Source of the DNA: Chloroflexota bacterium
GTDB lineage: Bacteria; Chloroflexota; UBA4733
Reading direction: 5' to 3'
NCBI GenBank assembly: GCA_036734945.1
Contig: DAIMXP010000023.1
Coordinates: 1-64,000 of the forward strand
Length of the DNA stretch: 64,000 nucleotides
In this document: piece by piece, positions 1 through 64,000 of the stretch
Layout of the letters: the number at the start of each line of letters is the position of its first letter
Numbering within the stretch: the stretch's first letter is position 1
The notes under the pieces: generated by a model
What the model was told of the DNA's origin: nothing
Seen by the model: the letters and a program-made list of their open reading frames with translations, nothing else
The model's database searches: none
Translations under genes and position numbers: made by a program

Positions 1-27
1 ACCACCGCTCGCTCGCTCGTCCCGCCT

Positions 28-666
28 ATGCTTCAACTCAGACAGCCTCCTAGCAGCCCCCAACCCGAACCCCATCCTCTGCCGCCACCTGATCTTCGGC
101 AGCAGACGTTACCGCTGCTGGAACAAACCCAAGTTTGGCTTCGCCTGCATGAGCGGGTACACAACGCGCTCTACTGGGGACGCAATCCTGGGCGGAAGTA
201 CCCTGCCCGCTTTGACGATCCTGAACAGCGGTATGGCGTACTCTACGCCGGAAGCGATGAACATTGCGCCTTCATTGAAACCTTCGGGCACATCACCGGG
301 CTGCGCACGGTGGGCTGGGGCGACGTGCAACGCTATGCCCTGTGCCGAATCGTGATCGACCGTCCGTTGCAACTGGTCGACTTGACAGGTTCGGGTCTCG
401 CCCAATTGGGCGCGGATGCCCGGCTGTTTGCTGGTGAGTACGCGACCGCCCAACAATGGTCCCGCGCTTTCTACAAACATCCAGCGCAACCTGATGGCGT
501 CTACTATCCGTCGCGACATGACCCCAGTCGACAATGCCTCGCTCTCTTCGACCGCGCCGAGCCACACGTTTCCGCACTATCGACCGGGAACCTTACAGCG
601 CTGACGCACCGCCTATTGCTCTGCCGAATTCTCAACACGTATAGGTTCGGTGTCCATCGCCAGTAA
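28..666 (+). CDS. RES domain-containing protein, the likely toxin half of an Xre/RES-type toxin-antitoxin pair whose partner would lie upstream of the window
   Basis: 212-aa ORF. Motifs GRNPGRKYPARF, RYGVLYAGSDEHCAFIETF and YYPSRHDP match the conserved Arg/Glu/Ser positions of RES domains. A hairpin terminator follows at 743-769. Confidence 0.5.
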   Translation: MLQLRQPPSSPQPEPHPLPPPDLRQQTLPLLEQTQVWLRLHERVHNALYWGRNPGRKYPARFDDPEQRYGVLYAGSDEHCAFIETFGHITGLRTVGWGDVQRYALCRIVIDRPLQLVDLTGSGLAQLGADARLFAGEYATAQQWSRAFYKHPAQPDGVYYPSRHDPSRQCLALFDRAEPHVSALSTGNLTALTHRLLLCRILNTYRFGVHRQ

Positions 667-742
667 TGCGGCTAACAGCATGTGCCAGGTCAAAACTTGG
701 AGCGCCATGTCGGCTCTCGGCGGACGCGCTCCAAAAAGGAAA

Positions 743-769
743 GGGCCGGAGCGTTGCCGCTCCGGCCCC
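743..769 (+). terminator. GC-rich stem-loop downstream of the RES gene (11-bp perfect stem GGGCCGGAGCG/CGCTCCGGCCC, loop TTGC), a candidate intrinsic terminator without a T-tract
   Basis: Perfect inverted repeat read directly from the sequence. High-GC genomes often lack the U-tract. Confidence 0.35.
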
Positions 770-933
770 CGGTGCAGGGCGCCTCGCTGTGGGGGCGAGG
801 TGGAGGAGGGTAGGGTCTAAATCGTACCTTCACCGAACTTGAGTCTACCCCTAGTGTCTAAATTTGCTGTGAACTTCAAGGTAAAGACTTTGCAGCCAAC
901 AGGTGTGACCTGCCGCGCGCGCCTCGACGTGCT

Positions 934-1836
934 ATGCTGCCGCCGCGGCCGTCGGGACCGCTGAAACAGGGTCAGGAGGTGGTGACGACGCGCATTGTTG
1001 TGACCGGTGGCGCCGGGCGTATCGGCGCCTGGGTGGTGAAAGAGCTGCAGGATGACTACGAGGTCGTCATCTTTGACCGCACGCGACCCCAGGAGCGACT
1101 CAAGGCCCGTATCGTCCTGGGGGATCACGCCGACCTCGGGCAACTTTGTGAGGCTTGTGCCGGCGCTGCGGCGATCCTACACCTCTCCGCCATCCCCGGA
1201 CTGGGGCCGCAGACCGATGCCGTGGTCTTCCAGACCAATGTGCTCGGTACCTATGCCATTCATCAGGCCGCCGCCCTGTTGGGCATCGACACGGTTGTCT
1301 CCACCAGTTCCCAGTCGGCCTACGGCTGGGCCTGGGGGAAGCGAGACTTCCTGCCAAAGTATCTGCCCGTTGATGAAGATCATCCCGACGAACCCGATGA
1401 GGCCTACGGCCTTTCCAAGGTGGTGGGTGAACAGATTGCCTGGTCCTTCCACCGCAAGACGGGTATGCGCACCCTTGTGCTGCGTCCGCCGCTGGTGTTG
1501 CTGCCGGGCGACTACGCGAGGGTCCTGCAGTCGTCCGCCGCGCGGCGCTGGCGCGACACGCTGTTCAGTTATGTCGATGTGCGCGACCTGGCACGAGCGT
1601 TCCGGCTGGCGCTGGAGCGGCGCGAGGTGGTCTGCGACGCCTTCAACGTGGCCGCCGACGATGCGCTGGCGGAGGAACCGCTGAGCGAACTGTTGCCGCG
1701 CCTCGAGCCGCGCCTGGCGCCACTGGCCAGCAAGTTGAGCGGCAACCAGCCGATGGTGAGCAACGCCAAGATCAAGCGACTGCTGGGCTGGACGCCGCAA
1801 CATTCCTGGCAAGACGAGGAGCCGCGCGGCGTCTAG
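934..1836 (+). CDS. NAD-dependent epimerase/dehydratase family protein
   Basis: N-terminal Rossmann motif VVTGGAGRIGAWVVKEL and a catalytic YxxxK (EAYGLSKVV). About 300 aa. Confidence 0.7.
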   Translation: MLPPRPSGPLKQGQEVVTTRIVVTGGAGRIGAWVVKELQDDYEVVIFDRTRPQERLKARIVLGDHADLGQLCEACAGAAAILHLSAIPGLGPQTDAVVFQTNVLGTYAIHQAAALLGIDTVVSTSSQSAYGWAWGKRDFLPKYLPVDEDHPDEPDEAYGLSKVVGEQIAWSFHRKTGMRTLVLRPPLVLLPGDYARVLQSSAARRWRDTLFSYVDVRDLARAFRLALERREVVCDAFNVAADDALAEEPLSELLPRLEPRLAPLASKLSGNQPMVSNAKIKRLLGWTPQHSWQDEEPRGV

Positions 1837-1858
1837 CATCGGTGCCAGAGGAGGACGC

Positions 1859-3148
1859 ATGGCTGGGCAGATCCCGAATCTGAGCGTCGAGCGTCGGCGC
1901 CTTTTCGCCCTGCTCTTCGGCATCAACACGTTGAACTATGCCGACCGCTATACCTTGCCGGCGGTGGTACCGCTGCTGGCGGTGAGCGTCGGTCTCAGCG
2001 ATACGCAGCTCGGCCTGCTGGGCACTGCCTTTCTGCTCATTTACGCCATCGCTGCCTTACCGTTGGGGTCCCTGGCCGATCGCCGTTCGCGCACCCGGAT
2101 CGTCGGCGGCGGTGTCGCTCTGTGGAGTGTCGCCACGGCGCTGACCGCGCTCTGCCGCAGCTTCCCGCAACTCTTCGCGGTACGGGCACTGCTCGGCATC
2201 GGCGAGGCGTCCTACTTCCCCGCCTCCAACAGCATGCTGGCCGACGCCTTCCCCCAGGCCCGCCGCGCGCGCGTCATGGCCTGGTGGGGTGCGGCGCTGC
2301 CCCTGGGCGTCTTTCTCGGCTACGCCGCCGGTGGCCTGATTGGTCAACGTTTCGGCTGGCAGGCGGCCTTTTTAGTGGTCGGCATCCCCGGGCTGATCCT
2401 GGCCGCCCTCGTCTGGCGCACCAGGGAGCCTCGGCGCGGGGAGAGCGAGGGCCTGCTGGCCGCCACGGTCCGGTCCGAGGGAGACCCCTTTGCCTTTCGC
2501 CTGTTGCGTATTCCGACGGTGTCCTTTGCCATCGCCTCGCAAGTATTCGCCTATTTCGTCCTGAGCGGCCTCGGCTTCTGGCTCACCACCTACCTCGTGC
2601 GCCATTACCACCTCGGCACCGGCAGCGCCGGCGTCATTGCCGGGGCACTCTTCGTGGTAGGAGGAGGCATCGGCACGGTGGCGGGCGGCTATCTGGCCGA
2701 CCACCTGTTGCCACGCCAACCGGCGGCACGCCTGCTGGTGCCGGGGGTAGGCCTGATCGCCAGCGGTGTCGCTATCGCCGCCGGACTCCTGGCGCCGACA
2801 CTGCTGCTCTTTCTGGTGATCTACACCCTGGCCGGTGCGCTGGTCTCCCTGCCCAGCGCACCGCTCTCCGCACTTTTCCAGGACGTGGTGGCGCCGGCTG
2901 TGCGGGCTAGAGTCGTCGCGCTATCGCTCCTGCTTGCCCACCTCTTCGGCGATGCCTTCTCTCCGTCTCTGATCGGCGCTGTCTCGGACCGTCTGGGCGG
3001 TGCGAACGGTGGCGGACTGGACAAGGCGCTCTGGCTGATGCCGGTAGCAGCGATCATCTCCGGGATTATCGCCCTGGCCGGGTGCCGCTACGTGGCCGCG
3101 GACCGCGCGAGGATGCTGGGAGCTCTAAGCCTCATTCCCCTTATGTAA
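1859..3148 (+). CDS. MFS transporter
   Basis: 429 aa with about 12 predicted hydrophobic helices and MFS motif A-like GSLADRRSRTRIV. A GGAGG-like RBS lies upstream. Confidence 0.7.
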   Translation: MAGQIPNLSVERRRLFALLFGINTLNYADRYTLPAVVPLLAVSVGLSDTQLGLLGTAFLLIYAIAALPLGSLADRRSRTRIVGGGVALWSVATALTALCRSFPQLFAVRALLGIGEASYFPASNSMLADAFPQARRARVMAWWGAALPLGVFLGYAAGGLIGQRFGWQAAFLVVGIPGLILAALVWRTREPRRGESEGLLAATVRSEGDPFAFRLLRIPTVSFAIASQVFAYFVLSGLGFWLTTYLVRHYHLGTGSAGVIAGALFVVGGGIGTVAGGYLADHLLPRQPAARLLVPGVGLIASGVAIAAGLLAPTLLLFLVIYTLAGALVSLPSAPLSALFQDVVAPAVRARVVALSLLLAHLFGDAFSPSLIGAVSDRLGGANGGGLDKALWLMPVAAIISGIIALAGCRYVAADRARMLGALSLIPLM

Positions 3149-3169
3149 AGGGGAGTGGTCTGAGCCAGG

Positions 3170-4456
3170 ATGGAGGCTATTCGGATGCACGCAAGCGATT
3201 CCGTCACGGGCAGACAGAAGCCGGCTGCGGAAGCGACCAGCGGCGGAAAGGGCTGGCTGGGTGCGGCCGGTTGGTACAGCGTGGCCAGCCTGGGGGCCGG
3301 CTTCTTCTACGCCTTCAACAACTTCACGCTGCCCTTGGTGCTCGGCGCAATGACCTCGAACGCCACGCTGATCGGCCTGTTGAGCAGCACGCGCTCGATC
3401 GAAGGCGTCGTCATCCAGCCGACCATCGGCGCCTGGAGCGACCGCGTCTGGACGCCGCTCGGTCGGCGGCGGATTTTTATGGCGGTCGGCCTGCCGATCT
3501 CTGCGTTCTTCTTTGTCGTGGCGGCGCAGGTCCACACGCTGCCGCTGCTGGTCGCGGCGATCGTCCTCTTTTCGCTGCTGTTCAATGCGGCGATCGACCC
3601 GTATAACGCGCTGCTGGCCGACCTCTTTTCGCCGGAGCGGCGCAGCGTGGTCAACGGCCTGGCGACCGTCGTCCAGTTCGTTGGCCAGGTGGCGATGCTG
3701 CTCCTGGCGGCGCAACTCTCCGGCAACACCGTGCCGCCGGTCGTCTTCTATGTCGTCGCGGGCGGCATGCTCGTCACGGCGGCAATCACGATCAGCCGCA
3801 TCCGCGAACCGCGCCACCTGACCGCGCATGCCGCCTTACCGGACGAGCGAACTGCCGTCACCTTTCGGGAGTACGTCGGCCACCTGACCGCCAATCGCAT
3901 GGCGTTGCGCTATCTCGTCTGCTTGTTCTTCTTCAACTTCGGCGTCAACGCCATCCTCCCCTTCCTGACGCTGTTCGCCGAGCGGGTGATCCACACTGAC
4001 GCGCGGGTGGCCCAGCTGCTTTCCGTCCCCTTGCTGGTGTCGGCCGGCCTCTTTGTCCTGCCGGCCGGACTGCTGGCGGCACGCATCGGGCGGAAGCCGG
4101 TCCTGGCTGGGGGCATCCTGCTGCTGGCCGTGACCGCCCTCGGCGGGCTGGTGATCCAGACGGCCCCTCAGACTGTGCTGATCGTTATCCTCGCCGGCGT
4201 GGCCAATGCCGCCATCAGCGCCACCAACTGGCCCCTCCTCACCGAACTGATCCCGGCCGATGAGGTCGGCGTCTTTGCCGGCATCAAGACCGCCTTCGAA
4301 TCGGTAGCGATCCCGGTCTCCGCCATCGTCGCCGGGGCGCTGATCGGCCACTGGGGCTACCGCGCCATCTTCGGCGTGCTGACGTTCGGGGCAGTTATTG
4401 CCGTGCTCGTGCTGTCGACCGTCGTCCTACCCGGCGACACAGCCGACGGTGAATGA
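3170..4456 (+). CDS. MFS transporter, a candidate lysophospholipid transporter LplT analogue by position upstream of the Aas-like gene
   Basis: 428 aa and polytopic, with motif GAWSDRVWTPLGRRRIF. Adjacency to an acyl-ACP synthetase/acyltransferase gene mirrors the E. coli lplT-aas operon. Confidence 0.65.
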   Translation: MEAIRMHASDSVTGRQKPAAEATSGGKGWLGAAGWYSVASLGAGFFYAFNNFTLPLVLGAMTSNATLIGLLSSTRSIEGVVIQPTIGAWSDRVWTPLGRRRIFMAVGLPISAFFFVVAAQVHTLPLLVAAIVLFSLLFNAAIDPYNALLADLFSPERRSVVNGLATVVQFVGQVAMLLLAAQLSGNTVPPVVFYVVAGGMLVTAAITISRIREPRHLTAHAALPDERTAVTFREYVGHLTANRMALRYLVCLFFFNFGVNAILPFLTLFAERVIHTDARVAQLLSVPLLVSAGLFVLPAGLLAARIGRKPVLAGGILLLAVTALGGLVIQTAPQTVLIVILAGVANAAISATNWPLLTELIPADEVGVFAGIKTAFESVAIPVSAIVAGALIGHWGYRAIFGVLTFGAVIAVLVLSTVVLPGDTADGE

Positions 4457-4491
4457 CTTGATTGACGAACTGTTGCCAACGTCTGGTGCAG

Positions 4492-4683
4492 GGAGGCCCC
4501 CACTCTGCCTTCGGCATCTCGCCCCCAGGCGTTGGGGCGAGCCAAGGTCAAAGTATTGCGGCAATGGCACGGTGGACAGGAGGCATCCACTCTGGGTTCC
4601 AGGATCCCAGCGCCGCAACACCTCGATACTGGCTCGCCCCCACGCATGGGGGCGAGATGCCGAAGGCAGAGTGGGGGCCTCCT
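4492..4683. repeat. Long nested inverted repeat (about 52-bp arms GGAGGCCCCCACTCTGCCTTCGGCATCTCGCCCCCAGGCGTTGGGGCGAGCC, about 85-bp spacer), a palindromic MITE-like element in the 5' region of the ligase gene
   Basis: The arms are reverse complements of each other with 2 mismatches. Each arm also holds an internal hairpin CTCGCCCCC...GGGGGCGAG. Confidence 0.6.
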
Positions 4684-4751
4684 CCGGTCAGGACCGCGAG
4701 TTCGCCCACAAGCTCGTCCAACGTCGAGTCACCATCTAAGGAGACCAACCT

Positions 4752-7343
4752 ATGTTCATTCATCTCTATTCCCTTGTCCTCCGCCGTGCTACCGCGTATC
4801 CCGAGTCGGTTGCTTTCGGCGGACAGGACGGCTTGAACTGGCGCACGCTCGATGGCCGGCAGGTGCGGGATCTGACCGACATCCTGGCAAATGAACTCGC
4901 CACACGTGGTGTGACCGCAGGGGACCGTGTTGTGCTCTGGATGCCGAACCACTGGCGTACGCCGCTCTATTTCTTCGCGCTCTGGAAGCTGGGGGCGGTG
5001 GCAGTACCGTTCGACCGGGAGATGAACCCGGACGCCGCCGGTCGCATCGTCGATTCGGTAGCGCCGCGGCTGCTGATCAGCGGCTATGGCGAACGACCCG
5101 TCTGGTCGGAGCGACCCTACCGAGCGGAGTGGTGGGAACCGGGCAGCGAGCGACGCGATTCCGCTGCAGCGACGGCGAACGTCTGGACGCCGCCGAACGA
5201 GGAACTGGCCTTCATCGTCTTCACGTCGGGCACGACTGGTCAGCCGAAGGGCTGCATGATTACCCACGCCAACCTGTGTTCTCAGATCGACGCCTTTCCA
5301 GATCGCGTGCCGCTGGACACGACTTGCCGCCTGGCGAGCATTCTGCCCCTTTCCCACCTGTTCGAGATCACCGGCGGGCTCCTCTATCCCTTCTCCGTCG
5401 GCGCGGCCATCCACTACATACCCAGTCGGCGTGGACCGGACATTGTGCGGGTGCTGGCCGAGCAGAGGATCACCCACATGATCGCCGTACCCCAGTTGTT
5501 GACCTTGATGGGCCGGGGCCTGGAGCAACAACTTGCCGCCGCTATACCGGCGCCGCTCCACAAGGCCCTGAACGCCGTGGCGCCCCGTTTGCCACTGGCC
5601 TTCCGACACGCGCTGTTTACATCCGTTCACCGCAAGATCGGCGGCAAGCTGCGCCTGATCCTCTCCGGCGGCGCCGCCTTGCCGCTCGAGACGCAGCGCC
5701 TCTGGGCACGCCTCGGCGTCCGCGTGACACAAGGCTATGGCGCCAGCGAGTGCTCTCCGGTCATCGCCGTTGGCAACGCCGATGGCAGCACGCCGGTCGG
5801 CAGCGTCGGCAAACCCCTGCGCAATGTCGAGGTCAGATCGAGCCCGGACGGCGAGATTCTCGTCAAGGGTCCCAACGTGATGCGCGGCTACTGGCAGGAC
5901 CCGGAGTACACGGCCGAGGTCATGCGCGATGGCTGGTACGCTACCGGCGACCTGGCGACCCAGGACCCGGCAGGCAATCTGGTACTCACGGGTCGGGCCA
6001 AGGAATTGATCGTCCTACCGTCCGGGATGAATGTCTGGCCGCAGGACGTCGAAGACGTCTTGCGTACACAACCGGAGGTGGCGGACGCGGTGGTGCTGAC
6101 CGTGCCAACCGCCAACGGCGGCGTCAGCCTGCATGCCTACCTGCTGCCGAGCCGCCCAAGTGAGGGTGGCGCCGACCTGACCGGCATCGTGCGCCGCAGC
6201 AACAGCCACCTGGCGCAGCACCAGCGCCTGGCCGGCGCTTCCTGGTGGACCGAGCCGGACTTCCCGCGTACCGCGCTGGGAAAGGTCCGGCGTGCTGCAC
6301 TGCCCGCCCCATCGGCGCCAACAACGGGGGCACTGCCGGCTGCGCCGGTCGACGATGACCTCGTGACCCAGGCGATTGCCGGTGTTGCTCGCGTCGCCGC
6401 CGTGCGCGATGACCAGACGCTCGGCGATCTCGGCCTGGACAGCCTTGCCCTGGTCGAGTTGGCGCAAGCCCTGGAGGAAAAGACGGGCAAGGCTGTTACC
6501 GATGGCGATCTCCGGCTGGACATGACCGTGCCGGCAGTGCGCGAGCTAATCGCGCAGGCGCCAGGCAGCGAGGAAGGGTCAGGAGCGGCTGCCGCCGGCA
6601 AAGACGTACCGCTCTGGCCCTATACCTGGGGACGCGCCTTCCGGCGCCTCAGCCTGCCGCTCGACCTGCTCTACCAGGCAAGCGTGACGCGCACCATCGT
6701 CCTCGGCGCCGAAAACCTGAGCAAGCTGCCGCCCCGCCTGATCGTGGCCGGCACGCACCACGGCTTCGCCGACCTGCCGTTAGTCCGCCAGGGACTCGCC
6801 CGCACGCCGGCACGCCGGCTGGTCCGGCGGCTGGCGATCACCACCGGCGCCGAGATCTTCGGGCAGGCCGGGCCGCTGGCCTACATCGCCATGCTTGCCT
6901 TCGGTCTCTATCCGCTGGAGCAGTACGGCCACCGCGACAGCAGCCTGCGCCGCCTGGCCCCGGTGGCGGCGGCCGGGAACGCCGTGCTGATCTTCCCCCA
7001 GGGCCACCACATCAGACCGGCAGCCGAGCAAGCCGGCGACCCGGAAGCCGCCTTCCGGCCCGGCGTCGCCCACCTGGCTGCTGCCCTCGACGCGGCGGTC
7101 ATACCGTTCGGCCTCGCCGGCACCGAACGGGTGATACCGCCGTTCCTGGACGAGTACCACGGCCTGGTCATCGCCAAGATTCCGGTTGCCATCACGCGCG
7201 GTCCGCTCGCCATCGCCTTCGGCGCTCCTCTGACGCTGCAGCCCAGCGAAACGCCACAGTCCTTCACCCAACGGCTGCAGGCAACGTGCTTTGCGCTGGC
7301 GAAAGCAGCCGAGACGGAGCTGGTTGGCTGCGCCAATCGCTAG
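4752..7343 (+). CDS. Trifunctional acyl-AMP ligase / acyl carrier domain / lysophospholipid acyltransferase (Aas-like) protein, with domain order opposite to E. coli Aas
   Basis: AMP-binding motifs FIVFTSGTTGQPKGCMITHANL and GWYATGDLA. The PP-binding site is DQTLGDLGLDSLALVELAQALEEKTG. The PlsC-type HX4D is AGTHHGFADLPLV, with FPQG downstream. Strong RBS AAGGAGA. Confidence 0.75.
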   Translation: MFIHLYSLVLRRATAYPESVAFGGQDGLNWRTLDGRQVRDLTDILANELATRGVTAGDRVVLWMPNHWRTPLYFFALWKLGAVAVPFDREMNPDAAGRIVDSVAPRLLISGYGERPVWSERPYRAEWWEPGSERRDSAAATANVWTPPNEELAFIVFTSGTTGQPKGCMITHANLCSQIDAFPDRVPLDTTCRLASILPLSHLFEITGGLLYPFSVGAAIHYIPSRRGPDIVRVLAEQRITHMIAVPQLLTLMGRGLEQQLAAAIPAPLHKALNAVAPRLPLAFRHALFTSVHRKIGGKLRLILSGGAALPLETQRLWARLGVRVTQGYGASECSPVIAVGNADGSTPVGSVGKPLRNVEVRSSPDGEILVKGPNVMRGYWQDPEYTAEVMRDGWYATGDLATQDPAGNLVLTGRAKELIVLPSGMNVWPQDVEDVLRTQPEVADAVVLTVPTANGGVSLHAYLLPSRPSEGGADLTGIVRRSNSHLAQHQRLAGASWWTEPDFPRTALGKVRRAALPAPSAPTTGALPAAPVDDDLVTQAIAGVARVAAVRDDQTLGDLGLDSLALVELAQALEEKTGKAVTDGDLRLDMTVPAVRELIAQAPGSEEGSGAAAAGKDVPLWPYTWGRAFRRLSLPLDLLYQASVTRTIVLGAENLSKLPPRLIVAGTHHGFADLPLVRQGLARTPARRLVRRLAITTGAEIFGQAGPLAYIAMLAFGLYPLEQYGHRDSSLRRLAPVAAAGNAVLIFPQGHHIRPAAEQAGDPEAAFRPGVAHLAAALDAAVIPFGLAGTERVIPPFLDEYHGLVIAKIPVAITRGPLAIAFGAPLTLQPSETPQSFTQRLQATCFALAKAAETELVGCANR

Positions 7344-7385
7344 GTTGTGCATCCGATAAGGACCGGTCAGTTCGCACCGCACGCC

Positions 7386-7531
7386 CGGCGACTGAAGTCG
7401 CGGGCTACAGCGGGCGAAGTCCGCCTTCGCGGACTGGACGCTCACCCTGAGTGTCTCGTCTCAGCCCGCGAAGGTGCCGGCAGCCGCAGGCTGACCATTG
7501 GCAAGGTTAGCCCGCGACTTCAGTCGCCGGG
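7386..7531. repeat. Family-A MITE-like palindromic element (terminal inverted repeats CCGGCGACTGAAGTCGCGGGCTA / TAGCCCGCGACTTCAGTCGCCGG), copy 1
   Basis: The terminal inverted repeats and the internal GCGAAGTCCGCCTTCGCGGACT palindrome are shared with copies at 15.7, 43.6, 45.0 and 58.5 kb. It is intergenic between convergent genes. Confidence 0.7.
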
Positions 7532-7803
7532 ACCTTTGGCGCCGATGTGCGACGAACTTGCCGGATGCACTACTACGCTACCTCGCGCACGTGTGCGACC
7601 TCCCGTTCTCTCACTGCCCGAACGGCATCAGCGGGAACGGTGACAACGGCAAGCGTCAGCCCGGAAAATGCCGTGAACTCTACCTCATAACCGGCTCCTT
7701 ACTGGTGTACCATAACGACAGTACCGACATCGTCGGCTTTCAGTCCGTTTTCGGGAATGTCTTGCGTGAGCACGGCAAACTTAAGTTCCTGAATCATTCC
7801 CTT

Positions 7804-9111
7804 TTACTCCAACGCTTCAAACGCCTCGTCTACGGCGATCAGCGTCTGGTCGATATCCTCCATCGTGTGGACCGTAGAGAGATAGAACTTCTCGTTGGGG
7901 TTCACCAGGATGCCGCGATTGAGCAGTTCAATCGCCCAGCGGAAGCCGAGGGGCTTGTCGGCTGTAAGTAAGTCCTGCCAGTTGCGCAGGGGCTGCTTCG
8001 CAGTGAAGCGCACGCCGAAGACGGCATCCTCGCCGGGACATTGGACGACGTAGCCGTGCTTGTCGCCCAGCATGCTGATGCCGGCGCGGAGACGGCTGCC
8101 GATGGCGTGGAGGTGGTCATAGGTACCCGGTTGTTCCAGCACGCCCAGTGCGGCGACACCGGCGGAGGCGCTGATCGGGTTGCCGTTGAGGGTGCCGCTG
8201 GCCCAGGCCAGCTCCTGCCGCGGTCGCTGGCGGGCATCCAATGGTGACATTACTTCTGCCTGACCGACGATGGCCGCCATGGGGAAACCGCCGGAGATGG
8301 CCTTGCCGTAGCAGGCCATGTCGGGGACGACGCCGTAGCGTTCCTGCGCCCCGCCCCAGGCGATGCGGAAGCCGGTCACCACTTCGTCGAAGATCAGCAC
8401 GATGCCGTGGCGGCTACAGGCATCGCGAATGGCGGCCAGGAAGCCCGGCTCCGGCAGCAGCACGCGTTGCAGGGGCTCCACGATCACGGCAGCCAGGTCC
8501 CCGGCATTGCGGTCGATGATCTCCACCGCCCGCTCGCTGTCGTTGAAGGGGGCGACCAGCACCAGATCGGCGATGGCCGGCGGGATACCGGCGGAATCAG
8601 GGTTGGACTGCGGGTAGGGGGATGGTCCCTCCGGCACGGTACCCCACAGGGCATAGTCGTGCATGCCGTGCCAGCCGCCCTCGAACTTGAGTATCTTCTG
8701 GCGACCGGTGAAAGCGCGGGCCACGCGCAAGGCAAAGAATGTAGCCTCCGTGCCGGAACCGGTGTAATGCACGCGCTCACCGCAGGGGATGGCCGTCACC
8801 AGCTTCTCCGCAAGACGAATCGCCGGCTCGTTCAGGAAGTAGTAGGTCGACCCCTTGCGCACCTGCGCTTCGACCGCCGCCACGATCTTGGGGTGCGCGT
8901 GCCCCAGGAACGCCGGCCCGGAACCCAGGTGGTAGTCGATGTACTCCCGGCCGTCGACCGCCGTGACCCGGCTGCCGTAGCCGGAGGCGATCACCAGGTT
9001 GACCTCAGGCGGCAGTTGGAACAACCCCAGACCGCCCCCGGCCAGCGTGTTGGCCGCGATCTCCAGCAGTTGCTGCTGGCGCTCGACGCCACTTGCAGTT
9101 ACAACCGTCAT
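7804..9111 (-). CDS. Class-III (PLP-dependent) aminotransferase, glutamate-1-semialdehyde aminomutase-like
   Basis: 435 aa. N-terminal GSRVTAVDGREYIDYHLGSGPAFLGHAHPKIVAAVEAQ and the overall length are typical of aminotransferase class III. Confidence 0.75.
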   Translation of the reverse strand: MTVVTASGVERQQQLLEIAANTLAGGGLGLFQLPPEVNLVIASGYGSRVTAVDGREYIDYHLGSGPAFLGHAHPKIVAAVEAQVRKGSTYYFLNEPAIRLAEKLVTAIPCGERVHYTGSGTEATFFALRVARAFTGRQKILKFEGGWHGMHDYALWGTVPEGPSPYPQSNPDSAGIPPAIADLVLVAPFNDSERAVEIIDRNAGDLAAVIVEPLQRVLLPEPGFLAAIRDACSRHGIVLIFDEVVTGFRIAWGGAQERYGVVPDMACYGKAISGGFPMAAIVGQAEVMSPLDARQRPRQELAWASGTLNGNPISASAGVAALGVLEQPGTYDHLHAIGSRLRAGISMLGDKHGYVVQCPGEDAVFGVRFTAKQPLRNWQDLLTADKPLGFRWAIELLNRGILVNPNEKFYLSTVHTMEDIDQTLIAVDEAFEALE

Positions 9112-9944
9112 GCTTCGCTCTCCTTCCGATGAAAGTCCCGGCGCGGCCGGATCTGGCGACCACGAAACTCCAGGAGGAAGTTTGCCAGGTGCCGTGTCGC
9201 CGCGTCGGCCAACTGCTTACCCTTTTCCGGCGTGGCCAGCGTGGGATCGCCCTGGATGCCGGTGCTGGAGTTACGACTGAAGAACTCCTGGAAGTTGACC
9301 GGACCGCCCCTGGCCAGATCCCAGAAGATGTGCTCCGAACGCTGGACTTCGTCCATCGTCTTCACGGCCTTCGACATATCGACCAGATCGGCTTGCAGGT
9401 GCAGGATCAGCGACGTTTCCGCCTCGCATGCGTGGGAGAAGCCGCCGGGGTAGGGCGACTCCCGCCAACTGAGGTCCTCGGGATGGAGCAACGACCACCA
9501 ACTCAGCGCGGCGCAGATCGCTTCGGTCTGGTTATTGATCAGGCGTGCGGCGATGTCGATGAAGGGCGCGTTGCTGCCGTGCCCGTTGTAGAGGACGATA
9601 TGCCGGAAGCCGTGGTGGGCCAGACTGCGCCCGATGCAGGCCAGGTAGTCGATGATGGTGTGGGCGTCGATGGCGATAGTGCCGGGGTAGTCCAGGTGGT
9701 GCTCGTTGAAGGAGTAGGGCACCGGGTGCATCACCAGCGCGGGTGCGGCGCCGTCCCCGGCTTGCTCCGCCAGGCTCCGCACGGCCGCCTCGGCCATACG
9801 CCCAGCCGTGAGGTAATCGGTCATCAGCGGGAGATGGGGGCCGTGCTGCTCGGTCGTGCCGACCGGCAAGACAATCACCGGGTCATGCTGCACCGCCTCC
9901 CGCACCTGCGGCCAGCTCAGTTCCTCATAGCGATACGTCTGCAT
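9108..9944 (-). CDS. Creatininase (creatinine amidohydrolase) family protein
   Basis: The N-terminus LSWPQVREAVQHDPVIVLPVGTTEQHGPHLPLMTD matches the creatininase family metal-binding core. It overlaps the downstream aminotransferase by 4 nt. Confidence 0.75.
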   Translation of the reverse strand: MQTYRYEELSWPQVREAVQHDPVIVLPVGTTEQHGPHLPLMTDYLTAGRMAEAAVRSLAEQAGDGAAPALVMHPVPYSFNEHHLDYPGTIAIDAHTIIDYLACIGRSLAHHGFRHIVLYNGHGSNAPFIDIAARLINNQTEAICAALSWWSLLHPEDLSWRESPYPGGFSHACEAETSLILHLQADLVDMSKAVKTMDEVQRSEHIFWDLARGGPVNFQEFFSRNSSTGIQGDPTLATPEKGKQLADAATRHLANFLLEFRGRQIRPRRDFHRKESEA

Positions 9945-10320
9945 CTGCTGCTCCTGTCCTCCAGTGCGCCGGCTCTTCGCCCCGATACGGTTTCGGCCCG
10001 CGACTGCGGTCGCGGGTAGGCTTATCTAAACTGTATTGCTCTTCGCCTTTCCAGCATATGCTACTCTGCCGGACGGCGGCGCGCATCTTGACATTCCCGG
10101 CTACAGGACTGACCAGGGTCCGCCCGCGCTTTCTTACCCTGCCCGTGCGATCGCGGCGGGCGTTCCATCACGATGGCAACAGGAGCCGTGGCAGCTTTTG
10201 GCAGTTTGGCGGCGCACTTTGATAGCTGCCGTACCGGACGCTTCACACGAACGGCGAGCGGTATAGGTGCGGAGCGATAACGGATCACCCGCACCTTGAT
10301 GATCTCAGGAGGTGACACGG

Positions 10321-10761
10321 ATGCGAATGCAACGCTCGATGCTGGTCATGCTCATCGGCACGGTTGTGCTCTTGCTGGCGGGGGTTCTTGTCGCCCTCGT
10401 CACTGCCCACCGAACGCCGACAACGTTTCCGGCCGGCAGCCCGCAAGCCACCGTCGCCACCTACCTCCGTCTGCTACAGGATGGGCAGGTTGACGACGCC
10501 TACGCCATGGCGGCATTCGATCAGCCCACAATGACCCGTGAGCGCTATCACCAGGCGTTCGATCACTGGAACCAGCAGCCGCATCGCGTGACGCTGCTGC
10601 GCACCACGGTCACGACCGACCAGGCGACGGTCACCGTGGAGATCTCGACCTTCACGTCCACCTTGCTGGGAGCAGGCGATCACTCGTCCCAACAGACGTT
10701 CACCCTCTTGCTCCGGCAGGGGCATTGGCTGGTCACGGGGCCACCCTACCTCTTTGGGTGA
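10321..10761 (+). CDS. Hypothetical membrane-anchored protein
   Basis: ATG 8 nt after an AGGAGG RBS. It has an N-terminal hydrophobic helix followed by a soluble domain. Confidence 0.35.
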   Translation: MRMQRSMLVMLIGTVVLLLAGVLVALVTAHRTPTTFPAGSPQATVATYLRLLQDGQVDDAYAMAAFDQPTMTRERYHQAFDHWNQQPHRVTLLRTTVTTDQATVTVEISTFTSTLLGAGDHSSQQTFTLLLRQGHWLVTGPPYLFG

Positions 10762-10803
10762 CGCCCTTGGGGACGCAGGTAGCGATGACAGGGGAGGAAG
10801 CAC

Positions 10804-12567
10804 ATGACAACCACACGACGCACCTACACCTATCTGCTGGCCCTGGCCGGGCTGTTGGTGACCATCTCCGCTGCCGCCGGTCTGCTGGCACTGGTTGTCT
10901 CTACCCTCGTGCTCCACTCTAGCACGTTGCTCGGCGATGAGCGCAGCGTTGCCAGCTCCTATCTGGCCGAACTGGTCGTCGGCTTGCCGGTATGGCTCGG
11001 GCACTGGCTCGTAGCCGAGCGCAGCCTCGCCCGAAACCCGGAGGAGCGAGATGCAAGCCAGCGACGCCTTTACCTGGCCGCCGTCTTCGCCGTCAGCGCG
11101 GTGGTGGCGCTGTTCGCCCTGCACACGCTCCTGCGCGTCATCCTCACCTTGCCTGGCGCAGACGCCCGTCAACCGTTGATCGCCACCGGCATCAGCGCCG
11201 CCGCGCGTTTGCTCATATTCGGCGGAGCCTGGGCTGTCCATACCCCTGTTGACCACCAGCGCTTTGCAAGTCGGAACAGCACAGCCGGCGTGGACGATGC
11301 CCATGACCTGGCCGTGTACGTGCTGACGGGCACGGCGCTGGTCTTCTTGCTCATCGGCCTGGACCAGGCCATTCGCCAGATCGTTGGGGACCTGCTGTCC
11401 GCCGGGCAGACGGAACTCCTCGTCGTTGCCGGGCAGAACCTCTGGACTATTTGGGGCGCGATCGCCGCCTGGGTGCTGGCCGGCGGCACGATCTGGGCAC
11501 TCGTGTGGCAGTACGACCTGGCGCGCGGCGGGCGGCGACTGCTGCGGGTCATCTACCTGTACCTCGTGCTGCTTATCGCCGTGCCAACCACGATCGGGAC
11601 GGGCGTGGATGGACTCTACGAACTGCTGCGCCGCCTCTTCGGCTATCAACCGTTGGAAGCCACCTGGGCATTCCTGGGCAGCGTGCTCCCGCCCTTACTG
11701 GTCGCCGCCGGTACGTGGGCCTACCACTGGTTGACGGTGCGACAGCAGGCACGCTACGTCAGCGATGTTCCCGCGGCGCCGGCAGCGGAGGGCGAGCCAG
11801 CAGCGCCTGAGCGTGGTGTTTCCGGCATTGCCTGGCCGCGCCGCCCGGGACTGGCGCTGCTGGCCTTATTGGGGCTGGGCGTCAGTGCATCCGCCTTCGT
11901 CGCCGTACTGTGGCTCGGTCTGGACGCCCTGATTAACAGTGCCCCTTCGTTATCGGGGTCCGATTGGTGGCGCGATCGCCTGAGCGTGAGCCTCGCGGCT
12001 GGGGCGGTCGGGGCGGTTGCCTGGTTCAGTGGCTGGTGGCGCTTGCAGCGCGCGGCTACGCTGGTTCGTCAGGAGCGCGGAGCGCAGGAACGCCGGTTGC
12101 TGCTGGGGTTCATCGCCGTCGTAGGGACGCTCTTCGCCTTCGGCTTCCTGATCGCCTTACTCTGGTTCGCTTTCCGAGCGCTCCTCGGCGTGCCCGTCGG
12201 AGCGCACGGCTTGAGCACGGCGCTGAAGGAGTTCAGCGCCGCCCTCGTTGCCCTGCTACTGGCAGCCTACCACGGGCTGATCTTGCGCACCGACAGCAGC
12301 ATAGAACCCGGGCCTCCCATTCCTCAGCGGATCCGAGTACTGGTTTCCCCCGGCGCTGAGGCAATGCTGGCAGCGTTACGGCAGGATTCCAGTCTGCAGA
12401 TCGAAGTGGCCGGATGGCTGCTTGATGACGTGCGGGTAGCACAGCGCGACCTACCCGCGCTGCTTGCGCGACTCACAACCGCGGGCCCCTCGCAGGAGGG
12501 TACGCAGACGTTACTGGTGCTCGGTCCAGATGGTCCGACAATCTACCGCTACCGCAGCGAACGTTAG
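10804..12567 (+). CDS. Polytopic membrane protein of unknown function
   Basis: 587 aa with many hydrophobic segments. A GGGGAGGAAG RBS lies upstream. Confidence 0.5.
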   Translation: MTTTRRTYTYLLALAGLLVTISAAAGLLALVVSTLVLHSSTLLGDERSVASSYLAELVVGLPVWLGHWLVAERSLARNPEERDASQRRLYLAAVFAVSAVVALFALHTLLRVILTLPGADARQPLIATGISAAARLLIFGGAWAVHTPVDHQRFASRNSTAGVDDAHDLAVYVLTGTALVFLLIGLDQAIRQIVGDLLSAGQTELLVVAGQNLWTIWGAIAAWVLAGGTIWALVWQYDLARGGRRLLRVIYLYLVLLIAVPTTIGTGVDGLYELLRRLFGYQPLEATWAFLGSVLPPLLVAAGTWAYHWLTVRQQARYVSDVPAAPAAEGEPAAPERGVSGIAWPRRPGLALLALLGLGVSASAFVAVLWLGLDALINSAPSLSGSDWWRDRLSVSLAAGAVGAVAWFSGWWRLQRAATLVRQERGAQERRLLLGFIAVVGTLFAFGFLIALLWFAFRALLGVPVGAHGLSTALKEFSAALVALLLAAYHGLILRTDSSIEPGPPIPQRIRVLVSPGAEAMLAALRQDSSLQIEVAGWLLDDVRVAQRDLPALLARLTTAGPSQEGTQTLLVLGPDGPTIYRYRSER

Positions 12568-12772
12568 GCGGACGCCCGCCCTTTATGAAGGTTGACGAAT
12601 AAAACGGGGATTGTAGGCGCGTCCGTAGGGGCAGGTCCCCGTGCCTGCCCTGGCTCGGGCACAACCACCGATCACTTTGTGCAGCCGGACCAGGGCAGGC
12701 ACGGGGACCTGCCCCTACAGCTCTATCCGAATCCCGGATCTGTTTGTCATACTTCATTAAGGGCGGGCGTCG
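12567..12772. repeat. Long nested palindromic element (inner perfect 29-bp arms GTAGGGGCAGGTCCCCGTGCCTGCCCTGG; outer arms GGACGCCCGCCCTTTATGAAGG / CTTCATTAAGGGCGGGCGTC)
   Basis: Inner and outer inverted repeats were read from the sequence. The element sits immediately after the stop of the 10804-12567 gene. Confidence 0.6.
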
Positions 12773-12867
12773 GGCTGCGTCAACTGGACGTGCGGCACGC
12801 GCCCCGTCGCATGCCGCAAGCACGAGTTTGACTGAACGAGAAACGTGCGGGAAGCGGTGAACGCCGC

Positions 12868-13056
12868 CTAGGCCTGCTCGCTCCGGGCCGTGTGCGTCTG
12901 ACGAACCGGCAGTTCGGCGATCGCCACGTAGGAATCGGAATTGGGGCTACCGGGCAGGATGCCCTGGCCGTGGATATAGACGATGTGGCCGGAGTGGACT
13001 TCCTGGTAGGAACCTGAGGGGGCGCGGTGTCCACCGGCAAGGCGTAATGGTCGCAT
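12868..13056 (-). CDS. Small hypothetical protein (62 aa)
   Basis: A good RBS (AAAGGA) sits 7 nt upstream of the ATG. There is no recognisable domain. Confidence 0.25.
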   Translation of the reverse strand: MRPLRLAGGHRAPSGSYQEVHSGHIVYIHGQGILPGSPNSDSYVAIAELPVRQTHTARSEQA

Positions 13057-13314
13057 GAGGTGATCCTTTCTTCGTCATTGAAGCGCGAACGACATTGCTC
13101 GCCATCCTGAGAGATCACGCCGGTGAAGCGAGCGGACTATACTGCGACCGCCATTGGTCGCAGCGGAAGCACACCCTCCACAGACGCGGCTCGGCAAACG
13201 GACGGGGCCGTTTGCGTTACAAGTTGAGCATACCACCCGCTCGCGGTCCTGTAGAATGAAGGCCCGAAAATCTTATGAAATCTACACAGAACGGCTACCA
13301 CGAATGCTGCCGCA

Positions 13315-13656
13315 ATGCTGAATAGTCCTGACGCCAACGAGCCTACCGCGATCGTCTTGCAGAGCGGGCAGAAGCTGGTCGAGATCAGCTGGGCGGACGG
13401 CCACCAGAGCGCCTACCCGTTTGCGCAACTGCGCTGGGCCTGTCCTTGCGCGCACTGCCAGGGCGAGATGGGCAGGCCCGGCGTGTTGGCGAGTACCAGT
13501 ACACTGACGGTCGCTGAGCAGCAACTCGTTGACCTGCAACTGGTAGGCCGCTACGCCCTGCAACCGCGCTGGGCCGATGGCCACGAGACGGGGATCTACG
13601 CCTTTGAAGACTTGCGGGCAATCTGCCCCTGTACACAATGTGCGCGGTCGCGGTAG
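13315..13656 (+). CDS. DUF971 family protein (gamma-butyrobetaine hydroxylase-like N-terminal domain)
   Basis: Two CPCAHC / CPCTQC cysteine pairs with WADGH spacing, at about 113 aa. Confidence 0.6.
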   Translation: MLNSPDANEPTAIVLQSGQKLVEISWADGHQSAYPFAQLRWACPCAHCQGEMGRPGVLASTSTLTVAEQQLVDLQLVGRYALQPRWADGHETGIYAFEDLRAICPCTQCARSR

Positions 13657-13695
13657 GTTGGCGCAGCAACGCCTGGGTGCGCGCTTCGCTTGAGT

Positions 13696-14595
13696 CTACG
13701 CCTGGCTCGACCCGATTTCGTGCCCGGCCATTCCTTCCAGCACGGTGAGCAGCGCCGAGTGATCCAGGTCGCCTTTGCCGGCCACCGCCAGCGCCTGGAA
13801 GAGTTGGCTGACCAGCGCGGTGCTGGGCAACGGCACGCCATAGGCGTGGCCGGCAGCCAGGGCGATGCCGAGGTCTTTCTGGTGCAGGCGCACCTTGAAT
13901 CCGGGGGCGAAGGAGTGCTGCAGGAAGTTCGGTCCGCGCAGTTCCATGACACGGTTGCTCGCCAGGCCGCCGCCCAGCACCTGCAAAATCTTCGCCGGAT
14001 CCACACCGGCCTTTGAGCCAAGCACGAGCGCTTCGCTCACGGCCTCGATGGTCAGGGCCACGACCACCTGGTTGCAGGCTTTGACGACCTGACCTGCGCC
14101 GCTATCGCCAACCCGCACGATGGTCTTGCCCATTGCCGCGAAGATCGGCTGCATCCGCTCGAACGTCGCCTCATCGCCGCCCACCATGATCGAGAGCGTG
14201 CCGGCGATGGCCCCCTTGTCACCCCCGCTGACCGGGGCGTCAAGCATCGTCACGCCCTGTGTTGCAGCCTGCTCTGCCAGGCGCTGCGCCACCACCGGTG
14301 AGATGGTACTCATATCAATCAGCACCAACCCGGCCTGCGCCCCCGCCAGCACGCCATCAGGACCTTCAACCACTGCCGCCACATCCGGCGAATCCGGCAG
14401 CATCGTGATGACGATGCTGCTCTGTTGCGCCACCTCGCGCGGGTTGCCGGCCGCCCGCGCGCCCTCAGCGACGAGTTCGTCCACCGCACCCCGACTGCGG
14501 TTATGGACGACAAGCGCGTGCCCGGCTTGCATGAGGTTGCGAGCCATGGGCTTGCCCATGATGCCGAGACCGATAAAGCCGATTGTTTCTGCCAA
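13696..14595 (-). CDS. NAD(P)-dependent oxidoreductase, 3-hydroxyisobutyrate dehydrogenase / 2-hydroxy-3-oxopropionate reductase family
   Basis: N-terminal IGFIGLGIMGKPMARNL Rossmann motif at about 299 aa. Confidence 0.75.
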   Translation of the reverse strand: MAETIGFIGLGIMGKPMARNLMQAGHALVVHNRSRGAVDELVAEGARAAGNPREVAQQSSIVITMLPDSPDVAAVVEGPDGVLAGAQAGLVLIDMSTISPVVAQRLAEQAATQGVTMLDAPVSGGDKGAIAGTLSIMVGGDEATFERMQPIFAAMGKTIVRVGDSGAGQVVKACNQVVVALTIEAVSEALVLGSKAGVDPAKILQVLGGGLASNRVMELRGPNFLQHSFAPGFKVRLHQKDLGIALAAGHAYGVPLPSTALVSQLFQALAVAGKGDLDHSALLTVLEGMAGHEIGSSQA

Positions 14596-14730
14596 GGTTC
14601 TCTCTGCCCTTCCGCTACTGCCCGATTGTAGCGTGCCGCGGCATCCTCTTGGCGTTGGCTAGCCTGGTGGGCAGTGTGGATCAACCCGGCCGCCCGGGGC
14701 GCTGCCGCGTGGCGTTTGGAATGGTAATCG

Positions 14731-15621
14731 TCAGACAGCGGCGCGCCTCAGCGGGCACGCCAGCAGCGTGAACGGGTCGGCGGTGCTGCCGGGCCAGCAT
14801 TCCGGCCACCGGAGCACGCGAGCCGTCGCTGTCTCTAGCACGGTCCGCACGTAGCCTTCCCGCGCCCCGCCGCGCAACGCCAACATCGCCTGCCACGCGG
14901 GCCACGCCTCGTCGCTTTCCGGCGCAATGTCCGTTGGCAGAAAGAGGTGAACCAGCCAGGGATCGGCCAGAATAATGGCAGCGCTGTCCCGCGGTTGCCA
15001 GGCTCCCGTCCCCTCCGCTTCGGGCAGGCTCCAACGGCCGGCCAGGTGGGCCCGCGCCCAGCAGAAGGCCGCAGGGTACTGGCGGCCGGCGATATGCCGC
15101 GTATGTAGCCATGGGCGCGAGCCCGGTGGTAACGGCAGGCCGAGCGGGGCCGCGCCCGTCAGCGCCTCCGGCGGGACTGCCAGGTCGAGGTCCAGGTAGG
15201 TGACGCCTTGCTGGAATCCGGTCGCCATGTAGAGTGCGGCAGCAATGTCGTCCTCGGGCACGGTCTCCAGGCGGCTGCCGCCTGCGGCGCGCGTGATGCG
15301 CTTGGCCTCCTCCACCAGTGCGCGACCCACCCCTCGCCTGCGGCGGTCAGCGCGCACTTCCAGCGTCTCCAGGTAGCCGTAGCGGCCCAGGGGCGGCGCT
15401 TCCTGGCAGAGCAACAGTTCAAGGTGGCCGATCACGGCGTCGCCTTCCACGGCCACCAGCACCTCACCCCCGGCAGCCTTGACGACAGCAAAATAGAACT
15501 CGGCCCGCTCGGGGTCGCCTTGAGCATGGAAGAAGCTGTCGAAGCGATACATGGTGGTGATCGCCGAGATATCCGCGGGAGTTGCCGAGCGAATTGCGAA
15601 ATTGGGTTTTCGTGTGGGCAC
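14731..15621 (-). CDS. GNAT family N-acetyltransferase with an uncharacterised C-terminal extension
   Basis: Acetyl-CoA binding motif RRRGVGRALVEEAKRITRAAG in the N-terminal half. Confidence 0.65.
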   Translation of the reverse strand: MPTRKPNFAIRSATPADISAITTMYRFDSFFHAQGDPERAEFYFAVVKAAGGEVLVAVEGDAVIGHLELLLCQEAPPLGRYGYLETLEVRADRRRRGVGRALVEEAKRITRAAGGSRLETVPEDDIAAALYMATGFQQGVTYLDLDLAVPPEALTGAAPLGLPLPPGSRPWLHTRHIAGRQYPAAFCWARAHLAGRWSLPEAEGTGAWQPRDSAAIILADPWLVHLFLPTDIAPESDEAWPAWQAMLALRGGAREGYVRTVLETATARVLRWPECWPGSTADPFTLLACPLRRAAV

Positions 15622-15675
15622 TGGTCGTCGCCCTCCCCCGTCTGGATACGCCGGATCCAGTTCGTGCGTTGGTGG

Positions 15676-15849
15676 CCGGCGACTGAAGTCGCGCCTAACG
15701 CTGCGAAGCCCGCCTTCGCGGGCTGACCTAAACTGAAGCCACGATGGGATCTACATGGTGCGCGCTCGGGGCCTGCGGGTTTCATCGTGGCTTGAGTTTA
15801 GTCCGCGAAGGCGGACTTCGCTATGGTAGCCGCAACTTCAGTCGCCAGG
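15676..15849. repeat. Family-A MITE-like palindromic element, copy 2
   Basis: Terminal inverted repeats GGCGACTGAAGTCGCGCCTAAC / TAGCCGCAACTTCAGTCGCC. Internal palindromes GCGAAGCCCGCCTTCGCGGGCTGACCTA and TAGTCCGCGAAGGCGGACTTCGC. Confidence 0.7.
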
Positions 15850-15935
15850 CGTCTGCCACACTGCACGACCACGTGCGCTATCATTGCCCGGCTTATTGGG
15901 ATGATCGTTTCAGCACATCGGAATGGAGCGCAGCC

Positions 15936-17177
15936 GTGAAGATCAGCAAGGTGGAAACGACGGTCGTCGCGGTCCCCGACCCGCCCTTACGTAACGTCAA
16001 TGGGGTGCATGAACCGTATGCTGTGCGCGTCATCCTCCAGATACACACCAACGAGGGCGTGACGGGGCTGGGCGAGATGCCCGGCGGCACGCGCTTCAAG
16101 GAGGAGCTGGACGCTGCGGCGGCCAAGATCATCGGTCTCAACCCCGATCACACTGAATGGCTCCGCCAACTCTTCCCCGACTCGCCGCGCCTCTGGTCGG
16201 CCTTCGAGGCGCCCTGCCTGGATGCCGTGGGCAAGGCAACTGACCGCTCCGTTTCCGATCTGCTCGGCGGCGCGGTGCGCGAACGCGTCGCCTTCTCGGC
16301 CTACCTCTTCTACAAGTTCGCCACGCCGGACGGCTGGTTGGAGACGCCAGCCGGGACGCCGCAAGCGTGGGGCGATGTCGGCATGTACGGCTGGACGCCG
16401 GAAGTGCTCACGCCGGAAGCGATGGTGGAGGAGACGGCGGAGTTCGTGCGCCGCTACGGCTTCCGCTCCCTTAAGCTCAAGGCCGGGCCGCTGCCCCCCG
16501 ATGAGGAAGTACGCACTCTCCGGCTGATCCGCGAGCGCTTTGGCCCCGACTTCCCGCTGCGCATTGACCCGAATGCCGGCTGGTCGGTGGAGACGGCGCT
16601 GCGCTTGCTGCCCCAACTGGAAGAGATCGGCCTGGAATACTACGAGGACCCCGTGCGCGGCATGGACGCCATGGCGGAAGTGGGCCGCCACACGGAGATC
16701 CCCATGGCGACGAATATGTGCCTGGTCGGCTTCAAGCAGTTCCCCGAAGGCGTCGCCAAGGATGCCGTGCAGGTGGTGCTGGCTGACCATCATGGTTGGG
16801 GCGGGTTGTGGGCGATGAAGCAGTGTGGGCAAATCTGCCGCATCTTCGGCATGGGCACATCGCAGCACTCTAACTCCCACCTGGGTATCTCGATGGCGGC
16901 CATGATCCACGCCGGCGCCACGGTGCCCAGCCTGACCTACGCCAGCGACACCCACTACCCCTGGCAACAGGGCTGGGACATCGTGAACGAGACCTTCACC
17001 TTCAGCGACGGCTCCCTCCCGATTCCGCCCGGTCCGGGCCTCGGCGTCACCCTCAACCAGGAGCGCCTGGGCCGCCTGGCCGAGATCGCCGCCGCCCGCC
17101 CCTCCGAACGCCGCGACGACCTCAGCACGATGCGCCGCTGGTTCCCGGCGTGGGAGGCGAAACGGGAGCGGTGGTGA
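15936..17177 (+). CDS. Enolase-superfamily enzyme, glucarate dehydratase-like
   Basis: GTG start after a GGAG RBS. KISKVETTVVAVPD, FKLKGG-like LKLKAGP and ATNM motifs align with E. coli GudD. The longer ORF start at 15744 lies inside the repeat element. Confidence 0.7.
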   Translation: MKISKVETTVVAVPDPPLRNVNGVHEPYAVRVILQIHTNEGVTGLGEMPGGTRFKEELDAAAAKIIGLNPDHTEWLRQLFPDSPRLWSAFEAPCLDAVGKATDRSVSDLLGGAVRERVAFSAYLFYKFATPDGWLETPAGTPQAWGDVGMYGWTPEVLTPEAMVEETAEFVRRYGFRSLKLKAGPLPPDEEVRTLRLIRERFGPDFPLRIDPNAGWSVETALRLLPQLEEIGLEYYEDPVRGMDAMAEVGRHTEIPMATNMCLVGFKQFPEGVAKDAVQVVLADHHGWGGLWAMKQCGQICRIFGMGTSQHSNSHLGISMAAMIHAGATVPSLTYASDTHYPWQQGWDIVNETFTFSDGSLPIPPGPGLGVTLNQERLGRLAEIAAARPSERRDDLSTMRRWFPAWEAKRERW

Positions 17178-17248
17178 GAGATCGTCTACGTCGTCAATAC
17201 GACGCAAGTCGGGCCCGCTGCATTCGGACTCTAGTGCTGCTATCCCAA

Positions 17249-17782
17249 CTAGGTGACGGCCCAAGGGGGCGGATAGCGGCCATTGAGAATCAACTGGTGA
17301 CGCGCTCCCAGTGGGCCGTCCAGATCAGCGTGGTTAAAGCCCAGGGCCCGTTCTGTTGCCTGACCGACCGGCGTCTTGCCGACAAGGTGAAGGTGCATGT
17401 TCGCGAACGTAAAGTGCTCGGACCAGGCATCAAGACGCGGATCGAACAGGCGTACCCTTCGCCCCCAGAGCCGAAGGCTGACGCGGTCTCGCTTTCGTGA
17501 GTTGCAAAACGCGCAAGACCAGGCATAGTTATCGAGATGATCCGGCCCGTGCCGTCCAGGAGTCGGCAGGACGGGGTCGAGGTATCCTTCCATGTACTGC
17601 TTCCAGCGTGTTCCTGGAATGATATGGTCAAGCTGGAACTGACCGATCGCCGGAGCCAGGCAGTATTCACAGCACTCCCGAGCGCGACTGCGCACGATCA
17701 GCCGAACCAAGGCATCGCGGGGATCATGACGGTCACGACCGGCCAACTCCTGCAGAAGGGCATGAAAAGGTGAGGCAGTCAC
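17249..17782 (-). CDS. HNH endonuclease
   Basis: CEYC...LDHIIP...HLDNYAWSCAFCNSRK HNH motif. Confidence 0.7.
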   Translation of the reverse strand: MTASPFHALLQELAGRDRHDPRDALVRLIVRSRARECCEYCLAPAIGQFQLDHIIPGTRWKQYMEGYLDPVLPTPGRHGPDHLDNYAWSCAFCNSRKRDRVSLRLWGRRVRLFDPRLDAWSEHFTFANMHLHLVGKTPVGQATERALGFNHADLDGPLGARHQLILNGRYPPPWAVT

Positions 17783-18417
17783 CGAGAAGGCGAGGGAGTC
17801 TTCGCGGCTCGTTTCCTCTTGGCTGAGGTGATGAGCGCGCGTTTTTGCCTGGGATCCTCCTCAATCGCCCGCCACGTTTCCAGCGCCTGTTCAAATGTCG
17901 CTTTAATATACCGCCGGGCATCTTCTTCGGACATGTTGTGCGTCAAGGCATACTCACGTACGCTCCGCTCGTGCATAAGATGCCCGTTCTCGGCTACCAG
18001 TGCCTCAATCTCGGCAGTTTCCGCCTTCGTGATGGTCCCGTCGTCCTGTCGATCAAACAGATCATCAAGACGCCGGCTCTTCTCCGGGCTGAGCAGCGGC
18101 TCCGGTTCGGGCAGATCCAGCAACACCGGCCAAGCTTGCACGGAGAACAGGTCGTCGAGCCCGATACCCAACACCGCGGCGGTGGCGGCGGCGGCGGCGA
18201 GGTCGGTGCGCTCCACGGGTGCTGCCTGCATCAGTTCCCGGAGCGTTCCGGGATCGACCGTTATGCCGTAGCGTTCCTCAATCTGGCGTCCCAGGTCATC
18301 GACGCTGAGGCGCCGCTCCTCCAGGATGGCCGACAATCGGGGATACACAGCGACACTCATCACTTGCCCTCTCTTCCGTGGTGACGACACCAGTATACGC
18401 CCTCGCGATCGTACCAA
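17779..18417 (-). CDS. Hypothetical protein, possibly HTH-containing and a partner of the HNH nuclease
   Basis: Overlaps the HNH gene by 4 nt. The N-terminal segment LSAILEERRLSVDDLGRQIEERYG is HTH-like. The true start may be the internal MSVAVYP. Confidence 0.4.
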   Translation of the reverse strand: MVRSRGRILVSSPRKRGQVMSVAVYPRLSAILEERRLSVDDLGRQIEERYGITVDPGTLRELMQAAPVERTDLAAAAATAAVLGIGLDDLFSVQAWPVLLDLPEPEPLLSPEKSRRLDDLFDRQDDGTITKAETAEIEALVAENGHLMHERSVREYALTHNMSEEDARRYIKATFEQALETWRAIEEDPRQKRALITSAKRKRAAKTPSPSR

Positions 18418-18589
18418 TGTTCATACAGGCGCCGATTCGCTCGCCTGGACGGCTCCGCCGCGCCGGGCGGTCAGCGCCGCTGCCAAATAGGCGCGTGCTC
18501 CTGCGTCCAGTCGCTCGCGGGGCAGCGTCGCCAAAGGCTGCAGACGGAATGGCTGCTGTTCAGAGGCGTTGGGCAAGAGCGTTGCGACG

Positions 18590-18835
18590 TCATAGGCGAC
18601 CGCCGGGCAAGATATGCAGGCCGTCGTTATCCTCCATCGTGAGCACCGCGTCGTCTCGCAGGACGACGGCTCGCAGGGAGGTGACGTACTCCAACGGCGG
18701 CAGTTCCTTCGTGAGATAGGCCGTGATATCCAGCGGCCAGCGCTCTTCGCCTTCTTTGCCCCAGACGACCGATCCCCGCGCCATCGGGACCTGCCGGGCG
18801 AGGTAGGCGGCCAGAGCGGGTTCCGACGTCTCCAA
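18590..18835 (-). pseudogene. NUDIX hydrolase N-terminal remnant
   Basis: 81 aa ending ...AVVLRDDAVLTMEDNDGLHILPGGRL then a stop. No NUDIX box follows in any frame. Confidence 0.2.
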
Positions 18836-18921
18836 GATTTCCCTCCAGCGTTTATTCGATCACCAAGGTCCAGAGTTGGGGTGATGCTGGGCGTTCAGCA
18901 CCCACAGCCACACAAATATTG

Positions 18922-20310
18922 TCAGTCAACCATGCCGTACATATCCTCAACGGAGATGCAACGCACCAGCGGCTCCCTGGTCAGCGTGGCGCCGCAGCCG
19001 GTCCGTCCGTAGATCAGGCGAGGTGTGCCGCCGCGATATCCCGGCAACGCCGCCGAATGGTCATCAAGGTTGGTGAGTACTTCCCTACCCAACGGACGCG
19101 CCGACCACTTGACCGTGCCGACGAAGCTGATGTGATCACGGTCGCGCACGCCGACCAGATCAATCTCATGCGCTCCGTCGGTGCTCCACCAGGAGTCGAC
19201 GCGTTCCGCCTCCAGCTCTCCCTGAGCAGCAAGGCCGCGGGCGTGTTCGCGGGCCATCTCTTCAAAGATGCCGCCCATGTGTTCGTCGAGGTTCGGCAAG
19301 ATGCGCCCGTCCACCAGTTGGGCGCCGAGGCCGCGCGCGATGTGCGCCCGATTCGGCGCGATGAAGCGGAACCAGAAGGCAAAGTAGGGATCAATGATCC
19401 GATAGATGCCGCGTTTGCTACGCGCAGCGTCCGCCAAGGCAGGGATGCGCCGCTCCAGAATGCCGAGGGTCACGAGCCGCCGAAGCGGGCGCTCAACTGC
19501 AACTTTCGCATAATCGGCAATCTCACTGGGCCGTGTGCGACCCAGGGCAACGGCCTGCAAGACGCGAAATGCTCCTTCCAGTTCGGGGAGTTCGCCGGAG
19601 AGCACGAGTTCCGCTGCGTCGACCAGAGGACTTGTCGCGCTGCCAAAGAGCTGTATCAGGTTCGTGCGCCGGTCCAGAAGTGGATTCCATTGGGCCAAAT
19701 AGAGCGGTGTGCCGCCCAGCACGCCGTAGACGACTGCCCGCTCGGCGGCCGGTAAAGCAGGAACGAAATCGCCCGCCGCCCGATAGTCCAGTGGAGCGAC
19801 GCCGAGAGACGCCGTGGCGCGTTGGTGCAACGGCGCCGCCGACTCCATGGTCTGGCGCATATAGGCCACCGCTGAACCGCAGAGCACCAGCATGACGTTG
19901 CTGCGCTGGCCGCGCTGATCCCACCAGCGTTGGACGATGCTTTCCAGGCCGGGTGTGGAGTCAGTCAGGTATGGAAATTCATCGAGCACGACGACAAGGC
20001 GCTCCTGACCGGTGTTGGCGGTGACGAAGTTGAGGGCGATTGACCAGTCAGGAAAGATGTACCCCGGCGGCAGTCCCACATCGCCCAACGTGGCGCGCGC
20101 CACATCGGTGAACGCCGCCAGTTCGACAGCGGCGCTCTGTTGCGTCGCCGCGTAGTAGATGCAACGTCGCCGTTCGATGAAGGCTTGTAGCAGATAGGTC
20201 TTGCCGGCACGCCGACGACCCCACACCACGACCAGTTGACCGCCTGGGGCCTCTGCTCGCGCCTTCAGCACGGCGAGTTCGCGGTCCCGGTCGATCAGCT
20301 CCGTATTCAA
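18922..20310 (-). CDS. ATP-binding protein, archaeal-type ATPase (PF01637-like) with a DUF234 C-terminal region
   Basis: Walker A VVVWGRRRAGKTYLLQAF and Walker B VVVLDEFPYL. 462 aa. Confidence 0.65.
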   Translation of the reverse strand: MNTELIDRDRELAVLKARAEAPGGQLVVVWGRRRAGKTYLLQAFIERRRCIYYAATQQSAAVELAAFTDVARATLGDVGLPPGYIFPDWSIALNFVTANTGQERLVVVLDEFPYLTDSTPGLESIVQRWWDQRGQRSNVMLVLCGSAVAYMRQTMESAAPLHQRATASLGVAPLDYRAAGDFVPALPAAERAVVYGVLGGTPLYLAQWNPLLDRRTNLIQLFGSATSPLVDAAELVLSGELPELEGAFRVLQAVALGRTRPSEIADYAKVAVERPLRRLVTLGILERRIPALADAARSKRGIYRIIDPYFAFWFRFIAPNRAHIARGLGAQLVDGRILPNLDEHMGGIFEEMAREHARGLAAQGELEAERVDSWWSTDGAHEIDLVGVRDRDHISFVGTVKWSARPLGREVLTNLDDHSAALPGYRGGTPRLIYGRTGCGATLTREPLVRCISVEDMYGMVD

Positions 20311-20404
20311 GCTGCAAAGGTAGCATGCAGGCTTGCATCATGCAGCCTTACATGATGCAAGCCTGCATGCTCGCCACGACGGTAACCCGCTCGGGCGCTC
20401 AGTT

Positions 20405-22105
20405 TCAGCGCACCTTCTCGCGCCGTCTTGCCGGGGCGACGCCGTTCAGCAGGGGGCGGGCAGGGCCGTTGCGATCGGGCGGGGGGGCGACGCGCGCGGT
20501 AGCGGCAACCTGAGCGCTGCTATCCAGCGGCAGGTCGATGGTAAACGTCGCGCCGCGACCGGGAATGCTGCTGGCAACGATCGTGCCATGGTGCGCAGCC
20601 ACAATGGCCTTGGCGATGGCGAGCCCCAGGCCCATGCCGCCGCTGATACGGGCGCGGGAGGCGTCACTGCGGTAGAAGCGGTCGAAGATGCGGGGCAAAT
20701 CGGCCGCCGGGATGCCGGGGCCGCTGTCACTCACGCGCAGCCGGGCCGAATTGCCCATGCGAGCAGCCGACATCGTCACCACCGCGCCGGGCGGCGTGAA
20801 TTTTAAGGCGTTGTCGCCGATATTGATCAGCACTTGCTTCAGCTTGTCACGGTCACCCACGACCAGCAACGATCCGTCGGCACGGACTTCGATGGTGGCG
20901 TGCGTCCCGACCAGGCGCAGTTCGGCCGCAACGTCGCGCAACAGGGCGGCGACATCAACCTGACCCAACTGGAGCTGCGTCTGGCCCTCGACGCGGGAGA
21001 TTTGCAGCAGGTCGTTGACCAGTCGCGTCAAGCGCTGGATCTCCAGGTCCATCGTGCGCAACACCTTCTGCACGCGCTGCGGGTCGCCCTCGTCGGCCCC
21101 AAGCAGCAGCATCTCCACGTTGCCGCCCAGGGCGGTGAGTGGTGTGCGCAGTTCGTGCGCGGCGTCGGCAGTGAAGCGCTGCTGCGAGCGCAAGCTGGCT
21201 TCCAGCCGGTCAATCATGTGGTTGAAGTTGCGGGCCAACGTCGCCACCTCCCGGCTGCCGGCCGGTCCGGTGAAGCGGCGCGACAGATCGCCGCCGGCAA
21301 TCGTCCAGCTCACACCGGCCATGCGGTTAAGCGGCTGCAGGACGCGGCGTGTCAGGGCCAGCGCCAGAAAGGTACCGCCGCCCAGGGCAACGCCGCCGCC
21401 CACCAGCAACACGAAGTGGAAGATGGAAAGGAAGGTATCGATTTGCGCCAGGGAGGTACTGACCTCCAGCACGCCCTGGGTGCCGCCCGGCGATGTGGCC
21501 GGTTCCAGGAGCGTCGCCTGACGGCCCGGCGCCCGGCCGCTGTCGATGTGCTGCTGCTGTCCGGAAGCGTCCAGGCTCTTGATAAGCTGGCTGGGAGGCG
21601 CGAGCATGCCGTGCAGCAGGTTGCTGTCGCCGCCCTGGGCCACAACCGCACCGCTGCCGCTGATGAACCGGACAGCGACGTTCGCAGGAACGAACTGATC
21701 AAACCCCATATTGGGCGCCACCTGGGTCGACGGCACCGGCGTGGTGCTGGCGGTCGGTGTGGCAACAGGGCTGGCAGCCGTCGTGGCCCCACCCGGAGTC
21801 GGGCAGGGCGCCGTCGGTGATTCGCCGCACGGGAACATGGTCGGCATACTCAGCACGTTGCGCCCCCCAAAGGAGGTCATCATGGCTGAGCGCCCGTTTG
21901 CCGGCGGCGGCAGCACCTGCAACTGAGCGCCGGAGGCCAGGCGCGCGGCGTCCGCTTGCAACTGGCTGTAAACGCTCTGGTCGAGGACGTAGGTCAGGCC
22001 GGCGAAGAGGCCCAGTCCCAGCAAGCCCAGCGCAGCGCTCAGGCAGGCGACATAGAGGATCGCCAGTTGCCAGCGCAGGGAGATGCGGGAAAGCAGGAAG
22101 CGCAC
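20405..22105 (-). CDS. Sensor histidine kinase
   Basis: N-terminal TM, a Pro/Thr-rich periplasmic linker, a second TM plus HAMP-like segment, HisKA H-box HELRTPLTAL, and HATPase_c G-boxes DSGPGIP / GGMGLGLAI. Confidence 0.8.
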   Translation of the reverse strand: MRFLLSRISLRWQLAILYVACLSAALGLLGLGLFAGLTYVLDQSVYSQLQADAARLASGAQLQVLPPPANGRSAMMTSFGGRNVLSMPTMFPCGESPTAPCPTPGGATTAASPVATPTASTTPVPSTQVAPNMGFDQFVPANVAVRFISGSGAVVAQGGDSNLLHGMLAPPSQLIKSLDASGQQQHIDSGRAPGRQATLLEPATSPGGTQGVLEVSTSLAQIDTFLSIFHFVLLVGGGVALGGGTFLALALTRRVLQPLNRMAGVSWTIAGGDLSRRFTGPAGSREVATLARNFNHMIDRLEASLRSQQRFTADAAHELRTPLTALGGNVEMLLLGADEGDPQRVQKVLRTMDLEIQRLTRLVNDLLQISRVEGQTQLQLGQVDVAALLRDVAAELRLVGTHATIEVRADGSLLVVGDRDKLKQVLINIGDNALKFTPPGAVVTMSAARMGNSARLRVSDSGPGIPAADLPRIFDRFYRSDASRARISGGMGLGLAIAKAIVAAHHGTIVASSIPGRGATFTIDLPLDSSAQVAATARVAPPPDRNGPARPLLNGVAPARRREKVR

Positions 22106-22109
22106 CGCC

Positions 22110-22832
22110 TCACCCCCCGCCGGGCAGACGCAAGCAATAGCCGACGCCCCGCACCGTCTGAATCAAGCGTCGCTCGCTATCACCCAGCTTCTCGCGCAAC
22201 GAACTGATGTGGACCTCGACCACGTTGGTGTCACCGATGTAGTGGTAACCCCAGAGCCGGTTGAGGATCGTTTCGCGCGAGAAGACCTGACGGGGATGGG
22301 CCAGGAAGAGTTCAAGCACGTCAAACTCGCGTGGCGTCAACAGGACCGCGCCGCCATTGCGCCAGACTTCTCGCGTGTCGCGATTCAGCACGACGTCGGC
22401 GTAGCGCAAGACCTGATGCAGCGTCTTGCCGCGACGGCGGAGCACCGAGCGCACGCGGGCGAGCAACTCCTGGAAGCGGAACGGCTTGACGATATAGTCG
22501 TCGGCGCCGCCGTCCAGACCGGCGATGCGGTCCTGCAACTCCCCTTTGGCGGTCAGCATGATGATCGGCACGTCGCTGGTGGCGGAGATGCGCCGGCAAA
22601 CCTCCAACCCGTCGGTGCCGGGCAGCATGATGTCCAGGATGATCAGGTCCGGCTTCAGCCGGGTGGCCATACGTAGGGCGGTGGGACCATCGGCGGCCGT
22701 ATCCACATGGTAACCCTCGTGGGTCAAGCCCAGTTCCAGAAATTCGCGGATGGTCTCCTCGTCATCGACCACCAGAATGCGCGGCGCCGCTTCGGCGGAC
22801 TGCTCCTGCGGAGACAACTCGGTCGCTGCCAT
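22110..22832 (-). CDS. OmpR-family response regulator
   Basis: ATG after an AGGAGG RBS. Receiver motif ILVVDDEETI...DLIILDIMLPGTDG and a C-terminal winged-helix domain. It overlaps the HK start. Confidence 0.8.
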   Translation of the reverse strand: MAATELSPQEQSAEAAPRILVVDDEETIREFLELGLTHEGYHVDTAADGPTALRMATRLKPDLIILDIMLPGTDGLEVCRRISATSDVPIIMLTAKGELQDRIAGLDGGADDYIVKPFRFQELLARVRSVLRRRGKTLHQVLRYADVVLNRDTREVWRNGGAVLLTPREFDVLELFLAHPRQVFSRETILNRLWGYHYIGDTNVVEVHISSLREKLGDSERRLIQTVRGVGYCLRLPGGG

Positions 22833-23059
22833 GGGTGCTCCTCCTGTGCCATCGCCGCGGTAATCGCTGCGCAGGTGGACTTGAAGCAAAGTAGTTCGGG
22901 CGCAGCGGCCCCATCCTGTCATTGATGATACCGGCCAGGCTGAAGGGAAGGGGCGGAACAACTGAAGGTTTGCTGAAGAGGGCTATATCAGCAGCCGTGC
23001 CCAGTCGAGCATCAATTGGGCGTGTGGCATAATCGCCGCTAGCGTGAAAGGACAACATC

Positions 23060-23902
23060 GTGGAACTGCTTTACCTGGGAACCGCTGCCGCTGAAGGGTA
23101 TCCTGCCCTGTTCTGTTCCTGCCAAAACTGTCTTTCAGCCCGCGCGGCCGGCGGGCGCTGCCTGCGGCGGCGCACTTCAGCCCTGATTGATGGCGAACTG
23201 TTAATTGATGTTGGCCCTGATCTGCTCGCTGCCACCCATGCACTGCAGCTCAGCCTCGACAGCGTGCGCTGGGTGCTGCAGACGCACAGCCACTCCGACC
23301 ACCTGCTGGAGAGCAACTTCACCTTCCGCGAACAAGGGTTCACCGGCACCGTCCCGGCCTGGTGGGAACTCTGCGGCTCCCAACCGACGATTGACATCAT
23401 CACCGGCTTTGGCAATCTCGATCAGCGGCGTCTCACATTAAGAACCGTTGCAGCGTTTGAGACCTTCACGCTGGGTCCCTACACCGTTACTGCCCTGCGC
23501 GCCCGCCACGACATGAGCATCGACCCGCTGTTCTATGCCATACGCCGGGACAATGCCGCAATACTGTGGGCGAACGACACCGGCGCGTTCTTCCCAGAAA
23601 CCTGGCAGGCGCTCGACCAACTCGCGCAAGCCGGCGTGCGTTTCGGCTTCGTCGGCATCGAGGCGACGATGGGCACGGCTGCTACACCGGACGGCGACAA
23701 TCCCGGCGGCCATATGACCATCGAACAGTGCGCCTGGCATCACCAGGAGTTGGGTCGCCGCGGTCTCCTGGCCCCCGGCGCGCAACTGTTCGCCCACCAC
23801 CTGTCGCATGCCAACAACCCGCCACACGCTGAGCTAGAGGACAAATTGCGTCCCCACGGGGTGGCGCCGGCGTATGACGGGCTACGAGTGACGGTGAGAT
23901 GA
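23060..23902 (+). CDS. MBL-fold metallo-hydrolase
   Basis: HSHSDH metal-binding motif and beta-lactamase fold spacing. Confidence 0.65.
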   Translation: MELLYLGTAAAEGYPALFCSCQNCLSARAAGGRCLRRRTSALIDGELLIDVGPDLLAATHALQLSLDSVRWVLQTHSHSDHLLESNFTFREQGFTGTVPAWWELCGSQPTIDIITGFGNLDQRRLTLRTVAAFETFTLGPYTVTALRARHDMSIDPLFYAIRRDNAAILWANDTGAFFPETWQALDQLAQAGVRFGFVGIEATMGTAATPDGDNPGGHMTIEQCAWHHQELGRRGLLAPGAQLFAHHLSHANNPPHAELEDKLRPHGVAPAYDGLRVTVR

Positions 23903-23933
23903 GCAGGGAACGGTGAGTACCGTCGCCTGGCGG

Positions 23934-24698
23934 CTATGTATCCTGTCCGCGCCGTAGGCGATCTAACTCCGCGCGAAGACACGCGACTTCCGCCTCCGCG
24001 TTCTGTCGCGCCTCCGTCTCCAGGTGCTGACGCGCTTCTGCCGCGCGCTGCGATGCTTCTGCCGCGCGCTGCGATGCCTCCGCTTCCCGGATGCGAAGTT
24101 GTTGGGCATGGAGTGGTGTAAGTTGCGCTCCGCTGCGCCCGTCCAGCACCTCCAGGACGTCATCAACGATCATAAAGCGGATCGGCAGCACCCTGCTGGC
24201 GAAACTGCCGTCCGCTTCCTCCAACAAGGGCTCCGGACCCTCCCGGCCCAGCAAGTTCCAGCCGCGGATTCGTGGCCCGGCAAACTCGCCCGACGGGTTG
24301 AAGAGCCAGTACTCGGGAATGCGTAGCTTGTGATAGGCATCAAGCTTCCCGACCTGGTCGGCCTTGAGAGAGGTAGGTGAGAGGTATTCCGCAACCAGAT
24401 CGGGCATCTTGCCTTCTTGCCACGGATCGTAGACGCGGTGATTGCGCTGGGGCACTCCCCGCGCCACAAGCAAGTCGGGCTGCAGCATCGGCTCTCGTCC
24501 CGCCGCGTCCCGGCGCAGCCAGCGCTGGAAACTGACGTAGCAGTCGGGGCCGGCAAAGCGCTCAAAGAGGACGGTGTAGCAAAAGATCTGCTCCATATAG
24601 TGGTAATCGCTCGCCAACGGCTCGTCCCCTTCCTCGCTGTATTCCAGTTCCATCGGGTCAAGCACTGGAAAGAGGGTCAAAGTCTCCTGTTGCAGCAT
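23934..24698 (-). CDS. Uma2 family (DUF820) PD-(D/E)XK-like endonuclease
   Basis: PDLVAEYLSP...KLDAYHKLRIPEYWLFNP core. A C-terminal coiled-coil carries a 21-bp tandem duplication. Confidence 0.65.
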   Translation of the reverse strand: MLQQETLTLFPVLDPMELEYSEEGDEPLASDYHYMEQIFCYTVLFERFAGPDCYVSFQRWLRRDAAGREPMLQPDLLVARGVPQRNHRVYDPWQEGKMPDLVAEYLSPTSLKADQVGKLDAYHKLRIPEYWLFNPSGEFAGPRIRGWNLLGREGPEPLLEEADGSFASRVLPIRFMIVDDVLEVLDGRSGAQLTPLHAQQLRIREAEASQRAAEASQRAAEARQHLETEARQNAEAEVACLRAELDRLRRGQDT

Positions 24699-24839
24699 CG
24701 CGTTCCATCCTTACCGAATGTCGGTCCTGCCTGGCCATCCACGCTGAACATGAGTATAGGTGGTCCGATCTCGTTCCCGCCGCGAGGCGGAAGACTCCCG
24801 CCGATGATACTGCCTGCCCGAACCGCCACCAGGTACCCT

Positions 24840-25688
24840 TCAGCGATGGTCCTTCGCCATGGTCCGCTCCGCCGCTTGGCGCATCACGTCGATTGGCGCC
24901 GGCTGGCCGGTCCAAAGTTGGAACGATTCCGCGCCCTGATAGACGAGCATCGGCAGACCGCCGAGCACGCGAGCGCCGGCCTGGCGAGCCTCCCGCATGA
25001 GGCGGGTCTCCAGGGGATTGGCGACCAGATCAAATACCAGGGCATTGGCAGCCAGGAGCGGCTCGGGCAACGGCGTGGCATCCACGCCTGCGCCGAGCAT
25101 GCCGGCGGGTGTCGCGTTCACCACGAGCGGCGCCTCCGCCAGGACGGCCTGAAACTCCAGGCTATGCCAAGCGAGCACAGTAACGCGATCATTGCCCAGA
25201 GCGGCGGCGAGGTCATCGGCGCGCCGGCGATGGTGGTTAGCGAGCCACAGTCGCCCGACGCCGGCTCCGAGCAGCGCCACGGCGACAGCGCGGGCGGCGC
25301 CACCGGCGCCGAGCAACAGCACGTCCGCCCCGACGGGATCGAAGCCTCCATCGTCCCGCAGCGCCCGTAAGAACCCTCCTACATCGGTGTTATAGCCAGC
25401 CAGTTGCCCGTCCTCGTTGACGAGCGTATTGCTTGCCCCTATTTGCTCCACCAGTGGGTCACGGCGCGCCAGGTAGGGCAACACGGCCAGCTTGTAGGGA
25501 ATGGTGACGTTGCTCCCCAGCGCATCCGGCTGGGTCAGCCGCGCCAGGTGAACGGCCAGCGCCTCCGGCGCCAGTTCCCAGGCGTGGTAGTACACATCCA
25601 GTCCCAGCGTGTCAAAGGCGGCCTGTTGAAAGACTGCGGAGATGGAGTGGCGAAGCGACTGGCCGATGACGCCGCAGACGCGCGTCAC
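24840..25688 (-). CDS. aroE: Shikimate dehydrogenase
   Basis: GVIGQSLRHSIS, NVTIPYK and NTLVNEDGQLAGYNTDVGGF motifs. Confidence 0.8.
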   Translation of the reverse strand: MTRVCGVIGQSLRHSISAVFQQAAFDTLGLDVYYHAWELAPEALAVHLARLTQPDALGSNVTIPYKLAVLPYLARRDPLVEQIGASNTLVNEDGQLAGYNTDVGGFLRALRDDGGFDPVGADVLLLGAGGAARAVAVALLGAGVGRLWLANHHRRRADDLAAALGNDRVTVLAWHSLEFQAVLAEAPLVVNATPAGMLGAGVDATPLPEPLLAANALVFDLVANPLETRLMREARQAGARVLGGLPMLVYQGAESFQLWTGQPAPIDVMRQAAERTMAKDHR

Positions 25689-26023
25689 GGTCGGCGCGAG
25701 CTGCGGAATAGCGACTGGAAGTTACCGTCGAAGGCAGCCAGGTACTCGTGCATCGCCAGGACATCCTCGGTCTCTACCGGCCCATCCACGTTCGGCAACC
25801 CTTCGTCAAAGGGGTCGGCCAGGCAGTGGTGCAGGCGGGTCAGCAAATCGCCGGTGAAGCACACACGGTTGGCAATCGCGCCGCACCCTTCACAGTGCGT
25901 GGCAATCACGGCCGTGGCCGTGCGGCGACTCAGCACGCGCAACAGGTGCAAGCGTTCGCCGCACTGGGGGCAGCCTGACGATGCCAGGCACTGCTCGATC
26001 GCCCCGTCCAGCCCGTCGTCCAC
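25685..26023 (-). CDS. Hypothetical zinc-ribbon protein
   Basis: CPQCG...CEGCG pairs. Sits between aroE and pheA with a 4-nt overlap. Confidence 0.35.
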   Translation of the reverse strand: MDDGLDGAIEQCLASSGCPQCGERLHLLRVLSRRTATAVIATHCEGCGAIANRVCFTGDLLTRLHHCLADPFDEGLPNVDGPVETEDVLAMHEYLAAFDGNFQSLFRSSRRP

Positions 26024-26107
26024 ACCGCCTCCGTCGCTGATTGCCGTGGGGGCATTGTACGTGCCGACGCCACTGGAGGGAAGGCAGTCATGCCCCGGAA
26101 GCAGAGG

Positions 26108-27250
26108 CTATGCCTTGACGGCAGCAAGTTCGCCTTGCCGCCAGGCGCCCAGCACGCGCACGGAGAGACAATACTCGCGCAACTCTTCCAGCGCCGCCTC
26201 CACATCCGGGTCGTTCGGGTGGCCGATGATCTCCAGGAAGAAGACGTAGTCCCAGACGCGGCGCTGCGACGGCCGGTGGTCGAAGTGGGTCATGTTCAAA
26301 CGGTGGCGTACCAGGCAGCCGGTGATATCGTGCAAAGCGCCGACCCGGTCGCGGATGGAGAGCATCACGGCGGTGCGGTCGTTGCCGGAGCGCTGGCCGA
26401 TCTGGTGTCCCAGCACATAGAAGCGGGTGGCGTTGTCGCTGCGATCCTGCACGTGCTCGGCCAGCACTTTCAGGTGATAGTGCTCGGCGGCGATGCGAGC
26501 ACCGATGGAGGCGGCGGTCGGGTCGTCCTGCGCCAACTCGGCGGCGCGACTGGTACTGGAGACTTCGATCTGCTCCGCCGCCGGCAGGTGCGTCGCCAGC
26601 CAGTTGCGGCACTGGCCAATCGCCACAGGGTGCGAATAGACCCGGCGCACGCTGCTGAGCGGCCCCAGGCCAAGCAGGAATTGGCTGATCGGCAGGATGA
26701 TCTCCGCACAGACCTTGAGGTTCTGGTCGGCGTTGACAAAGGCGTCCAGCGTCGCCGTGACGACTCCCTGGATAGAGTTCTCGATGGCGGCGACGCCATA
26801 GTCGGCGGTGCCGCGTTCTACGGCGGCAAACACGTCCTTCACCGCCGGTTGCGGCAAGTAGCGCGCTGCGGAGCCGAAGCGCCGGTTGGCGGCCTCATGC
26901 GTGAAGGTGTGCGACGGACCCAGGTAGGCGACGGTGAGGTGATCCTCCAGGGAACGCATGGCGGAGAGAATCTCGCGATAGATCGCCTTCAGGCTGTCGC
27001 CCGTCAGCGGCCCCTGGCTGGCAGCGCGCACGTTCTCATAGACGTTCTCTTCGCGTTCCGGGATGAATGCGGCCACGCTGCCCTGCTGCTTGATCCGCCC
27101 GACCCGCTCCACGACCCGAGCGCGCGTGTTGAGCAAGGCCACCAACTGGCGATCCAGGTCGTCGATTTCTTCGCGGCAGGCTGCCAGGAGAGCGGCAGTC
27201 TCGGCAGCAGCGGGCGGCAACTTACTCGCGTCGATTGGTTCGTCCATCAA
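26108..27250 (-). CDS. pheA: Bifunctional chorismate mutase / prephenate dehydratase (P-protein)
   Basis: N-terminal CM_2 helix region, prephenate dehydratase domain VAYLGPSHTFTHEAA, and a C-terminal ACT domain. Confidence 0.8.
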   Translation of the reverse strand: MMDEPIDASKLPPAAAETAALLAACREEIDDLDRQLVALLNTRARVVERVGRIKQQGSVAAFIPEREENVYENVRAASQGPLTGDSLKAIYREILSAMRSLEDHLTVAYLGPSHTFTHEAANRRFGSAARYLPQPAVKDVFAAVERGTADYGVAAIENSIQGVVTATLDAFVNADQNLKVCAEIILPISQFLLGLGPLSSVRRVYSHPVAIGQCRNWLATHLPAAEQIEVSSTSRAAELAQDDPTAASIGARIAAEHYHLKVLAEHVQDRSDNATRFYVLGHQIGQRSGNDRTAVMLSIRDRVGALHDITGCLVRHRLNMTHFDHRPSQRRVWDYVFFLEIIGHPNDPDVEAALEELREYCLSVRVLGAWRQGELAAVKA

Positions 27251-27586
27251 GGCGTTCGTGCCGCTGCCATTTCTGCTCTTGTCGCCAGCGCTGCCGATGG
27301 TAGCGCCGAAAGGCGATTGATGTCAACGGGCGGCGAAGTGGCGAAGTGGTTTGTTTCGTTGCGTGTTCGTCCAGCGTATAGGAGAGAACTCCTATTTGGC
27401 AGGCGAGCGGCGCATCTGTCGTATCATTCCATCCAGAGAATTGCGGTACGACCATTTGTACCCTGTTTCGGTCTGTCTTGCAGAGTAGCGCGGAATACAA
27501 GAGTAGATTTATCCGGCGCAAAACGCAGGCAAGGTCGAAGCGGGGACGGGCACGCCTGAAGGTACGGGGCTGGAGGCGGGGTTGAC

Positions 27587-29127
27587 GTGGCAGACCTCCA
27601 AGCGGTCGGGATCGACCTCGGCACAACCTACTCGTCGGTAGCGATCGTCGATGCCCAGGGCAACGTCCAGCTTATCCCTAACGCCGAGTCCGAACGGTTG
27701 ACGCCGTCGGCTGTCTACTTCGATGACGACTCCATCGTGGTGGGTCAGATTGCCAAGGATAAGGCGGCCAGCGACCCCGATCGGGCGGTGCTCTTTGTCA
27801 AACGCCAGATGGGCAGCCTCCATTGGCTCTTCGGCCACGAGGACCAGCGCTACTCCCCAACCGATGTCTCCGCCATCATCCTGGCAAAGCTCAAGCGGGA
27901 CGCCGAACAGTACCTCAATCGTCCCCTTCCCTACGCCGTCATCACGTGCCTGCCTATTTCGATGACGACCGGCGACGGGCCACCATTGCGGCCGGGGAGC
28001 TAGCGGGCTTCAAGGTGCTTGATCTGGTCAACGAGCCAACCGCTGCGGCGGTCGCCTTCGGCGTGGAACGCAGCACACAGGACGAGACGGTGCTGGTCTA
28101 CGACCTCGGAGGGGGGACGTTCGACGTCACGCTCATGCATGTGGCGGGCAAGCAGATTCGGATCATCGGGACGGATGGAGATCATCAGCTCGGCGGTAAA
28201 GATTTCGACGACGCCATAATGGTGTACGCCGTTGAGGCCTTTCAACGCGAACACGGCTTCGATCCGTCCATTGACCCCTTTGTGGCGGCGGAGTTGCGCG
28301 GTCAAGCTGAACGAGCCAAACGGGAACTGAGCAAGCTGACCAAGGCATCCCTGGCTGTGCGCGCTCAAGGCAAAAGTACGCGCGCTGTGCTTTCCCGCGA
28401 ACAGTTCGAGGCGCTGATCAAGCCAAAGCTGGATACGACACTGGCGCTGGTACGCACGGTCATCACGGAGGCGAAAGTAGCACCCGGACAGGTGGACCGT
28501 GTGCTTCTCATCGGCGGCTCGACGCGCGTGCCGGCGGTGGCCCAGGCACTGGAGCGCTACTTCGGCAAGGCTCCCGATGCTTCCGTGAACCCGGATGAGG
28601 CAGTGGCGCTGGGAGCCGCGCTCATGGCCGCGCGGAAAATGGTCGACGCAGCCCCGTTGGAGGCGCCCCCGAAGGTGATCGAGAAGGTGGGTGGACTGGA
28701 AGTCACCGACGTCTCCGCGCACAGCCTCGGCATCGAAGCCTTCGTTCCCGGCACCAGTCAGCGCCTCAATAGCATCCTGATCCCCCGGAACAGCCCGATC
28801 CCCACGGAAGTCTCGCGCGAGTTCGTGACCGCCCTTCCCGGTCAGACCGCGATCAAGGTCACGATCTATCAAGGTGAATTTCCAGACCCCAACCTCTGTA
28901 ACCCCATCGGGGAGTTCACGCTCACGGGTCTGCCAGCGAACCGTTCGGCAGGACAGAAGGTAAGGGTGACGGTTTCCTGCGGAACCAGCGGTGTGGTGAA
29001 CGTGACTGCACTCGACATCGCCACGGGTCACCAGACTGCCACCGAGGTGAGTTACCGTGGCGACAAGGGTGGCGAAGCCAAGAAGAGCGCCCGAGACCGC
29101 TGGAAGACGGCGAAGCCGATCGTCTGA
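27587..29127 (+). pseudogene. Hsp70-family protein lacking the C-terminal lid, interrupted by a -1 frameshift near 27946
   Basis: N-terminus AVGIDLGTTYSSVAIV. The frame switches after AVIT (expected AVITVPAYF; the sequence atcac|gtgcct lacks 1 nt). The downstream frame reads VPAYFDDDRRRATIAAGELAGFKVLDLVNEPTAAAVAFG. Confidence 0.7.
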
Positions 29128-29193
29128 GGACGTGCAGGAGAATTCGAAGCCACGGTGCGCGTCGGGCGCAGGGAGAAGCAGTAGGGGGTATAC

Positions 29194-30456
29194 ATGCCGA
29201 ACAATCGCCACCTGGTGAACGACTTCGATATCCTCCGGCCGACGCAACTCCTCGAACGTGGCCTGCCCCTGCCGGGGTTGGACGGCCGTCACATTGTGGA
29301 ACATGGCTGGTGCTGCATCATCACCATCGACGGCGTCTACCAGGAGACGCTGGGGCCAGGTAAACACCACCTCGGTCGCTACCCCTTCTTCGGCAACGTC
29401 AAGGCCACCGCCGTCGATACGCGCATCAAGACGCTCACAATCTCTACCACCCGCGAGTTCACCATCGAGAAGCCCGTGCCGGTAGAGATCAACCTGGATC
29501 TGGCCGTCGAGTATCAGGTGAAGGATGCCCGCCGCGTCGTCCTCGAAGTCGGCCAACCGCTCACCGGACTGTACGACCGGGTGATTCAGGCAGTGCGCGG
29601 CGCCGTCGTCTTTGCGACCGTGGAAGACATCCGCCGTCAGGGTGAGACGATCGCCCAGATGACGCTGCAACGCCTGCAAGCAATGCAGCTCCCAAAGATT
29701 CTCGGCATTGAGGTCTTCACGATACTCGTCAACTCAATCAAGGCGACGGACGCCGGGAACGATGCGCTGGCCGCCCGCCAGATGGAGGAGTACACGCGGG
29801 TGCGCGACTGGCAACTCGATTCGCAAATGCTGTCCCAGTCGCAGATGACGCCGGAGTGGATGCTCATGCATCGACCGGAAGTGTACGCCCAGATGATGGC
29901 CGGCAACCAGGCCCTCATGAAGGAGTTGATCGAACGAGGCATGCTTGACCCGGCCGCCGTTCTGAGCCGACCGGTCGGCGCTACGTACGTTGATCCGCAG
30001 TCTATGCTGGCTGCCTTGACGGGCGGCGCGGCCTCGGCGTTCGGCGGCGTCCCGAGTCTTGGGTCCGGCATCCCCGCGACACACGGCTCTCCGCAGTTGC
30101 CCGAAGCCTTGCCGGGCAGTAGCCAGGCCGCGGCAGGAGGCGACATCATGGCGCGAATGCGCGAGGATATCCGCTACCTCCAGGCGCTGCCGGGAGTGGT
30201 GGTAGAGACCAAGCCCGGCATTGACGACCTCGGCGTGCCCGACGGCTCCTACGACGTGCAGGTGCAACTGCCGCGCAGCTCGGGCGGACGTCTCCAACTG
30301 TACGTGATGTGCCCACGGGGCTACCCACAGCAACCGCCGACCGTCGAACTGGACCTGGACGATCAGCCCACCCCCTTCCAGTCGGCCATCCTGCGGCGCT
30401 GGACCGGGCAGTATCTCGTGGAGATCGCCCGCGAAGCCAAGCAATACTGGGGGTGA
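29194..30456 (+). CDS. SPFH/band-7-like domain protein with a C-terminal E2/RWD/UEV-like (YPxxPP) module
   Basis: SPFH-like block YQETLGPGKHHLGRYPFFGNVKATAVDTRIKTLTISTT...GIEVFTILVNSIKATD. The C-terminus LQLYVMCPRGYPQQPPTVEL resembles the UBC/RWD YPxxPP signature. Confidence 0.5.
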   Translation: MPNNRHLVNDFDILRPTQLLERGLPLPGLDGRHIVEHGWCCIITIDGVYQETLGPGKHHLGRYPFFGNVKATAVDTRIKTLTISTTREFTIEKPVPVEINLDLAVEYQVKDARRVVLEVGQPLTGLYDRVIQAVRGAVVFATVEDIRRQGETIAQMTLQRLQAMQLPKILGIEVFTILVNSIKATDAGNDALAARQMEEYTRVRDWQLDSQMLSQSQMTPEWMLMHRPEVYAQMMAGNQALMKELIERGMLDPAAVLSRPVGATYVDPQSMLAALTGGAASAFGGVPSLGSGIPATHGSPQLPEALPGSSQAAAGGDIMARMREDIRYLQALPGVVVETKPGIDDLGVPDGSYDVQVQLPRSSGGRLQLYVMCPRGYPQQPPTVELDLDDQPTPFQSAILRRWTGQYLVEIAREAKQYWG

Positions 30457-30465
30457 GGGGACAGC

Positions 30466-31203
30466 GTGTCTGACTTCTACCGCGCCCTTCGGGTGATGCC
30501 CTCCGCCACACCGGAGCAGATCGCCAGCGCCTACGCGCGCGAACGCACGCGTGTGGAGACGCCCGGGGACACGCCGGAAACGTCAGTAGCGGCGCGCCTG
30601 ACGGCGATTGAGGAAGCGTACGTCGTGCTCGGTGACCCTGAGCGCCGCGCTGCCTACGATCGGTCGTTGGGCAGTACTCGCGCGCGCGCCTCAACCGTGA
30701 CCGTGCAGGCGCTCGTCGATGCCGAGCCAGAAGCAGGACCTTCCCCGTCGGCGGCCCCACTCGCAACCATCACTCCGTCGACGCCATCGTCGACTGCAGC
30801 CTCACTGAACGCATCCACTATCAACCTCGACTTGCTGTCTCCAGCGCCGACCGTGCGAGCCTGCCCGAATTGCGGCAATTCCAACCCGGTACAGGCGACC
30901 ATCTGCTCGTCCTGTGGCGGGCAGATGACCCGGCCTTGCCCCTATTGCGGCCAGCCGGTGGCCCTCAGCGAAGCCGTCTGCCCACGCTGCCACACCGTTG
31001 TCACGGAGTATGACCAGCGCCGTTTCGCCGTGGCGGTGCAAGGGGACCACCAGGTGCAAGAAGAGCGACGGGATCTCTCGGCCGGGGTGGAGGCACTGGA
31101 GGCTTCCAATGCCCAACGCAACCAGAACGCGCTCATCTTCTGGCTGGTGGCGCTGGCCCTTTTTGTTGGCGTCATCATCTTCCTGGTAAGCCAGGTCCAT
31201 TGA
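30466..31203 (+). CDS. J-domain-like (no HPD) double zinc-ribbon protein with a C-terminal transmembrane anchor
   Basis: FYRALRV...IASAY...LGDPERRAAYDRS is a J-fold with TPGDTP where HPD is expected. Zinc ribbons CPNCG...CSSCG and CPYCG...CPRCH. Terminal hydrophobic helix. Confidence 0.5.
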   Translation: MSDFYRALRVMPSATPEQIASAYARERTRVETPGDTPETSVAARLTAIEEAYVVLGDPERRAAYDRSLGSTRARASTVTVQALVDAEPEAGPSPSAAPLATITPSTPSSTAASLNASTINLDLLSPAPTVRACPNCGNSNPVQATICSSCGGQMTRPCPYCGQPVALSEAVCPRCHTVVTEYDQRRFAVAVQGDHQVQEERRDLSAGVEALEASNAQRNQNALIFWLVALALFVGVIIFLVSQVH

Positions 31204-31940
31204 ATGCTGCAATGACCATGGCAACGCTGCCTCCCGAGACCACCCCGGAGCAGGGTCTGATCTGCAGCAACTGCCACGCGCTCAACTCCGCCGGCGCCAG
31301 CGTCTGCACTGCCTGCGGCGTGCGCCTGGTCAACCTGCCGGACGCCGTTGTTCGGCTACAGGAGATCGAACGGCAAGAGGCGGCCGCGCATGCCGCCATC
31401 CTCCAGGCCAGGACGGCAACACGCATTGACGGCGAGTGGCGGCGAAGCGTGCGCGGACTGCGCCGCCAGATGGTCTGGCTCCTCGCGGCTGCGCTCGTCG
31501 CTGCTGCTGCTGGGCTAGGGGTCATGCGCTTCCACCAACATCAACTCGCCGTTCAGGCTCAACACCTGGCGAGCGACTACGCCGCGGGGATGCTGTGCCT
31601 GAGCGATACCAACTTCCTCTGTGCCCGCGACGACTTCCAGGCGTTGCTGCTGGAGTCCCCAGGCTATCGCGACGCGGCCGACAAACTGCGCGAGGCGCGC
31701 TATGGTCTGGCGCGCCAATACGCGGCGGGCGGCCAATGGCAAAAGGCGCTGGATGAGCTGAACGCTGTGCTCAATCAGAAGCCGGGCGATGCGCAAGCGC
31801 TGACCCAGGAGCACGATGTCTACAACCGCTGGATTGCCGATGTGTCGGGCCACGGCGACTACTTGCAAGCGCTGCGCCTGATTCTGCAGCGCGACGCCCG
31901 TTTTCCTCCCGGCCAGCCGGATATCTACAGGGAGACGTGA
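31200..31940 (+). CDS. Zinc-ribbon / TM / TPR-like repeat protein
   Basis: CSNCHALN...CTACG ribbon, one TM helix and a C-terminal helical repeat region. It overlaps the previous gene by 4 nt. Confidence 0.45.
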   Translation: MNAAMTMATLPPETTPEQGLICSNCHALNSAGASVCTACGVRLVNLPDAVVRLQEIERQEAAAHAAILQARTATRIDGEWRRSVRGLRRQMVWLLAAALVAAAAGLGVMRFHQHQLAVQAQHLASDYAAGMLCLSDTNFLCARDDFQALLLESPGYRDAADKLREARYGLARQYAAGGQWQKALDELNAVLNQKPGDAQALTQEHDVYNRWIADVSGHGDYLQALRLILQRDARFPPGQPDIYRET

Positions 31941-31999
31941 AGGTGGGGGCGCCGCCACAACGGGCGCTGTGATTTTGTCCTCAATAGAAAGGAAGAGCA

Positions 32000-32944
32000 A
32001 TGGCAACCTATTACGAGACCTTGCAAGTGCAGCCGACGGCAACGCCTGCCGAGGTCGATGACGCCTGTAACACGCTGTACAACAAGTGGCGGCGGCTGGT
32101 GACGCACCACGACCCGAGCGTGGTAAACCAGGCCAATCAGGCGTTGCAGCAGGTGGATGCGATCCGCTCCACGCTGAGTGACCCGGTCCGGCGCTCCGCC
32201 TATGACGAGGGCATCGGGTTGAATGGGGCGATTGGCGGGCTGGCGGACCCAGAGGCGGTGCTACGGGCAATGCCGGTCGTGACGATGGCGCCGCCCTCTC
32301 CGCCGCCCCCTCGACCATTGGCTGGTCCACCTGCGCAGGTAGCCGCCAGTCGGCCGGGGCTGTGGGCGTGCCCCAAGAAGGGGTGCGGCGCCGAAAACCC
32401 TCCCAATACGAAGTTCTGCTTCAAGTGTGGGACGCAGTTGGTGCAAGAGTGCCCCGAGTGTAAGAAAATGTCATCGCTGATCTCGACGAGTTTCTGCGGG
32501 GAGTGCGGTTACCGCTACAGCATAGCTAGCGAGCGGGCTGCGACGTTAGCGGCTTGGCTGGAACTACAGCAGAATGTCGAGCGGCAAAATGGGGAACTGG
32601 GAATGCTTCAGGAACAGCGCAACCACATGAAGTATGGTGGGCACATCTTCTGGATGATCGTGTTCGGGTTGGGAGCACTTGGAGTATTTTTAGGGGCGCA
32701 CTCTGACTATGAAAAGGGAGGTGCTGTGGGTGTGAGTGTGAGTGTGAGTGTGAGTGTCGTCCTCGGTGCCTTCTTGGTGGGGATTGTCGTCCTTATTGGA
32801 GTGGGGTACAGCAGCAAGCAGAAGGAGAAGGCGAAGGCTGACGCCGCCATCGTCGCCAAGCGCAGCGAGATTGAGCGAACGACTCAGATGATGGCCGGCT
32901 CGGCTCAGGTGTATCAGCAGCTTGGACAGCGCAAAGCGGGGTGA
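32000..32944 (+). CDS. J-domain-like (HHD variant) zinc-ribbon membrane protein
   Basis: YYETLQV...LVTHHDPSVVNQANQ...LSDPVRRSAYDEG. Ribbons CPKKGCG...CFKCG and CPECK...CGECG. Coiled-coil and 2 TM helices with a VS repeat encoded by (GTGAGT)n. Confidence 0.5.
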   Translation: MATYYETLQVQPTATPAEVDDACNTLYNKWRRLVTHHDPSVVNQANQALQQVDAIRSTLSDPVRRSAYDEGIGLNGAIGGLADPEAVLRAMPVVTMAPPSPPPPRPLAGPPAQVAASRPGLWACPKKGCGAENPPNTKFCFKCGTQLVQECPECKKMSSLISTSFCGECGYRYSIASERAATLAAWLELQQNVERQNGELGMLQEQRNHMKYGGHIFWMIVFGLGALGVFLGAHSDYEKGGAVGVSVSVSVSVVLGAFLVGIVVLIGVGYSSKQKEKAKADAAIVAKRSEIERTTQMMAGSAQVYQQLGQRKAG

Positions 32945-33005
32945 GATTCTGGGGTGTGACGCAAAGTAGTACGCAGCAAGCGAACGACGTGAGTACCAAA
33001 GAGCA

Positions 33006-33500
33006 CAGGGCCGCGATTGCGGGCCCAGAGGGCGCCCCCGGCCAAGTTACCGGGGCGACTGCGGTCGCTTGGGTGGGGGAGGACGGTTGGGGGCAAGGGA
33101 CGTTCGATGGGTTGGGAACAGGGCCGCGATTGCGATCGGCGGCCAAGGACGGAGGGCGACTGCGGTCGCTTGGGTGGGGACCGACGGTTGGAAAAGGCGA
33201 AAGATTGGTTCATCTTGAACAGGGCCGCGATTGCGATCGACGGCCAAGTGACGAGGGCGACTGCGGTCGCTTGGGTGGGGACCGACGGTTGCATATTCAC
33301 AGCGCCTCGGCCCCTGCTCCCCTTCACCATTCCTTGCCTCCCGCAACCGTCCTTACCCTGTCAAGCGACCGCAGTCGCCCCCGTCACTTGGCCGCCGATC
33401 GCAATCGCGGCCCTGTACTCCCCCACCCACCTTCCCGCAGCCTCCCCCAACCGCACTCCCCCGGCCAAGCGACCGCAGTCGCCGCCCTGCGATCTCCCTA
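33006..33500. repeat. Family-B REP/BIME-like cluster with three direct and two inverted copies of a roughly 50-75 bp unit (GGGCCGCGATTGCGATCGGCGGCCAAGTGACGGGGGCGACTGCGGTCGCTTGG)
   Basis: Units were read directly from the sequence. Each holds two hairpins (GGCCGC..GCGGCC and GCGAC-TGCG-GTCGC). The same unit recurs at 37.8 and 55.2 kb. Confidence 0.7.
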
Positions 33501-33549
33501 ACTAAACCGTATTGGGCGTTCACCTCAATCTCGCGTTGGGAGCCTAACT

Positions 33550-36546
33550 ATGCAGTTCCCCTATATCTTCCTTTCCAGCCGTGAATTCGTCCAGGAGGCT
33601 GTCGACTTCGACAACAATCATGGTGTGACCTACCGGGAGGTCGGCGGCGAGCATGCCATCTGGGCGGCGCGGGTGCCGTTCGTCCCAGCGATGATGTCGG
33701 AGGACTTCACGCGCCTTGGCCGGGAACGCATCCGGCTCATCATGGAGCGCCAGTTCCATTTCATCTACGACCTCGCCCGGCTGCGGGAGCATCGCGCTAC
33801 CTTTGAGCTCCGCTTCATCGCCACGCCCAATCCGGTCCCCGGCCAACCCAACCTGATCGACATGGTCTTCCTCGGCAAGGTCTTCGCGACGCGCTTCCGG
33901 GGCGGCCAGCCGCTGGCGGAACGGCTCTGGGAGAAGTTCCAGGCGACGTTTCCGGTGGAGGACCCCTTCAACTATCCGCTGGAGCCGGTGACCAACGAGG
34001 CGGAGTTTCGGAGTTACCTGGAGCCGATCCCTACCGCCAACCTCACGGCGGACTGTCTGCTCGAAATCCGCAAGTATGAAGACATGCCGATTCGCAGCAC
34101 GGCAGCGCTTGGCCGCCTGGAGCGAACCGGTGACTATGTCGCCCACCCCTTCGTCCCCTGCGTCGACTTCAACCCCATGGGCCGCTTCCTGGCGGCGCTC
34201 GCCCGCGAACCGCAACGCTGCCTGGTGGGTATCAGTCTGCGGCCTGTACGCATGTTCGACCAGGAAATCTTCAATGTCAGCTATGCCATCGGCCAATTCA
34301 AGAAGACCATCGGCGACGACGCTGGCGTCACCGAGGAGTACATCCGCTCGCGGGCCGGCATCGGCACCTTCGTCTATCAACAGTTGATGCAGGAACGCGA
34401 GGGCCTGGTGCTGGTGCGCGTTCACCTGGTGGGCGAGGACCACGCGCCTTACGGCCTCGCCGGCGCGCTTGGCTCCGAGATGATGGGCAACGCCGAGAAC
34501 GTCTACCCGACGCAGTGGTCCGCCGCCCAGCCGGCCGACGAGCACGAATTCGCTACTGCCGTCGCCAACCTGCGCTTCTTGGAGCAGGCGCACTGGGGCC
34601 ACACGATTGCGCCCTTACCACTCCAGCGCCTCCGCTACTTTGCCACTGCGCGCGAAGCATATGGCGCGTTTCGGCTGCCTGTCCCTTCCGAGTCCGGCTA
34701 CCTCCCCGGCGTGCTGGTCAAGAGTGAACCATTCGTCGCGCCGGCTGACGAATTGGAACTGCGCGAGCAGGCCCGTGCCAACCGCAACGATGCGCTCGCA
34801 GCCTCCACCGAGCAGGCCCGCAACCGCAAGGTCGGCCTTGGCGTAGTCTACCACCGCGGTTCAGCCACCGCGCAGGCATTCCGACTCAATGTGCGCGACC
34901 TCACCCGCCACGCGCTCATCGCCGGCTCCACCGGCAGCGGCAAGAGCACGACCGTCAAGCACATTCTGGTGCAGCTCTGGCTGGAGCACCGTGTCCCCTT
35001 CCTGGTCCTGTACCCGGTCGATAAGCCCGACTACCGCGAGCTGCGCGGCTTCCCGGCACTGGCCGACGAGTTACTCGTGTTCACGTTGGGTGACGAGAGC
35101 ACGTCGCCCTTCCGCTTCAACCCTTTTGAGGTACCGGATGGCCTGCTGCTCAAGACGCACCTCTCTCGCCTCATGCGAGTCTTCACCGCTGCCTTCAGCC
35201 TCCAGGATCCTCTGCCCATGATCTATCGAGAGGCGCTTCGCCAGGTCTATCGGGAGAAGGGCTGGGACATTGTCCTGGAACGCGGCGAATCGAGCCGCGA
35301 CTATCCGACCATGGCGGAGTTCTATGCGGCGATCAAACGCATTGCCGACGGGCTGGAGTACGGCCGCGAGGTCAAGGATACCGTTCGCCAGGCCTCCGTC
35401 ATCCGCATTGGCGATTTGCTGGAGAATGCCGGCCACGTCGTCAACGTGCGCCGATCTATGCCGCTCGGCAAAATTCTGAACCAGCCCACGATCATGGAGT
35501 TGGGCCGCGTCGGCTCCGCCCAGGACACCGCGCTGCTGATGGGCTTCCTGTTGATGCGCTTCACCGAGGAAGTGGAGCGTCACCCGCGTCACGCCGAGCA
35601 CCCGCACATCACCGTGATCGAGGAGGCTCACCGTCTGATGGCGGAGACGGGGCCACGCTCCGAGTCGGGCGGTGACACGCGCGGCGCGGCCGGCGAGGAC
35701 TTTGCCAATATCCTGGCGGAGGTGCGCGGCTTCGGTGAGGGCATCATCATCGCTGAGCAGATTCCCACGTTACTGGTCAAAGGCGCCATCGGCAACACCT
35801 ATCTGAAAATCATGCACTGGCTGGAGGACGCGCCGAGCTTTGAGTCCTTCGCCGACATGATGAACCTCAACGCGGAGCAACGGGAGTACGCCCGCACCCT
35901 CACGCCCGGCTTCGCCCTCCTGCGTAATCCCTACGGTCGCCCGGTCCACGTCAAGGTACCGGAGTTCGGCGATCAGCCGGGCTACTGCCGCGAGGCCCTG
36001 CCCGACAGCTCCGACGCGAGCATTCGCGCCTTTATGGAGACGCAGCGGCAGAAGCTGGCGCTGGGCGACGTACCGGTTGACCCGTGGGATATCAGTCTCA
36101 GCGCCGGTGGGTCTGCCGCCGGGGCCACTCAGGCGGGGGCGGAGCTGCTGCAGTTGCTCGTGGCGGCGCCTATGGCAACCTGCGCCTACTGTGCCCCGTT
36201 ACACGCCACGAAGCGCTGCCGCTATGCCGGGGCGGTGCGCCGCCGTCTGCTCAGCGACTCCGCCTTCGATCAGGCCCGGCAGGAGGAGCTGCGTTCCGTG
36301 CTGGCACAGGAACAGCAATCAGACCTCTGGTTGGAAACGCGCGGCTGGGGCGCCCGCGTAGAAGAGCGGGTACGATCGGTCACGCCGGCCGACCGACGCG
36401 GCATCGTCTACTGCTACCTGGCGCACTCTGCCGACAGTATGGCGCGGGGAGCATCGGCGAAGGCGGAGGGGACAACGCCCGAGGTTCGCCGCGCCCGCGG
36501 CCTGCTCCAGCAATTTGAAGCAGAATACCCAAAGCCGGAAGGATGA
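33550..36546 (+). CDS. HerA/FtsK-type P-loop ATPase (DUF87-like) with a large uncharacterised N-terminal domain and a Cys-rich C-terminal region
   Basis: 998 aa. Walker A LIAGSTGSGKSTTV at about residue 450. Walker B HITVIEEAHRL (hhhhDEAH, characteristic of HerA/VirB4/FtsK). C-terminal CAYCAPLH..KRC. Confidence 0.6.
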   Translation: MQFPYIFLSSREFVQEAVDFDNNHGVTYREVGGEHAIWAARVPFVPAMMSEDFTRLGRERIRLIMERQFHFIYDLARLREHRATFELRFIATPNPVPGQPNLIDMVFLGKVFATRFRGGQPLAERLWEKFQATFPVEDPFNYPLEPVTNEAEFRSYLEPIPTANLTADCLLEIRKYEDMPIRSTAALGRLERTGDYVAHPFVPCVDFNPMGRFLAALAREPQRCLVGISLRPVRMFDQEIFNVSYAIGQFKKTIGDDAGVTEEYIRSRAGIGTFVYQQLMQEREGLVLVRVHLVGEDHAPYGLAGALGSEMMGNAENVYPTQWSAAQPADEHEFATAVANLRFLEQAHWGHTIAPLPLQRLRYFATAREAYGAFRLPVPSESGYLPGVLVKSEPFVAPADELELREQARANRNDALAASTEQARNRKVGLGVVYHRGSATAQAFRLNVRDLTRHALIAGSTGSGKSTTVKHILVQLWLEHRVPFLVLYPVDKPDYRELRGFPALADELLVFTLGDESTSPFRFNPFEVPDGLLLKTHLSRLMRVFTAAFSLQDPLPMIYREALRQVYREKGWDIVLERGESSRDYPTMAEFYAAIKRIADGLEYGREVKDTVRQASVIRIGDLLENAGHVVNVRRSMPLGKILNQPTIMELGRVGSAQDTALLMGFLLMRFTEEVERHPRHAEHPHITVIEEAHRLMAETGPRSESGGDTRGAAGEDFANILAEVRGFGEGIIIAEQIPTLLVKGAIGNTYLKIMHWLEDAPSFESFADMMNLNAEQREYARTLTPGFALLRNPYGRPVHVKVPEFGDQPGYCREALPDSSDASIRAFMETQRQKLALGDVPVDPWDISLSAGGSAAGATQAGAELLQLLVAAPMATCAYCAPLHATKRCRYAGAVRRRLLSDSAFDQARQEELRSVLAQEQQSDLWLETRGWGARVEERVRSVTPADRRGIVYCYLAHSADSMARGASAKAEGTTPEVRRARGLLQQFEAEYPKPEG

Positions 36547-36553
36547 CCGCACA

Positions 36554-36841
36554 GTGAGCGACTTCACCTTCGACCCTGCGGCTGCCGACGCCATTGATGC
36601 AGCGGTAAACACCGCCTCACTCGACGTCAGCGGCCCGGCCCTGGAAGTACCGGAGGTGCAGGCCGACGCCGACGTGCCCGATGTCGTTCCGGCTGGCGAC
36701 GACACTACCCTCGCCACGATCCATCCGCCAGAACAGCCGGAGATCGAGCCCCACATGGAAAACGAGCCCGTCACCATCGAGACGGGCGGTAAGTCGCTGG
36801 AGCCGCCGGAAGGCTGGACTCCCCGTGGTCCCGAGGGGTGA
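36554..36841 (+). CDS. Small acidic hypothetical protein
   Basis: Asp/Glu/Pro-rich and abuts the ATPase gene. The start is uncertain (36515 ATG overlaps the previous CDS; 36554 GTG). Confidence 0.3.
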   Translation: MSDFTFDPAAADAIDAAVNTASLDVSGPALEVPEVQADADVPDVVPAGDDTTLATIHPPEQPEIEPHMENEPVTIETGGKSLEPPEGWTPRGPEG

Positions 36842-37458
36842 TAGCGATGGACGACATCGATGTCGCCGAGCCACCAACACCCGAAGTACTTGACGCACCG
36901 GCGACGGACGACGGCCAGGGAAGCCTGGATGGCTCTGTCGACTACACCATGGAGACGGATCTGCAGGTGCAGGATGCCACCGATGCGCTGCAGCAACTCG
37001 ACGGCATCTCCCCAGCTACCTGGCAAACGCTGGATGCCCAGGGCCGATTGGAGGCCCTGCAGAGCGTGGAGGACAGTATGGCGGCCGTGCAGGGTCGCCC
37101 GGGCTTGTCCGTTGAAGCGGAGGCCCTCGGCCCCGGTGTCTGCGGCGCCTACGACGGGTCGCGGCTCGTTGTGAACGCCGAGCAACTTGACAGTGCAACG
37201 CCTGTCGGTGAATTTGTGGACACTGTTGTTCACGAGGATCGCCACGCCTTCCAGGACTTCGCGGTGAGCCATCCCGGCACGGTGACCGATGGCACAGTGG
37301 TCGGGGCCTGGGCAGCGAATATGGAGCCTGGGCAGTACCTCAGTGCCGAAGACTACGGTCTAGAGGCCTACGCCGCCCAACCGATCGAAGCGGATGCCTG
37401 GGCCTATGCAGGCCGCATTGCCCAGGGCCTCGGGCTGCCCCGACTGGAGTCGGAATAG
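36838..37458 (+). CDS. Putative zincin-like metallopeptidase (HExxH) with an acidic N-terminus
   Basis: TVVHEDRHAFQD contains HEDRH (HExxH). Overlaps the upstream stop (GTGA). ATG at 36847 is an alternative start. Confidence 0.45.
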   Translation: MIAMDDIDVAEPPTPEVLDAPATDDGQGSLDGSVDYTMETDLQVQDATDALQQLDGISPATWQTLDAQGRLEALQSVEDSMAAVQGRPGLSVEAEALGPGVCGAYDGSRLVVNAEQLDSATPVGEFVDTVVHEDRHAFQDFAVSHPGTVTDGTVVGAWAANMEPGQYLSAEDYGLEAYAAQPIEADAWAYAGRIAQGLGLPRLESE

Positions 37459-37780
37459 GATGGAGATGGAACGCGATACTGTCGTGTCCCGACTGGTAGA
37501 GGAATTCGGCTATCCGCTTCACGGTGCATCGTTAGTAGCCGACAAGTTACTCGCGCTCTCACCACCAGTGCGCGAGGCCTTCATCTCGTGGTGGGACGGC
37601 GGACCCTTGCCCAGCCTCGAAATCTCGGGGGAAACCGTCCGCACCCTCATGGATCAGCACGGTCAACAGCCGATCGCCGCCTTCCTAACGCTCGACTGGC
37701 TCCAGCGCGACCCAGTCGCGGCGCGACGGGTACTACGAAAAGGTCACGATAGCGTCCGCTTCCCAGGACGCCACGTGTAG
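37459..37780 (+). CDS. Hypothetical small protein
   Basis: ATG immediately after the previous stop. 107 aa with no known motif. Confidence 0.3.
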
Positions 37781-37843
37781 GAATGGCGATGGGTGCGCCG
37801 CAAAATCCTGCACAGAAAGCGAACGGTATTTAGTGGCGTGTTA

Positions 37844-37974
37844 CAGGGCCGCGATTGCGATCGGCGGCCAAGTGACGGGGGCGACTGCGGTCGCGTTGCG
37901 AACCGTCGACGGCGCATCCAAGCGACCGCAGTCGCCCCCGTCACTTGGCCGCCGATCGCAATCGCGGCCTTGTA
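37844..37974. repeat. Family-B REP-like palindromic element (unit + 27-bp spacer + inverted unit)
   Basis: Near-perfect inverted pair of CAGGGCCGCGATTGCGATCGGCGGCCAAGTGACGGGGGCGACTGCGGTCGC. Confidence 0.7.
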
Positions 37975-38062
37975 CTCTCGGGTAATCACGTCGTCCCCTT
38001 TCTAAGCAAACCGTTGCGGCCCCCCAATGCCGATCTGGTTCGAGCCAGCCGAACACAGCCGA

Positions 38063-41000
38063 TCATTCGTTCGCCACCAGCAAGCCCCCCAACCCTGCTT
38101 CCGCCAGCGTGGCGTTGAACGGTGGCAGGTCGTCGCGCAGCAGCGCCTGGTACCGCTCGATTTGTGCCTGGCAGAGCTGCGTCAGGTGCTGGAACACCTC
38201 CTCATACTGACGCGGTGGGGCGGCGTCGGCGCTGTCGACCATGCTGGCGAGGATGGCCAGGCGGGCGTTGAGTCGGTTGAGGGGGCCGAGCGCGCTGGCG
38301 GCCTTCGGTTCGACCAGTTCCTGCTCGATGGCCGTCAAGCGCTCCACCAGGGTATCGCCGGCCTGCTGGATGCGGTCCGCTGCTGCGTTGCCTTTGCTGC
38401 GCCGTTGCCAGTCTTGCACCTGCTGGCGCAGGTCGCGCAGTTGGAGGACAGTGCGATGGACAGCGCTCAACTGCTCGTTTATACGGCCGTGCAGGTCGGC
38501 CAACGCCTGCAGGTCCTGCTCGCTCGCCGCGATACGCGGGTCCTTCAACACGGTATATTGGGCAGTCTGGACGAGTTCGCCGGCGCGCAGTTGCACCTGG
38601 TACTCGCCAGGGGGCACGAGCGGTCCTTTCAGCAGCTTCTCGGTGGCGGCATCGCCGGGCAAGGCTACGGCATCGGCGCGCCGCAGGTTCCAGACGAAGC
38701 GGTTCACGCCAACCTTGGTGGGAAGAGTAGGCGCACCGTCACCCTTGGTGGCCCCTTCCTTCTTGGCAGTGCCGGACTCAGACGTGTCGCCTTCACTGGA
38801 ATAGGAGCGGAGCTCAGTGCCGGCGCTATCCAGAACGGTGAGTGTGAGCGGCTGGGTCGGCGATTCGCTCAGCAGGTAGGTGACGACGACGCCATCCTTG
38901 GGGTTCTCCCCGGCATCAACGAGGTCCTCCACCTGCTCGCCCTGCTGGTTGCGATGGCGGCGCAGCGGGACACGCAGCGGGCCGCTGTTGCGGAAGTCGT
39001 TGGCGGCAGTACCGTTCGCCTCCCGTCCGTAGTTGCGCAGGCGAAAGGTCGGCTTCGGCGTGAATAGGTGAGCCGGCTCGGCTGCCGCTGCCGGATCAAG
39101 CTGACGCAGTGGGGTGATGTCGTCCAGAATCCAGAAGGAACGGCCGTGCGTGGCGGCGACCAGTTCGTCCCCTTTGATCGCCAAATCGTAGACGGGCACG
39201 ACCGGCAGGTTGCCGCGCGCCGGACGCCATAAGGCTCCGTCGTCGAAGGAGACGTAGAGGCCAGTCTCCGTGCCGGCGACAAGCAGGCCGCGACGCACCG
39301 GGTCGGCGCGGATCACGCGCGTGAAAACGTTGGCAGGCAGACCTTGCACGATGCGCTGCCAACTCTGGCCGTAGTCGCTGGTCTTGTAGAGGTAGGGTCG
39401 GAAGTCGTCCAGCTTGTAGCGGGTGGCGGCGATGTAGGCGGCGCCGGCGTCATAGGGTGACGGTTCAATAACGCTGATCAGGGTCCATTCCGGCAGGTCC
39501 GGCGGCGTGATGTTGGTCCAGGTCTGGCCGTTGTCGCGGGAGAGGTGGACCAGACCGTCGTCCGTGCCTGCCCAGAACAGGCCTGCCTGGTGGGGCGACT
39601 CCACAAAGGCAAAGATGGTGCCGTAGAGTTCGGCTCCGGTGTTGTCGCGCGTGATCGGCCCGCCGGAGGGCAGCATCTTTTGCGGGTCGTTGCGAGAGAG
39701 GTCCGGGCTGATCTCCTCCCAGGTGGAACCGAGGTCGCTGGAGCGCAGCGCCTTGTTGGCGGTGACGTAGAGGACGTTCGGGTCGTGGGGCGAGAAGGAT
39801 ATGGGGAAGGTCCACTGGAAGCGGTACTTGAGGTCGGCGCCGCTGCTGCCCATGCCCATGACGTCGGGCCAGACGGTGATGTTGCGCTTCTGGCCGCTGC
39901 GATGGTCGTAGCAGATCAGCCGGCCATGGCCGGAGCCGCTGCCGATGGCGCCACCAACGATGATGTTCTGGTCATCCGGCTTGAGGGCGATATAGCCGCT
40001 TTCGCCACCGCCCGGCTCAAACCAATCAAGCTGGGTGATAGCGCCCGAACTGGTGCGGCTGGGCAACGACAACGCCGAGTTGTCTTGCTGCGAGCCGTAG
40101 ACACGGTAGGGGAACTGATCGTCGGTGGCGACGTGGTAGAACTGGCCGGTGGGCTGGTTGTAAACGGAGGACCAGGAGAGGCCGCCGTCAAAACTCACCG
40201 TCGCGCCACCATCGTGACCCAGGATAAGCCGCCGCGGGTTGGTTGGATCCATCCAGAGGTCGTGGTTGTCGCCGTGGGCCGTCGGCACGGCGCTGAAGGT
40301 GATCCCGCCGTCGATGGAGCGCCAGCAACCAACGTTGAGCACCCACACGGTATCGGCATCTTGCGGGTCGGCGTGGATGTGCATGTAGTACCAGGCGCGG
40401 CGGCGCAGATCATTCTCTTCGCACAGCCGCGTCCATGTAGCGCCACCATCATCGGAACGGAAGACAGCGCCATCTTCGGACTCCACGATGGCCCAGAGGC
40501 GGTCGCGCCGGGCCGGGGAGGCGGCGATGCCGATCTTGCCGCGCACGCCGGTGGGCAAGCCGGGGTTACTCGTCAACTCCTGCCAGGTGTCGCCGCCGTC
40601 GGTCGATTTGAAGAGCCCCGAGCCGGGCCCGCCGCTGGTCAAGCTCCAGGGGGTGCGCCGGACCTCCCAGAGCGCCGCGTAGAGCACGCGCGGGTTGTGG
40701 GGGTCGAGCACGAGGTCGCAGGCGCCGGTATCTTCGTTGCGGAACAGCATGCGCTGCCAATGCGCGCCGCCGTCTACGGAGCGAAAGATACCCCGCTCGC
40801 TATTCGGGCCGTTGGCGTGTCCCAGCGCGGCCACGTAGACGAGGTCCGGGTTCGTTGGGTGTACGCGGACCTTGGCAATGTGCCTGGTGTCTTCCAGTCC
40901 GACGTTGATCCAGGTGGCGCCGGCGTCGGTGCTGCGATAGACGCCGTCACCATGGGACACGTCGCCGCGGATGCAGGCTTCGCCGGCGCCGACGTAGAGC

Positions 41001-41305
41001 ACGTTGGGATCGGACGGCGCCACGGCAACCGCGCCGATGGCGGCAGTGTGCAGATAGCCGTCGGTGATGTTGCGCCAGGAGATACCGCCATCGACGGTCT
41101 TCCAGACGCCGCCGGCACAGGCGCCGTGGTAGAAGGTCAACGGCTCGGCCGGGTCGCCGGCCACCGCCACCACGCGCCCGGCCCGGTGCGGCCCGATCAG
41201 CCGCCAGCGCATGAGGCCGGCAAGGGTATCGTCCAACGGTGCTTCTTCACGTGTCGTCAATTGATCCCGCTCCCTCGCTATCAGGTCGGAGCATAGCACA
41301 GGCAC
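38063..41305 (-). CDS. BNR/Asp-box repeat protein (sortilin/VPS10- or GH74-like beta-propeller)
   Basis: At least 9 SxDxGxTW Asp-box motifs (STDAGATW, SVDGGAHW, STDGGDTW, SDDGGATW, SIDGGITF, SFDGGLSW, SRDNGQTW, TSDYGQSW, SFDDGALW). 1080 aa. Internal Met at 41212 is an alternative start. Confidence 0.65.
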   Translation of the reverse strand: MPVLCSDLIARERDQLTTREEAPLDDTLAGLMRWRLIGPHRAGRVVAVAGDPAEPLTFYHGACAGGVWKTVDGGISWRNITDGYLHTAAIGAVAVAPSDPNVLYVGAGEACIRGDVSHGDGVYRSTDAGATWINVGLEDTRHIAKVRVHPTNPDLVYVAALGHANGPNSERGIFRSVDGGAHWQRMLFRNEDTGACDLVLDPHNPRVLYAALWEVRRTPWSLTSGGPGSGLFKSTDGGDTWQELTSNPGLPTGVRGKIGIAASPARRDRLWAIVESEDGAVFRSDDGGATWTRLCEENDLRRRAWYYMHIHADPQDADTVWVLNVGCWRSIDGGITFSAVPTAHGDNHDLWMDPTNPRRLILGHDGGATVSFDGGLSWSSVYNQPTGQFYHVATDDQFPYRVYGSQQDNSALSLPSRTSSGAITQLDWFEPGGGESGYIALKPDDQNIIVGGAIGSGSGHGRLICYDHRSGQKRNITVWPDVMGMGSSGADLKYRFQWTFPISFSPHDPNVLYVTANKALRSSDLGSTWEEISPDLSRNDPQKMLPSGGPITRDNTGAELYGTIFAFVESPHQAGLFWAGTDDGLVHLSRDNGQTWTNITPPDLPEWTLISVIEPSPYDAGAAYIAATRYKLDDFRPYLYKTSDYGQSWQRIVQGLPANVFTRVIRADPVRRGLLVAGTETGLYVSFDDGALWRPARGNLPVVPVYDLAIKGDELVAATHGRSFWILDDITPLRQLDPAAAAEPAHLFTPKPTFRLRNYGREANGTAANDFRNSGPLRVPLRRHRNQQGEQVEDLVDAGENPKDGVVVTYLLSESPTQPLTLTVLDSAGTELRSYSSEGDTSESGTAKKEGATKGDGAPTLPTKVGVNRFVWNLRRADAVALPGDAATEKLLKGPLVPPGEYQVQLRAGELVQTAQYTVLKDPRIAASEQDLQALADLHGRINEQLSAVHRTVLQLRDLRQQVQDWQRRSKGNAAADRIQQAGDTLVERLTAIEQELVEPKAASALGPLNRLNARLAILASMVDSADAAPPRQYEEVFQHLTQLCQAQIERYQALLRDDLPPFNATLAEAGLGGLLVANE

Positions 41306-41367
41306 GAATAGCGGACTTGTCCAGGGCGATAAGGCTGGTATACTGCCGCAAGCATAAACGTCTCTTT

Positions 41368-41739
41368 ATGGATGGCGGCAGGACGGCGATGAAGGAACTG
41401 CGCGAGCTGGCACTCACCCTGCACGCCTGTGCCGACGGCACGCGTCTGCGCATCCTGCGACTGCTGGCCGATGGACGGGAGATTTCGGTTTCCGACCTCA
41501 CGCTGCTGCTGCATATCAGCCAGCCGCTGGTTTCCTGGCACCTGCGCATCCTGCGCCGCACCGGCCTGATCAGCACGCGCCGGACCGGTCGGCAGGCGCT
41601 CTACCAACTGAATCGCGCGGGTTGGGATGGCCTGCGGTCCGGGTTGGATCAAGTGTTGCTCCCAGCGGCGTCGGGCTGGGATGCGGAGGCAACGCGCTTG
41701 CTGCCCGGCTTACGCCAGCAGGAGACAACGGTCGGATGA
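41368..41739 (+). CDS. ArsR-family transcriptional regulator
   Basis: HTH CADGTRLRILRLLADGREISVSDLTLLLHISQPLVSWHLRILRRTGLI. Confidence 0.7.
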   Translation: MDGGRTAMKELRELALTLHACADGTRLRILRLLADGREISVSDLTLLLHISQPLVSWHLRILRRTGLISTRRTGRQALYQLNRAGWDGLRSGLDQVLLPAASGWDAEATRLLPGLRQQETTVG

Positions 41740-42935
41740 AAATCGCGCTCGTCTGCCCCTACGATTTCGCCACGCCCGGCGGTGTGCAGGATCACGTGCG
41801 CCACCTGGGAGAGCGTTTTCAGCAGACGGGCCACGACGTGCGCATCCTGGCGCCCTCCAGCGACGACGAGGTCCACGAGAGCGGCAATGTCTACACCGTC
41901 GGCGGTGTCACCGCTGTGCCGGCTAACGGGTCGATCGCCCGCATCTCCCTCTCCATTCGGCTGGCGAAGCGCGTCAAGCACATCTTGCGCTCCGAGCAGT
42001 TTGACATTGTGCATGTGCACGAGCCGCTGATGCCGATGCTGCCGATCACCGTGTTGCGCTTTTCCGACGCCTTGAACATCGGCACCTTCCACGCCTATTC
42101 GCGCAGCCATTATGGCTACCAGTGGGGCAAGCCCCTGCTGATGCGCTATTTCCGCCGCCTCTCCGGCTGCATCGCCGTGTCCGAACCGGCCCAGCAGTTC
42201 ATCGAGCAGTACTTCCCCGGCAAGTACACGGTGATTCCCAACGGCATCGACGTCGCCGAGTTTTCGGGGCCGATCGAGCCGCTGCCGGAGTTTAACGACG
42301 GCATGCTCAACATCCTGTTCTTCGGGCGACTGGAGAAGCGCAAAGGGCTGCGCTTCCTGCTGCGCGCCTTCCCGCTGGTGAAGTCGGCCTTCCCCAACGC
42401 CCGCCTGATTGTGGCCGGTGAAGGCACGACGCGGGCGGCCTACCAACAGTGGGTGGACAAGCACGAGGTACGCGATGTCGTGTTCACGGGCCGCGTTTCG
42501 GCGGCGGATCGCGCGCGCTGCTATGCCAGCGCCGACGTCTTTTGCGCCCCCAACATCGGCGGCGAGAGTTTCGGCATCGTCTTGCTGGAAGCGATGGCGT
42601 CGGGGAAGCCGGTCGTCGCCAGCGCCATTCCCGGCTACAAGGCCGTCATTCAGGACACGGTGGATGGCTTGCTGTTTCCAGCCAAAGATCACGAGGCGCT
42701 CGCCAGCACGCTCTGTCGGCTGCTGGCCGATGCCGATTTGCGACGGCAGTTAGGGGCAGCCGGTCGGCGCAAAGCCTGGCAGTTCGACTGGTCGTCAATC
42801 GCCGATCAGGTGCTGACCTACTATCGTCAGGTCGCGCAGAGTCAACAGCGTGAGGCTCCCCACTTGCTGGCCTCGCCAGCCGAGGTGTTTGAGGCGCTAC
42901 GCGGGCGGAACCCCGCCGGGGAGGGACGGGCATGA
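41736..42935 (+). CDS. GT4-family glycosyltransferase (PimA-like)
   Basis: MKIALVCPYDFATPGGVQDHV N-terminus and C-terminal EX7E-like FGRLEKRKG...ESFGIVLLEAMASGKPVV. Start overlaps the ArsR stop (ATGA). Confidence 0.75.
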   Translation: MKIALVCPYDFATPGGVQDHVRHLGERFQQTGHDVRILAPSSDDEVHESGNVYTVGGVTAVPANGSIARISLSIRLAKRVKHILRSEQFDIVHVHEPLMPMLPITVLRFSDALNIGTFHAYSRSHYGYQWGKPLLMRYFRRLSGCIAVSEPAQQFIEQYFPGKYTVIPNGIDVAEFSGPIEPLPEFNDGMLNILFFGRLEKRKGLRFLLRAFPLVKSAFPNARLIVAGEGTTRAAYQQWVDKHEVRDVVFTGRVSAADRARCYASADVFCAPNIGGESFGIVLLEAMASGKPVVASAIPGYKAVIQDTVDGLLFPAKDHEALASTLCRLLADADLRRQLGAAGRRKAWQFDWSSIADQVLTYYRQVAQSQQREAPHLLASPAEVFEALRGRNPAGEGRA

Positions 42936-43618
42936 TCTCGCTGGAACTGCAAGCTATTTTTCGCCGCCTGGTCGAACGCCTGATGCAACCGCTGGTACGC
43001 TCGGGCATCACCCCGAACATGGTGACGATCGTCGGTCTGCTGGTGAGCGGCGTGACGGCGCTAGTGTTGGCTGGCGGGCACTTCTTTGGTGGCGGCCTGC
43101 TCGTGCTCTTCTCCGGCGCCTTCGATATGCTCGATGGCGGTCTGGCGCGCGCCCGCGGCGGCGGCAGCAAGTTTGGCGCCTTCTTTGACTCCACGCTGGA
43201 TCGCCTCTCCGAGGGCGTCATCTACCTGGGCCTCCTCTACTGGTTCACCGCCACGCAACGGCCCAAATCGGCTGTCCTGATCTACCTCGTCATCCTCGGA
43301 TCGCTGTTGATCAGCTACTCCCGTGCCCGTGCCGAAGGGTTAGGCCTGGAGTGCAAGGTCGGCTTGCTGGCCCGCCCGGAGCGCGTGATCCTGCTGGGGG
43401 TGGCGCTGGTCATCGACGGCGCCGGTTTCGGTTCACTGCCGAAAGACCAGATCCTGGTGGTGGTGCTGGCCGGCCTGGCGGTCCTCACCTTCTTCACACT
43501 GGCCCAGCGCATCTGGTACATCTGGCGACTGACCTTGCCGGTGGTCAGCGCTCGCGAAGGCGGTGCTGTCGCCATGTTCCTCGCCCGCCGCGATGCCCGG
43601 CGCGCCCGCCATTCGTAG
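42932..43618 (+). CDS. CDP-alcohol phosphatidyltransferase (phosphatidylinositol-phosphate synthase-like)
   Basis: DMLDGGLARARGGGSKFGAFFDSTLDRLSE matches the D(x2)DG(x2)AR...G(x3)D(x3)D motif. Overlaps the GT4 stop. Confidence 0.75.
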   Translation: MISLELQAIFRRLVERLMQPLVRSGITPNMVTIVGLLVSGVTALVLAGGHFFGGGLLVLFSGAFDMLDGGLARARGGGSKFGAFFDSTLDRLSEGVIYLGLLYWFTATQRPKSAVLIYLVILGSLLISYSRARAEGLGLECKVGLLARPERVILLGVALVIDGAGFGSLPKDQILVVVLAGLAVLTFFTLAQRIWYIWRLTLPVVSAREGGAVAMFLARRDARRARHS

Positions 43619-43625
43619 TAGTCCT

Positions 43626-43733
43626 CCCGGCGACTGAAGTCGCGGGCTACTGAAAGCGAAGCCCACCTTCGTGGGCTGACCTAGTCCGCGTAGGCGGACT
43701 TCGCTTCGAATAGCCCGCGACTTCAGTCGCCGG
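43626..43733. repeat. Family-A MITE-like palindromic element, copy 3
   Basis: CCCGGCGACTGAAGTCGCGGGCTA...TAGCCCGCGACTTCAGTCGCCGGG with internal GCGAAGCCCACCTTCGTGGGCTGACCTAGTCCGCGTAGGCGGACTTCGC. Confidence 0.7.
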
Positions 43734-44150
43734 GCGCGGAGGCGCCGCCGTTAGCAAGCAGACCTCGCAAAACCTTGGGGGACACCCCGGTAACGCTGCC
43801 CCGTGTCGGCATCGGTTATGCGTCTGTTACCATGTGATGGACGCTCGCCTCGTCTCATCGCTGATGAACGCATACTGCAGGGTGGCGATCACTGCCTGCC
43901 GGAACGGGGCCTGTGACGGGTCCCACATCCGCGCCGGTAGCACCCCTGTTCTGTCGGTCGCACCACGACCGTTCCGCTGAGAAAGAAAATTGCCCCGGTT
44001 CCACTGTGGAGCCGGCTCGTGTGCCTATTGCCAGGGGAAGGACATTGGTTCGTGCTACAAGCGTATGAGACTCGTTCGGGCGTCGCTCAACCCGCCGTTG
44101 GGTTGGCGCCGACGAGTGAACGGTTCAGACGAGCAGACAACACGCCGTGG

Positions 44151-45008
44151 ATGCGCTTCTTCGTGGTCGTCGGCGTCGTCGTGCCGATTGCTGCTGTCGT
44201 CGTCGCTATCGTGCAACTCTGGCAGCACGCAGTCTATGGCAAGGACCTGGCACTGCTCGCCAGTACCTACTTCTTCGTGGCCATGGGTGTCACGATCGGC
44301 TATCACCGCTTCCTGACCCATCGCGGCTTCCGCGCGCCGCGCTGGTTGAAGCTGCTGTTGCTCATCCTGGGCAACATGTCGTTGGAAGGGACTCCGGTCA
44401 CCTGGGCCAGCACGCACCTGGAACACCACGCAAAATCCGACCGCGAAGGCGACCCGCATAGCCCGCTGGAAGGTTTCTTCCATGCCCACGTCGGTTGGAT
44501 TCTTGACGGCTTTACTTCCAACACGGCAAAGTATGGCCCCTGGCTCCTGGAGGACCCTATCGTCATGTTCGTCACGCGAACGTCGTGGCTGTGGGACGTG
44601 CTCTCTTTCGCCATTCCGTTCGCCATCGACGGCTGGCGGGGCCTGATCTGGGGCGGGCTGGTGCGCATGTTCCTGGTGCATCACGTCACCTGGAGTGTCA
44701 ACTCCGTCTGCCACGTCTTCGGCAAGCGGCCCTTCAAGACGGGCGACCGCAGCACCAACAACTGGCTGGTCGGCCTGCTGGCGGGCGGCGAAGGCTGGCA
44801 CAACAACCACCACGCCTTTCAGCGCTCCGCCTATCACGGCCTCTTCTGGTGGCAGTTCGACCTCTCCGGCATCATCATCCGCACGCTGGAACTGACGCAC
44901 GTCATCAGCGAGGTCCAGAAGGTTGATCGAGCCCTTATCAGGCGGCGATTGCAGGAGGCTTTGACCGCTGCGGCGGCCAAAGCACCCGCATCCGCGGGCG
45001 TCGCCTGA
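44151..45008 (+). CDS. Acyl-CoA (delta-9-type) fatty acid desaturase
   Basis: Histidine boxes HRFLTHRGF, HLEHHAKSD and WHNNHHAF. 4 TM helices. A long upstream leader of about 400 bp. Confidence 0.8.
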   Translation: MRFFVVVGVVVPIAAVVVAIVQLWQHAVYGKDLALLASTYFFVAMGVTIGYHRFLTHRGFRAPRWLKLLLLILGNMSLEGTPVTWASTHLEHHAKSDREGDPHSPLEGFFHAHVGWILDGFTSNTAKYGPWLLEDPIVMFVTRTSWLWDVLSFAIPFAIDGWRGLIWGGLVRMFLVHHVTWSVNSVCHVFGKRPFKTGDRSTNNWLVGLLAGGEGWHNNHHAFQRSAYHGLFWWQFDLSGIIIRTLELTHVISEVQKVDRALIRRRLQEALTAAAAKAPASAGVA

Positions 45009-45016
45009 GTAGACGG

Positions 45017-45141
45017 CTGGCGACTGGAGTCGCGCCTAACACCCACGCTACGCGCGGGTACCCGGCGAAGCCCGCCTTCGCGGGCTGACCTAGTCCGCGC
45101 AGGCGGACTTCGCCATGGTAGCCGCGACTTCAGTCGCCAGG
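45017..45141. repeat. Family-A MITE-like palindromic element, copy 4
   Basis: CTGGCGACTGGAGTCGCGCCTAAC...TAGCCGCGACTTCAGTCGCCAGG with the internal core shared with copies 2 and 3. Confidence 0.7.
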
Positions 45142-45217
45142 CCGGCATCATTCCTTCAAAGTGTGTACCATGGCTCGTGCTTGCGCCGAGGCAGGCAACG
45201 ATGCGAGGATAGAGAGC

Positions 45218-46291
45218 ATGGACGAACTAGAACGCTGGCGGAATCCGGGGAACTGGCGGCGGCCAGGCGCTGTCACGATCACGCAACGGTCGCCGGTGCG
45301 GGCGGGCGATTCCACCTTCGCAATGTTGCAGGAGGCCGGGATAGCCGCCACGGTCGCGCCGCTGCTGGACGCGCAGGGCAACGTGTCGGCCACCGTGCAG
45401 CAGGCGGACGTCGTGGTGTCCGGCGGCCAGCGCCTCACCGCCGATTTGATCGGCCAAATGAGCGCCTGCCGGCTGCTCCTGCGGCCTTACGTCGGCTACG
45501 ACGATATCGACGTTGACGCCGCAACGGCATCCGGCATCCTCTTCGCCAATGTACCGGACGCCTTCTCCGAGGAGGTGGCGATCCACGCCGTGGCCCTGAT
45601 CCTCGCCTTGAACCGCGGGTTGCTCCGCATGGATCGCTACGTCCGCGACGGCTCCTGGGGGAAGCGCCGGACGCGGGCGGACGTGGAGTTGCACCGCCCC
45701 GCTGTCCAAACGGTGGGGCTGGTCGGCTTTGGCGTGATCGCCCGCATGGTGGCGGAACGCCTCAGGCCCTTCGGGTACCGCCTGCTCGTCAGTGACCCAT
45801 ATATCCCCGCCGAGGACGCCACGCCCTACGGCGCCACCCTGGTTCCCCTGGAACAACTCCTGGCGGAGAGCGACGTGGTGTCGCTGCATGTGCTGCTCAA
45901 CGAGAGTACGCGCCACCTCATGAACGCCGCGCGGCTGGCGCAGATGAAGCAGGGGGCCGTCCTGATCAACACCTGCCGGGGGCCAGTCGTGGATGAAGCG
46001 GCGCTGGCGGCAGCGCTCCGCTCGGGCCATCTGGGTGGCGCCGGGCTTGATGTCTTTGAGCAAGAACCGATCGATCAAGACCATCCGTTTGTCGGCATGG
46101 AGCAGGTGATCCTGACGCCACACGCCGCCAGCCAGTCGGTGGAAGGGGTGGCGCAGTTACGCCGCCGAGTCGCCGAGATCACGGCCTCCGTTGCCGGTGG
46201 CGCGATGCCGGAGCGGAAGGTGGTCGTGAACAAGGGCCTTTACGACCAGCTGGTGGGTCTGCCGGAACTGGCCAACGTGCCGCGCGCCTAG
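45218..46291 (+). CDS. D-isomer-specific 2-hydroxyacid dehydrogenase family protein
   Basis: NAD-binding VGLVGFGVIARMVAERL and catalytic His region GGAGLDVFEQEP. Start is uncertain (45161, 45218 or 45332). Confidence 0.65.
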   Translation: MDELERWRNPGNWRRPGAVTITQRSPVRAGDSTFAMLQEAGIAATVAPLLDAQGNVSATVQQADVVVSGGQRLTADLIGQMSACRLLLRPYVGYDDIDVDAATASGILFANVPDAFSEEVAIHAVALILALNRGLLRMDRYVRDGSWGKRRTRADVELHRPAVQTVGLVGFGVIARMVAERLRPFGYRLLVSDPYIPAEDATPYGATLVPLEQLLAESDVVSLHVLLNESTRHLMNAARLAQMKQGAVLINTCRGPVVDEAALAAALRSGHLGGAGLDVFEQEPIDQDHPFVGMEQVILTPHAASQSVEGVAQLRRRVAEITASVAGGAMPERKVVVNKGLYDQLVGLPELANVPRA

Positions 46292-46378
46292 TGGAGCGCG
46301 TGATGAATCGTCTCGGAGAGTAGCGTTGAAGCACCGCGCGAATGGCACGGGCAGATGCAGGGGAAAGGATCACCAACC

Positions 46379-46798
46379 ATGGCTGTCGCACTACCTACCT
46401 TGAACACGGGGAAGCTCGTCGCCTCACTCGCTGAGATCAAAGCGCGCCACGGAGCGCCACCCTGGAATGAGCGCATCATCATCAACGACCGCTGCACCAC
46501 GACAGTGATCTGTCAGGCGCCCGGCCACAGTAACGACTGGCACTACCACGTCGTCGATGAATGGTGGATGATCGCCGAAGGGGAGCAAGCCTGGGAGATC
46601 GAAGGCGAGCAGGCCCCGCAGTACGTCAAGGCCGGCGACTTCGTGTACGTGCCCGCCGGCCACTACCACCTGATTCACGTCCTGGGCAACCAGCCTGCCA
46701 TCCGTATCGCCGTCTCGTACACGGGCGAACATCACCGCCACGAGCGCGAAAATCCACCGACAGCGCCCCGGCCAACGGGCATCACCGGCAGTCGCTAA
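46379..46798 (+). CDS. Cupin domain protein
   Basis: DWHYHVVDEWWMIAEG...AGDFVYVPAGHYH cupin motifs. RBS AAAGGA 8 nt upstream. Confidence 0.6.
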   Translation: MAVALPTLNTGKLVASLAEIKARHGAPPWNERIIINDRCTTTVICQAPGHSNDWHYHVVDEWWMIAEGEQAWEIEGEQAPQYVKAGDFVYVPAGHYHLIHVLGNQPAIRIAVSYTGEHHRHERENPPTAPRPTGITGSR

Positions 46799-46851
46799 GG
46801 TACGGTAGGCTAGTGGCAGTCAGGCGACAGATATAAGGAGGAAGGAACCGT

Positions 46852-47799
46852 ATGGCAACGATGACGAAACGCGAGCGCGTTCGTGCGGCGCTCGCCGGGG
46901 GCGATGTGGATCGCCTCCCCATCATGTTCTGGCACCACTTCCGTCCGCACGGCTCGCCCCAGAAGCTGGCGGACGCCACGCTGGACTTCTTTGGCCGACA
47001 CGACCTGGATATCTACAAGATCATGCCGGACATCCCCTATCCCTTCCCGCGCGACTCGATCCGCGCGGCGGACGATTGGCTCTTCCTCTCACCATTGGAC
47101 GTGCTGGAAGGCAACCTCGGCCGCATGGTAACGGCCACTGAACTCACCTACGAGAACCTGCCCAATGACGAGCCGCTGATCGTGACCATGTTCTCCCCCT
47201 TCTGCTATGCCATGAACTCCGCCGGCAGTGCCAACATCAGTCGGCACCTGAAGGAGAATCCCGCTCGCGTCCACGAGGCGCTGAGCGTGATTGCCCACAA
47301 CCTGGCGAGCTTCAGCCAGGCCCTGATCGCCCACGGCGCCGACGGCATCTTCTTCGCCTCGCAAGGCGCCGGTGACGGTATCCTGACGCGGGAACAGTAC
47401 AAGGAGTTCGGCGTACCCTACGACCTGCAGGTGCTGCGTGGCGCGCAGGACGCCTGGCTCAACGTACTGCACATCCACGGTTTCGAGAACCTGATGGTCG
47501 ATCTCTTCGTCGACTACCCGGCCAGCGTCTTCTCCTGGAGCGACCGCCTCAGTGGGCGTAGCCTGCGGGACATGCGCAAACTGGCGCCCAACGTCTGCCT
47601 GATGGGCGGCATCGACGAGAAGGGGGCCATCACCAAAGGCCCCGTCGACCAGGTAGCCGGGGAGATGCGCGATGCCATCGCCCAAACCGGCGGCGGTCGC
47701 CGTCTCATCCTCGCCAACGGCTGCTCCGTGCCCGACGACACCGACGACTCACTCCTGGCCGGGACACGCCGCCTCGCCGAGGAGATGCGACAGGGGTGA
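46852..47799 (+). CDS. Uroporphyrinogen decarboxylase (URO-D) family protein
   Basis: N-terminus RERVRAALAGGDVDRLPIMFWHHF, about 315 aa and a URO-D-like fold. RBS AAGGAGGAAGG. Confidence 0.65.
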   Translation: MATMTKRERVRAALAGGDVDRLPIMFWHHFRPHGSPQKLADATLDFFGRHDLDIYKIMPDIPYPFPRDSIRAADDWLFLSPLDVLEGNLGRMVTATELTYENLPNDEPLIVTMFSPFCYAMNSAGSANISRHLKENPARVHEALSVIAHNLASFSQALIAHGADGIFFASQGAGDGILTREQYKEFGVPYDLQVLRGAQDAWLNVLHIHGFENLMVDLFVDYPASVFSWSDRLSGRSLRDMRKLAPNVCLMGGIDEKGAITKGPVDQVAGEMRDAIAQTGGGRRLILANGCSVPDDTDDSLLAGTRRLAEEMRQG

Positions 47800-47814
47800 C
47801 CCCTCTCTCTGACT

Positions 47815-47944
47815 CTCTCCCCCTCACGGGAGAGAGAGAACGCGGTTGGAACGCCGGTCGCGTTGGGGCAATGTCCCAGCGCAGTTTTGACCAAAGACTA
47901 CCGTCACTCCGGCTGCGTTCCCCCTCTCCCGTGAGGGGGAGGGG
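47815..47944. repeat. Inverted repeat (about 18-25 bp arms CTCTCCCCCTCACGGGAGAGAG / CCCCCTCTCCCGTGAGGGGGAGGGG) spanning the gap between convergent genes
   Basis: Arms are reverse-complementary (17/18) and about 80 bp apart. Confidence 0.45.
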
Positions 47945-47956
47945 TCAGGGGAGGGG

Positions 47957-48631
47957 TCACCGCCGCCCCGGAAAGATCAAGGGCGGCGGCGGGCCGTCGT
48001 CCTCCGGCTCACCGGGGCGGATGAGTCGCGGCCCGGTTGAGGCTGGCGGCGGCGCGTCGTCAGCGGGCTCGGGCTGCGCATCGGCCAGCGGAGTCGGCGC
48101 CTCGGGGACGGAACGCTTGCCGGTGCCGCGGCGCGCCGCGAGTTCCTGCTCCTGTGTACGCTCGGTCAGCGTCTGCTGCAGGATGCCACCGCACTGCTGC
48201 CAGAGCAGCGACCGCACGATGAACGGCGTCATGTCGCTGGTCACCTGGTTGGTGGCGTTGGCGATCTCGATGGCTAATGCCTTCGAGCTGTCCTCCGCGC
48301 TTTCCGCGCCGTGGCTGGTGACGGCTTCCCCGACCAGCGCCTGGCAGAGGTGCTGCACGAAACCGAGCGGATCTTGCGGCGTGAGCTCCACCTCATAGCC
48401 GGACAGTAGGCGGATCACGCGCAGACCGCCCGGACGCAGGCCGCCCAGCCAGAGGGCCAGGCGGGCGGCGGTTGCGGCCAGGGCGTCGGCATGCTCGCCT
48501 GCCGCCTGGTAGAGTTCCGGCGTCTGCTCGCGCATGGCAGCGACGGTACGGCCAATCACCTGCTCCAAAAACTCCGGCGCATCACCCGCTGGTTGTTCGG
48601 TCGCCTGCTGCTGGCCCTGCTCATCCGTCAT
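47957..48631 (-). CDS. Hypothetical protein
   Basis: 224 aa with no recognisable motif and a Pro-rich C-terminus. Confidence 0.4.
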   Translation of the reverse strand: MTDEQGQQQATEQPAGDAPEFLEQVIGRTVAAMREQTPELYQAAGEHADALAATAARLALWLGGLRPGGLRVIRLLSGYEVELTPQDPLGFVQHLCQALVGEAVTSHGAESAEDSSKALAIEIANATNQVTSDMTPFIVRSLLWQQCGGILQQTLTERTQEQELAARRGTGKRSVPEAPTPLADAQPEPADDAPPPASTGPRLIRPGEPEDDGPPPPLIFPGRR

Positions 48632-48689
48632 TGCGTTCCCTCTCTGTGTACGACGCCAATCGAGCGTAGCATGCCAATGCTGACGAGAA

Positions 48690-49937
48690 TCATTGCGCCC
48701 ACAACCGCCCCGTCAACGTCGTCAGGACGCTGGCGCCGGTGGCGGTCACGACTACTATCTGCTCCGTGCTGCAGCCGCCAAGCCCCGGCTGAAAGATGCC
48801 AGGCTCGACACAGAGCACCATACCCTCTTCCAGCGACTCGCTGGAGCCGGCAGCGAGCAGCGGCGCTTCGACCGTCTCCAGGCCGATGCCGTGGCCCGTT
48901 GAGGCGGAGGCATAGGCGCCGAAGCCGGAACGCTCGATGGACTGGCGGCCGGCGGCGACGACGCTGGCGACCGGAACGCCAGCGGCCACTGCCGCTACGG
49001 CGGCGGCGCTGGCTGCCAACCCGGCCTCCAGCAGCCGGCGCGTCTCGGCTGCCGGCCGGCCGCAGACTGCTGTGCGGTTGACGTCAAAGGCGTAGCCGGC
49101 GACAGCGCCAATGGCATCAAGCGCGATAATGTCACCCTCAACGATGCGCCGGTCGGTGGCCTGCGGCCAGCGCGATCCCCAGGCGCTGTACTGCCCGGAA
49201 TGGACACGGAAGTAGCGCACGAAATCGGCGCCTGCCAACAGGCACGCATGTGTCCCGGCGGCGCACACCTCCCGCTCGCCGGCGCCGGGTCGGATAGCCG
49301 CCACCGCCGCCCGCAGCCCCAGCTCGGCCACAACGGCGGCGCGCTGGAGAAGGGCGATTTCAGCAGCGCTCTTGATGGCTCGCTGCCGGCGGACCAGGTC
49401 ATCGGCGGCAACAAGCGCGAGCTCCGGCAATGCCGTGGCCAGGTCATTCGCCGCCGACCATGGCAACAGGTCACTGCCGACCACACCGAGCCGGCGCAGC
49501 CGCGGCAAGCCGCGCAACGCCTCGATCACACCGCCGATCACGTCCGGGGTCGGGCGGATATCGTCTACCGCTACCAACGGGCGGTGGACGGAAGGATGAT
49601 CGACTACCAGCAGCGGCGCGCCATCTACCGGCAGCAACAGCGCAGCATGGCCGGCGCCGCGCCGACCGGGCAAAAATGGCGCGGTCGGAAAGGGCGGGAA
49701 ATGGTTGGTGAGATAGGCCAGGTCGCCAGGACGCTCATAGAAGGATCGCCCCAGGACGAGCAGCGCATCGTACCCGCCGGCCGCCGCCACCCGGCGGGTC
49801 CGTTCCAGGCGGCCGACAACCTCCGCGCGACCAATGGCCAAACTCGCCGGACTGAGCGACTCACCGTCTACCAATGGTTTTGCCTCCGCTGCGGAGTATA
49901 CTTGACGCCTGGCGGGTCGAGGGCGAAGGGAAAACAT
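48690..49937 (-). CDS. M24-family metallopeptidase (Xaa-Pro aminopeptidase / creatinase-like)
   Basis: Creatinase_N-like RLERTRRVAAAGGYDALLVLG. C-terminal pita-bread fold with AIGAVAGYAFD...GHGIGLE. The ATG at 49937 overlaps the divergent neighbour's ATG at 49936, so a TTG at 49874 or 49841 may be the true start. Confidence 0.65.
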   Translation of the reverse strand: MFSLRPRPARRQVYSAAEAKPLVDGESLSPASLAIGRAEVVGRLERTRRVAAAGGYDALLVLGRSFYERPGDLAYLTNHFPPFPTAPFLPGRRGAGHAALLLPVDGAPLLVVDHPSVHRPLVAVDDIRPTPDVIGGVIEALRGLPRLRRLGVVGSDLLPWSAANDLATALPELALVAADDLVRRQRAIKSAAEIALLQRAAVVAELGLRAAVAAIRPGAGEREVCAAGTHACLLAGADFVRYFRVHSGQYSAWGSRWPQATDRRIVEGDIIALDAIGAVAGYAFDVNRTAVCGRPAAETRRLLEAGLAASAAAVAAVAAGVPVASVVAAGRQSIERSGFGAYASASTGHGIGLETVEAPLLAAGSSESLEEGMVLCVEPGIFQPGLGGCSTEQIVVVTATGASVLTTLTGRLWAQ

Positions 49938-51117
49938 GAGCGTTGACGAGCGTAACCGCGCTGAGGCGCGCCTGCTGGAGCGCCTCAGCACCGTCGACCT
50001 ACCGGCGCTGCTGACCGAACTGGTGCGCCGGCCCAGCTTCGAGCAGGAGACGTCGATCGTGGAGTACCTGCAGGCTCGCTGGCAGGAGCGCGGCCTGGCC
50101 ACAGAAATTACGGAGGTCCAACCCGGACGCTGCAACATCACGGTGCGCGCCGGTCGACCGGGCCCGGCCTTCCTTTTCAACAGCCATATGGACACGGTGC
50201 CGGCCGGCCAGCGGGAGCGCTGGTCGACCGACCCGTTTGGCGCCGAGATTCGGGGCGGACGCCTCTACGGCCGGGGAGCGGTAGACGCGAAAGGCTGCCT
50301 GACGGCGATGATCGGCGCATTTGAGACGCTGGCGGCTTTGGACTTCCCGGGCACGCTGCTCCTATCCGCAGTCGCCTATGAAGAGAACGGCGGTTACGGC
50401 ACGCGGCGCGATGTCGCCCGAGGTCTGCGCGCCGACGCCGCGATCGTCGGAGAACCGACGAACCTACAGCCAAACCTGGGTCATCGCGGCGCCTCCCGGC
50501 TGGAAGTGGAATGTCGCGGCCTGCCCGCCCACAGCGCCCAATCGGAAGAGGGCGTGAACGCCATCACAGCAGCGGCCGAGGCAGTGCGGGCGCTCGCCGC
50601 CCTCGACAAACGCCTGGCGAGCCGCCTTGACCCCGTGTTGCGACAACACCCGCACCTGACAGTGACGATGATCCGCGGTGGCGATGCCGGTAACGTGGTA
50701 CCCGCCCGCTGCACGCTGCTGCTGGACCGTCGTACCTTGCCGGGCGAACGCGCCGAGGCGGTGGAAGCCGAGATATTGGATGCCATCCGCGAGGCGACAG
50801 CCGATGGCAAGGCGGAGGTGTCGCTCGCCGGCATCCGGCACACGGCCGGCGCGGTAATCGAGCCAACTGCCCTGATCGCCACGACGTTGGGCGAGGCCAT
50901 CGCCGACGTCACCGGACGTGAGCCGAACCCAGCCGGCTTCTTCGCCTGCTGCGACATGACCTACCTGGCCGCTGTGGGTATCCCCACAGTCATCTTCGGA
51001 CCAGGGGAACAGCGCATGTGCCACATCTTTGACGAGAGCCTGGCCCTGGCCGACTTGCAACAGGCCGCCCAGGTCTACGCTCTCACGGCGCAGCGCTGGC
51101 TGCTCGCGCTACCGTGA
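49936..51117 (+). CDS. M20-family peptidase (ArgE/DapE/acetylornithine deacetylase-like)
   Basis: FNSHMDTVPAG, GRGAVDAKG and EENGGYG motifs. Confidence 0.75.
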   Translation: MSVDERNRAEARLLERLSTVDLPALLTELVRRPSFEQETSIVEYLQARWQERGLATEITEVQPGRCNITVRAGRPGPAFLFNSHMDTVPAGQRERWSTDPFGAEIRGGRLYGRGAVDAKGCLTAMIGAFETLAALDFPGTLLLSAVAYEENGGYGTRRDVARGLRADAAIVGEPTNLQPNLGHRGASRLEVECRGLPAHSAQSEEGVNAITAAAEAVRALAALDKRLASRLDPVLRQHPHLTVTMIRGGDAGNVVPARCTLLLDRRTLPGERAEAVEAEILDAIREATADGKAEVSLAGIRHTAGAVIEPTALIATTLGEAIADVTGREPNPAGFFACCDMTYLAAVGIPTVIFGPGEQRMCHIFDESLALADLQQAAQVYALTAQRWLLALP

Positions 51118-51835
51118 CGGGCGCGCCGCGCCGTTCTGGTAGGTTAGAGAACAGAGCGGCACGAACAAAGCCAGAATTCGAAATTAAGTTCCAACTCGGT
51201 CGACACACCGAGGCAATCAGGAGTTTAGCGACATGTTCGGCTGCTTCATTGCGGTCATAACAGGACAGATGCAGCCATATAGGACCTACTCCGTGAAAAC
51301 AGCACGCCAGAAGTACGGCCATTGAGAGCGTGCTATAGCGCCCTTAACGCATTGCCTGCCCGACATAGCGGTGGTAGGATAGGTCCAATCCCGGCGCCGC
51401 AACGATGCGGCTCGGATATTGGGGGCAGGGAAACCAACGATCCTTTGAGCGGACAAACAGCAATGGTGACTTCCCTTGGGTGCTCGCGGACCCATCAAGT
51501 CAACCGGTCCAAACCGCTCTTTCGGAGTGCTCCCGACCAACGGCAACGCGACGGATTCGGCGGTCCGTATCTGCGTATTTTGGTGACGCCCGATGCGACG
51601 GCCGACCTGGTGATGTGGGAGGAGCAGGCGACAGGCAACGTGGTGCTGTACACCGATCCGGAGCGCTCGCCGTGCATTTTCCTCGCGCACGGCAACGATC
51701 TGCGTGATCTGGGGCAGGGCCTGTTGCCCGAGCCGGTCTTGCTCGGCATTCTCCAGGGTGCGCCGCCTTTGATAGTTCCCCTTGAGGGGATCGGAAGCGT
51801 GCAGTGGCAACTGACAGAGATCGAGCAACACGAAG

Positions 51836-52492
51836 ATGAAAGCAGCCACCCTTGATCGCGCGGTCGACGTACCGCAGACAAGTGCTCCAGCCCAACCAGG
51901 GGCCGATCGCCTCCCCTTCCAGAAGAAGGTGAACCTGCTCTCTGATCGCGGCCTCTGGCCGCAGTTGGAGGCCCTGGCGAAGCAGCACGGTTGGCATAGC
52001 GAACACATGCGGGCCTTCATTGATGCCAACCTGCCCAAGGCCCCCTGCCCCATTTGCAACACCGAGTTTTACGTCTACTCGCGGCGAGTCAAGTACTGTT
52101 CGGATCGCTGTCGCCGCGTGGCCGCTGCCGGCAACGAGCGTAGCCGCGATGGCGCAGTGATGGCCCCCCCTGCAGCCCGCAACGACGTTGCCGAGAAGCC
52201 CAAAGGCCAGAACAACGGCGACCTCTGCGTCCGCTTAGAGCGCCTCGGCGAAGACCCGCTGGATCGTCGGTTCTATATCCTCATGGTGGTCCAGGATCTT
52301 TTCGGCGCCGTTGCCCTGGTCCGTCGTTGGGGCCGGGACGAGCGCGAACGTTCGCAACAGACCGTCACCAGCTTCCTTTCCCTCGACCAGGCGTTGGAAC
52401 AACTGGAACGCCACAAGGCGATTTGCCTGAAGCGTGGCTATCACCTGGTCGCCGTGGAACGCGGACGTGTTGACCCGCGCACGCTTTCCTGA
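51836..52492 (+). CDS. WGR-domain protein with an N-terminal zinc ribbon
   Basis: CPICNTEFYVYSRRVKYCSDRCRR ribbon and a C-terminal RRWGRDERERSQQTVTSF...KRGYHLV WGR-like segment. Confidence 0.5.
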   Translation: MKAATLDRAVDVPQTSAPAQPGADRLPFQKKVNLLSDRGLWPQLEALAKQHGWHSEHMRAFIDANLPKAPCPICNTEFYVYSRRVKYCSDRCRRVAAAGNERSRDGAVMAPPAARNDVAEKPKGQNNGDLCVRLERLGEDPLDRRFYILMVVQDLFGAVALVRRWGRDERERSQQTVTSFLSLDQALEQLERHKAICLKRGYHLVAVERGRVDPRTLS

Positions 52493-52548
52493 CGATTTTT
52501 GTAGACCCGTACCGGCGCTGAACAGCCGACACCGTATGATGCAGGGTC

Positions 52549-53352
52549 ATGGATAACCGGCCGATCGGCGTCTTCGATTCGGGCCTCGGCGGCCTCACGG
52601 TCGTCCGCCAGCTCTTCGCGGCGCTACCGCACGAGCGCATTGTCTATCTCGGCGACACGGCTCGCGTCCCCTACGGGTCGCGCAGCCCGGACATCGTGCG
52701 CAAGTTTGCCCGCCAGGATGCCTACTTCCTGGCGGGACGCAACGTGAAGTACATCGTCGTGGCATGCAACACTGCCTCGGCGCAGGCCGAACCCGATCTC
52801 GTGCGCCGGCTGGACATACCGGTGCTGGGCGTGATCGAGCCAGGCGCCGCGGCGGCGGTGAGGACGAGCGCCAGCGGACGCATCGGCGTCATCGGCACGC
52901 TCGGCACCATCGCCAGCGGCGCCTACCAGCGTGCCATCCTTGCCCACCAACCAACAGCCCAGGTCGTCGCGCACGCCTGCCCCCTGTTTGTGCCGCTGGC
53001 CGAAGAGGCCGCCCAGGACACACAAGCTGCCCGCTTGATCGCGCACGACTACCTGCACCCCTTCCTTGACGGCAACGTCGACACCCTCATCCTCGGCTGC
53101 ACCCACTACCCGATTCTGGAAACGGTCATCGCTCAGACGGTGGGACCGGACGTGTGTCTATTAGACCCCGGCATTGCGCTCGCCCAGGCTCTCGTCACCG
53201 ATCTGGCACGCCGGGGCTTGCTGGCGGCCGGCGACCAGCCGGTAGAGCACCAGTACTTCGTGACCGATCGCTCGGTGCGCTTCCAGGAGCTGGCGGAACG
53301 CTTCTTGGGCCACCGTCTGTGCTCGACGGTCGAACAGGTGGACCTGGATTAG
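52549..53352 (+). CDS. murI: Glutamate racemase
   Basis: IGVFDSGLGGLTV, YLGDTARVPYG and VVACNTAS motifs. Confidence 0.85.
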   Translation: MDNRPIGVFDSGLGGLTVVRQLFAALPHERIVYLGDTARVPYGSRSPDIVRKFARQDAYFLAGRNVKYIVVACNTASAQAEPDLVRRLDIPVLGVIEPGAAAAVRTSASGRIGVIGTLGTIASGAYQRAILAHQPTAQVVAHACPLFVPLAEEAAQDTQAARLIAHDYLHPFLDGNVDTLILGCTHYPILETVIAQTVGPDVCLLDPGIALAQALVTDLARRGLLAAGDQPVEHQYFVTDRSVRFQELAERFLGHRLCSTVEQVDLD

Positions 53353-53369
53353 TGCGATGACGGCAGACC

Positions 53370-54344
53370 ATGTCGGCAGTTGATCTCGTTGTCGTGCTGT
53401 TCGTCGTCCTGGTGGCCTGGAACGGCTATCGCGCCGGGTTTCTGATTGAGGTCGCCGGCCTGGCTCGCATCGTCGTCGGCGTCGTGGCTGCAGCGCGTTT
53501 CTTCTCGCTGCCAGCGACCTGGCTCGGCGCGAACACCGGCTTGCCGCCGGTTCTCGCTAACCTGATCAGCTTCATCGCCATCTTCGCCCTTACCCAGATC
53601 GTGCTGACGTTCGTCTACGCGGTAACGGTATACCCGGCCGTCCGTCTGCTGCACGCGATTCCGGGGCTGGGCGGGATTGACCGCCTGCTGGGTATCGTGC
53701 CGGCGGCGTTGCAAGCGCTCTTCTGGGCAGCGTTTGCCCTCTCCGCCGTGCTGCTGCTGCCGATCAGCCCGCCCCTGCAGACCGCCATCACGAACTCCCG
53801 GCTTGGCAACGCGCTGGTGGTTGATCTCTCCCGCTATGAACCCCGACTGCAGGCTTTGCTGGGCAACGCGACGCGCAACACCCTGCTCTACATCACCCCG
53901 CCGGCCACGGCGACGGAAGGCACAGTGCAACTGCACTTCCCAGCGAACCTGCACCTCACGACCGATGCCGCCGCTGAACAGACCATGCTGGACTACGTCA
54001 ACCAGCAACGGACCCAACGCGGTCTTGCCGCGTTACGCCTCGATCCCACGCTCACAGCCATAGCCCGTACACATAACGCCGACATGTTCCAGCGCAGCTA
54101 CTTCAGTCACAACACCCCCGACGGGCACACGCCGTTCGACCGCATGCAGGCGGCAGGTATCACCTACACCAGCGCCGGCGAGAACATCGCCTACGCCCCA
54201 AACGTCACCATCGCCGACACCGGCCTGATGAACAGCCCGGAACACCGCGCTAACATCCTTCGCCCCCAGTTCAGCCGCGTCGGTATCGGCATCCTCAGCG
54301 GCGGCCTGTTCGAGGAAATGTATACGCAAGACTTCGCCAACTGA
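53370..54344 (+). CDS. CvpA-family membrane protein fused to a CAP (SCP/PR-1, YkwD-like) domain
   Basis: N-terminal 4-TM CvpA-like region. C-terminal HNADMFQRSYFSHNTPDGHTPFDRMQAAGITYTSAGENIAY...MNSPEHRANIL. Confidence 0.6.
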   Translation: MSAVDLVVVLFVVLVAWNGYRAGFLIEVAGLARIVVGVVAAARFFSLPATWLGANTGLPPVLANLISFIAIFALTQIVLTFVYAVTVYPAVRLLHAIPGLGGIDRLLGIVPAALQALFWAAFALSAVLLLPISPPLQTAITNSRLGNALVVDLSRYEPRLQALLGNATRNTLLYITPPATATEGTVQLHFPANLHLTTDAAAEQTMLDYVNQQRTQRGLAALRLDPTLTAIARTHNADMFQRSYFSHNTPDGHTPFDRMQAAGITYTSAGENIAYAPNVTIADTGLMNSPEHRANILRPQFSRVGIGILSGGLFEEMYTQDFAN

Positions 54345-54349
54345 GGCCG

Positions 54350-55048
54350 TTACCAGGGTAAATCGAGCCGGAATGGCCCCATCTGCACGCCGCGCGGGTG
54401 CAGCGAGGCTGCCAGCATGAGGAACTGCCCTTCGCTGAGCATGGGGATATCTGACGGCCCCGCCGAGATGCGCATGGAGCGCGGCTGCTGGCTATCCTCC
54501 GAAAGGCTCACATGGAGCGTCGGCGTCTCCTGCCAGGCTACTGTCGTGGATCCCGGTTGGTCGTAGAGTTTGGCGAGCCGGCCACCGACGACAGTTGGCT
54601 GGGCCACAATCATGTCCCAGGGCGAATCGCCCAACGGTCGCTCCGAGCGTAGTTCGAGCACGGTCAGCCACGTCTGGCGAGCGGTATCCAGCACCCGAAA
54701 AATGACGACAGTGTGCCCGTAGGGGCCGTCGAGCGTTGTCGCCCAGATGCCCAGATCCCGTGCTTGCTGATGCAGGGCGGACGAGTCCAACAACGGGCTG
54801 CCCAGCAGCCGTTCGGCCGCCGGGCCACTGATCGGCTGGGGGTGAAGTCCGGTCCCCAGAAGCGGCGGCGGCAGCGCACCGCCGGGGTCAGCCGACGCGG
54901 CAGGGATCGCCGAGGCCGCCGGCCCCAGCCACAGTAGGGCAAGGACCGCCGCCAGGCCCAGTCGCATCCAGTGCAACGACAGGCGCCGCGTCCCGGTCGC
55001 CAACCAGAGCAGGAAGGCAGGCGGCTCCAGCAACCGTGCCGAAACCAT
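54350..55048 (-). CDS. Hypothetical secreted protein
   Basis: N-terminal signal-like hydrophobic stretch and a Pro-rich region. Confidence 0.4.
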   Translation of the reverse strand: MVSARLLEPPAFLLWLATGTRRLSLHWMRLGLAAVLALLWLGPAASAIPAASADPGGALPPPLLGTGLHPQPISGPAAERLLGSPLLDSSALHQQARDLGIWATTLDGPYGHTVVIFRVLDTARQTWLTVLELRSERPLGDSPWDMIVAQPTVVGGRLAKLYDQPGSTTVAWQETPTLHVSLSEDSQQPRSMRISAGPSDIPMLSEGQFLMLAASLHPRGVQMGPFRLDLPW

Positions 55049-55173
55049 TGCAATCTCCTCCGCCCTACCCTATGTGGGGTCTGAGCATAGGCAATTGTAC
55101 CGGAAAGGGCAGGTGGGGAGTGATGCAAAGCAGTGCGCAGCAAGCGAGCATTGCGATGCACCACGCTTTTGAA

Positions 55174-55296
55174 GGCCGCGACTGCGATCGGCGGCCAAGC
55201 TAACGGGGCGACTGCCGTCGCCTGCATCATCGGATGACACGGTGCGATGCGACGGCAGTCGCCCCGTTAGCTTGGCCGCCGATCGCAATCGCGGCC
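55174..55296. repeat. Family-B REP-like palindromic element (inverted pair), preceded by a conserved leader-like TGATGCAAAGCAGTGCGCAGCAAGCGAG that is also found before the 33.0-kb cluster
   Basis: GGCCGCGACTGCGATCGGCGGCCAAGCTAACGGGGCGACTGCCGTCGCC / inverse copy. Confidence 0.65.
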
Positions 55297-55309
55297 CTAT
55301 GCCGTCCGC

Positions 55310-57676
55310 TTACGCTTCTTCCGCCACGACCTCTGCTACCGCTCCCTCCTCCTTCAATGGAAGCTGCAACAAAATAGCGCGCGCCTTCGTTGGGCCACGC
55401 GGCGGGCCGACGTACCCCTGATCGACAAGCTCATCCATCAGCAGCGAGGCACGGCTCTGGCCGATGCGCAGGCGGCGCTGCAGCAGGGAGAGGGTCACCT
55501 GTGCTTCCTTGCCCTGCTGCTGGGCAGCTTCGGCGACAGCGCGTAGCACAGCCAGCGTCTCTTCCAGCAAGCGGCTCTCCGGGTCTTCTTCCGGTATCGT
55601 CGACCAACTCTCCAGCAGGCTGTGCTGCTCCTCTGGACTCTGCCAGTGCTCCCCCTGTTCCCTGCGCTGATCCCGCCAGAAGGTGATGATCGACTCGATC
55701 TCGTCATCATAGACGTAGGTCCCCTGCACACGCATCGGGCGCAAAGCGTCGGCAGGCGTGTAGAGCATGTCGCCCCGGCCCAGCAGCCGCTCTGCACCGG
55801 GGCAATCTAGAATCGTCTTGGAGTCCACGCCGGAACTCACGGCAAAGGCGATGCGGCTGGGGAAGTTGGCCTTGATCAGGCCGGTGATGACGTCGACCGA
55901 TGGCCGCTGGGTCGCCACGACCAGATGGATGCCGGTCGCCCGCGCCTTTTGCGCCAGCCGGCAAATCTGCTGTTCGACCTGCTCCGGGGCCGTCATCATG
56001 AGGTCGGCCAACTCGTCGATGATGACCACCATGTAGGGCAACGCGGCTTCCCCGCGATCGTTGGCGGCAGCGTTGAAACGCAGAATGTCGCGGAAGGAGC
56101 CCTGGGCAAACAGCGCATAGCGGCGTTCCATCTCCAGGATGCACCAGTCCAGCGCACCGACTACCTTGTCGACATCCACGATTACCGGCGCCTTGAGGTG
56201 CGGGATGCCGTTATAGCCGGTCAGTTCAACCTGCTTGGGGTCGACCATCAGCAGTTGCAGTTCATCGGGCGTGCATTGGAAGAGCAGGCAGTCGATCAGG
56301 GCATTGATACAGACGCTCTTGCCGGAGCCGGTGGCGCCGGCGATGAGCAGGTGCGGCATGCGCGTGAGGTCGCCAAAGACCGGCTCCCCCGCCACATCAC
56401 TGCCGACAATAATTGGCAACTGCGCCCCCTTGGCGCGATAGCGGGTGAACTCCTGGCTCTCCAACAACTCCCGCAGGGTGACGGGAGAGGAGACCGGGTT
56501 GGGCACTTCGATCCCGACATAGGGCTTGCCCGGTACCGGCGCCTCGACACGAATCGAATAGGCTTCCATAGCCAGCGCCAGGTCGTTCTGCAAGCCGACG
56601 ATCTTGGCGACCTTGACGCCGGGGTCGGGCCGCACGCCAAACTGCGTCACGGTCGGTCCCGGCCGGATCTCCTGCACCCGCGCCGCGATGCCGAAATCGG
56701 CCAAAGTGCGCACGATCAGGTCGGAACGGGCGTAGATCGACTCCTGGCTGGCCTCGATCCGGGTGCCGTACTTCAGCATGGACGAATCCGGCAAACGCCA
56801 GGGTTTGCCCGAGCGGGTCGCCGGGGCAATCGGCGCCGGCTCCCGCTTCTGCTTGGCCGGTTCCACTAGCGCCACCGGAGCACCGTGCTGTGCGGGCGCC
56901 ACGGTCTTGATCAAGGGCAACGCCGGTTGCAGCACCGGCGGCGGCGCCAATACCACAGCCGCCATCTGTGCCGGCGCAGGCTTGCGCTCCAGTAAGCGCT
57001 GCAGGGCACGCACAGCCGGCGTGGCGGCCCGCGACGAGGTGCGCAGTGACCAATGCCACGCGCGGCCCACATGCACCACGCCCTGCCAGAAATCGGGCAG
57101 GGAAAGGTGCAAGGCCCAGATCAGGCCAACGAGGACGGCGGCCAACCAGACCAGCCAGCCCACCGGACCCAGCAGTTCCCCCACCAGCGCGCGCAATTCG
57201 GCGCCGCCGAAGCCGCCGCGACCGGGCGCCAGGCCGTCGGCCAGGGCCACCCAGGCGCCGAGCAGCGTGCCGAGCCCCAGGAAGCGCAGCCAGGGAATAT
57301 GCGGCGCGCCGAAGCGATAGTAGCGCACAACAGTCACGACCAGCGCCGTGAGCAACAGCGGCAGCAAGACGGCGGAGCCGCCCATCAGGGCAGTTTCGGC
57401 GGCGTGTAAACGCTGCACCGGCACGGCAGTGCCACGGGGCAAGAGCGGTAGGGCGGCCACGATCAGGAGCGCCAGAAGAGCCAGGCTCACCACCATCGCC
57501 ACATCGAACCAGAGATGGGTCGGCAGATGCCAACCGGTCCACCAGGGCGGAGGGGGGGCTTGGCGACTCCTGCGGCGTTTCGCCGGCGCTGTACGGGAGG
57601 CGCGCGGCGCTGGCGCGGCGGCGCGACGTTCGGCAGCCATACTATCCCCTTTCCCCGCAAATAGTGACACTACCAC
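55310..57676 (-). CDS. ftsK: DNA translocase FtsK
   Basis: N-terminal 4-5 TM helices, a Pro/Ala-rich linker, Walker A LLIAGATGSGKSVCINALI, Walker B MVVIIDELADL and a C-terminal gamma winged-helix. Confidence 0.85.
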   Translation of the reverse strand: MVVSLFAGKGDSMAAERRAAAPAPRASRTAPAKRRRSRQAPPPPWWTGWHLPTHLWFDVAMVVSLALLALLIVAALPLLPRGTAVPVQRLHAAETALMGGSAVLLPLLLTALVVTVVRYYRFGAPHIPWLRFLGLGTLLGAWVALADGLAPGRGGFGGAELRALVGELLGPVGWLVWLAAVLVGLIWALHLSLPDFWQGVVHVGRAWHWSLRTSSRAATPAVRALQRLLERKPAPAQMAAVVLAPPPVLQPALPLIKTVAPAQHGAPVALVEPAKQKREPAPIAPATRSGKPWRLPDSSMLKYGTRIEASQESIYARSDLIVRTLADFGIAARVQEIRPGPTVTQFGVRPDPGVKVAKIVGLQNDLALAMEAYSIRVEAPVPGKPYVGIEVPNPVSSPVTLRELLESQEFTRYRAKGAQLPIIVGSDVAGEPVFGDLTRMPHLLIAGATGSGKSVCINALIDCLLFQCTPDELQLLMVDPKQVELTGYNGIPHLKAPVIVDVDKVVGALDWCILEMERRYALFAQGSFRDILRFNAAANDRGEAALPYMVVIIDELADLMMTAPEQVEQQICRLAQKARATGIHLVVATQRPSVDVITGLIKANFPSRIAFAVSSGVDSKTILDCPGAERLLGRGDMLYTPADALRPMRVQGTYVYDDEIESIITFWRDQRREQGEHWQSPEEQHSLLESWSTIPEEDPESRLLEETLAVLRAVAEAAQQQGKEAQVTLSLLQRRLRIGQSRASLLMDELVDQGYVGPPRGPTKARAILLQLPLKEEGAVAEVVAEEA

Positions 57677-57775
57677 CGCGGCCCAGCAGCGAGAATGGGA
57701 GGATGGTCCAGGTTATGCTGACGGGGCACAGCCGACGGTATCGTGGATGTGCGGCGCCTACGGGAAGGGGAATCG

Positions 57776-58443
57776 GTGCCACTCCAGATCGTGCTTGCTT
57801 CTCAGTCACCCCAGCGCAGCGGCCTGCTGAGCCGCCTCGGCCTCAATGTCCTGGTGCAACCAAGCGACGTTGATGAAGCGTTCATCGCCGTGCCGGCCGA
57901 TCCGCTGGAACAGGTGTACCTGCTTGCCCAGGCAAAGGCCGCAGCGGTGGCGCGGCACTTTCCCCAGCATATCGTACTGGCGCCGATACGCTTGTTGAGC
58001 TTGAAGGAAGCGTCCTCGGCAAACCGGGCAGCCCGTCGCTGGCGACAGCGATGCTGCGCCGGCTGTCCGGCCGACGCCATATGGTACACACCGGGCTGGC
58101 CCTGGTTCTGCCGGAAGAGTGCCGCACCGCCGATCAATCCCGCACCCTAACCGCGATCGTCTCTTCCACCGTCACCTTTCATCAACTTGACGACGAACAG
58201 ATCGCCGCCTACGTCCAGACCGGCGAGCCACTGAACAAGGCCGGCGCCTACGGCCTTCAAGGATCTGGTAGCCAGTTAGTCGCCTCGCTCAGCGGCTGCT
58301 TCACGAATGTCGTGGGTCTTCCACTCTGTGCAATTGCCAAGCTGTTGACGGCGGCCACCGGGCAGCCGGTGCTCTGCCCTGCCGATGCTGGCTGCCGAGC
58401 TGCAGGAGAAGAGGACTGTCTTTGCCGCGTCGACTCCGCCTGA
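57776..58443 (+). pseudogene. maf: Maf-family nucleoside triphosphate pyrophosphatase with a -1 frameshift near 57980
   Basis: IVLASQSPQRSGLLSRLGL N-terminus. The frame changes after HIVL (ctgg|cgcc, one G short of ctgggcgcc). The second frame reads GADTLVELEGSVLGKP...MLRRLSGRRHMVHTGLAL...GEPLNKAGAYGLQG. Confidence 0.6.
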
Positions 58444-58459
58444 AGCTGGTGATGCTCGC

Positions 58460-58580
58460 CTGGCGACTGAAGTCGCGGCTATACCAGGCGAAGTCCGCCT
58501 GCGCGGACTCGTTTCCAGCCCGCGAAGGGCCCAGAGGGCACCCACTTCGCTCGCTTTTAGGCGCGACTTTAGTCGCCGAC
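58460..58580. repeat. Family-A MITE-like palindromic element, copy 5
   Basis: CTGGCGACTGAAGTCGCGGCTATA...GCGCGACTTTAGTCGCCGACC with internal GCGAAGTCCGCCTGCGCGGACT. Confidence 0.65.
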
Positions 58581-58742
58581 CGTCTGCTCGCCCCTTTTTC
58601 CACCTTTACGCTGGCTTAACGTTCGCTCGCATTGACAATTCACCTCTGTACGCTAGGATGACCTATCGTTTGACCGTGCCGAAGCCTCCGTTCTTTTTTG
58701 ACGTACACGTTCCTCCGGCCAGCGGAGAGGAGGGCAGCCTTG

Positions 58743-60218
58743 ATGGACGAAATCACCGTTCTTGCTACGCCAACGACCCCCAGAGGCCCGCGTGCTCGGC
58801 GTCGCCAGCTCCTGGGCGGCGCCGCCGTGCTCGGCGTCGGCGCTGTACTGGCCGCCTTGTACGAGGCTCATCCAACCGCGCAAAGTGCGCCGCCCCTGCC
58901 GGATTCGGTCCGGCTCGGCCACTTGCTGCGACGCGCCGGCTTCGGCGCGTCGCCAGAGGAACTGACGACGTACCAGCAGTTAGGCGTCGCAGGCGCCACC
59001 AACCAGTTGCTCAACTTCGAAGCAATCCCCAACCCGATCCCGGACAAGTTCGCACAACTCTTCAATTTCGACTTCACGAATGGGCAGCAACTGCAGCGCT
59101 GGTGGCTGCTGCGTATGCTCTACACCGCGCGCCCACTGGAAGAGCGGATGACGCTGTTCTGGCACGGCATCCTGACCTCGGCGCGCTCCAAGGTGCGGCC
59201 CGACATGCTGTACGTCCAGAATCTTTTCCTGCGTACCCACGCGCTGGATACCTTCCCGAACATCCTCAAAGGCATCTCCAAGGACCCGGCCATGATGGTC
59301 TGGCTTGACCTGCAGACCAACCGCAAAGGGCATGCCAACGAGAACTTCGCCCGTGAACTCATGGAACTGTTTTCCATGGGGGTCGGTAACTACTCCGAAC
59401 AGGATGTGCGCGAGAGTGCGCGCGCCTTCACCGGCTACTCCCTCGCCTACCACGGCAAGCAGGTCAACAACGTGTACAATCCGCCGAACTTCGTTTTCAA
59501 CCCACGTCAGCACGACGACGGCCCCAAGACCTTCCTGGGCAAAACCGGTAACTTCAACGGCGACGACATCATCGACATCATTGTCGCCCAACCCGTCACA
59601 GCCGAGTACATATGCCGACGGCTGTTCTCCTTTTTCGCCTACGACAACCCGGAACCAGCCGTCCTTCAAGCCCTGACCAAAACCTACTTTGCTACCAACT
59701 ACTCGATCAAGGCGTTGGTGCAACAGATCATCACATCCTCGGCCTTTTACTCCGCGAAAGCCTATCGCTCCACGATCAAGAGCCCGACCGACTTCGTCGT
59801 GGGCAGCCTGCGTACGCTTGGCATGCAGACGGAAGGCAACCAACTGCCGAACATGATGCCGGCGATGGGGCAGGAGTTGTTCAACCCGCCCAACGTGGCC
59901 GGCTGGCCGGGGGGTACCAACTGGCTGAACAGCGGCACCTGGCTCACCCGCTTGAACTATGCCAATCAGGTGGCGGCCAGCCAGGTGGCCTGGCCCAGGG
60001 GCGCCGCCAGCATCCAGGCCTGGCTCCAGCAGCAGACCAACGGCAATGTGCCGGCCGCCGTGGACCTGCTGGTGAAGCAGGTGCTGGACGGTCAAATTGG
60101 CGCTTCCCAGCATCAAGTCATGCTGGACTACGCCAACAACGCCTCCCTGACAAGCGACGAACGCTACCGCGACCTTACCTATCTGGTGCTCGGCCTGCCC
60201 GAGCACCACCTCAGCTAA
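58743..60218 (+). CDS. DUF1800 family protein
   Basis: Strong RBS GGAGAGGAGG. TAT-like RRQLLGGAAVLGVGA. LLRRAGFGASPEE and WWLLRMLYTARPLEERMTLFWHGILTS motifs typical of DUF1800. Confidence 0.65.
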   Translation: MDEITVLATPTTPRGPRARRRQLLGGAAVLGVGAVLAALYEAHPTAQSAPPLPDSVRLGHLLRRAGFGASPEELTTYQQLGVAGATNQLLNFEAIPNPIPDKFAQLFNFDFTNGQQLQRWWLLRMLYTARPLEERMTLFWHGILTSARSKVRPDMLYVQNLFLRTHALDTFPNILKGISKDPAMMVWLDLQTNRKGHANENFARELMELFSMGVGNYSEQDVRESARAFTGYSLAYHGKQVNNVYNPPNFVFNPRQHDDGPKTFLGKTGNFNGDDIIDIIVAQPVTAEYICRRLFSFFAYDNPEPAVLQALTKTYFATNYSIKALVQQIITSSAFYSAKAYRSTIKSPTDFVVGSLRTLGMQTEGNQLPNMMPAMGQELFNPPNVAGWPGGTNWLNSGTWLTRLNYANQVAASQVAWPRGAASIQAWLQQQTNGNVPAAVDLLVKQVLDGQIGASQHQVMLDYANNASLTSDERYRDLTYLVLGLPEHHLS

Positions 60219-60248
60219 GCAGCAAACCAACAGAAAGGGGCCATCGCC

Positions 60249-61496
60249 ATGCTCTCCCGACGCGACCTCCTCCAGATCAGCGGCGCCGTCGTGCCGGTCG
60301 GCATATTCCTGCCTTCCGTCTTTAGCCGGGCGATCGATCAGATGGGCAAGCAGACGCTGTACGGCAACCCGGGTCAGCCGGCCAACGCCCGCACCCTCAT
60401 CATCGTGCAGCTTGCCGGCGGCAACGACGGCCTGAACACCGTCATCCCCTACACCGACGGTCGCTATCGCGACCTACGCCCCGTGATCGGCGTCCCCGAC
60501 TCGCAGGTGCTGCCGATCAGCGATCGCATCGCCCTGCACAGTGAGCTGGCGGGGATGAAGACGCTCTACGACCAGGGTAAGGTCGCCGTGATGCAGACTG
60601 TGGGTTATGACAACCCGAGTCTCTCCCACTTTCAGGCGATGGACATCTGGGAGACCGGCGATCCAGAATTGCACCGGCGTGACGGCTGGCTCTCGACACT
60701 GGTAGAAGGGAAGGTCGACGCCAACGGCCACCCTATCGGCTCCCTCAGCCTGGGGCCGGCGCTGGCCCCGGCGCTCTGCTGTTCGCCGACGCCACCGCCG
60801 ACCATCAACAACATTAACGGGTATAAGTTGCTGCCCGACCCGCAGTTCCCGAAGAACGCTGCCACCCGTGAAGATGCGCTGGTGCGGCTTTACCAGTCCT
60901 ATCAGGCGCCGGCGCCCTACGCGGCCATCCTGGATTCCACCGCCGACTCGGCGCGCACGAGCAGCGCCCAGATGCAGGCGCTTGCCAACGCCTATCAGCC
61001 GTCGATCACCTACCCCCAAACGCCAGTGGCGCAGGGTCTCAAGCTCTTCGCCGCGACATTGAAGGCCGGCGTGGGCCTGCGCCTCGGCTACGTCGTCCTG
61101 GGCGGCTTCGACACCCATTCGCAACAACTCAACCAGCAGCCGCGCCTGCTCCGCCAGTTGGGTGACGCCCTCAACGCCTTCTCGCGCGACCTGGAAGCGC
61201 AAGGATTGGACAAGGATGTGCTCACCATGACCTGGTCGGAGTTCGGCCGCCGCGCCCAGCAGAACGCCAGCAATGGCACCGATCACGGGACGGCGGCGCC
61301 CCTCTTCCTGATTGGTTCAGGAGTCAAAGGCGGCCTCTACGGTGACGTGCCGGACCTCACCAACCTGGACAACGGCAACCTGCGCCACTCGATCGACTTC
61401 CGTTCCATCTATGCCACGGTCATCGAGCGCTGGCTCCAGGCCGACTCCAAGGCAATATTGGGCGGTACATACCCGACATTGGCGGCCGTGGGGTAG
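60249..61496 (+). CDS. DUF1501 family protein (sulfatase-like fold), the usual partner of DUF1800
   Basis: TAT signal SRRDLLQISGA. GGNDGLNTVIPY and GGFDTHSQQ motifs. Confidence 0.7.
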   Translation: MLSRRDLLQISGAVVPVGIFLPSVFSRAIDQMGKQTLYGNPGQPANARTLIIVQLAGGNDGLNTVIPYTDGRYRDLRPVIGVPDSQVLPISDRIALHSELAGMKTLYDQGKVAVMQTVGYDNPSLSHFQAMDIWETGDPELHRRDGWLSTLVEGKVDANGHPIGSLSLGPALAPALCCSPTPPPTINNINGYKLLPDPQFPKNAATREDALVRLYQSYQAPAPYAAILDSTADSARTSSAQMQALANAYQPSITYPQTPVAQGLKLFAATLKAGVGLRLGYVVLGGFDTHSQQLNQQPRLLRQLGDALNAFSRDLEAQGLDKDVLTMTWSEFGRRAQQNASNGTDHGTAAPLFLIGSGVKGGLYGDVPDLTNLDNGNLRHSIDFRSIYATVIERWLQADSKAILGGTYPTLAAVG

Positions 61497-61599
61497 GCGG
61501 AGGCAGGCCCCCTCCGGCTCAACTGGAGGCGTACCGAGCGCCGCTTACTGCTTCCATGCTAGATTTCCCCGGTCGGCAAGAAACAAAAGGGGAACCCGC

Positions 61600-62406
61600 A
61601 TGGACGGCACACTTTCAGGCAAGATCGCCCTCGTCACCGGAGCGAGCAAGGGCATCGGTCAGGGAATTGCCCTGGAGTTCGCGCGTGCCGGCGCCGATGT
61701 CGCCGTGAATTGCCAATCCGACACCGCCGGGGCGGACACGACGGCCGCAGCCATCCGGCAACTTGGCCGCCGGGCAGTGGTGGTCCGGGCCGACGTTGGC
61801 CAGCGCACAGACGTTGAGCGCATGCTGGACCAGACCCTTGCGACCTTCGGGCGCCTGGACATTCTTGTCGCCAATGCCGGTGTGACGCTCTGGCGCGACT
61901 TTATCGACCTGGATGATGCCACCTGGGAGCAGACGCTCAACACCAACTTGCGCGGGACCTTCCTCTCCTGCCAGGCCGCGGCGCGCCAATTTCGCCGGCA
62001 AGGCGACGGAGGCAGATTAATCACGATGGGCTCGGGCGCCGCCAAAGTCGCCTTCCCGGGAGCCTCAGCCTACAATGCCTCCAAAGGCGGCATCGCTATG
62101 CTGACGCAGGCTATGGCGGTGGAACTCGGTCCGCTGGGCATTACAGTGAACTGTGTGGCGCCAGGCGCCATCGAGATTGAGCGGACCCGGCGAGAAGACC
62201 CGCACTATGCAGAGACCTGGGCCCGCCTCACGCCCCGCCGGCGTGTCGGCGTGCCTGGCGACATCGGCAAGGCCTGCGTCTGGCTGGCATCCGACGCCGC
62301 CACTTTTGTCACCGGCCAGGTGATTTTCATCGATGGCGGGCTCTTCTCGCAAGGGCCCTGGCCGAGCGACCACTATGCCAAGGACACAACCGGAGCGGAC
62401 CGCTAG
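61600..62406 (+). CDS. SDR-family oxidoreductase (FabG-like)
   Basis: GKIALVTGASKGIGQGIA, NAG and YNASKGGI catalytic motifs. RBS AAAAGGGGA. Confidence 0.8.
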   Translation: MDGTLSGKIALVTGASKGIGQGIALEFARAGADVAVNCQSDTAGADTTAAAIRQLGRRAVVVRADVGQRTDVERMLDQTLATFGRLDILVANAGVTLWRDFIDLDDATWEQTLNTNLRGTFLSCQAAARQFRRQGDGGRLITMGSGAAKVAFPGASAYNASKGGIAMLTQAMAVELGPLGITVNCVAPGAIEIERTRREDPHYAETWARLTPRRRVGVPGDIGKACVWLASDAATFVTGQVIFIDGGLFSQGPWPSDHYAKDTTGADR

Positions 62407-62432
62407 GCAGCCGTGCAGCTCCGCCGGTACAC

Positions 62433-63344
62433 CTACTCGCCGCCACGCAACTCCATCACGATATCGACGACATAGGACAGCCAGCCCTGCACCTCGGCCA
62501 GCAACCTGGCCCGTTCCTCGTCCTTCGGCGCATACAGGAAGACGGCAATACCCCCAAGGACGATGAGCCAGAAAAGGTCGGTGGTAGTCGAACGGACGGC
62601 ACGTCCGGTGGCATCGAAGGCGTCACCAACGACCGCCGCCGTCTCACCGGCCGCATCCGACACGGCCGGAACGAGATTACTGACCGAGGCCTGTATCGAA
62701 GCCGCAGTATCGCGCGTCTGGCTACCGAACTGAGCAGCCCGGTCTCTTGCCTGGCCCGCCAGGTCCGCGGCGGCAGGCGCCAACTGATCCCTTGCCTGCG
62801 CCCCGAACGTACCAACCCGGCCTCGCGTCTGATCAATGAAGTCAGCGACGGCCGGCGCCAATTCGTCTCTCGCCTGCGCGCCGAGATCGCTGAGCCGGTC
62901 ACGCGCTTGATCAGCCCAATCCTCCACCATAGGCGCCAGATCGTCACGCTGCCTGGCAGCGGCCTGGGCAAGGGCACTCGCCGGAGGAGCCAGTCGGTCC
63001 CGGGCCTGGGCGCCTACTTGTATGGCGTAGTCACGGCCCTGGCCCGCCAGCCCGACAACGGCCGGCCCCGCCTGGTCGCGCAGCCCAACCAGCGTCTGCC
63101 CAGCCGCCGTGGAACGTCGTCCAGCCTCGGACCGTGCCGAGTCCAGCATCATTTGCGCAGACCCGACCGCCGCAGCCGCCTGCCTTCGCGCCTGACCCTG
63201 TGCCTGCTGCACCGCGCTCGTGGCGCTGTCGGCAGTAGACTGGTATTGGGATACTGCCCTATCCCGCCACTTTCGCGCTGCCTTCTTGCCGAACGACATC
63301 AGGCCCACACCAGCGTGCTTCGCCGGTGATCCGAACTTCAACAT
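62433..63344 (-). CDS. Hypothetical protein with tandem 11-residue amphipathic repeats and a C-terminal TM helix
   Basis: Repeats AQARDRLAP..AD.AGQARDR xN. Terminal LFWLIVLGGIAVFLY helix. ATG at 63344 after a G-rich RBS. Confidence 0.4.
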   Translation of the reverse strand: MLKFGSPAKHAGVGLMSFGKKAARKWRDRAVSQYQSTADSATSAVQQAQGQARRQAAAAVGSAQMMLDSARSEAGRRSTAAGQTLVGLRDQAGPAVVGLAGQGRDYAIQVGAQARDRLAPPASALAQAAARQRDDLAPMVEDWADQARDRLSDLGAQARDELAPAVADFIDQTRGRVGTFGAQARDQLAPAAADLAGQARDRAAQFGSQTRDTAASIQASVSNLVPAVSDAAGETAAVVGDAFDATGRAVRSTTTDLFWLIVLGGIAVFLYAPKDEERARLLAEVQGWLSYVVDIVMELRGGE

Positions 63345-63460
63345 GGGCGATCCCCCCCCTTTATCTGGCTGACGGCACGGCTTACCATCGCGACCGAACA
63401 CCGGGGAGAGGAAGCACATGACGTGCCAGTGAGGGAGCGCCAGGCAAGGCCCTGGCGTGG

Positions 63461-64000
63461 CTACAGTCGCGCTCCCACGCGCTCACGGGACACGGCACCG
63501 GGGCGGGCGAGACTTCTGTCCTGGACCTCGTCCACCAGCGCCTCCACTGCCCGAGCAATCCACATGGTATCGCTACCTGCCAGGAGTTGCGCACAGGCCT
63601 GTGTCGCGGACATCGCCTCACGGTACGGGCCTTCCGTGGTTAGGACATCAAACGCCTCGACGACACCGATGACCGAGGCGCCAAGGAGTACCTGGCTGCC
63701 GGCGCGGCCATCGGGATAACCCTTACCATCGGGGCGCTCATGGTGGAGGCGAACGAACTGACGGCAACGCTGATACTCTGCGAACGGCGCCAGGATCTCC
63801 GCACCGTAGGCTGGGTGCTTGCGGAGCGCCTCCTCCTCGTCCGGCTCCAGCGCCTCCTGCCGACGCAGCACCGCGTCGGAGAAGCCGACCTTACCGATAT
63901 CGTGGACGCGGGCCGCGCGGCGAACGAGCTCAACCTCGTCCCGACTGAAGCCCAACCGGGTGGTAACACGCGCGGCGAGGTCTGCGACCCGTCGCGAGTG
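63461..64000 (-). CDS. HD-GYP domain phosphodiesterase (partial; the N-terminus lies beyond the window end)
   Basis: HSRRVADLAARV...VHDIGKV...LHHERPDGKGYPDG. The reading frame stays open to position 64000. Confidence 0.65.
   Translation of the reverse strand, partial: HSRRVADLAARVTTRLGFSRDEVELVRRAARVHDIGKVGFSDAVLRRQEALEPDEEEALRKHPAYGAEILAPFAEYQRCRQFVRLHHERPDGKGYPDGRAGSQVLLGASVIGVVEAFDVLTTEGPYREAMSATQACAQLLAGSDTMWIARAVEALVDEVQDRSLARPGAVSRERVGARL

Follow-up and report, generated by a model that had tools for sequence, protein, structure and literature searches.

An interrupted Hsp70 gene and its neighborhood

The DNA analyzed here is a 64,000-nucleotide stretch of a Chloroflexota contig (the window; G+C content, 65%), whose forward strand carries an Hsp70 gene distributed over two reading frames and, downstream of it, genes for an SPFH/Band 7 protein, two J-domain or J-like proteins, a TPR-like protein, and a large P-loop ATPase (Table 1). 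The upstream open reading frame (ORF) of the Hsp70 gene, at positions 27587 to 28003, encodes 138 amino acids (aa). It begins as a normal Hsp70 N terminus (MADLQAVGIDLGTTYS...), which is maintained up to ...NRPLPYAVIT and is followed by 18 out-of-frame codons. The continuation expected of an Hsp70 after YAVIT (VPAYFDDDRRRATIAAGELAGFKVLDLVNEPTAAA...) is found one frame back, from the GTG codon at position 27946. The ORF in this neighboring frame extends from 27823 to the stop at 29127 and reads VPAYFDDDRRRATIAAGE... from GTG 27946 onward, with no further stops in the downstream 393 codons.

The addition of any single nucleotide after position 27945 (ATC AC|GTG CCT) yields one ORF of 513 codons with 0 internal stops, the product of which is referred to below as the repaired protein. 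When the repaired protein was compared to the window with tblastn, residues 1 to 121 were matched in frame 2 and residues 121 to 513 in frame 1. Homologous genes read ATC/ATT ACN GTN CCN at the junction; exactly one base is therefore gone, either from the Thr codon or from the ACG-GTG junction. The recovery of a 513-aa ORF by a single-base insertion bears out the original prediction that the frame changes after YAVIT, resumes with VPAYFDDD in the next frame, and is one base short near position 27946.

Table 1. Features of the Hsp70 gene and the adjoining gene cluster, in window coordinates
Feature	Position	Strand	Remarks
Hsp70 N-terminal coding segment, aa 1-119 plus two bases of Thr120	27587..27945	+	GTG start; GGAGG 11 nt upstream
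Frameshift junction ATCAC|GTGCCT	27941..27951	+	One base absent between 27945 and 27946 relative to the listed homologs
Out-of-frame tail of the upstream ORF, CLPISMTTGDGPPLRPGS	27946..28003	+	TAG at 28001-28003
Hsp70 C-terminal coding segment, aa 121-513	27946..29127	+	Rest of the NBD, linker, beta-sandwich SBD, 25-aa tail, and stop; without alpha-helical lid
Hsp70 C-terminal tail	29052-29124	+	Ends in the family motif SA[KR]xxWxxx[KQ]P[IV][VE]-COOH
SPFH/Band 7 protein, 420 aa	29194..30456	+	Conserved neighbor of the lidless Hsp70
Degenerate J-like domain (no HPD), double zinc ribbon, C-terminal transmembrane anchor, 245 aa	30466..31203	+	
Zinc ribbon, transmembrane segment, TPR-like protein, 246 aa	31200..31940	+	Conserved cluster member
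J-domain protein, HHD for HPD, double zinc ribbon, two transmembrane segments, 314 aa	32000..32944	+	
Distant HerA/FtsK-superfamily P-loop ATPase, 998 aa	33550..36546	+	Conserved together with the cluster; 66% identity to its L011 counterpart

The repaired protein belongs to a family of lidless Hsp70s

The repaired protein matches the Pfam HSP70 profile (PF00012) with an E value of 1.1e-130. Among the features of the Hsp70 superfamily, the nucleotide-binding domain (NBD) with its catalytic residues and the beta-sandwich substrate-binding domain (SBD) after the linker are present, and the lid is absent. More than 100 homologs (∼120 listed) were found at 54 to 73% identity; they measure 510 to 534 aa and are uninterrupted, with the exception of two fragments on 1.4-kb contigs. 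Where the source of a match was named, it was an Anaerolineae, Anaerolineaceae, or Chloroflexota metagenome-assembled genome (MAG), apart from one short contig binned as Proteobacteria, and the annotations of the homologs go no further than "Hsp70 family protein" or "molecular chaperone DnaK." A scan of GTDB genomes by protein returned only three members of the family (L016 to L018), the remaining matches being ordinary DnaKs. A scan of viral contigs returned only canonical Hsp70s, at ≤40% identity, and no family member, and thus indicates no viral link. Residues D10, K72, E150, D173, and T178 are invariant in an alignment of 37 family sequences and are present in the repaired protein.

The extent of the C-terminal region was assessed with profiles and a structural model. 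The Pfam HSP70 profile is matched only to position 498 of 599 and the NCBIfam DnaK model to position 494 of 625, and the alignment to Escherichia coli DnaK breaks off at residue 519, having reached into helix A. In an AlphaFold model of the repaired protein, for which the family alignment served as input (pLDDT, 85.8; pTM, 0.83), the strands of the beta-sandwich SBD span residues 372 to 488, the last of them residues 483 to 488. What follows is a tail of 25 aa, with a disordered stretch (residues 491 to 504) and one 9-residue helix (residues 498 to 506), that ends at residue 513. The model resembles ATP-state DnaK/BiP with a query TM score of 0.81 to 0.83, and the Foldseek target TM score is ∼0.80 for lid-truncated constructs versus ∼0.70 for full-length proteins. 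Alignment to Hsp70 profiles, which stops well before the end of both, thus confirms the absence of a lid that had been read from the sequence, and the earlier estimate that the protein ends about 30 aa after the beta-SBD is close to the 25 aa of the model.

The lidless architecture had also been described as unusual. This is correct as far as the absence of the lid is concerned, but the feature is shared by the whole family of 510- to 534-aa proteins, all of them lidless. All family members end ∼25 aa after the beta-sandwich and carry the C-terminal motif SA[KR]xxWxxx[KQ]P[IV][VE]. Since all of them stop at the same place with a conserved motif, the lidless state is an old, selected trait of the family rather than a truncation at this locus.

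The interrupted allele in other assemblies

The one-base-short junction was present in 10/10 further public contigs that were fetched (L001 to L010), all of which match the window at 100% identity over the length of the Hsp70 gene; the ten contigs are clonal, perhaps derive from one site, and may in part be reassemblies of the same runs or reads. They comprise an NCBI third-party MAG (GCA_036805165.1), three ENA assemblies (ERZ27248586, ERZ27248663, and ERZ27248645), a Logan assembly of SRR1586266, and contigs from five JGI samples (3300013772, 3300001535, 3300039203, 3300011991, and 3300012005). An intact allele was not found in a collection of 15 billion proteins (5.8 billion clusters searched), in which the best full-length match was 73% identical. 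The two clusters with exact matches contained only the 138-aa and 393-aa pieces and fragments of these, and the two pieces (P0125/P0126 and P0001, respectively) are separate gene calls in public collections. Scans of metagenome and genome contigs for the junction pattern, with or without the extra base, gave no match, while the pattern does match the window; the allele counts were therefore taken from exact-protein look-ups.

The only differences between the window and the ten contigs are an N-gap and changes in a small ORF ∼2 kb upstream of the Hsp70 gene. This ORF (positions 25685 to 26023, minus strand) encodes 112 aa, with no function assigned. Two tight clusters of six substitutions each, mostly synonymous, lie at positions 25860 to 25945, one covering 45 bp in L001 and the other covering 22 bp in L002. 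The clusters may represent strain mixing or a recombination patch.

Origin of the interruption

Three origins of the interruption had been proposed at the outset, namely, a recent pseudogene, a programmed frameshift, and an assembly error. If the interruption were an artifact, the organism would possess an intact 513-aa gene from which one base was lost in consensus building, during either sequencing or assembly. Single-base indels are a frequent error class of draft assemblies, and the copies, being 100% identical throughout, could in some cases go back to shared reads. However, the identical allele was produced by different pipelines (NCBI third-party MAG, ENA, Logan, and JGI) from no fewer than five JGI samples, three ENA assembly records, and a single SRA run; no homopolymer is present at the site (ATCACGTGCC); an intact version is missing from the protein collection; and none of the other adjacent ORF pairs tested in the window (overlapping pairs on the same strand) proved to be a split gene. 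The recurrence in ten contigs and the lack of an intact allele in the protein collection exclude a one-off assembly error, a platform-systematic loss of a base is very unlikely at this non-homopolymer site, and the probability that we assign to an artifact of any kind is accordingly slight. Recoding would leave the DNA sequence correct: full-length chaperone would be supplied at some regulated level by a programmed −1 ribosomal frameshift at ATC ACG|TG or by a different kind of recoding there. The shift that is needed is indeed −1, with the G of ACG being re-read as part of GTG to give the exact homologous sequence ...ITVPAYF..., and the downstream 393 codons are perfectly kept. Against this, neither an X XXY YYZ slippery heptamer nor a homopolymer of ≥5 occurs anywhere in the frame overlap (positions 27760 to 28003), tRNA re-pairing from AUC-ACG to CAU-CAC is impossible, and the RNA downstream of the junction (positions 27950 to 28040; minimum free energy, −28.7 kcal/mol) is no better folded than shuffled sequences (z = +0.30). 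Recoding sites are usually conserved, yet none of the ∼120 listed homologs, including the nearest relatives at 70 to 73% identity, has a frameshift at the junction. Together with the lack of a Shine-Dalgarno sequence before GTG 27946, these observations make a programmed frameshift very unlikely, and we attach next to no weight to recoding as an explanation.

It is also conceivable that the gene is functional in its split form, with the 138-aa piece and a 393-aa piece initiated at GTG 27946 reassembling into an active ATPase. A GTG codon does lie exactly at the junction, where it is used by gene callers (P0001 and P0121), but it is not preceded by a purine-rich Shine-Dalgarno sequence, whereas the Hsp70 start and most of the neighboring genes have one. 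Moreover, the break falls within a buried beta-strand of the ATPase core (E116-121 in the AlphaFold model), the N-terminal piece bears 18 foreign residues, and no split homolog is present among those listed, all of which renders a functional split gene quite unlikely. Of the origins proposed at the outset, the recent pseudogene is the one favored, as the ORF is broken relative to intact homologs, the break is reproducible in other data, and no recoding signal was detected; the programmed frameshift and the assembly error fare poorly against the lack of recoding signals and the ten-contig allele. We consider it probable, from the sequence comparisons, that the interruption is a genuine, fixed one-base deletion in a specialized, naturally lidless Hsp70 paralog and that the gene is most likely a young pseudogene.

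As a pseudogene, the locus would have arisen in an uncultured Anaerolineae population by a deletion at the Thr120/Val121 codons, within the stretch that encodes the conserved AVITVPAYF strand. Translation from the normal start ends after 138 aa, 120 of them native and 18 out of frame, with most of the ATPase fold missing, and the downstream 393 codons lack a ribosome-binding site of their own. We infer from these features that function has been lost and that the loss was recent; the otherwise intact gene and operon would, however, also be expected of a gene whose expression continues by an unrecognized route.

The lesion appears to be young because the repaired protein retains all family-invariant residues of the 37-sequence alignment, deviates from the family at few conserved positions, and is accompanied by downstream partner genes that are full length and align end to end with their homologs. 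Deviations were seen at 7 of the 160 columns that are conserved at ≥94% (six conservative replacements and one R-to-L replacement), compared to a range of 0 to 18 within the family. The branch leading to the repaired protein exceeds those of its nearest relatives only marginally in length (0.431 versus 0.405 to 0.418). Taken as tests for relaxed selection, neither the conserved columns nor the relative rates gave a signal in either direction. Measured against the divergence of the lineage, the deletion thus seems recent; since all sampled copies are identical and the population is clonal, it cannot be dated more closely.

A conserved gene cluster accompanies the lidless Hsp70

The gene set downstream of the Hsp70 gene (Table 1) is found in the same order beside the Hsp70 genes of L013, L014/L015, and L016, and the J-proteins and the ATPase are also present in L011. 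The J-protein encoded upstream of the ATPase gene has 1 to 6 paralogs in related loci. The HHD J-proteins of the window and of L011, L013, L014, and L016 share a conserved WRRLVTH[H/P]D sequence, with two paralogs keeping HPD, and in the J-like type encoded directly after the SPFH gene, the motif has been lost altogether. The 998-aa ATPase misses all curated cutoffs and includes an N-terminal region of ∼420 aa without a Pfam match. In a PADLOC search, it alone gave weak matches, to HerA/mad8 models (the best being mad8, at 2e-13), and no defense-system match was obtained for the Hsp70, SPFH, or J proteins. Variable proteins of 660 to 695 aa, encoded beside the Hsp70 genes of L011 and L014, were considered as core components and rejected, having no counterpart in the window.

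Two further observations concern the cluster. The C-terminal ∼110 aa of the SPFH protein (positions ∼30120 to 30456) give a weak, subthreshold match to the RWD (UBC-like) domain (E = 0.0037; 17.9 bits versus a threshold of 22.8); an SPFH-RWD fusion, if present, would be unusual. The second J-protein gene and the ATPase gene are separated by a repeat-rich spacer of 600 bp, in which positions 32990 to 33490 hold five copies of an element of ∼75 nt at a spacing of ∼101 nt. Three of the copies are direct and two are inverted, and each contains the palindromic core GGCGACTGCGGTCGCC, an arrangement that resembles REP or MITE elements. No Rfam match was obtained between positions 26000 and 38000, the spacer repeats included.

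Relationship to known Hsp70 systems

Among the known systems compared, the best sequence match is the DnaK of Geobacillus kaustophilus (PDB 2v7y), which is of the Gram-positive type (E = 1e-100). The repaired protein has its beta-sandwich and its NBD, all catalytic residues included, in common with canonical DnaK; it differs in the lack of the SBD-alpha lid, in an insertion of ∼5 aa in loop L1,2, and in the absence of grpE or dnaJ adjoining its gene. An insertion of ∼10 aa also precedes a modified linker (LEVTD versus VLLLD in DnaK). The cutoffs of the DnaK equivalog models are missed by a wide margin (TIGR02350, 406.9 bits versus 822.55; NF001413, 415.4 bits versus 648), as is that of HscA (TIGR01991, 370.7 bits versus 708.55). 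Hsp70 residue D146 (positions 28022 to 28024) occupies the place of DnaK R167, which contacts the aspartate of the J-domain HPD motif, and this position is D, G, K, or E across the family. Such variation is consistent with an altered Hsp70/J-domain interface.

A parallel in gene organization is offered by E. coli HscC, a specialized Hsp70 that is encoded beside its own membrane-anchored J-proteins, DjlB and DjlC; this pairing has been proposed to function at the plasma membrane (PMC8215388). Loop L1,2 of the HscC beta-sandwich likewise contains an insertion, and in the alignment to the repaired protein only a one-residue gap occurs there. However, HscC, a protein of 550 to 580 aa, has a lid that is shortened but present, whereas here the lid is wholly absent, and the partners encoded here have zinc ribbons and the HHD motif and are joined by an SPFH protein and a HerA/FtsK-like ATPase. 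The repaired protein is 36% identical to HscC over 428 aa, and its score against HscC (241 bits) is lower than that against DnaK (341 bits); thus, the lidless Hsp70 is not closer to HscC.

Many bacterial paralogs derived from DnaK have shortened or deleted lids, with functions that are unknown according to reviews (PMC13580251). The DnaK derivates of Myxococcus and Anaeromyxobacter, which similarly miss part of the SBD, fall into the same general category, but they are heterogeneous (PMC13580251), whereas the family described here is a tight Anaerolineae clade (54 to 73% identity) in which both the C-terminal motif and the synteny are conserved. The same domain content is found in engineered lid-truncated Hsp70s (Mycoplasma genitalium DnaK delta-SBD-alpha, 5obu; BiP, 7a4u), which are laboratory constructs; the present proteins are natural and bear a conserved tail in place of the lid. 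Hsp70-like NBD/SBD units also occur in GTPase-centered (PMC7159879) and CoCoNuT (PMC11090510) conflict systems, the architectures of which differ from that seen here. In the open-access full-text literature, we found no description of the Anaerolineae lidless Hsp70 clade or of its gene cluster.

A possible membrane-associated Hsp70 module

The composition of the cluster suggests what the intact protein might do in the relatives of the interrupted lineage. It is probably a dedicated Hsp70 that is recruited to the membrane by the HHD-bearing, membrane-anchored J-proteins of the operon and that would act there near an SPFH scaffold, alongside the HerA/FtsK-like ATPase. Clients would be bound with fast on/off kinetics, given that the missing lid normally slows the release of peptides (PMC8215388). 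The change at the R167 position and the change in the HPD motif suggest that the Hsp70 and its J-proteins form a private pair. Docking between EEVD and TPR is familiar from eukaryotes, and one may speculate, by analogy, that the conserved C-terminal tail docks onto the TPR-like protein of the operon. Under the broadest reading, the lidless Hsp70 would be the core of an undescribed Anaerolineae module, composed of the lidless Hsp70, an SPFH protein ending in an RWD-like region, arrays of membrane-anchored HHD zinc-ribbon J-proteins, the zinc-ribbon/TPR protein, and the HerA/FtsK-like ATPase; associated with the membrane, this module would form an Hsp70 machine complete in itself and kept apart from DnaK/DnaJ. 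We put this proposal forward tentatively and regard it as somewhat more doubtful than not. Were it true, the window would represent a natural knockout of the motor of the module in a clonal environmental population.

Taken alone, the lesion is an ordinary one-base inactivation in one uncultured lineage; greater, if modest, interest attaches to the conserved cluster around the lidless Hsp70 as a lead. The family provides natural Hsp70s that are lidless, keep the catalytic residues, and have their own C-terminal motif and their own unusual J-proteins. It could thus serve as a test case for the role of the lid and for the specificity of Hsp70/J-protein pairs, questions that belong to the "dark matter" of bacterial chaperone networks (PMC13580251). 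For annotation, the locus calls for caution, as public gene calls display the broken gene as two "DnaK" proteins.

Follow-up and report, generated by a model that had tools for sequence, protein, structure and literature searches.

SPFH-domain proteins classically organize membrane proteases, and an N-terminal membrane anchor, either a transmembrane (TM) helix or a hairpin, is typical of members such as stomatin, HflK/C and prohibitin without strictly defining them. Inactive E2/RWD-like domains are known from bacterial Ubl operons, where class 6e of Iyer, Burroughs and Aravind (2006; PMC1779556) comprises polyUbl fusions or genes standing alone, in operons of proteobacteria, actinobacteria and cyanobacteria. 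Band7-like multimerizing scaffolds have been described alongside Hsp70 modules in predicted conflict systems of multicellular prokaryotes (Kaur et al. 2020; PMC7159879), systems built around MoxR-vWA or GTPases. In the 64-kb stretch of Chloroflexota DNA analyzed here (the window), one gene joins an SPFH domain and an RWD-like domain in a single polypeptide, and its partner genes set it apart from both of these described groups.

This gene (29,194–30,456, forward strand, as are all features below) encodes a 420-residue protein, SPFH-RWD, identified by a Pfam Band_7 match, a weak RWD match, homology and an AF2 model. Its 92 homologues at E ≤ 1e-83 are mostly full-length and 43–63% identical, and the model is confident (pLDDT 84.9 overall, >93 in each folded part), so a chance ORF can be discounted; the ATG start is correct, because the N-terminal MPNNRH is kept in all homologues. 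The first-pass annotation had placed a fusion of SPFH to an E2-like module in this ORF, and the fusion was confirmed with exact ORF coordinates. Residues 1–190 (29,194–29,763) form a conserved N-terminal segment and the SPFH alpha/beta core. They are followed by a Met/Gln/Ala-rich helical region (residues 191–276; 29,764–30,021), which corresponds to the coiled-coil wall in SPFH cages; a disordered Gly/Ala/Ser/Pro-rich tether (residues 277–316; 30,022–30,141); and a non-catalytic RWD-like UBC-fold domain (residues 317–420; 30,142–30,453), in which beta3 and beta4 are joined by the YPxxxP signature loop, here YPQQPP (residues 377–382; 30,322–30,339). The C-terminal module had been sized at 90 residues; the noted sequence LQLYVMCPRGYPQQPPTVEL is present, but the module spans about 104. 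The Met/Gln-rich composition noted after the SPFH part likewise stands for residues 191–276 (11.6% Met, 9.3% Gln), but its role as a linker does not: model, Foldseek matches and composition identify this stretch as the helical SPFH wall region rather than a disordered spacer. The real linker is the tether, which contains 25% Gly, 20% Ala, 15% Ser, 12.5% Pro and 0% Met, has pLDDT <50 at residues 277–315 and varies in length among homologues, as gap-rich alignment columns indicate.

The predicted SPFH character of the first 190 residues was borne out by Pfam Band_7 (PF01145; 42.9 bits against a cut-off of 23.6, E = 7.3e-11, residues 34–202) and by Foldseek, in which the full model matched HflK/C, stomatin, prohibitin, QmcA, erlin, flotillin and MVP at E-values of 4e-10 to 1e-5. 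Alignments to HflK/C, prohibitin and stomatin ran over ~220–295 columns, beyond the ~110 residues of isolated SPFH core domains, and the modeled helices after the core (residues 191–215, 220–226, 228–247, 253–258 and 268–275) reproduce the order of alpha/beta core then long helices found in cage-forming SPFH members. SPFH-RWD thus shares core and helical region with HflK/C–FtsH, QmcA–YbbJ, stomatin, prohibitin and flotillin (Foldseek E 4e-10 to 1e-6); unlike these cage proteins it has no membrane anchor and no NfeD or FtsH partner, and it carries a tethered RWD domain in addition. The absence of an anchor had been anticipated by the first reading and holds across the protein, the best 19-residue Kyte–Doolittle window reaching 1.39 against a threshold of 1.6. 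SPFH-RWD is a soluble protein of the stomatin/HflK type and probably a scaffold.

The isolated C-domain was modeled with a pLDDT of 93.6 as an alpha-beta-beta-beta-beta-alpha-alpha sandwich of the UBC superfold, which is the RWD fold, and a profile search of the PDB returned almost only E2 and UEV proteins. Across 59 homologues P378 and P382 never vary, and residue 377 is always aromatic (Y in 49, F in 10). The Pfam RWD model (PF05773) scored 15.2 bits with the whole protein and 18.0 bits with the domain alone, below its gathering cut-off of 22.8; 38 of 46 family members matched it at E ≤ 1, the best at 2.4e-5. A resemblance of the flap to that of E2/UEV/RWD folds had been proposed from the letters alone; motif and modeled fold agree with it. 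Compared with the eukaryotic RWD domains of GCN2, RWDD1, RWDD3/RSUME and RNF25, the window domain is bacterial and SPFH-fused, and its family has conserved features of its own, namely R321, the DG-Y and R-SGG turns, W403 and a Cys at -4 of the YP. Sequence E-values against UEV domains (Mms2/Uev1a, Tsg101) are not significant (0.1–2), and the window domain, at 104 residues, is shorter. Precomputed Pfam assignments of the 92 homologues list PF01145 in 88 (one also with PF12773) and nothing in the remaining four, which leaves the C-terminal module without annotation. We found no report of SPFH plus RWD in the literature consulted, in line with the earlier remark that the fusion is uncharacterized.

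SPFH-RWD is embedded in a run of chaperone-related genes. Immediately upstream lies a short Hsp70 (27,587–29,127; NBD plus beta-SBD, ~515 residues if intact) that is split by a 1-nt deletion near 27,946, Pfam HSP70 matching each piece. Downstream follow a J-like domain lacking the HPD motif with a double zinc ribbon and a C-terminal TM helix at residues 219–245 (30,466–31,203; Pfam DnaJ 5e-8, DZR 1e-8); a zinc ribbon–TM–TPR protein with its helix near residue 90 (31,200–31,940; weak Pfam Zn-ribbon and TPR matches), whose gene keeps its position in four other loci (L015, L021, L022 and L024); and a J domain in which HHDP replaces HPD, with a double zinc ribbon and a TM helix (32,000–32,944; Pfam DZR 8e-9, DnaJ 5.5e-6; conserved THHDP). 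This last gene type has 2–8 paralogues in other loci and forms arrays in L013, L014, L017 and L018. Hydropathy assigns TM helices to all three zinc-ribbon proteins. Between the J-protein gene and the next gene sits an inserted block of REP-like repeats; that next gene encodes a 998-residue HerA/FtsK-like P-loop ATPase (33,550–36,546; Pfam DUF87 7.5e-8, FtsK_SpoIIIE 5e-5; PADLOC HerA and mad8 models). The ATPase is followed by a 206-residue putative small metallopeptidase with an HExxH motif (HEDRH; 36,838–37,458; assigned from sequence, with a weak DUF6782 match at E = 0.11), conserved at this place in L015–L017, L019, L020, L022, L024 and L035. A 128-residue protein of unrecognized fold (37,394–37,780) comes next; it gave no Pfam match, and tblastn finds its orthologues in loci with the HExxH protein. 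The flanks consist of housekeeping genes (pheA, aroE, glycosyltransferases), with no obvious defense island. E1 and JAB partners, which the first-pass annotation had suggested looking for, are missing: tblastn with queries from the sister locus L011 found no E1, E2 or JAB in the 64-kb window, where the partners are instead Hsp70 and the J-domain/zinc-ribbon proteins.

A pattern-limited scan of 185,579 species genomes, seeded with the ATPase, yielded 25 loci, and SPFH-RWD lies beside the ATPase in at least 16 of them (seven of flavor A, five of flavor B and four divergent). Flavor A, that of the window and of Anaerolineae, combines the short Hsp70 with membrane-anchored J-domain/double-zinc-ribbon proteins; it has no recognizable effector domain, bar possibly the small HExxH peptidase. 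Flavor B, found in Chloroflexia, some Anaerolineae and one cyanobacterium and exemplified by Oscillochloris trichoides, with a member in cultured DG6, has a 59-residue protein together with E2, JAB and E1. The ATPase orthologues adjoining SPFH-RWD in both flavors are 41–65% identical. SPFH-RWD is directly downstream of the E2, JAB and E1 genes in L011, L023, L025, L027, L029 and L035; L011 runs E2-JAB-E1, SPFH-RWD, ATPase, and its SPFH-RWD and ATPase are 28% (full-length, E = 7e-44) and 44% identical to those of the window. The distant homologue P0086 matches the window in gene order. The link to ubiquitin-like conjugation that had been read from the E2-like fold thus holds in sister loci, where E2, JAB and E1 stand upstream, and fails in the window. 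A conserved cluster has SPFH-RWD as its signature gene and the ~1000-residue HerA/FtsK-like ATPase as its other near-constant member; this multi-gene system occurs chiefly in filamentous Chloroflexota and is apparently undescribed.

Wider relatives of the RWD module were collected by an exhaustive search of protein representatives, in which the family amounts to ~100 clusters among 1.84 billion representatives. Related modules are fused as SPFH-TIR-RWD (P0110, P0116), JAB-RWD (P0149, P0142, P0160) and RWD-EAD7 (P0103). An SPFH-TIR-RWD gene belongs to an ICE-like element that also encodes TraG, SSB and ThiF plus Prok-E2_D; the contigs of P0110 and P0103 are too short to be informative on gene context. 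A profile search with the C-domain alignment against a word-indexed protein collection gave only eight short fragments and no new architectures. In PADLOC-DB v2, no model matched SPFH-RWD, the first J/double-zinc-ribbon protein or the zinc ribbon/TPR protein, the J/zinc-ribbon proteins as a group giving nothing or weak matches; the ATPase alone matched generic HerA and mad8 models (E 2e-13 to 3e-3). A known defense system was set aside on the missing PADLOC match for SPFH-RWD, and a phage origin on a scan of viral contigs, which held no relative of the family.

The cluster shares features with several described systems. Like class 6e, the window domain is a bacterial UBC-fold domain without the catalytic Cys whose best matches are RWD and E2 profiles; class 6e lies beside JAB and E1 genes, as does the RWD family in sister loci, and the JAB-RWD proteins (P0149 and others) recall the same theme, the comparison being made with class 6e as described. 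Unlike the present system, PMC1779556 contains no SPFH fusion, HerA-like ATPase partner or Hsp70/J flavor. With the systems of Kaur et al. 2020 (PMC7159879) the cluster shares an SPFH-type multimerizing domain, Hsp70/J components, EAD and TIR fusions and enrichment in filamentous bacteria, but not their MoxR-vWA or GTPase core; that text does not contain "RWD", "UBC" or "E2-like" and has "HerA" in the reference list only, and so describes no RWD or HerA-like partner. Flavor B, with its ThiF-type E1, E2-CBASS (PF26395) and JAB, is akin to CBASS type II (Cap2, an E1–E2, and Cap3, a JAB) and to Bil/Bub; it differs from them in having no detected CD-NTase and no recognizable beta-grasp Ubl, with the 59-residue protein instead, which ends in RW[FY] and is not Gly-terminated. 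The window locus, having no E1, E2 or JAB, differs further. The pairing of SPFH-RWD with a ring-type P-loop ATPase gene recalls HflK/C with hexameric FtsH, although the ATPase is of the HerA/FtsK class, unlike the AAA+ protease FtsH.

The C-domain could in principle be an unconventional active transfer domain, in which C373 accepts or relays a thioester-linked modifier in an E2- or E3-like manner. C373, the Cys of MCPRGYP that the first-pass annotation had nominated as catalytic, is conserved in 57 of 59 close homologues, 58 of 64 motif instances among wider relatives (including JAB-RWD, TIR-RWD and 270-residue RWD proteins) carry a Cys at its position, and flavor B places the domain beside a real E1 and E2. 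Its location argues otherwise: C373 ends beta3, four residues before the YP motif and thus on the wrong side of the flap relative to the true E2 of L011, whose Cys (in HLCL) follows its YP by 37 residues, and every known E2 Cys lies in the post-beta4 loop. The post-flap sequence TVELDLDDQPTPFQSAILRRWTGQYLVEIAREAKQYWG contains no Cys, His or HPN motif, and a Cys after the flap is absent in 58 of 59 homologues. Two close homologues have V or F in place of C373, and the divergent members L034 and L036 have I or L, hydrophobic replacements that fit a buried structural residue. Among HMMs of E2 enzymes, UQ_con found no match and Prok-E2_B matched one of 46 members (E = 0.24), while hhalign against an E2 of the neighboring type gave 58% probability over 38 columns only; flavor A, moreover, provides no E1 or E2 to charge the domain. 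A catalytic E2 with C373 as active site was rejected on position, missing HPN and hydrophobic replacements, and the broader idea of a transfer domain appears highly improbable. The C-domain is a catalytically inactive RWD-type UBC-fold domain on a flexible ~40-residue tether.

Two other readings concern the cluster as a whole. It may be a decaying remnant in this genome, with Hsp70 a pseudogene and the SPFH-RWD ORF persisting without function. The frame switch, located by tblastn at 27,946 (codon ~121; ACG-TGCCT where homologues have T-V-P-A), recurs unchanged in three contigs that come from different samples, and the REP-like block points the same way; as no slippery heptamer occurs at the break, programmed frameshifting was discarded and a plain 1-nt deletion is more likely, so the local copy may be impaired. 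Yet the downstream piece has an in-frame GTG as its first codon, right at the break, so two Hsp70 polypeptides could be made, and all other cluster genes are intact, full-length ORFs. In four loci (L028, L030, L031 and L032) the ATPase is present but no Hsp70 was detected close by, which indicates that the core may work without it; decay seems to us distinctly unlikely. Housekeeping proteostasis near the membrane is another candidate: an SPFH oligomer with dedicated Hsp70, recruited by J/zinc-ribbon/TM proteins, would act with the ATPase and HExxH peptidase much as HflK/C does with FtsH, extracting, remodeling or degrading proteins of the membrane or envelope, and the RWD domain would be a mere docking module. 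HflK/C–FtsH and QmcA–YbbJ among the top structural matches, TM helices in all three zinc-ribbon partners, the Hsp70, J domains and conserved HExxH protein, and the housekeeping flanks are all consistent with it. It accounts less well for an SPFH-RWD without its own anchor, for the wholesale exchange of the Hsp70/J module for E2-JAB-E1 in sister loci, for the recurrence of the RWD module with TIR, EAD7 and JAB and on an ICE-like element, for the sparse distribution (25 loci in 185,579 species genomes in a pattern-limited scan), or for J-protein arrays of up to eight copies, paralogue arrays being more typical of diversifying systems. We consider this explanation rather unlikely.

SPFH-RWD is instead probably the scaffold/adaptor of a candidate conflict system, carrying a dead-E2 RWD domain on a tether and clustered with a HerA-type ATPase. 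Its SPFH and helical parts probably oligomerize into a ring or cage, by analogy with HflK/C around FtsH, stomatin and QmcA, and the many tethered RWD domains would then serve as docking sites that bring a partner to the SPFH platform. The ring ATPase would be the most economical candidate for that partner, since it is the commonest other cluster gene across flavors; in flavor B the E2 or other RWD-bearing proteins may be further candidates. The Hsp70/J or the E1-E2-JAB module could in turn lead to regulated remodeling or covalent tagging. Because RWD modules are fused to TIR, JAB and EAD7, and because both HerA-type ATPases and CBASS-like E2s are characteristic of immune systems, a role in conflict or defense (or regulated self-destruction) rather than housekeeping is most likely. 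Counted against this assignment were the housekeeping flanks, the want of a recognizable effector domain in flavor A apart from the possible HExxH peptidase, the missing viral-contig relatives and PADLOC match for SPFH-RWD, the Hsp70 frameshift, which may mean a decaying copy, and the Hsp70/J plus SPFH combination, which could equally suggest membrane proteostasis. More tentatively, and as a possibility we hold short of probable, SPFH-RWD and the HerA/FtsK-like ATPase may form the core of an undescribed modular conflict system of filamentous bacteria, in which an SPFH cage bearing many dead-E2 domains recruits interchangeable Hsp70/J or E1-E2-JAB modifiers, the latter conjugating the 59-residue protein, and the bacterial RWD family with its Cys-x3-[YF]P-x3-P signature may be a prokaryotic relative of eukaryotic RWD/UEV adaptors.

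Both SPFH scaffolds and dead-E2 (RWD/UEV) adaptors are important and widespread in their own right, but we found no report of their joint occurrence in one polypeptide. Synteny shows one scaffold and ATPase core with either a chaperone or a ubiquitin-like conjugation module, which suggests that the Hsp70/J and E1-E2-JAB modules are alternative regulators of one platform. A bacterial RWD-like family of ~100 clusters bears on the debate over the origin of eukaryotic RWD and UEV domains, and the cluster adds a candidate immune system to Chloroflexota, a phylum with a poorly explored defense repertoire. If true, the SPFH/RWD system would offer a tractable experimental link among SPFH scaffolds, chaperones and ubiquitin-like signaling.

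The open reading frame at 29194-30456 (+) is genuine and encodes a 420-aa protein, SPFH-RWD, which is built from two folds and carries neither catalytic residues nor a membrane anchor. Residues 34-202 form a Band_7/SPFH domain (Pfam; 42.9 bits against a cut-off of 23.6, E=7e-11), and a below-threshold RWD match (Pfam, E=0.024) spans residues 355-390, exactly over YPQQPP. A search of 5.8 billion proteins recovered 92 homologues; nearly all measure 400-430 aa, share 43-63% identity over the full length and stem from metagenomes or MAGs of Chloroflexota/Anaerolineae. PF01145 was the sole precomputed annotation in most. In an alignment of 59 of them, the M-x-N-N-R start is invariant, the SPFH part is conserved, the spacer varies and is rich in gaps, and the C-terminal block is again well conserved, with R321, P378, P382 and W403 invariant. 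The AlphaFold2 model of the whole protein, fed with this alignment, reached a pLDDT of 84.9, with values >93 in both folded parts and <50 at residues 277-315. Its PDB matches (Foldseek, E 4e-10 to 1e-5) comprised HflK/C, stomatin, prohibitin, QmcA, erlin, flotillin and major vault protein, and the alignments extended over about 220-295 columns, therefore covering both the SPFH core and the cage-wall helices. Residues 191-276 (11.6% Met, 9.3% Gln), described in the first-pass annotation as a Met/Gln-rich linker, constitute a helical region of the cage-wall type; the true tether is the Gly/Ala/Ser/Pro-rich segment 277-316. No transmembrane segment was found in the 420 residues.

The C-terminal domain was modeled separately from the last 109 residues with an alignment of 46 sequences (pLDDT 93.6, pTM 0.85). 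It displays a helix, three long strands, the YPxxxP loop (the flap), a fourth strand and two helices, and the structures listed for the model were GCN2 RWD (9.8), FANCL (9.8), Mms2 UEV (9.3), RWDD3 (9.2), Tsg101 (8.9) and Knl1 RWD (8.3). Profile searches against PDB sequences returned weak matches (E 0.1-2), nearly all to E2 or UEV chains. In a Pfam scan, RWD was matched by 38 of the 46 domains (best E=2.4e-5), UEV and Prok-E2_B by one each, and UQ_con by none. The topology and the PDB and Pfam profile results therefore bear out the UBC-like fold proposed earlier, which a non-UBC structure would have contradicted.

This domain is not an enzyme, judging from its sequence. In real E2s the catalytic Cys lies in the loop after β4, with an HPN-type motif ahead of it; the true E2 of sister locus L011, for instance, carries YPANFPNSPP followed by HLCL 37 residues on. 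The sequence after the flap of SPFH-RWD, TVELDLDDQPTPFQSAILRRWTGQYLVEIAREAKQYWG, contains neither Cys nor His, and a post-flap Cys is missing in 58 of the 59 homologues. C373 (in MCPRGYP), previously put forward as the catalytic candidate, lies at the end of β3, four residues before the Tyr of YP, a pre-flap position unlike that of the post-β4 Cys of E2s. Its strong conservation (57/59) could speak for a Cys with a non-canonical role, but we consider this improbable: the other two homologues carry V or F and divergent relatives I or L, a substitution pattern that fits a packed core residue.

When 1.84 billion representative proteins were searched exhaustively with an HMM of the C-domain, only about 100 clusters matched. 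Apart from SPFH-RWD, the matches included SPFH-TIR-RWD proteins (P0110, P0116), JAB-RWD proteins (about 620-645 aa; P0149, P0142, P0160) and an RWD-DUF7363-EAD7 protein (P0103). In the SPFH-TIR-RWD proteins (669-705 aa; locus L009 at 6147-8156, also L010, L006 and L007), an inserted TIR separates the SPFH part from the RWD tail, and one such gene is carried by an ICE-like element that also encodes TraG, SSB, topoisomerase and a ThiF plus Prok-E2_D pair. Representative-library matches (P0134, P0136, P0191, P0183) displayed further architectures of this RWD-like module, among them RWD-TM-RWD and a tandem pair of RWD modules behind an N-terminal JAMM/JAB-like domain (H-x-H...S-x-x-D, by eye).

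In the window, SPFH-RWD directly follows an Hsp70 gene (27587-29127), the first of the cluster. Downstream on the same strand lie genes for a J-like/double-zinc-ribbon/TM protein (30466-31203), a zinc-ribbon/TM/TPR protein (31200-31940), a second J/double-zinc-ribbon/TM protein (32000-32944) and a 998-aa HerA/FtsK-like ATPase (33550-36546; Pfam DUF87 7.5e-8; PADLOC HerA and mad8 models). The small ORFs after the ATPase include those for a 206-aa HExxH protein (HEDRH; 36838-37458; weak DUF6782 metallopeptidase match) and a 128-aa protein without a family match (37394-37780). Genes for E1, E2 and JAB are absent from all 64 kb. A 1-nt deletion at about 27946 breaks the Hsp70 gene, which reads ACG-TGCCT at the site of the T-V-P-A of homologues; three contigs of different sample origin share the identical deletion. 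An in-frame GTG located precisely at the break opens the downstream piece, and no slippery site was found there. This copy of the cluster may therefore be impaired. A ~100-nt palindromic REP/MITE-like repeat (core GGCGACTGCGGTCGC) has 10 matches in the window against 0.04 expected by chance, clustered at 32950-33500 and 37833-37977 and also near 9999 and 55207-55263. A 600-bp block of five or six copies occupies the space from the last J-protein gene to that of the ATPase; together with an inverted pair after the 128-aa ORF, they bracket the ATPase block. At 56213-56371 (-), a short P-loop stretch resembles the Walker-A region of the HerA-like ATPase (44% identity over 54 aa) and may mark a second FtsK/HerA-class gene. 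Among the housekeeping genes (aroE, pheA) that immediately precede the cluster is a gene for a putative restriction endonuclease of the Uma2 family (23934-24698, -).

The pairing of SPFH-RWD with the ATPase is conserved, while Hsp70/J and E1-E2-JAB modules are swapped between loci; we term these flavors A and B. P0086, which at 43% identity is the most divergent of the full-length homologues, retains the gene order of the window: Hsp70, SPFH-RWD, J-domain/double-zinc-ribbon protein (J-DZR), DZR, J-DZR and a 973-aa DUF87 ATPase. L011 instead reads JAB-RWD, 180 aa, 270 aa, 59 aa, E2 (PF26395 E2-CBASS), JAB, ThiF E1, SPFH-RWD and HerA-like ATPase, and its 270-aa protein also terminates in this RWD module (hhalign probability 95%). 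Its SPFH-RWD is 28% identical to that of the window over the whole length (E=7e-44) and its ATPase 44%. Scanning one genome per GTDB species with an ATPase alignment recovered 25 loci; such counts are lower bounds, as the scan relied on two exact peptide patterns. Mapping every cluster protein onto the 25 placed SPFH-RWD beside the ATPase in at least 16. Flavor A was complete (Hsp70, J-DZR copies, SPFH-RWD, ATPase) in seven loci (Anaerolineae, Leptolinea) and incomplete in four, which are truncated either at a contig end or at the 10-kb flank limit and in which J-DZR-TM paralogues form arrays of as many as eight. Flavor B (59 aa, E2, JAB, E1, SPFH-RWD, ATPase) occurred in five: Oscillochloris trichoides DG6, Ca. 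Chloroploca, one cyanobacterial MAG and two Anaerolineae. Other, divergent arrangements are Ca. Chlorohelix (Hsp70, SPFH-like-RWD, ATPase), L034, and L028 and L031 with SPFH-RWD genes after the ATPase; L036 alone has an RWD-only gene. In both flavors, genes for the HExxH and 128-aa proteins are found again after the ATPase gene. The ~59-aa protein is always encoded upstream of the E2 gene (flavor-B L011, 4305-4484; L023, L025, L027, L029, L035) and follows SLEELKKRL...GK.H.P.DP...KP.RW[FY], ending at RWF/RWY or 2-6 residues later; it may act as an unusual, non-Gly-terminated modifier that the JAB peptidase processes.

SPFH scaffolds are well known; those with such a helical region build rings or cages that organize a partner machine; HflK/C, for example, organizes hexameric FtsH. 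RWD and UEV domains serve as docking sites for proteins, frequently E2s or other RWDs (RWDD3-Ubc9, Mms2-Ubc13, kinetochore RWD dimers). From folds and synteny, we infer that SPFH-RWD would, by analogy with other SPFH proteins, form a soluble platform displaying many RWD domains on 40-residue tethers. The RWD module occurs in three different proteins alongside a real E2 in flavor B, and in SPFH-RWD alone in flavor A. Since the ATPase is the commonest other gene in both, it is the most economical candidate docking partner. In flavor A, the membrane connection would come from the J/zinc-ribbon proteins, which without exception carry TM helices. The J domains of the 32000-32944 protein and its L013-L024 paralogues have a conserved THHDP (or HHDN/HHKP) where HPD is canonical, which suggests a private Hsp70-J pairing; HPD is missing altogether from the J-like protein at 30466-31203.

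Inactive E2/RWD-like domains were already noted in bacterial Ubl operons in 2006 (PMC1779556). Neither the SPFH-RWD fusion, nor its pairing with a HerA-like ATPase, nor the alternation of Hsp70/J with E1-E2-JAB was found in the literature examined, a comparison outside which Burroughs et al. 2008 falls; the whole cluster therefore has a fair chance of being a new system. Housekeeping proteostasis is the main rival reading of its role. Several lines favor a conflict or immune role: the RWD module is fused to TIR, EAD7 and JAB and present on an ICE-like element, the loci contain HerA-type ATPases and CBASS-type E2s, J-DZR-TM genes form tandem paralogue arrays (up to eight in L013 and L014), the distribution is sparse and centered on filamentous bacteria, and Band7 scaffolds and Hsp70 modules have published precedents in predicted conflict systems (PMC7159879, PMC11090510).

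Follow-up and report, generated by a model that had tools for sequence, protein, structure and literature searches.

Two J-like proteins encoded on either side of a membrane protein gene in a Chloroflexota contig lack the His-Pro-Asp (HPD) triad of J-domains, and an Hsp70 without a lid is encoded close by. Are these proteins decoys for the Hsp70, or working parts of a chaperone system? We analyzed the locus within a stretch of 64,000 nt (the window). Positions are those of the window, and all coding features lie on the + strand.

The locus and its distribution

Three consecutive open reading frames (ORFs) encode J1 (245 aa; 30466-31203), X (246 aa; 31200-31940), and J2 (314 aa; 32000-32944). 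The initial annotation had presented them as a three-gene module; the genes are real, but the wider cluster, which also encodes an SPFH/RWD protein and an ATPase of the HerA/FtsK type, had been missed. The cluster has the order lidless HscC-like Hsp70, SPFH/RWD protein, J1, X (zinc ribbon, TM helix, and TPR-like domain), J2, and a HerA/FtsK-type ATPase of about 1000 aa. This synteny is conserved in approximately 18 loci, and all occurrences of the cluster came from Chloroflexota/Anaerolineae metagenomes. Its core genes and fixed members include J1, X, and J2, the last with a copy number of 1 to at least 10 per cluster. A minimal intact cluster, in L029, has six genes. Wherever the sequence of a locus extends far enough, it contains an Hsp70 gene, upstream of the SPFH gene in 13 cases and downstream of the ATPase gene in L010 and L011. 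J1, X, and J2 form a membrane-anchored module with genetic linkage to a lidless Hsp70. In the genome examined here, J1, X, a single J2, the SPFH gene, and the ATPase gene are all intact, and the Hsp70 gene is broken.

No description of this combination of genes emerged from literature searches. With the PADLOC 2.0 models, no match was obtained for J1, X, or the SPFH protein, and the J2 matches were at chance level; no phage match for J2 was found, and the genomic surroundings of the cluster showed no consistent defense island. Some loci adjoin integrase, PIN, IS21, or CHAT-TPR genes.

The spacer between the J2 and ATPase genes is filled here by five REP-like repeat units of about 101 nt (33015..33490, unstranded) with the palindromic core GGCGACTGCGGTCGC. 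The contigs of other assemblies break off at these repeats, and the same spacer is the place of further J2 paralogs in other loci. Directly after the ATPase gene, a subset of loci (L008, L019, L022, L023, L025, and L041) carries two accessory genes. In the window they encode a 206-aa protein with the motifs HE[GD]RHA[FY]QD and EADAW (36838-37458) and a protein of about 106 aa (37460-37780); Pfam gave a faint DUF6782 metallopeptidase match and nothing else for the pair.

The J-domains of J1 and J2

Pfam DnaJ (PF00226, cut-off 27.8 bits) matched residues 3-65 of J1 with 33.3 bits (E=5e-8) and residues 3-69 of J2 with 26.8 bits (E=5.5e-6), the latter 1 bit under the cut-off. The initial annotation had named a failure of J-domain HMMs to match as grounds for dropping the J-like assignment, and no such failure occurred. 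The J1 family profile matched the Escherichia coli DnaJ J-domain (E=1.9e-13), the J2 family profile matched that of DNAJB8 (E=1.3e-8), and BLASTP aligned J1 itself with DnaJ (E=7e-10). In the AlphaFold2 (AF2) models, pLDDT across the two J-domains (30466-30666 in J1 and 32000-32215 in J2) was 86-98. The J1 domain was modeled as four helices, and its top 50 Foldseek matches in the PDB were all J-domains. For J2 (pLDDT 94-98 in the J-domain), the same held for the top 40 matches, and superimposition on DnaJ in 5NRO (5nro_B) gave a TM-score of 0.85 and an rmsd of about 1.9 Å. As had been proposed, J1 and J2 are paralogs that align from end to end (BLASTP E=3e-19, 27% identity). By profile and predicted fold, the N-termini of J1 and J2 are genuine J-domain homologs without HPD.

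The loop motifs were as first reported: J2 has H36-H37-D38 (32105-32113), which the AF2 model places in the loop that joins helix 16-34 to helix 39-60, and J1 has the variable loop ETPGDTPE (30556-30579) in the HPD position. When the families were examined, the two loops behaved very differently. HHD was found in about 76-88% of J2 copies (63/72, ~81/95, and 142/188 representatives in three sets), and the segment WRRLVTHHD, which comprises the end of helix II and the HHD loop, had an entropy of 0.37 bits compared with 1.15 bits for the whole domain, making it the most constrained segment. A sister locus of the same architecture (L053) contains four HPD-type J2 copies, and HPD-type forms branch near the base of the neighbor-joining tree. 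No member of the J1 family carries HPD; its loop had an entropy of 2.66 bits compared with 1.65 bits for the whole domain, is the least conserved part, and varies in length as well. The label "degenerate HPD" therefore describes J1 but is wrong for J2, because HHD is a conserved family signature.

Taken as family-wide states, neither protein has the HPD of canonical J-domain proteins (JDPs, classes A-C). With a J fold and HPD replaced non-conservatively, J1 falls among the pseudo- or type IV JDPs through absence of the triad, and J2 does so formally, its variant triad being conserved nonetheless. J1 can be regarded as a Pam16-like pseudo-J because it has no triad and conservation within the domain is lowest in its loop. 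Judged by this unconstrained loop, the designation "J-like regulator", given to both proteins, fits J1 but not J2.

A possible reciprocal charge swap in helix II was also examined, together with helix III, by comparison with DnaJ. Every J1 and J2 sequence (100%) has D or E at the K51 position; at the K48 position, most J2 sequences have Q, and J1 sequences have Q, A, or R. By alignment, these helix III changes are robust. The R22 position, for which HMMER and MAFFT gave identical mapping, is acidic in 63% of J2 sequences. K26/R27 map to either E24/x25 or R31/R32 of J2, the two programs differing, because J2 helix II is about four residues longer and its alignment with DnaJ is ambiguous.

Zinc ribbons and membrane topology

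CxxC zinc ribbons had been reported in all three proteins, and this was confirmed. J1 (30856-30993) and J2 (32363-32509) have double ribbons with Pfam DZR scores of 35-36 bits; in J2 a GGLADP motif (32234-32251) and a Pro-rich linker lie between the J-domain and the ribbon. X has a single cytoplasmic ribbon (31263-31319), seen as a sub-threshold Pfam Zn_ribbon match. Placement of the module at the membrane was likewise borne out by TM helices in J1, X, and J2, whereas the C-terminal position claimed for all three did not hold for X. Of the three, J1 alone is tail-anchored (residues 223-241 of 245; 31132-31188). J2, also described as tail-anchored, has a membrane hairpin of two TM helices (residues 215-233, 32642-32698, and residues 251-269, 32750-32806), followed by a tail of 45 aa predicted to form a cytoplasmic helix. 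The membrane parts of J2 paralogs diverge across loci. In X, the TM helix is central (residues 91-109 of 246; 31470-31526).

X, for which gene callers choose the start 31212, is always located between J1 and the J2 array. It is predicted to be a bitopic protein in which five Arg precede the TM helix and a TPR-like domain (31566-31907), in which two Cys are invariant, follows it; from this topology, the TPR-like domain probably lies outside the cytoplasm. In the ortholog alignment, C22/C25/C36/C39 and C133/C141 were invariant. The description as a zinc-ribbon/TPR membrane protein stood for the TM helix and the ribbon, and the TPR part is suggested by Pfam TPR matches of about 19 bits, below their cut-offs and accompanied by a weak anti-sigma match, and by a repeat unit of about 40 aa (ARY.LA.QY...GQW..A..EL..L) that is multiplied in L008 and L022. 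A word-index search for X retrieved two relatives only. In assembly L001, X looks split at a run of N, which is a scaffold gap and not a mutation.

The Hsp70, SPFH/RWD, and ATPase proteins

A 1-nt deletion between 27946 and 27947, common to four assemblies, breaks the Hsp70 gene (27587..29127), and Pfam HSP70 matched both pieces. Programmed frameshifting was considered and rejected, since the site ATC-ACG|TGC lacks a slippery heptamer and the orthologs are uninterrupted. The repaired protein has 513 aa, is 62-73% identical to intact 512-aa orthologs, and comprises the NBD, the linker, SBD-β, and a short conserved basic tail with the motif SA[KR]xRW..KP[IV][VL]. All 13 orthologs have 510-516 aa and end just past SBD-β with no α-lid. 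The "adjacent lidless Hsp70" of the initial annotation is lidless, but the SPFH gene lies in between and the reading frame is broken. Sequence identity was 35.0% to DnaK (285 bits) and 35.7% to HscC (241 bits), about equal for the two. Comparison with E. coli DnaK and HscC revealed the HscC signature indels listed in PMC8215388: DnaK residues 76-101 and the D211 loop are missing, and loop L1,2 of SBD-β carries an insertion.

Across the 13 orthologs, the catalytic residues K70, E171, T199, and D201 are kept, and R167 is replaced by D/E/A (D here), Q378 by M/V/I/F (M here), E206 by R/K/H/Q/S, E217 by R/K/S/T, and D477 by S/T/A, in addition to the lost D211 loop. The residues replaced are exactly the J-domain contacts of DnaK (Mayer review, PMC8215388). 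As aligned, the docking surface for canonical J-domains is lost or inverted, with the residues for catalysis retained, and these docking-residue changes point to a rewired cognate pair rather than a dead one. A specific pairing of the second His of HHD with Asp167 was tested on L053 and rejected, since its Hsp70, which accompanies HPD-type J2 copies, also has E167 and F378; the other HPD-type proteins lie on contigs too short for this comparison.

The SPFH/RWD protein (29194..30456), for which topology prediction gave no TM helix, is soluble and 48-59% identical across loci. Its SPFH/Band-7 domain (29293-29799; Band_7 E=7e-11) was found in 12/12 orthologs, and a C-terminal RWD-like domain (30136-30453) was matched weakly, in 8/12 orthologs and with a best E of 0.002. 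The P-loop ATPase of the HerA/FtsK superfamily (998 aa; 33550..36546), also soluble, has DUF87/HerA and FtsK_SpoIIIE matches around residues 441-489 and an uncharacterized N-terminal region of about 420 aa. It is 62-70% identical across loci, always lies downstream of the J2 array, and gave only partial HerA/mad8 matches in PADLOC. Some plasmids that lack Hsp70 and J genes carry homologs of the ATPase; the neighbors of one on a Priestia megaterium plasmid are unannotated and gave no Pfam or PADLOC clue. The linkage to an SPFH/RWD protein and a HerA/FtsK-type ATPase suggests an as yet undescribed membrane process.

A proposed Hsp70/J system and its alternatives

We propose, with a probability of roughly 60%, that the cluster encodes a dedicated Hsp70/J system, rewired and tethered to the membrane, in which J1, X, and J2 are not decoys but provide the membrane anchor. 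J2 would be a working co-chaperone that docks on, and probably activates, only the rewired cluster Hsp70; if it is specific in this way, the system would therefore be kept apart from the housekeeping DnaK/DnaJ pair. Through their variable membrane hairpins, the J2 paralogs would direct the Hsp70 to differing membrane sites or clients. J1 would be a non-stimulating pseudo-J acting as partner or regulator of J2, as Pam16 does for Pam18, and X would link the complex to the outside via its TPR-like ectodomain. The Hsp70 would then remodel or pull a membrane-associated assembly involving the SPFH scaffold and the ATPase. Against this model stand the effect of HPD changes in canonical systems, the rejected His-Asp167 pairing, and the ambiguous helix II alignment; in addition, the five genes that are intact here beside the broken Hsp70 imply either recent loss or an Hsp70-independent function. 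With the Hsp70 frameshifted and a single J2 left, the system in this genome may be inactive or decaying.

That HHD is a functional alternative to HPD, paired with a lidless Hsp70 of rebuilt surface in an undescribed Chloroflexota membrane machine, is a further and tentative reading, possible though doubtful. If true, the machine would comprise the Hsp70, a pseudo-J, an array of diversified J2 adaptors, an SPFH/RWD scaffold, and a HerA/FtsK ATPase, and the tandemly diversified J proteins would steer chaperone force to various membrane targets. Should J2 activate the cluster Hsp70, J-domains and Hsp70s would recognize each other under wider rules than had been assumed, and pairs of this kind could become orthogonal chaperone modules.

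The initial annotation instead read both motifs as degenerate and suggested that the proteins may be decoys or regulators. In a decoy or inhibitor model of this kind, both would bind the cluster Hsp70 or DnaK without triggering ATP hydrolysis and hold or sequester the chaperone at the membrane. HPD is indeed missing from J1 and J2, no canonical system tested keeps its stimulation once HPD is replaced (PMC8215388, PMC13254874), and HPE is the only change known to be tolerated (PMC13254874); the unconstrained J1 loop is also what a non-stimulating domain would show, with Pam16 as precedent. However, the canonical rules need not apply here, because the docking residues of the Hsp70 itself are changed, and the strong constraint on WRRLVTHHD together with an HPD-keeping sister clade fits a functional catalytic-type contact better. 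One to at least ten decoys, with no activator and a catalytically intact Hsp70, would be unparsimonious. We consider the decoy explanation unlikely, and for J2 the two lines of conservation and the altered Hsp70 surface speak against it.

An explanation without the Hsp70 appears quite unlikely. The J-fold would serve as a structural or oligomerization module, the HerA/FtsK-type ATPase would drive the machine, with J1, X, and the diversified J2 proteins as its membrane subunits, adaptors, or substrates, for example in a translocation, accessory, or defense role, and the Hsp70 would be an auxiliary assembly factor. The intact genes beside the frameshifted Hsp70, the plasmid ATPase homologs, the varying number of J2 copies with their divergent membrane parts, and the mobile-element, PIN, and CHAT-TPR neighbors of some loci are consistent with it. 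Nevertheless, an Hsp70 is syntenic in every assessable locus, the constrained J2 segment is the canonical J-domain contact to Hsp70, and the PADLOC, phage, and genomic-context results speak against a defense role. Finally, that the J-like genes are eroding, functionless leftovers of canonical DnaJ-type genes, as the lost HPD and the frameshifted neighbor might suggest, is hardly credible and already contradicted by full-length ORFs, families of at least 309 representatives (50% identity, E<=1e-30), invariant Cys ligands, and conservation of both motifs and gene order.

Comparison with known systems

The closest parallel to the proposed membrane-tethered system is HscC of E. coli, which works only with the tail-anchored paralogs DjlB and DjlC; these have HPE as their triad and are encoded on either side of a Sel1/TPR protein (PMC10410713). 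The ybeQ-ybeR-djlB-ybeT-ybeU-djlC-hscC locus, like the present one, encodes a specialized Hsp70 with HscC-type indels, and in both cases two paralogous membrane-anchored J proteins without HPD flank a TPR-like protein near the Hsp70 gene. Exclusive J/Hsp70 pairing, a feature of HscC with DjlB/DjlC, is proposed for the cluster as well. HscC has a shortened α-lid (550-580 aa type), whereas the cluster Hsp70 has none at 510-516 aa; R167 and Q378 are kept in HscC and replaced in the cluster protein; and the HPE of DjlB/DjlC contrasts with HHD in J2 and the lack of a triad in J1. Orthology of J1/J2 with DjlB/DjlC was rejected, there being no BLASTP match to the DjlB/DjlC J-domains. The zinc ribbons, the SPFH/RWD protein, the HerA/FtsK-type ATPase, and the tandemly amplified J2 also set the cluster apart from the HscC locus.

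The Pam18/Pam16 (Tim14/Tim16) pair of the mitochondrial import motor is similar in being a membrane-associated J-fold paralog pair with a dedicated Hsp70, one member with a constrained catalytic-type loop and one, a pseudo-J, without HPD (PMC13254874). Homology is limited to the J fold, J2 has HHD rather than HPD, and no translocon was identified in the cluster. The type IV or pseudo-JDPs, such as DNAJB13 with HPL as its triad, likewise have a recognizable J-domain with a non-conservative HPD change (PMC13254874). Unlike in these proteins, the J2 triad is conserved in a large prokaryotic family with an HPD sister group, and a dedicated Hsp70 is co-localized whose docking surface is also altered. 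According to a 2026 JDP review, whether HPD deviations are accidental or selected "remains enigmatic" (PMC13254874). With a constrained HHD, an HPD sister group, an HPD-less operon paralog, and a co-encoded altered Hsp70, the present family is a natural test case.

Organization of the cluster

The cluster was found to form an operon-like run on the forward strand, opening with an Hsp70 gene (27587-29127), followed by genes for an SPFH protein (29194-30456), the membrane J-domain protein J1 (30466-31203, 245 aa), a zinc-ribbon/TM/TPR-like protein, X (31200-31940, 246 aa), the membrane J-domain protein J2 (32000-32944, 314 aa) and, after a repeat-filled 600 bp spacer, a P-loop ATPase (33550-36546, 998 aa); three small forward-strand ORFs 3' of the ATPase close the run. 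J1 and J2 are full-length paralogues (27% identity, E=3e-19, BLASTP). They are not adjacent to Hsp70, as the initial annotation had it, the SPFH gene separating Hsp70 from J1. The SPFH domain is fused to an RWD/UBC-like domain in a soluble protein, whose C-terminus (30136-30453) carries the motif C-P-x-G-Y-P-x-x-P-P and an invariant Cys373; RWD matches in Pfam were weak and occurred in 8 of 12 SPFH orthologues. The 206-aa protein encoded at 36838-37458, with the conserved motifs HE[GD]RHA[FY]QD and EADAW, may be a zinc metallopeptidase; the next gene (37460-37780) encodes a conserved protein about 106 aa long. Both were found 3' of the ATPase in the window and in L008, L019, L022, L023, L025 and L041, though not in every related locus. 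Downstream of the cluster, a 1080-aa ORF on the reverse strand (38063-41305) contains BNR/Asp-box and Sortilin-Vps10 repeats and overlaps several forward-strand ORFs that are probably spurious.

J-domains and loop conservation

Residues 3-65 of J1 matched the Pfam DnaJ model with 33.3 bits, above the cut-off of 27.8 bits, and residues 3-69 of J2 matched it with 26.8 bits (E=5.5e-6), 1 bit under the cut-off. Profiles built from relatives gave stronger J-domain matches than these single-sequence searches (J1 family against the E. coli DnaJ J-domain, E=1.9e-13; J2 family against that of DNAJB8, E=1.3e-8). The AF2 models had pLDDT values of 86-98 across this region, with helices at residues 4-7, 16-31, 38-56 and 58-77 in J1 and 4-8, 16-34, 39-60 and 62-72 in J2, and every one of their top 40-50 PDB matches in Foldseek was a J-domain, among them DnaJ bound to DnaK (5NRO_B; target TM 0.85, rmsd 1.9 Å). 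The His-His-Asp triad (HHD) of J2, H36-H37-D38, falls squarely within the loop between helices II and III, a position filled by ETPGDTPE in J1. All of these approaches point to J-domains, and the N-termini first described as J-like are indeed such.

The two families behave oppositely in this loop, so that the original description of both HPD triads as degenerate fits J1 and fails for J2. HHD is the rule in J2, occurring in 63/72 clusters from a word-index search, about 81 of 95 distinct copies in the fetched loci and 142/188 representatives at 50% identity; its first His is nearly invariant, and the minority forms are HHN, HHE, HYD, HQD and HPD (11/188). The stretch W30-R-R-L-V-T-H-H-D38 is the most constrained portion of J2, its column entropy averaging 0.37 bits versus 1.15 for the whole J-domain. 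In the J1 family, HPD was absent from all 36 clusters and all 17 locus copies, and the loop is variable in both sequence and length (2.66 bits versus 1.65 for the domain), with the residues that make up the hydrophobic core of the J fold retained. A decoy role, proposed initially for both proteins, is possible, mainly for J1. The sister locus L053 has an unchanged gene order yet carries canonical THPD in its four downstream J2 copies, and in a neighbour-joining tree the HPD and HP-x forms split off close to the base (weak evidence, at 78 residues). HHD therefore most likely derived from HPD inside a family that already existed, and subsequently became fixed.

Membrane architecture

J1 comprises a J-domain, a disordered linker and a double zinc ribbon in which all four CxxC pairs are invariant, and it ends in a long helix whose TM segment occupies residues 223-241 of 245, making it a true tail-anchored protein. 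In J2, the J-domain, GGLADP motif, Pro-rich linker and double zinc ribbon are followed by a hairpin of two long helices (173-233 and 244-309) with TM segments 215-233 and 251-269 at its tip, and both ends are therefore placed in the cytoplasm. X has an N-terminal zinc ribbon, an Arg-rich helix, a single TM segment (91-109) and a C-terminal TPR-like domain with two invariant Cys, predicted by the positive-inside rule to be extracytoplasmic; its TPR matches fall below the Pfam threshold, but L008 and L022 carry additional copies of the repeat unit. Zinc ribbons were thus correctly assigned to all three proteins, whereas the C-terminal anchor assigned to each applies to J1 only. The GGLADP motif (residues 79-84; 32234-32251) comes shortly after the J2 J-domain, with L81 and D83 invariant and G80 and P84 conserved at 95% or more (pattern G-L-x-D-P), and might serve Hsp70 as a docking or client-like segment.

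A lidless Hsp70 with altered docking residues

With one missing base restored between 27946 and 27947, Hsp70 has 513 aa and is 62-73% identical to intact 512-aa orthologues. It ends directly after SBD-beta and, as first noted, lacks the alpha-helical lid; a basic tail, SA[KR]xRW[KL]xxKP[IV][VL] (29083-29127), stands in its place in 13/13 orthologues. The protein shares the indels described for HscC (deletion of DnaK 76-101 and of the D211 loop, insertion in L1,2; PMC8215388) and is equidistant from DnaK and HscC. All 13 orthologues have the catalytic residues K70, E171, T199 and D201 unchanged, as well as P419. In DnaK, R167 and Q378 are partners of Asp35 of HPD, and E206, D211, E217 and D477 pair with the basic J-domain residues R22, K26, R27, K48 and K51 (PMC8215388). 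In the orthologues, R167 is replaced by D, E or A, Q378 by M, V, I or F, E206 by R, K, H, Q or S, E217 by R, K, S or T, and D477 by S, T or A, with the D211 loop deleted. On the J side, position K51 is D or E in all J1 and J2 sequences; at K48, Q predominates in J2, and J1 has Q, A or R. These replacements alter the canonical interface on both faces; the helix II alignment of J2 with DnaJ is ambiguous at K26 and R27, so new residue pairs cannot be derived there. Pairing of the second His of HHD with Asp167 of Hsp70 was considered and is contradicted by L053.

The missing base (expected ACG-GTG-CCT, found ACG-TGC-CT) splits the gene into ORFs of 138 and 393/434 aa. Since the same deletion occurs in four assemblies from different data sets and assemblers, 99.9-100% identical to the window, and no slippery sequence was found at the site, the gene has probably been inactivated in this lineage, and recently, as no second lesion was seen in it. 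Given this broken gene, the cluster may, as a weaker alternative, act independently of Hsp70; among related loci, Hsp70 was found in every one with sequence extending far enough (L006 left out of the count).

Recurrence of the cluster

The order Hsp70, optional J2, SPFH, J1, X, one or more J2 and ATPase recurs in about 18 independent metagenomic/MAG loci, often with genes for a small protein and one with HExxH after it. Hsp70 lies 5' of SPFH in 13 loci and 3' of the ATPase in L010 and L011. J2 ranges from one copy (the window, L029) to at least 10 (L017 with L021). Tandem amplification to 9 or at least 10 copies was seen in L006, L017 with L021, and L018/L034; amplified copies conserve the J-domain, GGLADP and zinc ribbons and diverge in their coiled-coil and membrane parts, and some bear an extra C-terminal zinc ribbon. 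The window retains a single J2, and REP-like repeats stand where other loci carry further copies. These dispersed repeats share a palindromic core, GGCGACTGCGGTCGC, which occurs 10 times versus 0.04 expected, and were located at 33015-33490, 37880-37936, about 9999-10013 and 55207-55263; the J2-ATPase spacer holds five units, each about 101 nt long and oriented one way or the other, at which contigs of other assemblies break.

Named records with the cluster are Anaerolineae/Chloroflexota MAGs; one 2.7-kb contig in a 'Nitrosomonadales' bin is probably mis-binned. P0108, a predicted 139-aa protein from a 10.7 kb JGI contig, is identical to J1 residues 11-43 over its first 33 residues and matches a HEM4 (uroporphyrinogen-III synthase) domain over the remainder; either the assembly is chimeric here or a related strain has undergone a rearrangement. 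PADLOC defence models gave no match for J1, X or SPFH, only partial HerA/mad8 matches for the ATPase and only chance-level ones for J2, and J2 had zero matches in a phage collection. The Priestia megaterium plasmid pN447-3.1 (L056; NZ_CP064271.1, 106849-113322) encodes a 963-aa ATPase homologue (28% identity over 76% of the length, N-terminal region included) beside a protein of 1135 aa that matched nothing in Pfam or PADLOC; neither Hsp70 nor J genes were found in the vicinity. Our literature searches found no paper describing the cluster.

Interpretation and comparison with the hscC locus

The reading that the evidence supports best is of a dedicated Hsp70/J system, tethered to the membrane and with a rewired recognition surface. 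In it, J2 would be the constrained and probably active partner of Hsp70, J1 would serve as a Pam16-like pseudo-J, and X would provide a transmembrane link to the outside. Among known arrangements, the E. coli hscC locus comes nearest: there DjlB and DjlC, two paralogous tail-anchored proteins with HPE, lie on either side of YbeT, a Sel1/TPR protein, alongside HscC (PMC10410713); the E. coli system and the Chloroflexota cluster are analogous, not orthologous.
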